A stretch of DNA of 24,000 nt. Source: Coriobacteriales bacterium (lineage in GTDB: Bacteria > Actinomycetota > Coriobacteriia > Coriobacteriales > UBA8131). Below the pieces are notes generated by a model. That model saw only the letters and a list, made by a program, of their open reading frames with translations, was not told the DNA's origin and searched no databases. The first letter of the stretch is position 1. The number at the start of each line of letters is the position of its first letter. Where the stretch lies: the NCBI GenBank assembly GCA_031274985.1, contig JAISPK010000016.1:222-24221 (forward strand), read 5' to 3'. Of the stretch, positions 1 through 24,000 are shown in pieces. The position numbers and the translations under genes were made by a program.

Positions 1-438
1 CTGCCGGGCCGTTTCAATGAGGTCGGCCATTTCCAGGGCGCTGGGCTTTACGGACTCGCGGCGAAGCGCCGGCCTGAACTCAAGGGCCCCCATGCCTCGC
101 TTGCCCAGATAGGCCAGGCGGTCAAGAGGGGTGATCTGCTGCCTGCTTATACCTTGCGATGCCATCCAGCTGTCAATGAGCATGTTTCCAAAAGCATCAG
201 GCAGACTGTCGGCGATAAACGCCGGCAGCCCAAAGTAGGTCTCTCGCGAAAGAGCGGGAAAGACCACCGCGCCGCGCGTAGTTCCCGGTACCAGCAAAGG
301 AGAGAGCTCCCAGCCGGACTGACTGAAGGACTCATAGTACTCAAACGCATAGACACCATAGCGCTCGTCAAACGCCAGGGCACCAACGGGAGTGTTCCAG
401 CACAACACCTCAATGCTGTTAACCGGTTTATAGGGCAT
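1..438 (-). CDS. hipA: HipA-family kinase toxin, N-terminal 146 codons (gene runs off the left edge)
   Basis: This gene is absent from the ORF track because it has no stop codon in the window. My minus-strand translation from the ATG at 438-436 gives MPYKPVNSIEVLCWNTPVGALAFDERYGVYAFEY...GLPAFIADSLPDAFGNMLIDSW...LAYLGKRGMGALEFRP. That fits the HipA N-terminal (couple_hipA) pattern. The start overlaps the stop of the upstream HTH gene by 11 nt. Confidence 0.75.
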   Translation of the reverse strand, partial: MPYKPVNSIEVLCWNTPVGALAFDERYGVYAFEYYESFSQSGWELSPLLVPGTTRGAVVFPALSRETYFGLPAFIADSLPDAFGNMLIDSWMASQGISRQQITPLDRLAYLGKRGMGALEFRPALRRESVKPSALEMADLIETARQ

Positions 439-766
439 GGAGATCCCGGTTGTTAAGGGCGTTGTTTTGGGGTGCGTGATTCTTTGCCCGAGCGCGCTTG
501 CGTGGCTTGCCGTGAGCATGGACCTGGATCGGGCTGATTGAAGCCTGTGGGGCGAGCTGGTTAAACCAGTCCTCCTGCCGGAGCACCTGAAGTGCCTTGA
601 TAAAGGAAGCAAGCGATGAGCCCTTACCGCCCTCCAAACGTGAGATGGTAACGGTGCTTACCCCTGCCCTGTTGGCCAGCTCTGCCTGACTTAGATTCAT
701 GCGAAGGCGCAGCGATTGAAGCTGCTTGCCAAGAAAGCCTTCCCATTCCTGTGCTTTGCTGTTCAT
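428..766 (-). CDS. hipB: XRE-family helix-turn-helix transcriptional regulator, HipB-like antitoxin
   Basis: The 112-aa ORF contains LRLRMNLSQAELANRAGVSTVTISRLEGGK, a typical Cro/C1 HTH. It lies immediately upstream of, and overlaps, the hipA-like gene. Confidence 0.75.
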   Translation of the reverse strand: MNSKAQEWEGFLGKQLQSLRLRMNLSQAELANRAGVSTVTISRLEGGKGSSLASFIKALQVLRQEDWFNQLAPQASISPIQVHAHGKPRKRARAKNHAPQNNALNNRDLHAL

Positions 767-801
767 TTAGTTGCCTATCATTTCTTTTATGTTATTACTT
801 G

Positions 802-813
802 TATCTGCGGATA
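802..813. promoter_or_regulatory. Candidate HipB operator half-site pair (TATC-N4-GATA) in the AT-rich hipB upstream region
   Basis: tatctgcggata lies about 40 nt upstream of the hipB ATG. The outer 4 bp on each side are inverted repeats. E. coli HipB operators are TATCC-N8-GGATA, so this is a resemblance only. Confidence 0.25.
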
Positions 814-885
814 TCTTATCATATTTTTTATGTTCTGGCATCTAGGCGACCCCTCCCCGGTACTGCGCGTTGTGCAAGGATCACC

Positions 886-1680
886 TCACGGAAAATCGAT
901 CCACTCTGCGCCGGGTTTTGGGTGGAGCACCAGGGTGTTTGGATACTGTGTGAGCATACTCGCGATAAAAGCTCCGGTGTTAACCTCTGAAGAAACAGGT
1001 GGGTAGGTATTGTCGTAATGGTCCAGCAAAACCGCTTTTGGTTGCAACCGCTCAATGATGGTAAGCGCGTATCGGCTCATGTCTGAGCGACCTTGAAACG
1101 GCATCACGAGCAGGTCTGCTCCTTTTGGGTATTCCGTGTTGCTGTCGAGGTTGAGGCTCCCCATGAGGAGTATCGTCTTCTTTGCTGCTTTTATGTTGTA
1201 GACCACCGTTTCTTTGGCCTCCTTGAATCCCCTTCCTGCCTTAAGCAGGTCTCTGAGGTTTTTTTGATAGCGCAAAACCCGTGGGCTCAAAAGGGTCCGC
1301 GCCAGCAACCTTGCATCAAAGACAATATGCCTGCCTTTGAGCACATTTACGGTAAACGACCCCTTGTTCAGAACACTGCCGGGGGCAATTCTTTGAATAC
1401 ACCGCTCATCCACCCCCTTTGAAAGCAGCGCCCTGAGGGGCGCCTCGGTGCAATAGACCGTGGTGTTGCCTGAGCCTTGCGCAAGGATTTTTGGAACGTC
1501 TCGTGCGTGGTCGAGATGGCCATGCGTAATGAATATGCTCTCAACTGCTGCCAGTTGTTCTGCCGGCGGCATAAACGCTTTGCTGTGGCGCGGAAAAAAC
1601 GGGTCAAACAACAGCTCTGTGCCCTCGTGCTCCATCAGTATCGTTGCCGTTCCATACCATTTGATTCTCACTTTACGCAC
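886..1680 (-). CDS. MBL-fold metallo-hydrolase
   Basis: The 264-aa ORF carries the HxHxDH motif (ITHGHLDHARD) about 60 residues from the N-terminus and has a beta-lactamase-fold-like length. Confidence 0.75.
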   Translation of the reverse strand: MRKVRIKWYGTATILMEHEGTELLFDPFFPRHSKAFMPPAEQLAAVESIFITHGHLDHARDVPKILAQGSGNTTVYCTEAPLRALLSKGVDERCIQRIAPGSVLNKGSFTVNVLKGRHIVFDARLLARTLLSPRVLRYQKNLRDLLKAGRGFKEAKETVVYNIKAAKKTILLMGSLNLDSNTEYPKGADLLVMPFQGRSDMSRYALTIIERLQPKAVLLDHYDNTYPPVSSEVNTGAFIASMLTQYPNTLVLHPKPGAEWIDFP

Positions 1681-1754
1681 TTCCGTTCATGCAAATTACC
1701 GTGTCCCAAAAGGGGGCATCAACACCCGTGCTCATATTAATGCTACAGGGGCTT

Positions 1755-1763
1755 TGCTACAAT
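1755..1763 (+). promoter_or_regulatory. Candidate extended -10 promoter (TGcTACAAT) for the response-regulator/kinase operon
   Basis: TGcTACAAT lies 35 nt upstream of the ATG at 1798. A GGAGA Shine-Dalgarno sits 5 nt before that ATG. Confidence 0.4.
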
Positions 1764-1797
1764 ATACCTGTCCACTTTATGAGGCTCGGAGACTTGC

Positions 1798-2463
1798 ATG
1801 GCAGCTCACATCCTGGTTGTTGAAGACGACGAGAACATCGCTCGCATGATCGAGGCAACGCTGACCATTGGAGGCTACTCGTCAAAGATCTGCGGTGACG
1901 GCCTGCAGGCAGTGGGTGAGATAAACTCCGGCCAATACGATCTGGTGCTTCTGGACATCATGCTGCCAAAGATGGACGGGTTTCAGGTCTTTGAAAGTAA
2001 GGGTGACAACACGCCGGTTATCTTCCTCACCGCCATGGGCGACGTGCCCAACAAGGTCAGAGGACTCAGGATGGGCGCGGAAGACTACATCGTTAAGCCC
2101 TTTGAGGCAGTTGAGCTTTTGGCTCGCATCGAGGTGGCCCTCAGACGCACCCACCGGGAAAACACCACCCTCAGCTATCAGGAGATCCTCATCGAAACCG
2201 ACAAGCATGAGGTAACCCTCAATGGCAAGCCGGTCATGCTCACCCCCAAGGAGTTTGACCTTCTGGTGTTTTTTGTGAGTAATATCGACATTGCCCTGAC
2301 GCGTGAGCATCTACTCTCCCAGGTCTGGGGCTATAGCTTTAGCGGCGAGACCCGTACCGTTGATACCCATGTTCAGCAACTGCGCAAAAAACTCATCTTG
2401 CACGATGCGCTGGTCACCATCCCGCGGCTCGGCTACCGGCTCGAAAGCCGCAGGAATCTTTGA
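1798..2463 (+). CDS. OmpR/PhoB-family response regulator
   Basis: It has a receiver domain (ILVVEDDENI...DLVLLDIMLPKMDG...VKPF) and a winged-helix C-terminus (LTPKEFDLL...VDTHVQQLRKKL...GYRL). Confidence 0.9.
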   Translation: MAAHILVVEDDENIARMIEATLTIGGYSSKICGDGLQAVGEINSGQYDLVLLDIMLPKMDGFQVFESKGDNTPVIFLTAMGDVPNKVRGLRMGAEDYIVKPFEAVELLARIEVALRRTHRENTTLSYQEILIETDKHEVTLNGKPVMLTPKEFDLLVFFVSNIDIALTREHLLSQVWGYSFSGETRTVDTHVQQLRKKLILHDALVTIPRLGYRLESRRNL

Positions 2464-4016
2464 AGCTCTGGCAAAAGATATTCCTCTTTACCCTGACCCT
2501 AGTGATCATTGTGGTCAATGCCTCGTCACTGGCGCTGCTCTCAAACAATCATCGCCTCGCCATTGAGCGCGAGCAGCAAAACGCTCTGGCAAGACACAAC
2601 TACCTGGATCTTGAGATCAGGAATAAGGTCAGCTATTCCAAGGTCGTCGAACGCAAGTTTGCTCTGACCGAAGCAGAGTCCCTGCAGATAGCCATCAATG
2701 TGCTGGAGCAGCAGCAGGGAGACGCCGGCATGGGCGTGGCGCTCTACAAAGATCGTCTGCCCATCTCCTTTGCCAATGAGGCAGACATTGGCACTGCCGT
2801 CGATTTGCTCAATGAGCCCGACTATAGCTCGGTCATTGAGGAGTCAGGCAACAAGACCCTGCTTTACATCGTCTCCACTATCGAACTCAGCGATCGGCCC
2901 TACCAATTGGTCACCACGTATGACATCAGCTCAACCTATGAGTTGTTTCGCAAAGACTTTGACCAGATACGCGTCATCGGTATCATCTCTGCGCTCCTTG
3001 TGTCCGGGATACTGCTTTTGCTGGTGCGCGGCCTCCTTAACCCTTTGCGCAATCTCAGTAGCACTACCGGCCTCATTGCCAGCGGCGACCTGGACAAACG
3101 CGCCACCGTTAAGGGGCATGATGAGGTTGCCGAGGTAGCTCGCAGCTTTAACACGATGGCTGATTCCATTGAGAGCAACGTAACGGCGCTGGAGGGCCTG
3201 GCAGAATCGCGGAGGGTCTTTATCTCCAATCTTGCCCACGAGATGAAGACGCCCCTCACTTCGATACTGGGTTTTGCCGACCTTCTCAGGGTCAAACGCG
3301 AGGTGTCGGAGTCCGAACGCATCGAATATGCCAGTGTCATCGTCAGTGAGACCAAGCGCTTGCAGGAGCTCTCCGGCAAGCTGATGGAGCTTTTGTTTGT
3401 GGGTAATCTCGAGACTTCTCCCGTGGTGGTTGCGGTAAAGGATTTTGCTGCAGAGCTCACCACGGTTTTAGAGCCTATCGTTGCCAATCATTCCCTTGAG
3501 CTGAGATGCGAGCTGCCGGGCAAGCCGGTATTCATAAGGATTGACAAGGAGATGATGAAGTCTTTTATCTTTAACCTTGTTGACAACAGCATCAAAGCGT
3601 CAAGCCCCCAGCACGTTATCAGGCTCATCTTTGAGGAGGTCAGCGCGAGCGCCGAAGAAGCGGGCTTAGTTGCTGCGGAAAGCGACACTGCTCTTGAAGC
3701 GAATGAGGGCGGGCCTTTTGAGGGCAGCTCTGCTGAGGGAGGGCCTTTTGAGGGCGACCCCGCCGAGGTACTTGAACTGGTAAAGATCACAGTGGTTGAC
3801 GAAGGCATCGGTATCCCCTCCGAGGAGATTGCGCTCATTGTGGAGCCGTTTTACATGCTCGACAAGGCTCGCACGCGCAAGCACGGCGGCGCGGGCCTTG
3901 GCCTGGCGCTCTGCTCTGAAATCGCCCGCGCCCACGGCTCAAAGCTTATAATCAAGAGCATAGAGGGACGAGGTACGGCTATAAGCGTTCTGCTCAAAAA
4001 GGAGAAGGGCGCATGA
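2460..4016 (+). CDS. Membrane sensor histidine kinase (2 TM, HAMP, HisKA, HATPase_c)
   Basis: The TTG start overlaps the regulator stop (cTTTGA). The H-box is SNLAHEMKTPLTSILGF, the N-box is FNLVDNSIKAS, and the G-boxes are VDEGIGIP and GGAGLGLALC. There are two hydrophobic segments and a HAMP-like linker. Confidence 0.9.
   Translation: MKLWQKIFLFTLTLVIIVVNASSLALLSNNHRLAIEREQQNALARHNYLDLEIRNKVSYSKVVERKFALTEAESLQIAINVLEQQQGDAGMGVALYKDRLPISFANEADIGTAVDLLNEPDYSSVIEESGNKTLLYIVSTIELSDRPYQLVTTYDISSTYELFRKDFDQIRVIGIISALLVSGILLLLVRGLLNPLRNLSSTTGLIASGDLDKRATVKGHDEVAEVARSFNTMADSIESNVTALEGLAESRRVFISNLAHEMKTPLTSILGFADLLRVKREVSESERIEYASVIVSETKRLQELSGKLMELLFVGNLETSPVVVAVKDFAAELTTVLEPIVANHSLELRCELPGKPVFIRIDKEMMKSFIFNLVDNSIKASSPQHVIRLIFEEVSASAEEAGLVAAESDTALEANEGGPFEGSSAEGGPFEGDPAEVLELVKITVVDEGIGIPSEEIALIVEPFYMLDKARTRKHGGAGLGLALCSEIARAHGSKLIIKSIEGRGTAISVLLKKEKGA
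3705..3764 (+). repeat. In-frame 30-bp tandem duplication inside the kinase ATP-binding domain insert
   Basis: gagggcgggccttttgagggcagctctgct is followed directly by gagggagggccttttgagggcgaccccgcc. These encode EGGPFEGSSA and EGGPFEGDPA. Confidence 0.85.
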
Positions 4017-5098
4017 GTAATTCCGTCAAGAAGAAAAACTCGTGGAAGCGGGTATCGAGCAACGAAAAGCCCGACGCCCGGGAGGTGAGCCCCAGCACGC
4101 TTGCCAATGCGCTCACGGTGCTGCTCACCGTAATCATCATTGCCGGCGGCTTTATGCTGCCCACGCTGACCTTTCCTCTCCTCGATTCTTACAGCAACCG
4201 GTCGATTCAGCTGACGAGCCCCTCTGACGACATGATCTCCGGCCACATCTTTGAAGAGCCGGTGACGCTTTACCCCTGGAATATCTATGATGAGGCGCGG
4301 ACGCGAAAACTCACCGTGGTTGAAATGGCCCAGCTCGATCAAAGTGGGGTTATCGACCTCCTGATTAGCACGATGCAGCATCACAGCATTGCGCTTGGCT
4401 ATCGATACGAGGTTTATCAGGAACGTATCCTCAGCAGTTTTCATTGGCTTGAGCCCGTGAGCGCCTCGGACGCCGGCTGCTTTGTAATGGTAGAGGCAGA
4501 TATTGATTTTGACGGAAACCCCGATGCCAGTTGTGCCGTTGACCTCAATGGCAATCTCATATCGCTGCTCTTTGTTTCAGATACCTGGGGTGCTCTGCGG
4601 CTTACCGACCCCATCGCCGTGCCCCCGGAACAAGCTCAGGTGAATGCTGAGGGGTCAGGCAATGCACCCACGAGTAGCCCTGCCGGTGAAACTCCTGCGC
4701 TACAGAACCTGCCTTCGGCCCCCAATGGGTCGCCCGTAGATTATCTGCCGCTGCAAGAAGACGAGAGCATCTGGCTGTTTTCTTATGTGCTCTCGCGCGA
4801 GGCGCTTATTGCGGGGCAGAGCGATGTTTACTATACGTTTAGACAGCTTGATCTGTACTATGAGGAGCGCTTTGCCTACCCCTACATCAACTTAATCCCT
4901 GCGCCGCCGGACTACGTAGAGACCCTGCCAAATATCGAGCCCATTGCCATTACCTATGACAACCTGAGTACCGACAATTACCTCCACAAGATCTACGACT
5001 TTGCAAACGGCACAAGACTGATTTTGTACATCAACCCCCTCACGCAAAACTGCGATGGCTTTAACCTCGCTATTTCAACGGTTTTTACAACTTCATGA
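4013..5098 (+). CDS. Hypothetical membrane-anchored protein, translationally coupled to the kinase
   Basis: The ATGA start/stop overlaps the kinase gene. There is one N-terminal TM segment (LTVLLTVIIIAGGFMLPTLTF). I recognise no motif in the remaining roughly 300 residues. Confidence 0.6.
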   Translation: MSNSVKKKNSWKRVSSNEKPDAREVSPSTLANALTVLLTVIIIAGGFMLPTLTFPLLDSYSNRSIQLTSPSDDMISGHIFEEPVTLYPWNIYDEARTRKLTVVEMAQLDQSGVIDLLISTMQHHSIALGYRYEVYQERILSSFHWLEPVSASDAGCFVMVEADIDFDGNPDASCAVDLNGNLISLLFVSDTWGALRLTDPIAVPPEQAQVNAEGSGNAPTSSPAGETPALQNLPSAPNGSPVDYLPLQEDESIWLFSYVLSREALIAGQSDVYYTFRQLDLYYEERFAYPYINLIPAPPDYVETLPNIEPIAITYDNLSTDNYLHKIYDFANGTRLILYINPLTQNCDGFNLAISTVFTTS

Positions 5099-5456
5099 CA
5101 TCTGTCTGACTGTATGCCGATAGCAGGCGTGTACTATGGGGTTTGTGGGAAAGAAACAAAGGGTTTGTTCCTTGTTTAGACGTCGAGCCGGAAGGTAATG
5201 TATTCCCTGGATGTTTCTCCCTCCTGTTTATACATCCCCTTCTCCTTCTCTCCTACCTTTCTGCTCGACTTCTCTCACTCAAGACTTCTGCTTTGTTTTT
5301 GTCTAATGCTATAGCTACTCGGCTAGATAGAGCGGCTCCGTACCCCGCCACCCACAGGAAAAGGAGCCGCTTTGCATGTTCTGACAAAAGGGGACGCGAG
5401 CCATAATGGGGACGGTTCTTTTATGGTTTGGATAGGCAAGTGGAGACGTTGACAGG

Positions 5457-6575
5457 TCAACTTCCGTAGTAGGCAACCAGAAGATCCACGCAGGCGCCGT
5501 AACTTCTCATGCCCAACACCTGGCCCTGATTATGGAGAAACCCTGTATAGGCCAGCTCACTGATCTCGGCAGTTTTGGAGTCGTATTGCGCCCAGTATTT
5601 GTTGTTGGCGGCAAGGTCTCTTTGAGCGTTTTCTCCCAGATAAGAAGCTGCCTCTACCCAATCCTCATAGCTCGCCTCGTAGAGGGCGTTTGCCAGATGG
5701 ATATAGGCAAGGAGTGCGCCACTGTAGACATAGTTGATGTCATCGCTTTGCAGGCACACCAGTACGGCGGTAAAGTTAGCGTCCTGCTCCCGGGTAACCC
5801 CGCGTTGATGCGCCAGTTCGTGCGCGGTGGCAGAAGGAATGAAGCAATCCGGCGAGAGAACATTGATGTTTGCTTCGCCCGTAAAGGGAAAGAAACCGCC
5901 GGTAAAGTTCATCTCACTCATTACGCTTGAAAAGACCAGGGCTTTTGGCCTAACCTCGGGCCCCTCCAGAAAGCTGAACTCTCCGGGCAGGCCGGTGTAG
6001 AGCGCCGGAGCCTCGCGGAGCGTTTTTTGGATATCGCAGCTGTACACCCCGTTTTCGTTGCGACTGACGCCCTCTCCTGCTGCATTGGCTGCCTCGGCAA
6101 AGCTGATGGTGACCTCTTTAAGCTGCTCAACACTCAGTGGCTCGGTCTTGATGCCGCTGAGCTCGGTGTACGTGTAGGAGTAAAACCCGATGCCCCAGAG
6201 CCAACAGACAAGGGCATAGACCATCAGCGCACCGGCGCCAAGAGAGATGAGCGCGCCATAGATACGGAGCAGTTTTTGCGGCTGGCAAATCACCCTGACA
6301 ATGACAACAACCAGGTATATCAGAACACCAACTACCACCAGAGCGCACAACCACTCCGCAACCGAAAAGGGAAAGAGCCCAAAAAACCCGCCGGACAAAC
6401 GGTGCCAGGGTCGCGTGAGGTGAGTCATAACGTAATCAGCTGCAGCGCGCTCGTTTCTCAGGAGATAGTAGGCGCCAAGCAAGGCAGCCGCCCCCGCAAG
6501 CACAAGGTGTCTGCCGATAAACCGCCTCAGGGGATTCTTGCGGGCTTCCCGGCATTTTTCGCTCTCTAAGTCCAT
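5457..6575 (-). CDS. DUF3810-like integral membrane protein with an HExxH zinc-metallopeptidase-type motif
   Basis: The 372-aa ORF has about 3 N-terminal TM segments. It then contains NFTGGFFPFTGEANIN and ATAHELAHQRGVTREQDANF, that is HExxH plus a downstream Glu. The family call is from memory of DUF3810 and is unverified. Confidence 0.55.
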   Translation of the reverse strand: MDLESEKCREARKNPLRRFIGRHLVLAGAAALLGAYYLLRNERAAADYVMTHLTRPWHRLSGGFFGLFPFSVAEWLCALVVVGVLIYLVVVIVRVICQPQKLLRIYGALISLGAGALMVYALVCWLWGIGFYSYTYTELSGIKTEPLSVEQLKEVTISFAEAANAAGEGVSRNENGVYSCDIQKTLREAPALYTGLPGEFSFLEGPEVRPKALVFSSVMSEMNFTGGFFPFTGEANINVLSPDCFIPSATAHELAHQRGVTREQDANFTAVLVCLQSDDINYVYSGALLAYIHLANALYEASYEDWVEAASYLGENAQRDLAANNKYWAQYDSKTAEISELAYTGFLHNQGQVLGMRSYGACVDLLVAYYGS

Positions 6576-6581
6576 GCCCGG

Positions 6582-7085
6582 CTAGGCACTGACTTTTAAC
6601 AGGCCGACTGCTTCAACCAGCAGGTCATCGAATTCTTTGCGAGCAAAGAGCTTGAGTGATTCCTCGCTGAGTTGCCCCTCTTTGTGTTCATACCTGAGCT
6701 TTTCTTTTTCCATCAGGGCGCTTTTTATCTTTTCGGTACTGATGATGGCGGCGTAGCGCTTTGTTTCAAACTCCCAGAACCGGTCCTGGCCAAATTCGCT
6801 GACTTTTTCGTTGAAGACTGCCGAGCCCTCCATGCTGCTTTTGAATTTTGCTATGCGCTCATGCACCTCCTGCGGCAGCGCAACCACCCCTTTGATCTCT
6901 CCTAAACAAAACACTGCCCTCAATTGAACGATCTGGGTAATGATGGTTTCTCTCGCGGGCGGGGTGATGTCTTCGGTTCCCTGCAGCGCTAAGATCAGAT
7001 TGTGCCTGAAATGCTCGTAGTCAATCTCTGCCTGCGAAACTTCTACCCCGTCTATGGTGAGATGAATATCAGTGCTCATGATCAC
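6582..7085 (-). CDS. Hypothetical acidic cytoplasmic protein (167 aa), overlapping the nosF stop
   Basis: It is a clean ORF with no signal peptide or TM segment and no motif I recognise. It overlaps nosF by 17 nt and ends 6 nt before the next gene. Confidence 0.55.
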   Translation of the reverse strand: MIMSTDIHLTIDGVEVSQAEIDYEHFRHNLILALQGTEDITPPARETIITQIVQLRAVFCLGEIKGVVALPQEVHERIAKFKSSMEGSAVFNEKVSEFGQDRFWEFETKRYAAIISTEKIKSALMEKEKLRYEHKEGQLSEESLKLFARKEFDDLLVEAVGLLKVSA

Positions 7086-7992
7086 ACCCGCCTTTTTGCT
7101 GATAGATTGAGTGATAGATATCTTCGAGGGTTATCTCTAGTATCTCCATGTCCCCCAGCTGCTCAAAGGAGCTGATCTTATCGATGACCTCCAGCTTGTT
7201 TTCGTAGGAACACGATACAACCTGCCAGCCTTTTTCGCTGGTGATTGGATAATCGAGCCTAGCCTTGAGCTCGTCTGCACTCACCTCCGGCTCAAAGAAA
7301 GCCTTGACCCTGACCTTGTTTGCCCCGCCCCTCTTGAGCTCTTTGACGCTGCCGAGGGCGATGAGGTCGCCCTCCCGCATGATGCCAACGCGATCAACCA
7401 GCTCTTCCACTTCGCTCAAGATGTGCGAGGTAAAGATGATCGTCTTGCCGCTCTCGTTGAGCTGATTGATGATTTTTTTGCTCTTGATTACCCAGAGGGG
7501 ATCCAGGCCGGAGGTGGGCTCATCGAGTATCAGCAGCGGTGAGTCCGGCAGAAGCGCGATGGCAAGGCCGAGCCTCTGGGTCATTCCCTTTGAAAAGCTG
7601 CCGACCTTTTGCTTGCCAAGTTCTGAGAGCTCTACCAGTTTGAGCAGCTCATCTACCCTGCTGTCAGGAAGCTTTTGCAGCCGGGCAAAGAAGCGCAGCG
7701 TCTCTGAGGCGCTCAAATGAGGAAACAGCGCCATGGTCTCAGGCATGTAGGAGAACTGCTTTTTGACCTCTTTTTGAAGGGGAGCGACCTCCTGCCCGTT
7801 GATTTTCATGCACCCGGCGCTGGCTTGCAGCAGACCCACGAGCATCTTGATCAGGGTTGTTTTGCCTGCCCCGTTATGACCGAGGAGGGCAAAGATCTCG
7901 CCCCGCTCGATATTGAGCGACACGTTTTTGACCACGTCTTTTTTGCCGTAGGTCTTGGTTAGGCAGGATATCTCAACGATAGGCAACGTCAC
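7069..7992 (-). CDS. nosF: ABC transporter ATP-binding protein, NosF-like
   Basis: Walker A is GHNGAGKTT, the signature-like motif is FSKGMTQRLGLA, Walker B is LLILDEPTSGLD and the H-loop is FTSHIL. The GTG start overlaps the nosY stop (GTGA). The call also rests on its context within the nos cluster. Confidence 0.8.
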   Translation of the reverse strand: MTLPIVEISCLTKTYGKKDVVKNVSLNIERGEIFALLGHNGAGKTTLIKMLVGLLQASAGCMKINGQEVAPLQKEVKKQFSYMPETMALFPHLSASETLRFFARLQKLPDSRVDELLKLVELSELGKQKVGSFSKGMTQRLGLAIALLPDSPLLILDEPTSGLDPLWVIKSKKIINQLNESGKTIIFTSHILSEVEELVDRVGIMREGDLIALGSVKELKRGGANKVRVKAFFEPEVSADELKARLDYPITSEKGWQVVSCSYENKLEVIDKISSFEQLGDMEILEITLEDIYHSIYQQKGGCDHEH

Positions 7993-8825
7993 TTGTGTAC
8001 GCTCCTTTTAAAGAAGAATACCGACAGTACTAACGGTGCGATGATCCAGAAAACAATCCCCGCCAGCATCAAAAGCTCGCTCGAAACATTGGTGATCATT
8101 CTGGTGAGCTCGATGAGGCTCGGGCCAAAGATCGTCTCTCCGCCAAGGCTCACAATTGCCAGGATCCTTACCGCGTCCGCCGGGTTGAGCAGGATCGTGC
8201 TCACCAGAAAAACGGCCATGGACGTACCGCTGAACAGATTTGCTGCCGCCATGACCAGCAGGTCATAGACAAGGATGAAAAAGACCCAGACTATCGCACT
8301 GACGATGAGCGCGGTGATCCGCTTTTTTACGAGCACCGAAACCAGCAGGGATATGCTCAAAAACGCCAGAGCGAGCAGGATGGTAAGACCAACGAAAATG
8401 AGGTAGGCCTGTGCGTCAACCGCTGACACGTTAAAGGCAACGACCATTCCCATGAGGCCAAAGCCCACAACGATGGTAACGATGAGCGCGGCAGCTATCC
8501 CCAGATACTTGCCGAGGATCAGCTCAAGGGCGCTGATTGGCTTTGACAGCATCAAATCCATCGTGCCCAGCTCTCTCTCGCTTGAGATTGAGGTGCCACC
8601 CAGCAAAAGCGTGATCATCGGAATGAGCAGCAAAACCAGATTGAGCAGGCTCGCGGTGGTTTTATTGAAGCTCTCAAAGCCCATGGTGGTGCTGTTGAAG
8701 ATTCCCAGATAGATAATCGAAAAAGACAGGGCGATAAAGACCGCCAGAAAGGCATAGAACCACCGGTTGCGCAGAGAGTCCAGTATCTCTTTGCCTATCA
8801 GTATTTTGATCGTGTGCAGATTCAT
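7989..8825 (-). CDS. nosY: ABC-2-type permease, NosY-like
   Basis: The 278-aa protein is highly hydrophobic with about 6 TM segments. It lies between nosL and nosF and is translationally coupled to nosF. Confidence 0.75.
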   Translation of the reverse strand: MNLHTIKILIGKEILDSLRNRWFYAFLAVFIALSFSIIYLGIFNSTTMGFESFNKTTASLLNLVLLLIPMITLLLGGTSISSERELGTMDLMLSKPISALELILGKYLGIAAALIVTIVVGFGLMGMVVAFNVSAVDAQAYLIFVGLTILLALAFLSISLLVSVLVKKRITALIVSAIVWVFFILVYDLLVMAAANLFSGTSMAVFLVSTILLNPADAVRILAIVSLGGETIFGPSLIELTRMITNVSSELLMLAGIVFWIIAPLVLSVFFFKRSVHK

Positions 8826-8828
8826 TAG

Positions 8829-8860
8829 CCTGTCGCTGTCTCTATCGCTGTCTCTATCGC
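8829..8860. repeat. 12-bp tandem repeat (cgctgtctctat, about 2.6 copies) in the nosL-nosY spacer
   Basis: Read directly from the sequence: ctgt cgctgtctctat cgctgtctctat cgcg. Confidence 0.8.
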
Positions 8861-8874
8861 GGTTTTACAACTGC

Positions 8875-9381
8875 TTAATGCAGCATCATCTCGCTGCCCA
8901 TGGGGCCATTATCGTCAGTAGACATCATCTCTCTACGCATCTTCATGGTGTCCATAACATCTGCCCAGCTCACCTCTTCGCCGGTGTACTCCGCGAGGAA
9001 GGCATCCAGGCTGCTCTTGTCTGCAAAGGCAACGAATCCTGAATTCATCGGGGTCATCACTTTTTCTGATGAGGCAAAAAGTGCCGTTTCGGTGCTGACC
9101 CACTCCAGTGAATAGAAGTCCCTGACGTAGCAGGTTCCCTCGAGGGCTATACCCTTTACGATATAGACTGCCATACAGGCGATGTCGTCGAATTTGTCCA
9201 CGGTTTTGGCATCGACAACAATCTGAGCAGCAAACTGATTGTCCATGACCGTCATGGAGCAGTTAGCGCAGACGTCTACCTTCTCGTCTATGGGTTTGGG
9301 CGCAAGACCCGCTCCTCCCACGCAGCCTGTCAGAGCCACCACAAACAGCAACACCGCCACAAAAGAAATACGTTTTTTCAT
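8875..9381 (-). CDS. nosL: NosL copper-chaperone-type lipoprotein
   Basis: It has a lipoprotein signal (VVALTGC). The segment DVCANCSMTVMD parallels the NosL CxxCxM...D motif. The later YVRD and GFVAFADKSSLDAFLAEYTG segments resemble NosL family conservation. Confidence 0.8.
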   Translation of the reverse strand: MKKRISFVAVLLFVVALTGCVGGAGLAPKPIDEKVDVCANCSMTVMDNQFAAQIVVDAKTVDKFDDIACMAVYIVKGIALEGTCYVRDFYSLEWVSTETALFASSEKVMTPMNSGFVAFADKSSLDAFLAEYTGEEVSWADVMDTMKMRREMMSTDDNGPMGSEMMLH

Positions 9382-9437
9382 AGTAACTTCCCTTTCTTCA
9401 CTCGCCTTGATACCACTTTATACCAGTAACAATTCTC

Positions 9438-10826
9438 TCACTTCTTAAAACTTCTCGACACGGTTCTCATAAAACCAACGCCCAGCAAAACGGCACACAG
9501 CGACACCGCAAAGGTAACTACGCCCGCTGCGGTGCTCTTTTGCGAGACGATCTTCTCCAGCAGGTCCGTGTTTCCGTCGTGCATCAAAGGAAACTCATCA
9601 ACGATCTCTGCCCGTTTGACAACCGGAAACATCGCGTCAACCGTTTTGAGCAGATTGGCGGTGGGACTCTCGGAAAACAGCCTCATAAAGGGAAACTCAT
9701 ACATCGAGTACTCAAAGGCCGAGCCGGAGCGATAGGCGGTATCCCCTACCCCGTCTTTTTGGGTGTCAATACCGGAGTAATCGCTCCAATAGTTTCCTCT
9801 GCCCTCGTGCGACCAAAAATCATTGGTTCTGATCTCATTGACCGAGACCTGCTGAAAATTGTCGAGAAAACTGTTGTCGGTAAAAACGTTTTCCCAGTTG
9901 CTCCCCAGCATCTCCATGCCAATGTCGTTTTGCATCATCGTGTTGTTTTTGAAATACAATCGGTTAGACAGGTCTGAGTACACCCCGATGTTGTTTTTAA
10001 AGAACAGGTTGTTCTCAATGACCCCGTCGGATACCAGCTGAAAAAACAGGCCAAAGCAGCGCGGCCCCGTGTTCTCGGCAAACACGTTGTGGTCCAAGGT
10101 TATGTTCAGTGAAAACATTATCGCTGCTCCTGAAACATTGTGGCCTAAATAGTTGTACCGAAAGACATTGTCGTCCGAAGACATGTAGTGCAGACCGTAG
10201 CGCACAAAGGTAACGCAGCTATTGGAAACCGTTGTTTTGTCGCATTGATCAAAATAAATCCCGTCCCGGGTAGCCGTTATCACATTGCCGTCAGCAAGAT
10301 TATTTCTCGTGTTAAAAAAATGGATCCCGTTTCCTCGTTTGGAGAATTGCTCCTCTTCAAACCCGGTAATGCTGTTGTCTTTAAGCAAAACGTTTTCGCA
10401 CTCGCTCACGTAAATGCCAAAGAGCACGTCTTGGAGCTTGTTGTCGATAACCTCAGAGTTGCTGGCTCCTTCTATCAGGATTCCCGCATCGTTATCCAGG
10501 TAATTACGGCCACTCGAGCAGATGGTAAAGCCTTTGATAACGACCCTGGCATCGCGCGCCTCAACAACGTGCCTGGTGTAGCTGCCATTAATGACCGCCT
10601 GATGCCTCTCGACCGACTCAAGGGTGACCGCTTTATTGATGAGCAGGTTCTCTGTGTATACGCCCGGGGCTACCCTGATGACATCCCCGTCCTGTGCGGC
10701 ATCGAGCGCAGAGCTAATCGTCGCAAACGGCTTGTCCTGACCAACTTCCAGCTCTGCAGCAGACGCTGAGGCGGCAGGTATGAGAATGAACAGCAGGGCA
10801 AATATCAGGCACGTTTTCTTGCCCAC
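9438..10826 (-). CDS. nosD: NosD, parallel beta-helix copper-centre maturation protein, with a C-terminal TM anchor
   Basis: The signal peptide ends ASASA/AE. There are repeated beta-helix turns (DNSITG, GNGIHFF, GNVITATRDGIYF, VRYGLHYMSSDDNVFRYN, NVSGAAIMFS, NNIGVYSD). The C-terminus has the hydrophobic segment VVTFAVSLCAVLLGVGF. Confidence 0.85.
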   Translation of the reverse strand: MGKKTCLIFALLFILIPAASASAAELEVGQDKPFATISSALDAAQDGDVIRVAPGVYTENLLINKAVTLESVERHQAVINGSYTRHVVEARDARVVIKGFTICSSGRNYLDNDAGILIEGASNSEVIDNKLQDVLFGIYVSECENVLLKDNSITGFEEEQFSKRGNGIHFFNTRNNLADGNVITATRDGIYFDQCDKTTVSNSCVTFVRYGLHYMSSDDNVFRYNYLGHNVSGAAIMFSLNITLDHNVFAENTGPRCFGLFFQLVSDGVIENNLFFKNNIGVYSDLSNRLYFKNNTMMQNDIGMEMLGSNWENVFTDNSFLDNFQQVSVNEIRTNDFWSHEGRGNYWSDYSGIDTQKDGVGDTAYRSGSAFEYSMYEFPFMRLFSESPTANLLKTVDAMFPVVKRAEIVDEFPLMHDGNTDLLEKIVSQKSTAAGVVTFAVSLCAVLLGVGFMRTVSRSFKK

Positions 10827-11488
10827 AGCTTATCACCCCAAGTGCCGACAAACACAAAGACTGCACTTGCAACGAGGAAGAAAAATCCTATGCGAAACGA
10901 GCTGTAGGTGGTGAAATTGGCCAGATGGTTTTCGCCGATCATCGGCGGTACAAAAGGTGGAACGATGATAGGCGCATCAGGAGCCAGGTTTGACCCAAAG
11001 GTCTGGAGCCAGTGATACATGTCATAGAGTCCTACTGCGGCACCAACGACAAACAGGGCGCAGGCAATGTAGGCAAGTTTTCGCGACCCGAGGAGCGCTA
11101 CGGCAACAATGAGCGCTGCCATACCCCAGATAATGTACTTAATATACTGGAGCTCCGGAAAGCCTGCTTCGCTGATTTTGTCCATGCCGATGTAGTGATT
11201 CAAAGCATTGAGGTTTACGATGTCATACTCGCCCTGACCTGCCAGTTTATCGGGGTACACGATGATTGACAGACCCTCCGGATACTGCGGTGCTAACAGA
11301 TCCAGCCCCCACCAGGGCAAAAAGGACGACACGAGCAACAGGATTGCTCCCCCTATCAAGAGGCCTCTGCTCGCAGTTGGAAACTTCTTCTTGTGCCTGG
11401 GCTGAACTTTTTTCTTCCCGGGATCTGACGATTCCTGCGCCTGCGCGCTGCCGCCTTGAGCTTCGTTGGAAAGTGATACTGCACTCAT
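10805..11488 (-). CDS. Integral membrane protein directly downstream of nosZ (NosB-like by position and topology)
   Basis: The 227-aa protein has a basic cytoplasmic N-terminus and about 4 TM segments. It overlaps nosD by 22 nt. Clade II nos clusters typically carry the membrane protein nosB at this position. The assignment is positional only. Confidence 0.5.
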   Translation of the reverse strand: MSAVSLSNEAQGGSAQAQESSDPGKKKVQPRHKKKFPTASRGLLIGGAILLLVSSFLPWWGLDLLAPQYPEGLSIIVYPDKLAGQGEYDIVNLNALNHYIGMDKISEAGFPELQYIKYIIWGMAALIVAVALLGSRKLAYIACALFVVGAAVGLYDMYHWLQTFGSNLAPDAPIIVPPFVPPMIGENHLANFTTYSSFRIGFFFLVASAVFVFVGTWGDKLWARKRA

Positions 11489-11520
11489 AGTTGTGTCCCC
11501 GTCTCTCTCTTGGTTGCACA

Positions 11521-11569
11521 GTCAAACAAAGGGGGTGCGGGAAAAGTCACCAACTCGTCCGCACCCCCC
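11521..11569 (-). terminator. Intrinsic-terminator-like hairpin between nosZ and the next gene
   Basis: On the minus strand, GGGGGTGCGG, an 18-nt loop and CCGCACCCCC form a perfect 10-bp GC-rich stem. The stem is followed by TTTGTTTG and lies 14 nt after the nosZ stop. Confidence 0.6.
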
Positions 11570-11582
11570 AGTATACTGGAAA

Positions 11583-13418
11583 TTACTTAGGCTTAACTAA
11601 GAGATAGCCCTGCATCTCCTGATGGAGTGCCGAACAGAAGTTAGAGCAAAAGTACGGAAATACTCCGGCTTTGTTGGCCGTGAACTTAACCGTACTGGTT
11701 TGCCCGGGTTGTACCTCAAAGTTAACATTGTGGAGATTGATAGCAAACCCGTGGGTAATATCCTGATCGAGGTCGATGTTGGTGAGGTGGATGGTGACGT
11801 TGTCGCCTTGGTTGACCTGAACCACGTCGGGCAGGAAGCGCGAACGTACGGCAAGGGCGTACACGGTTACGTCGCTGCCATTTCTCTCGATTCTTGCCTC
11901 TTCTTCACTCCAGATAGAATCGGGATTGCTCGGATCCTTAGGAATGACGAAGATCGTCTTGATCTTGTCGGCTTTGATCGTCTGAGCATAGTGGGGCTCA
12001 GGATCGATAGGCGCCTCGTTGATGACGGCCATCTTGTCGCTGGCAAGGTCGACGAGCTGCATGTTCTCAGGATGCGAGGGGCCCACCGGCAGGTGACGGT
12101 CTGTTGAGAGCTTGTTTAAAGCAACGAGATATTTGCCGTCGGGGCTGACGGTGTCGCCCTCAGCGGCGGTGCTGTGTCCCGGGCTGTACTGAACCGCAAC
12201 GGTGTCGACAACTTTCCACTCGCCTATCTTCCACTTGGCAACGGTGCTGTCGACAAACAGGGTCGTATAGGCCCAACCATCAAGACCAAACTGGGTGTGC
12301 AGGGGCCCGAGACCCGCTTCGACCTCGGCCTCAAGTACGGACTCATAGTTCAAAATCGGAATGCCGCGCTTGGTTTCCAGATAGTCTTTTGCGTCAATAG
12401 CCTTGAGCATTTTCTCAAAGCTGAATACGCTGCAGATTGGAGCCAGCTTGCCGTTGGTGATGAAGTATTTGCCGTCAGGGGTCACGTCAACGCCGTGCGG
12501 GCTTTTGGCCGCCGGAATTGCGTACACAACGCCCTCGGTTTTTTCGGGATCAATCACTTTTTGGCCGTTGATCTCGGTATACTTGCCGTCAGCTACAGCC
12601 TGTTCAGCGGCCTTCCAGTTGATGCACATACAATAGTCGGTCTCGTTTTTGGAGGCATTGACCTCAAGCAGCGTGCTGGCTTCTTCGGAGTTGTAGGTTG
12701 ACATAAACGCCCAGCCTTCCGAGGGACCCTTGCCCGCGTCTGAGAGATCGTAGTTCCAGGGCGGAAGCTTGATCTGCCAGGCCGGCGTCATAAAACCGGT
12801 GGCCTGATCAATAGCAATGGCCTGCATGACGCCATCGTACTTAGCGCTGTATTGATCCAGTTCGTAGTAGGCACCGTCCATCGGAACCGAGAATCTCGTA
12901 CCCATCATAAAGTACTCTGTGTTGGGGGTGACAAATACAGCGGAGTGGGGTCCCATGAGATTGGGGATCGGTCCGACGATCTGCTTGGTCTGGAAGGTTG
13001 TGAGGTCAATCATCGCGGCACGGTTGTTTGCGTTGTCGTTGGCAAACAGGAACCGTCCGTCGTAATCGCCCTTTGTTTCGCTTAGTGAAGGGTGGTGCAG
13101 GTCTCCCCAGGTAAAGTCACCCATCATCGCTTTGGTGTGCTCATCAAATCCGTAGCCTGTTGCTGAGTCTTGAGAAAACACCGGAATGGTACGAATGCGC
13201 CTGAGTGACGGAACTCCTATGACAAATATCTGCCCGGAGTGACCACCTGAGGCAAACATGTAGTACTCGTCGTGTTCTCCGGGTGGCACAAAGAGTCTGA
13301 CGTCACCTGCAGCAACGCTTGGTGTTCCAGCTGGCGTGCATCCTGCCAGCCCTGCCGCCGTAGCAGCAGCAATGGTCCCGCCTCCCATAATGAATGATCT
13401 TCTCGACAGTTCTTTCAT
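11583..13418 (-). CDS. nosZ: Nitrous-oxide reductase NosZ (Tat signal plus lipobox; clade II-type DxHH motif)
   Basis: The CuA site is HGF...CSNFCSALHQEM. Seven candidate CuZ histidines are present (GDLHHPS, GPHSAVF, SPHGVDVTPDG, GPLHTQF, SPGHST, EPHYAQ). The N-terminus is MKELSRRSFIMGGGTIAAATAAGLAGC. Confidence 0.95.
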   Translation of the reverse strand: MKELSRRSFIMGGGTIAAATAAGLAGCTPAGTPSVAAGDVRLFVPPGEHDEYYMFASGGHSGQIFVIGVPSLRRIRTIPVFSQDSATGYGFDEHTKAMMGDFTWGDLHHPSLSETKGDYDGRFLFANDNANNRAAMIDLTTFQTKQIVGPIPNLMGPHSAVFVTPNTEYFMMGTRFSVPMDGAYYELDQYSAKYDGVMQAIAIDQATGFMTPAWQIKLPPWNYDLSDAGKGPSEGWAFMSTYNSEEASTLLEVNASKNETDYCMCINWKAAEQAVADGKYTEINGQKVIDPEKTEGVVYAIPAAKSPHGVDVTPDGKYFITNGKLAPICSVFSFEKMLKAIDAKDYLETKRGIPILNYESVLEAEVEAGLGPLHTQFGLDGWAYTTLFVDSTVAKWKIGEWKVVDTVAVQYSPGHSTAAEGDTVSPDGKYLVALNKLSTDRHLPVGPSHPENMQLVDLASDKMAVINEAPIDPEPHYAQTIKADKIKTIFVIPKDPSNPDSIWSEEEARIERNGSDVTVYALAVRSRFLPDVVQVNQGDNVTIHLTNIDLDQDITHGFAINLHNVNFEVQPGQTSTVKFTANKAGVFPYFCSNFCSALHQEMQGYLLVKPK

Positions 13419-13444
13419 AGTTTGTCCCTCTCTCTTAATACTCT

Positions 13445-13909
13445 CTAACTGTTATAACCTTTCAAAATTTCGATTACCTCTTGCTTCTCAGTATCTGAAA
13501 GTGGTGAGTTGCCCAGGATCACTGACATGGTCCCTTCCGGCTTGTCCATGAACTCTTCGAGCGTGAGCCCAAAGCGCTTATTAACCTCCGTGTAGGCACC
13601 TGCCAGATCAGGCCCGGTTCCGTTGCCCTTTAAGCCCAACGGGCTTATGTCGTGGCATTTCATACAGTTGCGCTTAACCAGGATGTTGGTTTCTTCGCTG
13701 TTTGTTGCGTTGTTGTCGTTGTTGGCGTTGTTGTCGTTGTCGTTTGCCGCCTGTTGAGTGTTTGCCTGCGCGTCGTCAGTACTGTTGGAGGCCGCGCAGC
13801 CGGCTATCTGGCCTACTGCTCCCAGACTCAAAATAACCACGACAATAAAAAGTAGGCCTTTGTGTAAGAGATTCTTCAAGTTTACCCTCCTTAGGTTTGT
13901 AGGAATCAT
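13445..13909 (-). CDS. Monohaem c-type cytochrome lipoprotein upstream of nosZ (NosC-like)
   Basis: It has a single CxxCH (CMKCHD), a lipobox (GQIAGC) and an Asn/Asp-rich linker. I prefer the ATG at 13909, which is preceded by GGAAAGGAACGGG. The ORF track start at 13981 (GTG) would add 24 residues ahead of the signal peptide. Confidence 0.75.
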   Translation of the reverse strand: MIPTNLRRVNLKNLLHKGLLFIVVVILSLGAVGQIAGCAASNSTDDAQANTQQAANDNDNNANNDNNATNSEETNILVKRNCMKCHDISPLGLKGNGTGPDLAGAYTEVNKRFGLTLEEFMDKPEGTMSVILGNSPLSDTEKQEVIEILKGYNS

Positions 13910-14053
13910 CCCGTTCCTTTCCGCTTTGCAGTTTTGCTGTTCTGCGCGTCCGGCAAAGCCGGATGTTGCAGAATTCACCACTGTTTCTCTCCCTGGTTCC
14001 CGCGCTTTGAGATAGTCTCTGCTTTCTTTAAAGCACAGGAGTACACAGTCATA

Positions 14054-14083
14054 ATTCTATCGCCGACGGTAACAGTAAAGCAA
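14054..14083 (-). promoter_or_regulatory. Candidate nos operon promoter (TTGCTT-N18-TAGAAT on the minus strand)
   Basis: The minus strand reads TTGCTTTACTGTTACCGTCGGCGATAGAAT. The -35 region overlaps TTTAC/GTTAC copies of the repeat motif seen elsewhere in this spacer. Confidence 0.35.
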
Positions 14084-14134
14084 CGACTCCGCCCGAATAA
14101 TGAATTAACTTAGTCTTATAAACATTAAAAAAGA

Positions 14135-14164
14135 ATTACATTTACGGCATTTACCTCGTTTTAC
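14135..14164 (+). promoter_or_regulatory. Phased direct repeats of TTTAC (candidate OmpR-family response-regulator binding array)
   Basis: ATTAC lies at 14135 and TTTAC at 14141, 14150 and 14160. The last three are spaced 9 and 10 bp apart. The array sits in the divergent nos / two-component-system intergenic region. Confidence 0.4.
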
Positions 14165-14218
14165 CCTGTTTTCTCTGGTAGTCTTGTTGCATCATCTAAG
14201 AGTGAACCTTGCGGGTCA

Positions 14219-14235
14219 GTAAACGCGAAGTAAAC
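14219..14235 (+). promoter_or_regulatory. Two GTAAAC copies (reverse complement of GTTTAC) 11 bp apart, embedded among three GGGTCAGT repeats
   Basis: GTAAAC lies at 14219 and 14230. GGGTCAGT lies at 14213, 14240 and 14256. All are just upstream of the kinase start. Confidence 0.35.
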
Positions 14236-14267
14236 ACGAGGGTCAGTCAGTAAGAGGGTCAGTGAAC

Positions 14268-16046
14268 ATGAAGGTTAAAGAGCCCAAGCCTTTCAAATTC
14301 AGTATCCGACTTAAGCTTGCTGTTTTTGTTGGGGCGCTTATTGCTGCGTTGATGACCGGGGACGCTCTGTGGACTGCCTCACTCCAACAACAACAATCAG
14401 AATTCGAAGCGCACGAAAAGGCCGAGGTGCTCGCGGGAGAAATGCGCGCGGTGTGGGATTTTCTCGACATAAACCAAAACATCGTCAATCGCACGCTGGA
14501 CGGGGCGATTCGCTCAAAAACGCTGGTATGCGTTGTTGCAGCAAAATCGATTAGCTACCTCTTTGCGGAGGACACCGACTACACGATTCGCTTTGTCAAT
14601 CAAACACCGCGCGAAGTTGTGGGCACGCCTGACGCCTTTGAAGAGCGGGCTTTTGCCGCGTTCATAGCTGACGGCAAGCTGGAGGCCTATTCTGAAGTCG
14701 AGATAAACGAGCAGGGCGAGCGCGTCTTTCGCTATGCCGAACCCCTGTATGTCACCACGATGTGCCTGGAGTGCCACGGGGACCCGGCAGGAGAACTCGA
14801 CCAGTACGGCTATGAAAAAGAGGGCATGCACATCGGGGATATCGGAGGGGCGCTCTCTATCATTGAGCCCATGAATATCTACCGGGAAGGCATGCAGCGC
14901 AGCGTTATGCAGCAGTTGATCATGGTGTTGATTATGTTTGTCCTTGCCAGTATAGGCATCTATTATGCGGTAAACCGGCTGGTCTTGCGCCCCATCGAAA
15001 AGCTCGAGCATGCTGCAAAGAAAATCGGTGGCGGAGAATTCAAATACACGCTCAACATCAAGAATTTTGGTGGCTCAGACGAAATCACCGCTTTTGTTGA
15101 GGACTTTGACAAAATGGCCCAGCGGCTCAAGCATCTCTACCTCGACCTCGAGAGCGAGGTGGCGCTCCGCACCGAAGAGCTCTACGAGCTCAATAAGCTG
15201 CTTATTCAACAGAAGACGGAGCTCAAGGAAGCGCTTGACCGCTTAAACGAAGAAACCGCCTATAAGAGCGAGTTCTTTGCCATTATGAGCCACGAGCTCC
15301 GAACGCCTCTTACCTCGGTGCTTGCCTTTGCCCGCATCCTTCAGGCTTCGGACACCCTTGACGACAAGACCTCTCATTCGGTTGAGGAGATTGAGGTCAA
15401 TGCAACGCTTCTCCTCAATATGGTCAATAACATGTTGACCCTTGCAAAAGCCGAGGCGCTCAAGAACGAACTCCTGGTTGAGCCGGTTGATTTTGTTGAC
15501 CTGATTGGGTTTGTGAAGGATTCGCTTGAGCCAATAGCGCGCAACAAGGGCATCGACTTTACCGCAAAAACCAACCTGGACGTGCCGGTGACCATGGCAG
15601 ACTGGGAAAAGCTCCGGCGCATCGTAGAAAACCTCGTTGACAATGCCATCAAATACACACAAACGGGCGGCGCCATCAGCATCAGCGTGCATTATGAGTG
15701 TGCTGAGGCGGCGGTACCGGGCTCTGGCGAGAGTTCTGACGAAAACGGCGCTTCTGAGTGTCCGTGCAAAGACGGCTTTGTGGTGATAGTGGTAGCCGAC
15801 GATGGCATGGGAATTGCCGCAGAAGACCAGGAGACGATCTTTGATCGCTACAAACAGGGAATCCAGTCTCCTGACCGCCGCTATCGAGGCACCGGACTCG
15901 GCCTGGCGGTAGTTAAGGAGCTCACTGAGCTGCATGGTGGGACGGTCTCTTTTGAATCCACCATTAATAAAGGGAGTACCTTTACGGTGCGCATCCCCTA
16001 TATCCGGGTAGATACCGAGGGCTATTATGAAGATACTACTGGTTGA
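14268..16046 (+). CDS. Sensor histidine kinase with extracytoplasmic c-haem (CxxCH) DUF3365/Tll0287-like domain, HAMP, HisKA, HATPase_c
   Basis: Between TM1 (LAVFVGALIAALMTG) and TM2 (LIMVLIMFVLASIGIYYAV) lies FRYAEPLYVTTMCLECHGDPAG. The H-box is MSHELRTPLTSVLAF, the N-box is NLVDNAIKYT, and the G-boxes are DDGMGI and GTGLGLAV. The ATG at 14268 has AAGAGGG 9 nt upstream. The GTG at 14262 is an alternative start. Confidence 0.85.
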   Translation: MKVKEPKPFKFSIRLKLAVFVGALIAALMTGDALWTASLQQQQSEFEAHEKAEVLAGEMRAVWDFLDINQNIVNRTLDGAIRSKTLVCVVAAKSISYLFAEDTDYTIRFVNQTPREVVGTPDAFEERAFAAFIADGKLEAYSEVEINEQGERVFRYAEPLYVTTMCLECHGDPAGELDQYGYEKEGMHIGDIGGALSIIEPMNIYREGMQRSVMQQLIMVLIMFVLASIGIYYAVNRLVLRPIEKLEHAAKKIGGGEFKYTLNIKNFGGSDEITAFVEDFDKMAQRLKHLYLDLESEVALRTEELYELNKLLIQQKTELKEALDRLNEETAYKSEFFAIMSHELRTPLTSVLAFARILQASDTLDDKTSHSVEEIEVNATLLLNMVNNMLTLAKAEALKNELLVEPVDFVDLIGFVKDSLEPIARNKGIDFTAKTNLDVPVTMADWEKLRRIVENLVDNAIKYTQTGGAISISVHYECAEAAVPGSGESSDENGASECPCKDGFVVIVVADDGMGIAAEDQETIFDRYKQGIQSPDRRYRGTGLGLAVVKELTELHGGTVSFESTINKGSTFTVRIPYIRVDTEGYYEDTTG

Positions 16047-16725
16047 CGACGAAGCGAGCATCCGAAGGCTCGTAGCCAGCATGATTACCGATGCAGGCTA
16101 TGAATTTTCCTATGCAGAAGATGGCATCAAGGCGCTTTCTGTCGCAGAAAAGAGCAAGCCGGATCTCATCATCCTGGATGTGATGATGCCCCAAATGGAC
16201 GGATTTACCACGTGCCGCAAGTTGCGCGAAAAAGGCATCACTGCGCCCATCATCTTTCTCTCGGCAAAAGGTGACATCGTTGACAAGGGCATAGGTTTTG
16301 AGGCCGGCGGCGATGACTATCTGGTAAAACCTTTTGACCCCAGAGAGTTGCTCATGCACATTGAGGCGCATCTCCGGCGGGCTCAGATGGCACCGCACAC
16401 CAAGGGGGAGCAGGCTGCTGTGCTGCGTATTGGCAGATTTATGCTGGACAGCGGCCGGTTTCGCGCTGCTAAAGACAACCAGCAGCTTATGCTCACCGTC
16501 AAAGAATTCAGGATTCTCTATACCCTTGCCAGCAACTATGGCATGGTAATCTCAAGAGAACAGCTTGTCGAGGCCGTATGGGGGAGAGAATTTGTTGGCG
16601 AGACCTCGAGCATCACCGTTTTTATCAAGAAACTGAGAGAAAAGATAGAGGACGACCCGTCGGAGCCTCAGTTCATTCAAACGGTCTGGGGTCTTGGCTA
16701 TCGGTTTGAGCCGGGTGCACCGTGA
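16027..16725 (+). CDS. OmpR/PhoB-family response regulator
   Basis: The receiver is MKILLVDDEASIRR...DLIILDVMMPQMDG...VKPF and the winged helix is LTVKEFRILYTL...ITVFIKKLREKI...WGLGYRF. It overlaps the kinase gene by 20 nt. Confidence 0.9.
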   Translation: MKILLVDDEASIRRLVASMITDAGYEFSYAEDGIKALSVAEKSKPDLIILDVMMPQMDGFTTCRKLREKGITAPIIFLSAKGDIVDKGIGFEAGGDDYLVKPFDPRELLMHIEAHLRRAQMAPHTKGEQAAVLRIGRFMLDSGRFRAAKDNQQLMLTVKEFRILYTLASNYGMVISREQLVEAVWGREFVGETSSITVFIKKLREKIEDDPSEPQFIQTVWGLGYRFEPGAP

Positions 16726-16769
16726 GTCAAACAAGGGGGGCCGCACAGGGGAGGAGGCCGGTATCCTTG

Positions 16770-18122
16770 TCAGCCCAGATAATTATCTCTTTGCCACGTG
16801 CCGCTTAAGACCTCACCTGAGGCGTAGGTAAAAGTGCCCTGGCCGGAGCGGTAACCGCCCAGGAAGTTGCCGGTGTAACTCCCGTAGTAGTTTCCTGCAA
16901 TATCCCTATAGGTCTGTGTGCCAAAGCCGGTTCTGGCGCCGTTGAGCCAGGCGCCCGTATACGATGACCCGTTGGTAAAGTAAATAGTTCCCTGGCCTTG
17001 CTGTATACCGTCGACCCAATCGCCGGTATACGACCAGCCTGCTGCGCTGATGTAGCTGCCTGAGCCGTTCTCGAGGTTGTTGTTCCATCCGCCGCTGTAG
17101 ACCGAGCCGTCCTGGTAACGGTAGGTTCCCTGACCACTGCGCTGCCCGGCGCTCCATTCTCCTTCGTAGACCCAGCCCAGCGCACTGGTGAGCGTGCCCC
17201 ATCCCTCTTCTTTTCCTTTGGCCCACTGGCCCGTATACACCGACCCGTCTGAATAGGTAAGGGTGCCCGTACCACTTCTGCTGCCTTTTTCAAAGGAGCC
17301 TTCGTACGTCCAGCCCTCCGTAGAAACAAAGACGCCGGTTCCATGGATCTCGTCATTAAAAAACTCGCCCGTGTAAACCGAGCCGTCTTTGTAGGTCAAC
17401 ACGCCGCTGCCCTGGCGGATACCTCTCTGCCAGTCTCCGATATAGGCCGGGAGAGCGCTCGACCCCGGCGTAAAGGTTCCCCGGCCGTCGGGCATATCAT
17501 TTTTGAATGCACCCGTATAAACCGAGCCGTCCCTATAGGCAAGGGTCCCCTGACCCTGCCTGACTCCTCCGACAAAATTACCTTCGTAGACCCAGCCCTC
17601 TTTGCTGGTCAACACGCCAAAGCCGTCCCAAAGTCCGTTTTTCCAGCTTCCTTTGTAGACGGAGCCTCCCTGATAATAAAAGGATCCCTGCCCCTGCATC
17701 TCGTCTTCAGCCCATTGGCCTTCGTATCTTTCGCCGTTGGGCAAGGTATAGGTTCCTCGTCCTTCTCGCTTGCCTTCGGAAAAGGTGCCTTGATAAATCG
17801 GTCCTTCGGCATAACGCAGGATACCCTGGCCGTCATAGAGACCGTCTTTGTAGTTACCAAAGTAGAGATCGCTCGCAAAGAATTGAAAATAGGTAAAAAT
17901 GCAAAGGAACACGAGGGAGACCGCTGCCACTGCCGTGCAGTATATTTGGGCTTTTTTGCGAGTTTTTAGAGGGGCTCTTTCAAGGAGAGAGCCTTTTCTG
18001 ATGAGAACTACACCCGTTATTGCGATGCAGAGCACTATTATTCCGAGGGCCACAATAAAAGTAGCCAAGACAGATCCTCCCGTCTGTTTCGTGTCCCCCA
18101 GAAACAGGCACCAATCTACCAT
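16770..18122 (-). CDS. MORN-repeat membrane protein
   Basis: Two N-terminal TM segments are followed by about 15-16 tandem 23-aa units of the form YxGxWxxGxxxGxG (for example YEGQWAEDEMQGQG and YTGQWAKGKEEGWG). Confidence 0.85.
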   Translation of the reverse strand: MVDWCLFLGDTKQTGGSVLATFIVALGIIVLCIAITGVVLIRKGSLLERAPLKTRKKAQIYCTAVAAVSLVFLCIFTYFQFFASDLYFGNYKDGLYDGQGILRYAEGPIYQGTFSEGKREGRGTYTLPNGERYEGQWAEDEMQGQGSFYYQGGSVYKGSWKNGLWDGFGVLTSKEGWVYEGNFVGGVRQGQGTLAYRDGSVYTGAFKNDMPDGRGTFTPGSSALPAYIGDWQRGIRQGSGVLTYKDGSVYTGEFFNDEIHGTGVFVSTEGWTYEGSFEKGSRSGTGTLTYSDGSVYTGQWAKGKEEGWGTLTSALGWVYEGEWSAGQRSGQGTYRYQDGSVYSGGWNNNLENGSGSYISAAGWSYTGDWVDGIQQGQGTIYFTNGSSYTGAWLNGARTGFGTQTYRDIAGNYYGSYTGNFLGGYRSGQGTFTYASGEVLSGTWQRDNYLG

Positions 18123-18269
18123 AAGTGCACTTTTTGGACGCTTCCCTAAGCATCCTTTGTGCTATTCCTGCGTGAACTATATCATAATAATGCGATTTGT
18201 GCTATTTCCTCGAGGACAATGTCCTCAAGGACGATGGTTGTTTTTAACTGAATATAGTTCAGAAAAAAG

Positions 18270-18346
<77 letters not shown>

Positions 18347-18446
18347 ACAGTTGCTGCCTCTCCCCCTCCCCCGTGCGTTTGACCGCATTATGGACAGCTG
18401 TGCAATCCTACCACAAAGACGTGCGCTGTAAAAGTAGGAGTTGCGC

Positions 18447-20246
18447 TCAGGAATCTCCGAGGAAGGCGCCCGACTGTCTGGACCAGAGCCTCGCGTACTC
18501 CCCTCCCGCCTCTATGAGCTGGGCATGGGTGCCGTCTTCAACGATGCGTCCTTCGCTCAAAACGATGATGCGATCCAGCGAAGCGACCGTTGAAAGACGG
18601 TGCGCCACCACGATGGAGGTGCGGCCTTTCATGAGGTTGGCCATGGCGTCCTGAATGAGTTTTTCGCTCTCGGAGTCCAGGGCCGAGGTTGCCTCGTCCA
18701 ACACAAGAAGGGGGAGGTCGGCCAGAATGGCGCGGGCTACGGCAACGCGCTGGCGCTGGCCGCCGCTGAGCTTGACACCGCGCTCGCCGGTAATCGTATC
18801 AAAGCCTTTTGGCAGCACTTCGATGAACTCCAGGGCGTTTGCCTTTTCTGCGGCAGCGCGGATTTCTTCTTCGCTTGCGTCGGGGCGGCCATACGCGATG
18901 TTCTCGCGCACCGTGCGATGAAAGAGCAGCGGTTCTTGCGGCACGTAGGCTATTTGTGAGCGCAGGCTTACCTGCTTGACGCCGGCAATGTCCTGACCGT
19001 CAATGCAAATAGAGCCTTTTTGCAGGTTGGAGAGGCGGAGCAGGAGCGTGGTGAGCGTTGTTTTGCCCGAGCCGCTCCTCCCCACGAGACCTACCCTCTG
19101 GCCAGCAGGGATATGCAGCGTAAAACCGGAGAACACCTTGGTAGTGAGCCCGTCTTCTTCCCGGTAGGCAAACTCCACGTCATTGAAGTCGATGGCCCCG
19201 GTACTCACCTTGAGCTCTGCTGCTCCCTCGATATCACTCACCAGCCTCGGCTCGTCGAGAATCGCGGTCATAGCAGCGGCCTCCCCAAAACCCCGGTAGA
19301 TATTGGCAAAGGTCATGTTGAGGCGGTTGAACTGCATGCAGAGCGAATACGTATAGGTAAACGCCATAACCAGCGTACCCGCCGTGATGCCAAACCACAC
19401 GCTGCCGCCGGTGATAAAGATGACCATGCAGGTCATGATGCACACGATGATAAAACTGGTGACCCCGCCGCGGAAGGTCGCTGAGCGCATGCGGCGCGAG
19501 CCCGCGGCAAATACCTCGTTGTTGACCTCGTCAAAGGTCTGGCGCTCAAAGGCCTCGCGCCCAAAGGTCTTAACCGCCAAAATGTTGGTGATGGAGTCCG
19601 AGAGCTCGCCCGAAAGGGCGTTTTGCGCCGCAGCCGTGGCAGCATTGAGCGGCAGGATCCTCTTGAAGAGCATCCAGGCCGCAATGGTATAGATGACGAG
19701 CAGCACGGCAAGCGTCAGCACATAGAGCGGCAAAGGCGCGGCGAGTATCACCAGCGTAAAGAGAGCGGTAAGGCCAATGGGAATCACCGCATAGATTAGG
19801 CTCTCTGACAAAATGGTATAACCCGTGATGAACTTTTGTGTCTGTGATACCAACGATCCACCAAAGCGGGCAGCATGAAAGGTCATGGATTGGTTTGAGA
19901 GGGTGTCAAACGTGCTGGTTGCCAGGTCATAGTTTGCAAGAACCTCCAGCTTCCACACGCTGTAGTCCTGAATCTTTGAACAGGCCTGTCCCAGCAGGTT
20001 TATGCCTATCAGGGCTATGATGTAGGGGGCATAGGCCTGCAGGACGTTTTCTTCGAGCCAGGGCGGCTCGGCGGCAAGCTTGTCAACGATCAGCCCCATG
20101 ACAAAGGGATTACCAAAGGTCAAAAAGCCCACAAAGCCCAGCGTAGAGAGCAGCCCGAGGGTGAAGAACCCCCGGTGGCGGCGGGTGACCACCCAGTAAT
20201 AATGCAGCGTTCGTCTCGTAATTGACGGTGTTTTTGTCTGACTCAT
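18447..20246 (-). CDS. ABC exporter, fused permease/ATPase (MsbA/type I exporter-like)
   Basis: The 599-aa protein has an N-terminal 6-TM domain. Walker A is GRSGSGKTT, the signature is LSGGQRQR and Walker B is LLVLDEATSALD. Confidence 0.9.
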   Translation of the reverse strand: MSQTKTPSITRRTLHYYWVVTRRHRGFFTLGLLSTLGFVGFLTFGNPFVMGLIVDKLAAEPPWLEENVLQAYAPYIIALIGINLLGQACSKIQDYSVWKLEVLANYDLATSTFDTLSNQSMTFHAARFGGSLVSQTQKFITGYTILSESLIYAVIPIGLTALFTLVILAAPLPLYVLTLAVLLVIYTIAAWMLFKRILPLNAATAAAQNALSGELSDSITNILAVKTFGREAFERQTFDEVNNEVFAAGSRRMRSATFRGGVTSFIIVCIMTCMVIFITGGSVWFGITAGTLVMAFTYTYSLCMQFNRLNMTFANIYRGFGEAAAMTAILDEPRLVSDIEGAAELKVSTGAIDFNDVEFAYREEDGLTTKVFSGFTLHIPAGQRVGLVGRSGSGKTTLTTLLLRLSNLQKGSICIDGQDIAGVKQVSLRSQIAYVPQEPLLFHRTVRENIAYGRPDASEEEIRAAAEKANALEFIEVLPKGFDTITGERGVKLSGGQRQRVAVARAILADLPLLVLDEATSALDSESEKLIQDAMANLMKGRTSIVVAHRLSTVASLDRIIVLSEGRIVEDGTHAQLIEAGGEYARLWSRQSGAFLGDS

Positions 20247-20299
20247 GCGCCGGCCCTTCTCTTAGTGCTTTTTCTCGCGTCTCTCGTTGCGCTCTTACC

Positions 20300-20363
20300 C
20301 AGGAGTATCATCACGCTGCTTCTCAGGAGTATCATCGCACTGCTTCTCAGGAGTTTTGTCACC
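20300..20363. repeat. 24-bp tandem direct repeat, about 2.6 copies, in a divergent intergenic region
   Basis: The copies are caggagtatcatcacgctgcttct (20300-20323), caggagtatcatcgcactgcttct (20324-20347) and the partial caggagttttgtcacc. Confidence 0.85.
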
Positions 20364-20394
20364 ATGGCAACATTTTAATACTCAAATACCCCTA

Positions 20395-20403
20395 TGGTAT
20401 AAT
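20395..20403 (+). promoter_or_regulatory. Candidate extended -10 promoter (TGgTATAAT) for the secreted coiled-coil protein gene
   Basis: TGgTATAAT lies 46 nt upstream of the ATG at 20449 and immediately downstream of the 24-bp repeats. Confidence 0.45.
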
Positions 20404-20448
20404 TGAACGTCTCATTTGCAATAAAAACGTTCACAGAGACAGGTTTTG

Positions 20449-21501
20449 ATGCGGCTTTTTCCCAAGATACTCTCCCTTGCCCTGGTGGCTTGCTTAGTGC
20501 TGTTTGCTTTGCCGGGGCCGAGCGTCTGGGCGCAGGAAGAGGTCACGGCGGACACCCCCTGGCCCAACATGGATGAGCTCCAAAAACAGGTGGACGATGC
20601 TGCTCTGGAATACGAAAACGCCACAAAGCAGGTTACCGAGCTCAAGGGGCAGATTGACGAGCTTAATACTCGCATCTCAGAGGTGCAGCGCCAGCTGCCC
20701 AAAGCGCGCGAGCTCTCCGATAATGCTGCGCGGCAGTATTATCGCACGTTCTCAACGTCAAACCCGTTTTTAGAAATGATATTCGGCGCTACCTCGTTGG
20801 CTGACTTCTTTGCTACCATCGAGTATTCAACGCGTCTCAATCAGCGTTATATCGATGACATCAATGCGCTCAAAACGCTCAATACCAAGCTTGAGCAGAT
20901 GCGCGCTGAGCTGGAAGAAAAGAAGGTGGCCGTAGAAAAGGAGCAGCTGCGCGCAGAGGAGGCCTTGCTCGATGCGCGGCGTGCGCAGAATATCGCCGAA
21001 GATACCGCGCGCAAGATTGCCGAGGCTACGGCGGCGGCAACGGCCGCAGCAGCGGCGGCGGCGGAGGCCGAGCAGCATACTCCTGAGCCGGCGTTGCCCC
21101 CGAGCAATCCCGAACCGGGGCTCCCTGAGGCTCCCACCGAAAAACAGGCCTTTGTGAACCTCTGGACACCGCGCATTGACGCCTATCTGGCCGGCTCACC
21201 GCTGGCAGGCTATGGATACGCCTTTGCCAACGCTGCCTATGACTATAATGTGGATCCCCGCTGGAGCCCGGCTATCGCCCACCTCGAAAGCGGCAAGGGT
21301 CAGTACTGCTTTTTGCCCCACAACGCCTGGGGCTGGGGCTCGGTGTCCTGGCCGGACTGGGAAACCGCCATCTATTCACATGTTCGCGGACTGTCGATTG
21401 GTTATGGCTACACCATCTCCGTGGCCGCAGCACAAAAGTACTGCCCGCCAAACTGGGAATACTGGTACGACTTTGTCTCTAATCAGATGACGAGAATCTA
21501 G
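20449..21501 (+). CDS. Secreted coiled-coil protein with C-terminal lysozyme/glucosaminidase-like domain (PcsB-like architecture, putative peptidoglycan hydrolase)
   Basis: The signal peptide is MRLFPKILSLALVACLVLFALPGPSVWAQEE. About 170 aa of heptad-like coiled coil follow, then an Ala/Pro linker. The C-terminus has AIAHLESGKGQY...HNAWGWG, which resembles the ESG...N.FG catalytic region of the glucosaminidase/FlgJ-type fold. The TTG at 20446 is an alternative start. Confidence 0.6.
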   Translation: MRLFPKILSLALVACLVLFALPGPSVWAQEEVTADTPWPNMDELQKQVDDAALEYENATKQVTELKGQIDELNTRISEVQRQLPKARELSDNAARQYYRTFSTSNPFLEMIFGATSLADFFATIEYSTRLNQRYIDDINALKTLNTKLEQMRAELEEKKVAVEKEQLRAEEALLDARRAQNIAEDTARKIAEATAAATAAAAAAAEAEQHTPEPALPPSNPEPGLPEAPTEKQAFVNLWTPRIDAYLAGSPLAGYGYAFANAAYDYNVDPRWSPAIAHLESGKGQYCFLPHNAWGWGSVSWPDWETAIYSHVRGLSIGYGYTISVAAAQKYCPPNWEYWYDFVSNQMTRI

Positions 21502-21511
21502 CGCTGGAGTC

Positions 21512-22225
21512 TTAGAGCCCCAGAGCCTTCTTAAGTCCGGCGACCCTTCGCCTGGATACCGGCACTTTTTCTTCTTCGCCCGCGAGCGTCAACTGCAAGG
21601 TGCCGCCACTCACCGGGGATACCTCTTCGACGCAATCGAGGTTTACCAGATAGCGGCGATGTACCCTGAAGAAATTGTACGGCTCCAGCTTGGTCTCCAG
21701 CTGCGCCAGCGAAACGGTAGAAAGATAGCGGTCGTTGCTGGTATGGAGATACGAGTAATCATCCTTTGCCATGATATAGCGAATCTTATCGGTGGACACC
21801 AGGAGCTTTTTGCCGCCCTTTTCAACGGGTATACGCTCCATCTGTACACCTTTTGAGTTTGAGGAGAGGTGTTTTTTGACCTTGCTCAGGGCTTTTTGGA
21901 GTCGCTCGGTGGCAACCGGTTTTAAGAGATAGTCGATAGCGTTGACGTCAAAGGCTTTGACGGCATGCTCGCTGTGGGCCGTTACAAAGATCACAGCAGG
22001 TGGATACTTAAGGTGTCCCAGTGCTTCTGCAAGCTGCAAGCCGGTAGCGCCGGGCATTTGGATATCCAAAAACATCAGGTCGCCACCATGCTCTTTGAGG
22101 CGTTCGATGGCTTCTCTGATGTTGCTGGCTTCAGCAACCACCTCGACCTGTCCGGTTTCTTCTAAAAGGTAATGCAATTCGCTTCTGGCAGGAGCTTCAT
22201 CGTCAACTATTATCGCTCTGATCAT
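21512..22225 (-). CDS. LytTR-family response regulator
   Basis: The receiver is MIRAIIVDDE...DLMFLDIQMPG...LKP. The LytTR DNA-binding domain is IRYIMAKDDYSYLHT...FFRVHRRYLVNL. Confidence 0.9.
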   Translation of the reverse strand: MIRAIIVDDEAPARSELHYLLEETGQVEVVAEASNIREAIERLKEHGGDLMFLDIQMPGATGLQLAEALGHLKYPPAVIFVTAHSEHAVKAFDVNAIDYLLKPVATERLQKALSKVKKHLSSNSKGVQMERIPVEKGGKKLLVSTDKIRYIMAKDDYSYLHTSNDRYLSTVSLAQLETKLEPYNFFRVHRRYLVNLDCVEEVSPVSGGTLQLTLAGEEEKVPVSRRRVAGLKKALGL

Positions 22226-23510
22226 CCGTGACCACCTTACTTAGATTCCTTGATCCCAGGTTCAGGATTATTCTCGTTCCCACATTGACCTTAGATTGTA
22301 CCTCAAGCCCCGCGTTAATGCCAAAGAAGCCCACTAAACGCTCCGCAACATTCTTGAGTGCTACGCCGGCGTGCTCGCTATTATCTTTGTTGAGGGCCAG
22401 TTTTTGCATGGCTTCAGGCATGCCGACGCCGTTGTCCTCCACAATGATGACCACCTGCCCGTTTACGATACTTCCCCTGATGTTGATGCGCAGAGGCTCG
22501 TGCCCGCGCCGTCCGTGCGCCACGGCGTTTTCTACCAGCGGCTGGATGATAAAGGCCGGTGCCTCGATGGCCAGCAGTTCCTCGTCCACATCTACCTTGC
22601 AGATGATTGAATCGGCGCCAAAACGGGCCTTCTCAAACCCCAGATAGCGCAGCGTCTGGGTTATTTCCCAGTCGAGCGTGGCTTCTTCCATCGAGCCCTC
22701 GAGGGTCTGGCGATAAAACGTGGCAAACTCCCTGAGGAGAATGCGGGCATGGCTGGGATCGGTGCGAATCAGCGCGGCTATCGTATTGATGGTGTTATAG
22801 AGAAAATGCGGGTTTATCTGAGCCTGCAGCGCCTTGAGGTTCATCTTTGCAGCCAGGTCTCGCTGGTATTCCAACTCAGCCAAGCGCAACTGCATATCCA
22901 GCAGGCCTCCGAGCCCCTCGGCCATGGCAAGCTGATTGGCATCGATTTGCTGGGGCGACCGATAGTAAAACTTAAGAACACCCACCGGGCCGTCATGTTG
23001 CATAAGCGGTACACAGATTGCCGCGTGCATGGTCTCAAGCGTATGAGCCGGGCCTATTTCTTCGTATGAGCGAGCAATCTGAACCTTGCCCTCCTCAAGG
23101 GCCCGATAGGTGGCGGCAGTGCGGATGGGTGAGCCAATGAGGTGCGAGCTCATCTCGCGTCCAAAGTAGCCGAGGATCTTCTCCCGGTCGGTAATGGACA
23201 CCGCGCTGGCGTCGGTAGCGGGAATAAGCAGCTTGCAGACTTCCTGAGCACTCTCTTCGTTCAGGCCCTTTTGCATATGGGGCAGGGTCTGCGCCGCCAG
23301 CTTGAGTGTGCGCTCGCTTTGACGGGCGCGGAGACGATCGGGGCTGATGTTTACTTTGATCAAAAGCAGGAGCAGGCAGAACACAGCCAGAACACACAGG
23401 GCTGCAATGATGAAGTCAAGGCTGGAAAGCAGCGCAAAAACGGTGACTACCAGCAACATTGCAGTGACACCGATAATGAGCACTTCTACCAGCGAAAGAG
23501 TTCTTTTCAT
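22203..23510 (-). CDS. LytS/YehU-type sensor histidine kinase (2 TM, GAF-like, His_kinase, HATPase_c)
   Basis: It contains LKALQAQINPHFLYNTINTI, the PF06580-type H-box. The N-box is QPLVENAVAHG and the G-box is VEDNGVGM. A GAF-like segment reads ICVPLMQHDGPVGVLKFYY. It overlaps the regulator gene by 23 nt. Confidence 0.85.
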   Translation of the reverse strand: MKRTLSLVEVLIIGVTAMLLVVTVFALLSSLDFIIAALCVLAVFCLLLLLIKVNISPDRLRARQSERTLKLAAQTLPHMQKGLNEESAQEVCKLLIPATDASAVSITDREKILGYFGREMSSHLIGSPIRTAATYRALEEGKVQIARSYEEIGPAHTLETMHAAICVPLMQHDGPVGVLKFYYRSPQQIDANQLAMAEGLGGLLDMQLRLAELEYQRDLAAKMNLKALQAQINPHFLYNTINTIAALIRTDPSHARILLREFATFYRQTLEGSMEEATLDWEITQTLRYLGFEKARFGADSIICKVDVDEELLAIEAPAFIIQPLVENAVAHGRRGHEPLRINIRGSIVNGQVVIIVEDNGVGMPEAMQKLALNKDNSEHAGVALKNVAERLVGFFGINAGLEVQSKVNVGTRIILNLGSRNLSKVVTDDQSDNS

Positions 23511-23592
23511 TCCTTCATTCTATCATGTTCACCTTGAGGGTTAACCACTGCTCGCTTATTACCTGCGCCTCGCTTCTGATAAACTGTTGTGC

Positions 23593-24000
23593 ATGCGAAC
23601 CACGAACATTGCCCAGGCCGGAGTTATCGCTGCTCTCTATGCGGCGCTGACCCTTTTGACCCTTACGTTCTTAGGCGGCCTTGCCTTTGGCCCCGTGCAA
23701 TTGAGAATCTCTGAAGCGGTCTGCATTCTGGCTCTGTTCACCCGCAACGCTATTCCGGGACTGACCATCGGCTGCATACTGGCAAACCTCATTGGCATCG
23801 CGCTCACCGGAAGCGGCGCGCTGGGGCTGTTGGACGTTGTGGGCGGTTCGGCCGCTACCTTTCTGGGAGCCTGGTGGTGCTGGCGCATGCGCGCCCGCGT
23901 TGGCCTGGCCCTGCTGGGCCCCGTCGTGGCAAACGCTCTGATTATCGCGGCCTATCTGCCGCTGCTCCTGGCAGCAATCGGTCTGTACACCATCCCCTTT
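23593..24000 (+). CDS. queT: Queuosine-precursor transporter QueT (ECF S-component-like), N-terminal 136 codons, runs off the right edge
   Basis: My translation from the ATG at 23593 gives MRTTNIAQAGVIAALYAALT...GPVQLRISEAVCILALFTRNAIPGLTIGCILANL...LDVVGGSAATFLGAWW. This matches my recollection of QueT (COG4708) conservation. Confidence 0.7.
   Translation, partial: MRTTNIAQAGVIAALYAALTLLTLTFLGGLAFGPVQLRISEAVCILALFTRNAIPGLTIGCILANLIGIALTGSGALGLLDVVGGSAATFLGAWWCWRMRARVGLALLGPVVANALIIAAYLPLLLAAIGLYTIPF

Follow-up and report, generated by a model that had tools for sequence, protein, structure and literature searches.

The DNA analysed here (24,000 nt, hereafter the window) very probably carries a complete nitrous oxide (N2O) reductase operon of the Gram-positive (Bacillota) clade II type; its contig is assigned to a Coriobacteriales MAG. 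What is unusual at this locus is the apparent Coriobacteriales host, together with a NosZ export signal switched to the twin-arginine lipoprotein type. The features specific to the locus comprise this Tat-type signal, an altered chaperone, a linked haem-c Cache kinase and regulator, and a probable old acquisition from Bacillota.

Gene content and organisation of the nos cluster

Nine co-directional genes were found on the minus strand, where the sequence-only reading had placed them, in the order nosC, nosZ, nosB, nosD, nosL, nosY, nosF, a 167-aa ORF (orf167) and a DUF3810 gene; the accessory order D-L-Y-F had also been read correctly. Derived from the coordinates, the junctions from nosC to the DUF3810 gene are +26, +94, -22, +56, +49, -4, -17 and +6 nt. 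The features of the locus are as follows:

13445..13981 (maximal ORF), minus strand: nosC, monohaem cytochrome c lipoprotein (CMKCH, lipobox IAGC)
11583..13418, minus strand: nosZ, clade II nitrous-oxide reductase, 611 aa (TIGR04246)
13338..13418, minus strand: predicted N-terminal twin-arginine lipoprotein signal of NosZ, MKELSRRSFIMGGGTIAAATAAGLAGC (SRRSFI, lipobox LAGC)
10805..11488, minus strand: nosB-like gene for a 4-helix membrane protein (identity to the L081 and L082 counterparts)
9438..10826, minus strand: nosD, beta-helix maturation protein (TIGR04247, PF05048)
8875..9381, minus strand: nosL, copper chaperone lipoprotein (PF05573, lipobox LTGC)
7989..8825, minus strand: nosY, ABC-2 permease (PF12679)
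7069..7992, minus strand: nosF, ABC ATPase, 307 aa (PF00005)
6582..7085, minus strand: orf167, predicted SurA-core-like chaperone without signal peptide (homology to post-nosF Bacillota lipoproteins)
5457..6575, minus strand: DUF3810 membrane protein with a HELAH (HExxH) motif (PF12725)
14262..16046, plus strand: haem-c Cache sensor histidine kinase, divergent from nosC (PF11845, HAMP, HisKA, HATPase_c)
16027..16725, plus strand: OmpR-family response regulator, overlapping the kinase gene (Response_reg, Trans_reg_C)
14213..14276, no strand: direct repeats with a 16-nt period, GGGTCAGTRAAC-like (repeat families D1 and D2)

Profile searches on the window ORFs assigned NosZ, NosD and NosL through TIGRFAM and Pfam models. 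NosD scored 364.7 bits against TIGR04247 (cutoff 300) and matched PF05048 (E 3.6e-37), with hydrophobic segments at residues 6-24 (N-terminal signal) and 435-453 (C-terminal membrane anchor). NosL matched PF05573 (E 7e-11) and carries the lipobox LTGC. The permease NosY matched PF12679 (ABC2_membrane_2, E 3e-30) and is 72-74% identical to NosY of L081 (Schinkia CFF1) and L082, while NosF matched PF00005 (ABC_tran, E 5.8e-34) and shares 59-66% identity with the 305-aa NosF proteins of the same two loci.

The architecture had been described as non-canonical and unexplained, a view that gives way to published clusters of the same order and content in Bacillota (PMC3475470, PMC13274427). Bacillus azotoformans nos1, reported in 2012, runs nosC-nosZ-4TMH ORF-nosD-nosL-nosY-nosF, and was generalised to a Gram-positive 'nosCZ-ORF-nosDYF-ORF' type from which nosGH is absent (PMC3475470). 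The order C-Z-B-D-L-Y-F is not new in the synteny comparison either; it was recovered in L001 (Peptococcaceae), L081 and L082, with gene-by-gene identities of 47-77% between the window cluster and the latter two. Because this layout had already been described in Bacillus-like bacteria, both the gene order and the missing electron module are ordinary.

The nos1 cluster of Bacillus (Schinkia) azotoformans LMG 9581, whose type includes Geobacillus thermodenitrificans NG80-2, shares with the window the gene order, the absence of nosGH, a lipoprotein monohaem NosC, a C-terminal helix in NosD and the C-terminal extension described for NosF1 (PMC3475470). The 307-aa window NosF carries this extension, and the monohaem lipoprotein NosC and the C-terminal membrane anchor of NosD were likewise found as traits of the Bacillota type. 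Three things set the two clusters apart: the phylum of the host, the signal that exports NosZ, and the localisation signal on the trailing ORF. For nos_1 of Schinkia acidoalkalinis CFF1 (2026), proteomics on N2O-respiring cells detected NosZ_1, NosDLYF and the adjacent cytochrome c (PMC13274427). This cluster resembles the window in its order, including nosL between nosD and nosY, in lacking nosR, nosX and nosGH, in the SurA_N-like gene after nosF, and in identity (NosZ 74%, NosB 67%, NosY 74%). Unlike the window, it has a hydrophobic NosZ_1 N-terminus without a Tat motif, in which neither a Sec nor a Tat signal peptide was recognisable (PMC13274427), a chaperone that is a lipoprotein with two Cys, neither DUF3810 nor a haem-Cache kinase, and a Bacillaceae host.

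Clade and export signal of NosZ

NosZ scored 872.7 bits against the clade II model TIGR04246 (cutoff 625) and 482.5 bits, below the cutoff of 625, against the clade I model TIGR04244. At the motif level, the CuA motif CSNFCSALHQEM is intact, as are the His motifs HGF, DLHH, PHG, GPLH and EPH. Besides the 74% identity to Schinkia CFF1 NosZ_1, the protein is 77% identical to P0002. As in other clade II loci, nosB follows (94 nt past nosZ) and there is no NosR-like ORF in the window. The Sec-type signal of clade II was not observed; the N-terminus reads MKELSRRSFIMGGG...LAGC, a twin-arginine motif with a lipobox. Tat-signal exceptions among clade II NosZ are already documented (PMC11409646), so the Tat-type signal does not remove this NosZ from clade II.

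The signal region consists of an S-R-R-S-F-I motif, a weakly hydrophobic h-region in which no 19-residue stretch reaches the hydropathy threshold of 1.6, and the lipobox LAGC; the same features were observed in P0002. Among the 120 best homologues, the RR motif was present in two, P0001 and P0002. Hydrophobic ends of the Sec type were seen in those Bacillota relatives whose N-termini were read, and the window NosZ appears to have exchanged such an N-terminus for a twin-arginine lipoprotein signal. Since it carries this signal, NosZ is probably exported folded via Tat.

Outside the Bacillota, the cluster of Wolinella succinogenes (Campylobacterota) also places nosB behind the gene for a clade II NosZ and has nosD, nosF, nosY and nosL for maturation, but it contains nosG, nosH, nosC1 and nosC2, whereas the window has no NosGH quinol dehydrogenase module and no NosC1/C2, and encodes its cytochrome c as a separate lipoprotein upstream. 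Clade I clusters, nosRZDFYL(X) of Pseudomonas and Paracoccus, share the twin-arginine NosZ signal and NosDFYL maturation; the window differs from them in the presence of nosB and nosC, the absence of nosR and nosX, and the gene order. Clade II NosZ of Chloroflexota (class OLB14) likewise combines nosB with a Tat-type signal, although in another lineage and phylum and with no reported link to a lipobox or to a signal-less SurA-like chaperone (PMC11409646).

Host and origin of the cluster

In the neighbour-joining tree, the window NosZ grouped with L082 (bootstrap 100%), with Schinkia NosZ_1 (95%) and with Planifilum (100%), and it is nested inside Bacillota NosZ. GC3 is 0.6-0.7 and uniform over the nos and flanking genes. 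Acquisition from Bacillota is probable, at a time remote enough for the cluster to have taken on the composition of the host.

In a published survey covering roughly one million genomes, nrfA-carrying Coriobacteriia had no denitrification genes, so nosZ would be unusual here and the assignment deserves a check. The contig might instead be a mis-binned Bacillota fragment, which would leave neither an inter-phylum transfer nor a Coriobacteriales N2O reducer. The nearest named relatives of every nos gene are Bacillota, the Coriobacteriales label rests solely on the name in the public MAG record, and the window holds no phylogenetic marker gene, all of which fit such an error. We nevertheless consider it unlikely, given the uniform GC3 across nos genes and flanks, the combination of Tat-lipoprotein NosZ and signal-less chaperone that separates the locus from all 118 other close homologues, and the flanking regulator and kinase, whose best-scoring models are MtrA and MtrB, at scores below cutoff. 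The genome screen, by which a Coriobacteriia nosZ is unusual, was also counted on this side.

Electron supply to NosZ

NosC possesses one CMKCH motif and the lipobox IAGC. Its start had been placed at GTG 13981; TTG 13879, which lies behind AGGAGG, or ATG 13909 is likelier. The protein is 48-49% identical to the gene product before nosZ in Schinkia CFF1 and L082, and homologues were found upstream of nosZ in many clade II loci (82 loci compared). NosC is presumed to be the direct electron donor to NosZ. The claim that one monohaem cytochrome c lipoprotein is the sole candidate donor was borne out, as the only CXXCH motifs in the 24 kb belong to nosC and the sensor kinase, and the reported absence of nosR, nosX/apbE and nosGH was confirmed for the whole window. 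No Pfam or NCBIfam match to the NosR, ApbE or NapGH-type families was obtained among the ORFs tested in the 24 kb, a six-frame scan of the window returned no CxxCxxCxxxC ferredoxin motif, and additional genes for Fe-S proteins or cytochromes c were not found there. For Bacillota, a path through a bc/b6c complex and a lipoprotein cytochrome c has been proposed (PMC3475470, PMC13274427, PMC11388526), with QcrABC as the electron entry in Schinkia CFF1 (PMC13274427). Since Bacillota-type clusters are proposed to take electrons from a complex encoded elsewhere, a missing electron module is normal for this cluster type.

In the mechanism proposed for this Bacillota-type operon, NosZ would be tethered as a lipoprotein on the outer face of the cytoplasmic membrane, where its CuA would take electrons from the neighbouring lipoprotein NosC. 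The latter would be reduced by a menaquinol:cytochrome c oxidoreductase whose genes we infer to lie in another part of the genome. NosD, NosF, NosY and NosL would build the copper-sulfide centre, and NosB would serve as a clade II-specific membrane partner.

The NosB-like protein has four hydrophobic helices and no Pfam or NCBIfam match. It is 67% identical to the product of the post-nosZ gene of Schinkia CFF1 and 61% to that of L082, and for most of the 82 clade II loci, tblastn placed a nosB match (29-47% identity) directly behind nosZ. Across 55 sequences, its NHYIGM loop motif is conserved at 100% for N97, H98, G101 and M102, 98% for Y99 and 96% for I100.

NosB itself could be the quinol-oxidising entry, passing electrons to NosC and NosZ with no need for a separate module, a role suggested by its position behind nosZ in the majority of the clade II loci compared, its four transmembrane helices, and its reported essentiality, with function unknown, in Wolinella (PMC11388526, PMC13274427). 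This role seems quite improbable for a protein with neither a haem nor an Fe-S motif, and the NHYIGM motif, in the helix 1-2 loop that is taken as outward-facing, resembles a His/Met metal site rather than a quinol site. Wolinella, moreover, requires NosGH and a bc complex besides NosB, according to the title of Hein et al. 2017. Models for Schinkia also use QcrABC (PMC13274427).

The genes behind nosF

The 167-aa ORF, which the public record annotates with 165 aa and a start at ATG 7079, had been listed as unknown, and it turns out to belong to a SurA_N-like family that ends Bacillota nos clusters. The lipoprotein after nosF in Schinkia CFF1 shares 42% identity with it (E 1e-38). No Pfam match above cutoff was obtained for orf167 itself, while its relatives match the SurA_N families PF13624 and PF13623. 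Its AF2 model has a pLDDT of 89, and the top Foldseek matches in the PDB are all SurA (probability 0.97-0.99, TMq 0.5-0.6), at weak E values of 0.06-0.17. We take orf167 to be a probable SurA-like chaperone and not an electron carrier.

The SurA_N-like family is a lipoprotein in nearly all full-length representatives, and a lipoprotein signal with two conserved Cys was present in all 15 aligned Bacillota homologues (15/15). The window orf167 has neither, so that the homologue is present but the lipoprotein trait of the trailing gene in Bacillota-type clusters was not found. The signal is absent from the forms in the window, L082 and L084, and the two Cys from those in the window and L084, where the positions are readable. 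The short form also occurs in L082 and L084, and a second lineage retains it with 50% identity and with the conserved core residues. The chaperone may have been relocated or changed in role, and the Tat signal and the signal-less chaperone appear to co-vary, within one lineage and with NosZ visible in two of the three contigs.

The DUF3810 gene (PF12725, E 8.4e-82; hydrophobic helices 75-93 and 108-126) follows orf167 after 6 nt, and the two probably share a transcript. The orf167-DUF3810 junction is repeated in the Logan contig L083. No counterpart was found in L081 or L084, and DUF3810 is not a conserved nos partner.

The altered chaperone might also indicate a decaying or non-respiratory relic, with chaperone losses from relaxed selection and an enzyme that is nonfunctional in this host. 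The lack of a visible electron module, a chaperone without features conserved in its relatives, and the apparent lack of earlier reports of nosZ in Coriobacteriia are consistent with decay. We assign this very little probability: none of the nine ORFs is disrupted and their junctions look operon-like, the metal-site motifs of NosZ are preserved, the short chaperone form persists in a second lineage (50% identity) together with its core residues, and the composition has ameliorated to that of the host. The possibility raised by the sequence-only reading, that the architecture is truly non-canonical without electron delivery and that orf167 and DUF3810 replace NosR/NosX or NosGH, draws on the absence of nosR, nosX, nosGH and an Fe-S motif in the 24 kb, the tight packing of both genes behind nosF and a sub-threshold NrfD match of DUF3810 (22.7 bits, cutoff 25.8), but it is hardly credible beside the published Bacillota type with the same order and content, recovered in L001, L081 and L082, the predicted SurA-like helical fold of orf167 with no redox motif, and a DUF3810 that is missing from related nos loci and whose NrfD match spans transmembrane helices only.

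A linked sensor kinase and response regulator

Beside the operon, the divergent kinase scored 95 bits against PF11845 (Tll0287/DUF3365; cutoff 24.1), followed by HAMP, HisKA and HATPase_c domains. A CLECH motif between two transmembrane segments, at 13-31 and 219-237, was found, as in the sCache_haem class. The kinases described for this class carry CXXCH in a Cache domain outside the cytoplasm, joined to HAMP and histidine kinase modules; NO-sensor properties have been reported for the domain class, which is described as rare or absent in Actinomycetota and Bacillota (PMC12889525). A term search of PMC12889525 found no nos linkage of sCache_haem kinases. A homologue in L084, 42% identical (E 3e-71), directly follows the chaperone gene, and the haem-Cache kinase is thereby linked to nos in two arrangements, that of the window and that of L084. 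The haem-c Cache kinase is a candidate NO sensor and putative nos regulator. Its response regulator matched Response_reg (E 1.7e-30) and Trans_reg_C (E 2e-27). The direct repeats sit between nosC and the kinase gene, overlapping the kinase start, and are possible, putative response-regulator boxes.

Organization of the nos operon

The nos genes occupy positions 5457-13981 on the minus strand, where nine co-directional ORFs were found in the order nosC, nosZ, nosB, nosD, nosL, nosY, nosF, a 167-aa ORF (orf167) and a DUF3810 gene. The overlaps and short gaps described in the sequence-only reading were confirmed, with junctions of +26, +94, -22, +56, +49, -4, -17 and +6 nt in order. HMM scans placed NosZ in clade II (TIGR04246, 872.7 bits vs a cutoff of 625; clade I model, 482.5 bits), and its CuA motif and conserved histidine motifs are intact. 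The same scans assigned NosD (TIGR04247, 364.7 bits vs a cutoff of 300), NosL, an ABC-2 permease, an ABC ATPase and the DUF3810 protein (E 8e-82). The nosC ORF contains one CMKCH motif and a lipobox, and its likely start is TTG 13879 behind AGGAGG, or ATG 13909, rather than GTG 13981. As judged from the encoded proteins, the maturation set NosDFY-NosL is full and is accompanied by NosB and a lipoprotein cytochrome c; NosZ, NosC and NosL are predicted to be membrane-tethered through lipoboxes, and NosD through a C-terminal helix.

The accessory order D-L-Y-F had been regarded as non-canonical, a view that did not hold, since the same order and content have already been published for Gram-positive N2O reducers. 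In Bacillus azotoformans, Heylen and Keltjens (2012) described nos1 as nosC1-nosZ1-(4-TMH ORF)-nosD1-nosL1-nosY1-nosF1, and the Gram-positive type “nosCZ-ORF-nosDYF-ORF” also includes Geobacillus thermodenitrificans, Desulfitobacterium hafniense and Desulfotomaculum ruminis (PMC3475470). This type is characterized by a lipoprotein cytochrome c as the nosC product, the absence of nosGH, a NosD with a C-terminal helix and a NosF1 with a C-terminal extension (PMC3475470). In Schinkia acidoalkalinis CFF1, nos_1 contains nosBDLYF, and cells respiring N2O were found to contain NosZ_1, NosDLYF and the neighbouring cytochrome c (2026; PMC13274427). A 2024 survey of spore-forming Bacillota reported the same layout (PMC11388526). 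The flagged feature is thus real but already known: it is a standard Bacillota-type (Gram-positive) clade II nos operon.

The closest named relatives of the NosZ are likewise from Bacillota, namely Schinkia sp. CFF1 (74% identity) and Planifilum (68-71%). The Schinkia CFF1 nos_1 locus (L081) and a metagenome contig (L082) both show exactly C-Z-B-D-L-Y-F, with 47-77% identity gene by gene. Across 82 loci, of which those from the collection scan are distant clade II loci among the matches listed, without the source MAG or the closest Bacillota, the accessory order sorts by lineage.

Table. Order of nos genes in the loci compared
C-Z-B-D-L-Y-F: Bacillota-type loci
C-Z-B-D-F-L-Y: Acidobacteriota, Anaeromyxobacter and several other loci
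Z-B-L-D-F-Y: Bacteroidota, Gemmatimonadota and related loci

NosF (7069-7992) comprises 307 aa, with a C-terminal extension past the ABC ATPase domain that is common to the 305-aa NosF of L081 and L082. This extension matches the “49 aa C-terminal insertion” of B. azotoformans NosF1.

The 227-aa ORF behind nosZ gave no Pfam or NCBIfam match. It encodes four hydrophobic helices and shares 67% and 61% identity with the genes at the equivalent position in two related loci, and in most of the 82 clade II loci tblastn placed a match right behind nosZ; on the basis of helices, identity and position, it was identified as NosB. Alignment of 55 sequences located the strongest conservation in the motif NHYIGM (N97, H98, G101 and M102, 100%; Y99, 98%; I100, 96%), within the loop between helices 1 and 2. 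We take this loop to be outward-facing, and its His and Met residues might, speculatively, hint at a metal site more than a quinol site. Position 166 is His in 92% of the 55 sequences and Ser or Thr in the present NosB, L081 and L082. A comparison of NosB with the PDB returned no relative.

A SurA-like accessory protein and the DUF3810 gene

The orf167 product shares 42% identity (E 1e-38) with a 210-aa lipoprotein encoded directly after nosF in Schinkia CFF1, and a profile search retrieved 21 further homologues of 203-225 aa, several of them with Pfam SurA_N_3. The best PDB matches of its AlphaFold model (pLDDT 89) were to SurA, with probabilities of 0.97-0.99 and TM-scores of about 0.5-0.6, at weak E-values (0.06-0.17). 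With 61 clusters at E <= 1e-3 among 1.84 billion representatives searched, the family is small; nearly all full-length members start with a lipoprotein signal, and a YtkA-like domain is fused to some of them. In Bacillus subtilis, YtkA/CtaK acts as a copper chaperone. Orf167 thus represents an accessory conserved in the nos clusters of Bacillota; most likely it serves as a chaperone in folding or assembly, and it is not an electron carrier. Five distant lipoproteins of the family (P0148, P0151, P0153, P0156 and P0164) combine an N-terminal YtkA-like (FixH-like) domain with a SurA_N-like domain, which connects the family with the assembly of extracytoplasmic copper sites in Bacillota.

In the Bacillota homologues, a lipoprotein signal and two near-invariant cysteines (motifs DYECFR and xCPPEK) were present in 15 of the 15 aligned sequences. 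The orf167 product has neither the lipoprotein signal nor either conserved Cys. This short form is not an assembly artefact, and it was also observed behind nosF in L082 (only 27 residues visible) and in a second metagenome contig, L084 (50% identity). The metagenome scan with the chaperone alignment found at least three loci, one of which (L084) was informative.

The DUF3810 gene begins 6 nt after orf167 and encodes a HELAH (HExxH) motif and N-terminal helices. No counterpart was found in L081 or L084, and no relative of the protein in the PDB. A role as quinol dehydrogenase was considered and rejected: the sub-threshold NrfD match spans only transmembrane helices, the protein carries HExxH, and the gene is not conserved beside nos. 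We treat it as a lineage-specific passenger.

Electron supply

The absence of nosR, nosX/apbE and nosGH noted in the sequence-only reading was upheld within the 24 kb. A six-frame scan of the window revealed no CxxCxxCxxxC ferredoxin motif, and CXXCH occurred just twice, in nosC and in the sensor kinase; the monohaem NosC lipoprotein, with its CMKCH motif and lipobox, indeed stands as the sole encoded donor candidate. The idea that the two extra genes replace missing electron functions is very unlikely, given the SurA-like family of orf167, the rejected quinol-dehydrogenase role of the DUF3810 protein and the latter's lack of nos-linked conservation.

By analogy with the Bacillota nos literature (PMC3475470, PMC13274427), genes for the electron supply are expected to lie outside the nos operon. 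Electrons would pass from menaquinol to a quinol:cytochrome c oxidoreductase encoded elsewhere, and then through NosC, CuA and CuZ to N2O. In the published scheme for Schinkia CFF1, electrons enter through QcrABC (PMC13274427). Coriobacteriia are frequent among nrfA carriers, which suggests that this class may have both cytochrome c maturation and quinol dehydrogenases of the NrfH type.

Export signal of NosZ

The NosZ N-terminus, MKELSRRSFIMGGGTIAAATAAGLAGC, combines a twin-arginine motif with a weakly hydrophobic core and a lipobox, and that of P0002, the NosZ of L082, reads ...GLSRRSFLLGAGVTAAAGAAALTGC. At least these two enzymes carry a Tat-type signal. Among the best 120 NosZ homologues listed, none of the other 118 carries the RR motif, and those whose N-termini were read have a hydrophobic Sec-type start. 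In a neighbour-joining tree (566 columns, 100 bootstraps), the two Tat-type enzymes paired with 100% support, beside Schinkia NosZ_1 (95%) and with Planifilum (100%), inside Bacillota NosZ. Because the pair nests within Bacillota NosZ, the Tat signal is derived. Tat signals on clade II enzymes have precedents, a Chloroflexota subgroup and archaea being cited as exceptions (PMC11409646), and no report of a Tat signal in this NosZ lineage was found in the literature.

From these signals, NosZ would be exported folded via Tat, and the chaperone would either be active in the cytoplasm or leave with NosZ as a hitch-hiker. We hypothesize that, in a single lineage, the switch of NosZ to Tat was coupled to the loss of the chaperone signal. 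Within this enzyme lineage two states are seen, a Sec-type anchor with an extracytoplasmic lipoprotein chaperone vs a Tat lipoprotein signal with a signal-less chaperone. Such a natural experiment on N2O reductase export and maturation within one enzyme lineage bears on the differing export routes of clades I and II.

A haem-c Cache sensor kinase linked to nos

Divergent from nosC lies a kinase gene (14262-16046); in its product, two transmembrane helices flank an extracytoplasmic Tll0287/DUF3365 domain that contains CLECH. In L084 (1596-2880; JGI Ga0123356_10092748), a homologue (42% identity over 261 aa, E 3e-71) immediately follows the signal-less chaperone gene in the same orientation. Linkage of the kinase to nos thus occurs in two arrangements, which suggests that this lineage has a nos regulator of its own, possibly one that responds to NO. 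A 2026 preprint reclassified Tll0287/DUF3365 as a haem-c Cache domain, attributed NO-sensor properties to members fused to signalling modules, and described the domain as rare or absent in Actinomycetota and Bacillota (PMC12889525). The locus provides these newly described sensors with a genomic context, a nos operon in a Gram-positive.

In the intergenic region between nosC and the kinase gene (14213-14276), a GGGTCAGTRAAC-like unit recurs every 16 nt as three to four direct repeats, which overlap the kinase start codon. They are possibly OmpR-type response-regulator boxes, and chance is also conceivable. Rfam detected no regulatory RNA in the window, and the promoter and terminator scan of the window returned counts equal to the shuffled expectation.

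Host and flanking genes

The host is apparently a member of Coriobacteriales, as assigned by the record name: the NosZ is identical to a protein on a 35,072-bp contig of an NCBI/JGI MAG entered as “Coriobacteriales bacterium”. GC3 is alike in the nos genes (0.51-0.71) and in the genes around them (0.60-0.72), which argues against a chimeric assembly or a very recent transfer. A million-genome screen reported no denitrification genes among nrfA-carrying Coriobacteriia, and our literature search found no paper on nosZ in Coriobacteriia, absence from a searchable library not being proof of novelty. With this locus, the range of N2O reduction may reach into Coriobacteriia. What appears new in the locus is the predicted Tat-lipoprotein export of NosZ with a signal-less chaperone, the linkage to a haem-c Cache kinase and the apparent host.

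We tentatively propose a joint reading, which we consider rather unlikely, in which an anaerobic lineage of Coriobacteriales took up a Bacillota-type clade II nos operon that was then adapted to Tat export. NosZ would have gained its signal while the chaperone lost signal and Cys in step, the latter now serving NosZ in the cytoplasm, either in Tat proofreading or as a hitch-hiking partner; control would be through haem-c Cache NO sensing, and electrons would arrive by a non-bc route, e.g. an NrfH/NapC-type quinol dehydrogenase. If true, these would be the first Coriobacteriia to respire N2O, and a copper enzyme would have switched naturally from Sec to Tat along with its chaperone.

The following features were observed around the operon:

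1798-5098, plus strand: response regulator and histidine kinase, best (sub-cutoff) scores to the actinobacterial MtrA and MtrB models
16770-18122, minus strand: 450-aa protein, two hydrophobic helices at the N-terminus followed by seven or more MORN repeats (233.7 bits)
18270-18346, minus strand: tRNA-Pro(CGG), between an ABC exporter and the MORN-repeat gene
21512-23510, minus strand: LytTR-type response regulator and GAF-containing His_kinase (LytS-like), at the right window edge
Flanks: short helix-turn-helix protein and metallo-beta-lactamase-fold protein
Flank: haem-sensor kinase and response regulator
Flank: ABC exporter and 351-aa protein

The MORN-repeat gene is placed between the nos regulator pair and the tRNA. 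A genomic island at tRNA-Pro was rejected, as neither a second copy of the tRNA 3' end nor an integrase was found in the window. The LytTR/LytS-like pair is apparently unrelated to nos. Within 1798-5098, the MtrA/MtrB-like pair is followed by a 361-aa membrane-anchored protein with no family match, an arrangement reminiscent of mtrA-mtrB-lpqB.

Follow-up and report, generated by a model that had tools for sequence, protein, structure and literature searches.

The window, a stretch of 24,000 nucleotides from a Coriobacteriales bacterium, carries a sensor histidine kinase gene (14262..16046, + strand) that is divergent from a nos operon and is followed by an overlapping gene for a response regulator. 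The kinase gene has a GTG start and encodes 594 aa, and the NCBI and JGI calls use the alternative ATG at 14268 (592 aa); the product is a 100% match to MDR2035159.1, 'DUF3365 domain-containing protein [Coriobacteriales bacterium]'. According to the Pfam matches and the hydrophobic segments, its domain order is TM1, a sCache_haem/Tll0287-like domain, TM2, HAMP (aa 237-290), HisKA (aa 335-399), and HATPase_c (aa 447-580). From the hydrophobic stretches at about aa 13-39 and 215-242, together with an N-terminus rich in Lys/Arg, about 175-180 aa of the protein are predicted to lie outside the cell. The kinase core contains the H-box histidine of a HisKA-type enzyme (H344 in SHELRTPL) and all three ATP-binding boxes, N (DNAIKYT), G1 (DDGMGI), and G2 (GTGLGL). 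Its best NCBIfam match is TorS, with 180 bits against a cut-off of 676, and this score reflects only the shared kinase core. The response regulator (16027..16725, + strand, 232 aa; Pfam) overlaps the kinase gene by 20 nt and is of the OmpR/PhoB type, with the domains Response_reg (E=1.7e-30) and Trans_reg_C (E=2e-27) and with the family residues D7/D8, D51, and K101 invariant in the alignment. Judged by these motifs, the two proteins form a genuine two-component system.

A sequence-only reading of this DNA had proposed a haem-c kinase with an overlapping OmpR-type regulator, divergent from nos at a spacing of about 350 bp. The Pfam matches, the motifs and the arrangement in a second assembly confirm the gene content and the divergence; the start-to-start distance was measured as 383-389 bp. 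Over 13046-16058, from nosZ' through nosC and the intergenic region into the kinase, the window shares 99.9% identity with a Logan contig (L092), and since this separate assembly shows the same arrangement, an assembly chimera at the kinase-nos junction is excluded. The Eggerthellales-like gene to the left of the nos block (see below) also speaks against a chimera.

The nos operon and its known regulators

The first gene of the operon (13445..13879, - strand) encodes a small, nosC-like cytochrome c lipoprotein with a CMKCH motif and the lipobox IAGC. Its start is likely the TTG at 13879, after AAGGAGGG (144 aa, as called in L092), and homologues are located upstream of nosZ in the loci L009-L011. 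The following gene, nosZ (11583..13418, - strand), codes for a clade II, Sec-dependent nitrous-oxide reductase that reaches 872.7 bits against NCBIfam TIGR04246 (cut-off 625), and a nosB-like 227-aa gene, nosD, nosL, nosY, nosF, and a 167-aa gene (6582..11488, - strand; Pfam) complete the block. The Pfam matches to NosD, NosL, ABC-2, and ABC_tran agree with a clade II nos cluster, the gene order is the same in L009-L011, and the 167-aa product is 42% identical to that of the gene following nosF in L011. The nearest relatives of NosZ belong to the Bacillota (Schinkia, 74%; Planifilum, 68-71%), and the DUF3810 gene that bounds the nos block on its other, left flank shares 56% identity with a gene from Eggerthellales. 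These matches are best read as the horizontal acquisition of a clade II nos operon that originated in Bacillota. A GC anomaly of the kind left by a recent transfer was not seen, GC being 49-57% throughout.

Known regulators of nos genes are NosR and DNR/NNR in clade I and the Crp/Fnr-type NssA/B/C of Wolinella in clade II. The outcome presumed here would be the same, as nosZ transcription would be controlled by a respiratory cue, but hallmarks of NosR- or Crp/Fnr-type control are absent from the window: a scan of 20 window ORFs turned up no Crp/Fnr-family or NosR-like gene, and neither TGTGA-N6-TCACA nor TTGAT-N4-ATCAA occurs within 2 mismatches at 13876-14262. In contrast, Crp/Fnr-type palindromes are located upstream of nosC in the Bacillota relatives L010 and L011, and a Crp-family gene adjoins nos in L010. 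The window contains two other two-component systems (1798-4016 and 21512-23510). Arrival of the one at 1798-4016 together with nos was rejected, because its identity to Bacillota nos-adjacent pairs is only generic (26-41%). In the literature searched, no paper joins a DUF3365/Tll0287 kinase or two-component system with clade II nosZ, and none joins Eggerthellaceae with nosZ; the earlier remark that no haem-c kinase has been characterised as a regulator of nosZ still holds there. How nosZ is switched in clade II N2O reducers is poorly understood, notably in Gram-positive and in non-denitrifying organisms, and bears on N2O sinks. The locus offers a concrete, testable case: the kinase and the regulator are defined, a stretch of 16 bp is the candidate operator, and promoters are predicted.

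The extracytoplasmic sensor domain

The Tll0287-like profile PF11845 matches aa 43-203 of the kinase (E=7.6e-27 in Pfam; 95 bits against a gathering score of 24.1) and is covered at 144 of 144 positions, which substantiates the resemblance to DUF3365 noticed in the sequence-only reading. The sensor domain (about aa 38-216; 14373..14909, + strand) is predicted to adopt a Cache-like fold with an inserted short CxxCH helix, and the AF2 model (mean pLDDT 82.2, pTM 0.74) places this helix (166-172) between strands 154-163 and 194-203. The best fold match in the PDB is 5B82, Tll0287 of Thermosynechococcus (Foldseek; E=1.9e-6, prob 1.00, target-normalised TM 0.68). The sensor family profile matches the same entry at E=1e-12, and 5B82 is thus the best match by both fold and profile; the lone sensor sequence gave no meaningful match to PDB sequences, and the family profile was required. 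The haem-c attachment motif C168-L-E-C171-H172 (14763..14777, + strand) is the sole CxxCH in the kinase and lies within TTMCLECHGDPAG. Cys90 (14529..14531, + strand) is predicted to be the axial ligand on the distal side of the haem; in the profile-to-5B82 alignment it falls on Cys68, the haem-ligating Cys of Tll0287. The haem of Tll0287 is Cys/His-ligated (Deshpande et al., bioRxiv 10.64898/2026.02.01.703092). Conservation of the CxxCH motif in relatives, on which a haem-c sensor would depend, was borne out: the motif is kept in 101 of 102 full-length representatives, and C90, C168, C171, and H172 are invariant in all 88 sensors of the reductase-linked clade (88/88), the Cys90 position being Cys in 68% of the wider representatives. 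The extracytoplasmic placement needed for c-type haem attachment is likewise predicted. By profile, motif and modelled fold, the kinase can be assigned to the sCache_haem/Tll0287-like family PF11845, and it would carry covalently bound haem c with predicted His172/Cys90 axial ligation.

Signalling proteins with sCache_haem domains (DUF3365/Tll0287-like, PF11845) were defined by Deshpande et al. (bioRxiv 10.64898/2026.02.01.703092). The window kinase has the same extracytoplasmic single Cache fold with an inserted CxxCH helix, two flanking TM segments and a subsequent HAMP domain, and its histidine-kinase architecture is among those listed by these authors. One member, the TM-sCache_haem-HAMP protein of P. 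azotoformans ('Cluster 2'), binds NO and lacks the axial Cys; properties of this NO-sensing subtype are a labile sixth coordination position, slow NO dissociation and no stable O2 complex (bioRxiv 10.64898/2026.02.01.703092). The window kinase shares with the subtype the fusion to transmembrane and cytoplasmic signalling modules (TM, HAMP, HisKA, and HATPase_c). It differs in that it keeps C90, and therefore lacks the 'Cluster 2' hallmark of a missing axial Cys; no kinase output has been described for the P. azotoformans protein. Sensing of NO or redox state, as suggested in the sequence-only reading, is plausible in that one family member binds NO, but the only biochemically characterised signalling member that does so is without the Cys retained here. 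The His/Cys axial signature is in common with Tll0287 and a stand-alone protein of P. putida. These are, however, soluble, stand-alone proteins of the redox type, whereas the window sensor is fused to a full kinase with a DNA-binding regulator as partner. Their binding of NO is weak (bioRxiv 10.64898/2026.02.01.703092).

The similarity of the window sensor to its Mo-linked orthologues (62-73%) is at the same level as that of the orthologues L013, L034, L038, and L047. A few residues near the haem that are otherwise conserved are replaced in it (F83I and E166T, and M167 next to C168, which is unique to this sensor), and its deviations from the consensus are no more numerous than those of the Mo-linked L013. 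As the sensor is no more divergent than that of L013, nothing indicates that it evolved for N2O; a sensor altered to fit its new partner was dropped as a finding for the same reason. Position Q118 is altered in all three orthologues with a partner operon other than the usual Mo enzyme and is the sole sensor position that tracks the change of partner, which we keep as a lead and not as a finding.

Reductase-linked relatives and the divergent control region

The survey of related kinase loci comprised 36 orthologue and 50 paralogue loci (n=86), and in 76 of these a DMSO-reductase-family gene is found within 5 kb. Thirty-two of the 36 orthologue loci are divergent from a ~790-aa Mo enzyme with an FeS subunit, and another Mo enzyme lies within 5 kb in 42 of the 50 paralogue loci. 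The partner Mo enzyme had only below-threshold DMSO-reductase-family matches in NCBIfam and the PDB, and no assignment for it is given in Little et al. (bioRxiv 10.1101/2022.12.26.521950) or its supplement. The kinase clade is expanded in Eggerthellaceae, next to terminal-reductase operons, with up to six paralogues per genome, each beside a different reductase, for instance at the six loci of Coassembly_mag_450. Nos genes occur at none of the 86 kinase loci, and a Tll0287-like protein is encoded at none of 83 other clade II nosZ loci; the sequence-only reading had itself named a lack of nos linkage among orthologous kinases as an outcome that refutes it. The kinase-nos link is a single occurrence, seen in one MAG and one near-identical assembly, and the idea of a specific N2O sensor is weakened.

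The reductases of Eggerthellaceae respond to their own acceptors with selective induction, through regulators encoded next to them (Little et al., bioRxiv 10.1101/2022.12.26.521950), and in the window the regulator likewise adjoins the operon of a secreted terminal reductase, whose expression would be inducible. These pairs include transmembrane LuxR-type regulators (as in Dong et al. 2022) as well as two-component systems beside reductases. The regulator class in the window differs from the LuxR type, being a haem-c kinase with an OmpR-type regulator, and its presumed target is a copper enzyme operon (nos), whereas that of the relatives is a Mo or flavin reductase. A change of partner is seen in two Raoultibacter-type loci (L006 and L015), which are 94-99% identical over kinase, regulator and intergenic region at the DNA level; once the reductase gene begins, the identity drops to about 57%, and their Mo enzymes are only about 54% identical. 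Two further orthologues, L034 and L047, have yet other Mo partners. At the level of these alignments, reductase cassettes are shown to have been exchanged in the relatives behind a constant control module.

The intergenic region of the window contains a conserved 16-mer, ATTAAAAAAGAATTAC (14124..14139, + strand), with a direct repeat of ATTAA and ATTAC 11 bp apart, which is a candidate binding site of the regulator. With up to 3 mismatches allowed, the window has this one match only, where chance would give 0.08; the exact form occurs once per locus in 25 orthologue loci, at the same place and in the same orientation upstream of the kinase; none was found in the paralogue loci. Alignment and in-register stacking reveal a half-site-like block, ATTAACTT (14104..14111, + strand), upstream of the 16-mer, whose counterpart is ATTAAGAA in most orthologues and TTAACTT in L013, at 20-22 bp from the 16-mer. 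The recognition helix of the regulator, GETSSITVFIKKLREKIEDDPS, equals the consensus of the orthologue group exactly; single orthologues depart from it by 0-2 residues, and paralogues by more.

Based on the register shared with the orthologues, a leftward, nos-directed core promoter is predicted at 14054..14083 (- strand), with the -35 element TTGCTT (14083-14078), an 18-nt spacer and the -10 element TAGAAT (14059-14054), and nos transcription is predicted to start near 14047. This -10 hexamer, a 5/6 match, lies at -70 from the 16-mer, and in 24 of 24 orthologue loci a leftward -10 of the form nAnAAT is found at 70-73 bp; by a hand estimate, the chance of a 5/6 hexamer at the right offset is ~0.03. 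The orthologues have -35 hexamers TTGAAn/TTGCAn (3-5 of 6 positions matching TTGACA) in 20/24 loci, 19 of these 20 with a 17-nt spacer. In the opposite direction, a weak extended -10, TGgTAGTCT (14176..14184, + strand), is predicted for the kinase, with a plus-strand transcription start expected near 14191; its hexamer lies at +39 and is a poor match (3/6 only) compared with the (G/C)ATAAT located 37-39 bp past the 16-mer in 24/24 orthologue loci. The -35 elements of the window are weak. Homology across the whole intergenic region was considered and not retained, as strict local alignment of window and orthologue intergenic DNA detected no significant similarity outside a block of 16-24 nt, and the correspondence of the promoters therefore rests on register. 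A leader of ~168 nt precedes nosC and could hold an independent promoter. With the 16-mer, the in-register leftward -10/-35 elements and the identical recognition helix, the window keeps what looks like the control region of the orthologues. The role in nos regulation that had been proposed for the pair thus gains from this conserved region, but not from linkage, in view of the 86 kinase and 83 nosZ loci.

Control of the nos operon and the nature of the signal

The explanation we favour, to which we give slightly better than even chances, is that a resident reductase-control module captured the horizontally acquired nos operon behind the same control region. In the orthologues, kinase-regulator and DMSO-reductase-family operons diverge with fixed geometry from a compact bidirectional control region, in which two predicted core promoters about 145 bp apart flank ATTAA-N6-ATTAC and a second TTAA block, and in the window the Bacillota-derived clade II nos operon fills the reductase slot behind it. 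We infer haem binding, signal perception, regulator binding and nos activation along the following lines. A change at the haem, which could be reduction/oxidation with a switch of the thiolate ligand or the replacement of the Cys ligand with NO or CO, would be relayed through TM2 and HAMP to the kinase; H344 would then phosphorylate D51 of the regulator, which in its phosphorylated form may bind 14104-14139 and activate both its own operon and nos. TorS/TorR and similar two-component systems combine a kinase that senses in the periplasm with a regulator of the OmpR family and switch on a neighbouring DMSO-reductase-family operon through direct repeats. The layout proposed here is alike, but TorS is without haem and senses TMAO through TorT.

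Since the haem-c regulator is normally found beside Mo reductases in gut Actinobacteria and the same control DNA precedes nos, the pair is probably a general respiratory switch that was re-used for N2O respiration and not a dedicated N2O sensor. Rather than N2O itself, the signal would most likely be a cue common to respiration in general, such as redox state, O2 or NO, and the retention of the axial Cys in 88/88 sensors speaks more for a His/Cys haem that senses redox state or a gas than for one specific to N2O. A haem kinase dedicated to N2O or NO, evolved as a specific regulator of N2O respiration, is quite unlikely. No haem protein is known to sense N2O, nos linkage and such kinases are absent from the surveyed related kinase loci and the other clade II nos loci, respectively, and the sensor is as close to the Mo-linked orthologues as L013, L034, L038, and L047 are, with L013 deviating from the consensus as much. 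For such a sensor speak its divergent position beside nos, the near-haem substitutions F83I, E166T, and M167 together with the alteration of Q118 in orthologues with unusual partner operons, and the tight binding of NO, with no stable O2 complex, by one signalling sCache_haem protein (bioRxiv 10.64898/2026.02.01.703092); that NO-binding example, however, is the one without the Cys. Alternatively, the kinase might sense the substrate of its usual partner Mo reductase, through the Cache pocket or oxidation of the haem, and nos would merely be co-induced. The presence of several paralogues per genome, each beside a different reductase, argues for such substrate-specific sensing and against a single global cue, and both the acceptor-selective induction of Eggerthellaceae reductases (bioRxiv 10.1101/2022.12.26.521950) and the ligand binding typical of Cache domains (bioRxiv 10.64898/2026.02.01.703092) are in line with it. 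We nevertheless regard it as quite unlikely, because in L006 and L015 a nearly identical kinase serves two clearly different Mo enzymes, an invariant His/Cys haem points to chemistry with redox partners or gases, and induction of nos by an unrelated substrate has no obvious benefit.

A further explanation is that the adjacency has no regulatory meaning, nos having been inserted beside an autoregulating or target-less pair while being transcribed from its own promoter and controlled elsewhere, for example by a Crp/Fnr protein encoded away from the locus or by the two-component system at 1798-4016 or that at 21512-23510. The single instance, the ~168-nt leader upstream of nosC, the short block detected by local alignment, the Crp/Fnr-type boxes of the Bacillota relatives and the other two-component systems near nos in those relatives speak for this explanation. 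It is unlikely, though, given that nos takes up precisely the place of the reductase and has a 5/6 -10 hexamer whose register agrees with that of 24 orthologues, that neither a Crp/Fnr palindrome (within 2 mismatches at 13876-14262) nor a Crp-family gene (among the 20 ORFs scanned) was found in the window, that its other regulator-kinase pair is only generically similar to the Bacillota nos-adjacent pairs, and that a nearly identical cassette swap has occurred at the same boundary in the Raoultibacter-type loci.

Capture by a resident module, if confirmed, would explain how new respiratory capacities are regulated immediately after horizontal transfer and would provide the first regulon for the sCache_haem family. 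A more far-reaching generalisation, which is possible but doubtful at present, is that the His/Cys haem-c kinases of Eggerthellaceae are portable, cassette-agnostic switches of terminal-reductase operons that read an extracytoplasmic redox/NO cue instead of the substrate of the respective reductase, and that nos was plugged into one of them with replacement of the Crp/Fnr-type control present in its Bacillota relatives. On this view, N2O respiration would be controlled through a haem-based two-component system, the first such case, and a foreign respiratory operon would have been captured by resident regulation in nature, at a reductase slot prone to recombination. Members of the sCache_haem family have been called rare in Actinomycetota (bioRxiv 10.64898/2026.02.01.703092), with no regulon known for the family before. 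In contrast, the survey reveals a family expansion in Eggerthellaceae, whose gut representatives encode, alongside their many reductases, a clade of haem-c sensor kinases that is so far uncharacterised.

A sCache_haem sensor kinase and its regulator

The sensor histidine kinase gene (14262–16046, plus strand) encodes 594 aa if translation starts at a GTG codon, or 592 aa from the ATG at 14268 selected in the public annotation. It overlaps the gene of an OmpR/PhoB-type regulator (16027–16725, plus strand) with conserved D51 and K101. Pfam and the translation bore out the anatomy that the sequence-only reading had assigned to this pair, a CxxCH-containing sensor between two transmembrane helices, followed by HAMP, HisKA and ATPase domains and an overlapping OmpR-type regulator gene. 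The search it had proposed with PF11845 (Tll0287-like) yielded a match covering the entire profile (aa 43–203; E=7.6e-27); HAMP, HisKA and HATPase_c domains were also identified, and the H, N, G1, and G2 boxes are all intact. Judging from two hydrophobic helices (approximately aa 13–39 and 215–242) and a basic N-terminus, about 175–180 residues are predicted to be extracytoplasmic, and this domain contains one copy of the CxxCH motif (C168, C171, H172).

A profile derived from 24 sequences of the family matches Tll0287 (PDB 5B82; E=1e-12) and aligns the conserved cysteine of the family, C90 in the window, to Cys68 of Tll0287. In the AlphaFold2 model of the sensor (pLDDT 82.2, pTM 0.74), a long N-terminal helix is followed by a mixed alpha/beta core, and the CxxCH sits on a short helix (166–172) between the last strands; the closest solved structure is 5B82 (E=1.9e-6, TM 0.68). 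The conservation of the motif, which the earlier reading had left to be checked, proved nearly complete: CxxCH is kept in 101/102 full-length family representatives, and none of the 88 sensors in the kinase's clade varies at C90, C168, C171, or H172, nor at R117, D124, E127, or R157.

This family is now called sCache_haem, and its CxxCH conservation amounts to 99% (preprint, February 2026; 10.64898/2026.02.01.703092). Judged by every sequence criterion and by the modeled fold, the kinase is a member. A transmembrane, HAMP-linked representative from P. azotoformans, which has no axial cysteine, forms a tight complex with NO but no stable one with O2, and the Cys/His stand-alone proteins tested behaved as redox proteins (10.64898/2026.02.01.703092). 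Since the window kinase, unlike the P. azotoformans protein, retains the axial cysteine, the characterized NO-binding subtype is ruled out as its identity, and it would represent a signaling sCache_haem member with redox-type ligation. Substitutions specific to the window sensor near the haem (F83I, E166T, M167, Q118E) are regarded as a lead only. Residue 118 (window 14613–14615), beside the invariant R117, is Q in 26/26 non-redundant orthologues and altered in the three orthologues with a different partner operon, to E in the window and to L in both L034 and L047, which have other Mo partners; the residue may contribute to specificity, but lineage divergence could equally explain the change.

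Convergent with the regulator gene is a gene (16770–18122) for a membrane-anchored protein built of MORN repeats over nearly its whole length (E=6e-72, 10 matched stretches). Two more two-component systems are encoded in the window (1798–4016 and 21512–23510), an OmpR-type response regulator with a HAMP kinase and a LytTR response regulator with a GAF/His_kinase sensor; no specific kinship of either to the pairs beside Bacillota nos clusters was found.

Kinase relatives and their reductase cassettes

The relatives of the kinase (52–67% identity) belong to Eggerthellaceae, namely Raoultibacter, Arabiibacter, Adlercreutzia, Slackia, Eggerthella, and Gordonibacter. The co-occurrence of such kinases with nos genes, which the sequence-only reading had suggested surveying, is refuted at the family level by the criterion that this reading had itself set. 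On the kinase side, where the survey took in 80 loci (one genome per species) and, for the closest proteins, six metagenomic or genomic contexts, nosZ, nosD, nosL, or nosY occurred within 10 kb of the kinase in none of the 86 loci; conversely, 83 other clade II nosZ loci (1.03 Mb) contained no match to the sensor profile at E<=1e-3. The kinase family is linked to terminal reductases in general. Among 36 orthologue loci, 32 are divergent from a gene for a DMSO-reductase-family molybdenum (Mo) enzyme of ~790 aa and its FeS subunit, two encode another Mo enzyme downstream, and two are truncated by the end of the contig. A different Mo enzyme is present within 5 kb in 42/50 paralogue loci, most exceptions having short flanks. 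Although the sCache_haem domain has been described as rare in Actinomycetota (10.64898/2026.02.01.703092), Eggerthellaceae have an expanded set of Tll0287-like kinases, one MAG encoding as many as six paralogues (genome scan, L012–L091). Adlercreutzia sp. Marseille-QA1605 and Slackia equolifaciens each possess three, and each of these paralogues adjoins a different DMSO-reductase-family operon.

Comparison of the loci L006 and L015 (Raoultibacter timonensis) revealed 94–99% DNA identity over kinase, regulator, and intergenic region; leftward, beginning in the first codons of the reductase gene, identity falls to ~57%. In one locus the Mo enzyme shares 96% identity with the reference and is accompanied by ABC transporter, beta-propeller, and DUF4418 genes; the other encodes a 54%-identical Mo enzyme and lacks these genes. 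Still other Mo partners occur in Slackia exigua and a ruminal MAG. The slot behind the control region is therefore demonstrably exchangeable, and the nos operon of the window fits this pattern. The L006/L015 breakpoint coincides with the 5′ end of the Mo gene, and two cassette types can be distinguished (L006 3007–9700 vs. L015), A1 with MacB-like ABC, beta-propeller, and DUF4418 genes and A2 without them. In type A1 (L001 3156–6664; also L003 and L006), the genes after the Mo operon encode a permease of the FtsX/MacB type, an ABC ATPase, a beta-propeller resembling YncE, and a DUF4418 membrane protein; this propeller weakly matches the clade III lactonase-type NosZ model, far below threshold.

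The nos operon and the intergenic control region

On the minus strand, divergent from the kinase operon, lies a clade II nos operon. Its first gene, which probably starts at 13879, encodes a small cytochrome c lipoprotein and is followed by nosZ (872.7 bits against TIGR04246, cut-off 625), a nosB-like gene, nosD, nosL, nosY, nosF, and a conserved 167-aa gene. The divergent layout noticed earlier holds, and the spacing, then put at ~350 bp, amounts to 383–389 bp between the two operon starts. The junction was confirmed by a second, separate assembly, made from a different sequencing run and 99.9% identical across it. The cluster (6582–13879) is thus complete in a Coriobacteriales (Eggerthellaceae-like) MAG. 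NosZ is most similar to proteins from Bacillota (Schinkia, 74%; Planifilum, 68–71% identity), no other Coriobacteriia-named NosZ was among the top 120 matches, and the loci of three close NosZ relatives (Schinkia and two metagenome contigs) have the same nos gene order. On the far side of the block, a DUF3810 gene shares 56% identity with an Eggerthellales gene. Because of this Bacillota-like NosZ and Eggerthellales-like flank, the nos block resembles foreign DNA inserted into a chromosome of the Eggerthellales type; a scan of GC content found no step at the block. N2O respiration was probably acquired horizontally by a lineage not known for it, and the searched literature contained no paper combining Eggerthellaceae and nosZ. 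Two genes of the cluster have no Pfam family: a 227-aa gene (10805–11488) between nosZ and nosD, whose position is conserved in the nos loci of NosZ relatives (L009–L011), and the 167-aa gene (6582–7085) after nosF, 42% identical to its counterpart in L011 (Schinkia), which has a weak SurA_N_3 match.

Orthologous intergenic regions have in common an AT-rich 16-mer, ATTAAAAAAGAATTAC, readable as an ATTAA/ATTAC repeat 11 bp apart, as is usual for sites of the OmpR/PhoB family. Each of 25 orthologue loci has just one copy in 20 kb, with a constant orientation and a constant position upstream of the kinase, and the 16-mer is absent from all paralogue loci. The window has an exact copy at 14124–14139, its sole match at <=3 mismatches (0.08 expected by chance). 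Stacked on the 16-mer, the orthologous regions hold register without gaps: a second TTAA block is found 20–22 bp to its left, a minus-strand nAnAAT hexamer 70–73 bp to its left (24/24 loci), and a plus-strand (G/C)ATAAT 37–39 bp to its right (24/24 loci). The minus-strand hexamer has a TTGAAn/TTGCAn −35 element (3–5/6 matches to TTGACA) in 20/24 loci, with a 17-nt spacer in 19 of the 20. Such an arrangement would describe two divergent core promoters ~145 bp apart with a common upstream site. In the window, the nos-directed hexamer is TAGAAT (5/6), precisely at −70, and an 18-nt spacer separates it from an upstream TTGCTT that likewise points at nos; the kinase-directed element is a weaker TGgTAGTCT at +39. 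Strict local alignment with orthologue intergenic DNA supports only the 16–24 nt block, so that the promoter correspondence is positional; the chance of a 5/6 hexamer at the right offset is ~0.03 (hand estimate). The recognition helix of the regulator equals the orthologue-group consensus, from which single orthologues deviate at 0–2 positions and paralogues at more. Directly before the start codon, the kinase leader contains GGGTCAGT three times (14213, 14240, and 14256, within 14213–14273) with AGTAAAC repeats between the copies; none were seen in the orthologues' leaders.

The nos loci of two NosZ relatives carry signs of another type of control. A perfect Crp/Fnr-type palindrome, TGTGAATGACATCACA, lies upstream of nosC in the metagenome contig L010 (9431–9446), adjacent to a Crp-family gene, and another palindrome of this type, CGTGATTTTCATCACG, lies upstream of nosC in L011 (~9359–9374). 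In the window, no such palindrome within 2 mismatches was found at 13876–14262, nor any Crp-family gene among the 20 ORFs scanned, a pattern that rewiring would be expected to leave. Both L010 and L011 also have an OmpR-type response regulator/histidine kinase pair downstream of nosF.

Proposed mechanism and signal

What the analysis shows is the parts and how well they are conserved, how often they are associated, and the geometry of the DNA; haem loading, the signal, regulator binding and nos activation are inferred. The His172/Cys90 haem would change state, either by reduction or oxidation with thiolate release or by ligand displacement by NO or CO. TM2 and HAMP would pass this change on, H344 would phosphorylate D51 of the regulator, and the regulator would bind 14104–14139 and activate both promoters, and hence nos. 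In its mode of action the pair would resemble other kinase/OmpR pairs in charge of a neighboring reductase operon; the searched literature contained no precedent for its sensor chemistry, for the coupling of the whole clade to reductase cassettes in Actinomycetota, or for the nos link. A reductase-control module that captured a foreign nos operon would be a specific, testable, and fairly unusual case.

The pair had been proposed as a candidate N2O/NO/redox regulator of nos. The idea of an N2O sensor is weakened, and an N2O-specific signal is unlikely, because the window sensor is as near to Mo-linked orthologues as L013, itself such an orthologue, and an almost identical kinase serves two different Mo enzymes. 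Sensing of the substrate type is a rival that we keep alive, as it is favored by the many paralogues per genome. Our preferred reading is that the kinase responds to a general respiratory cue.
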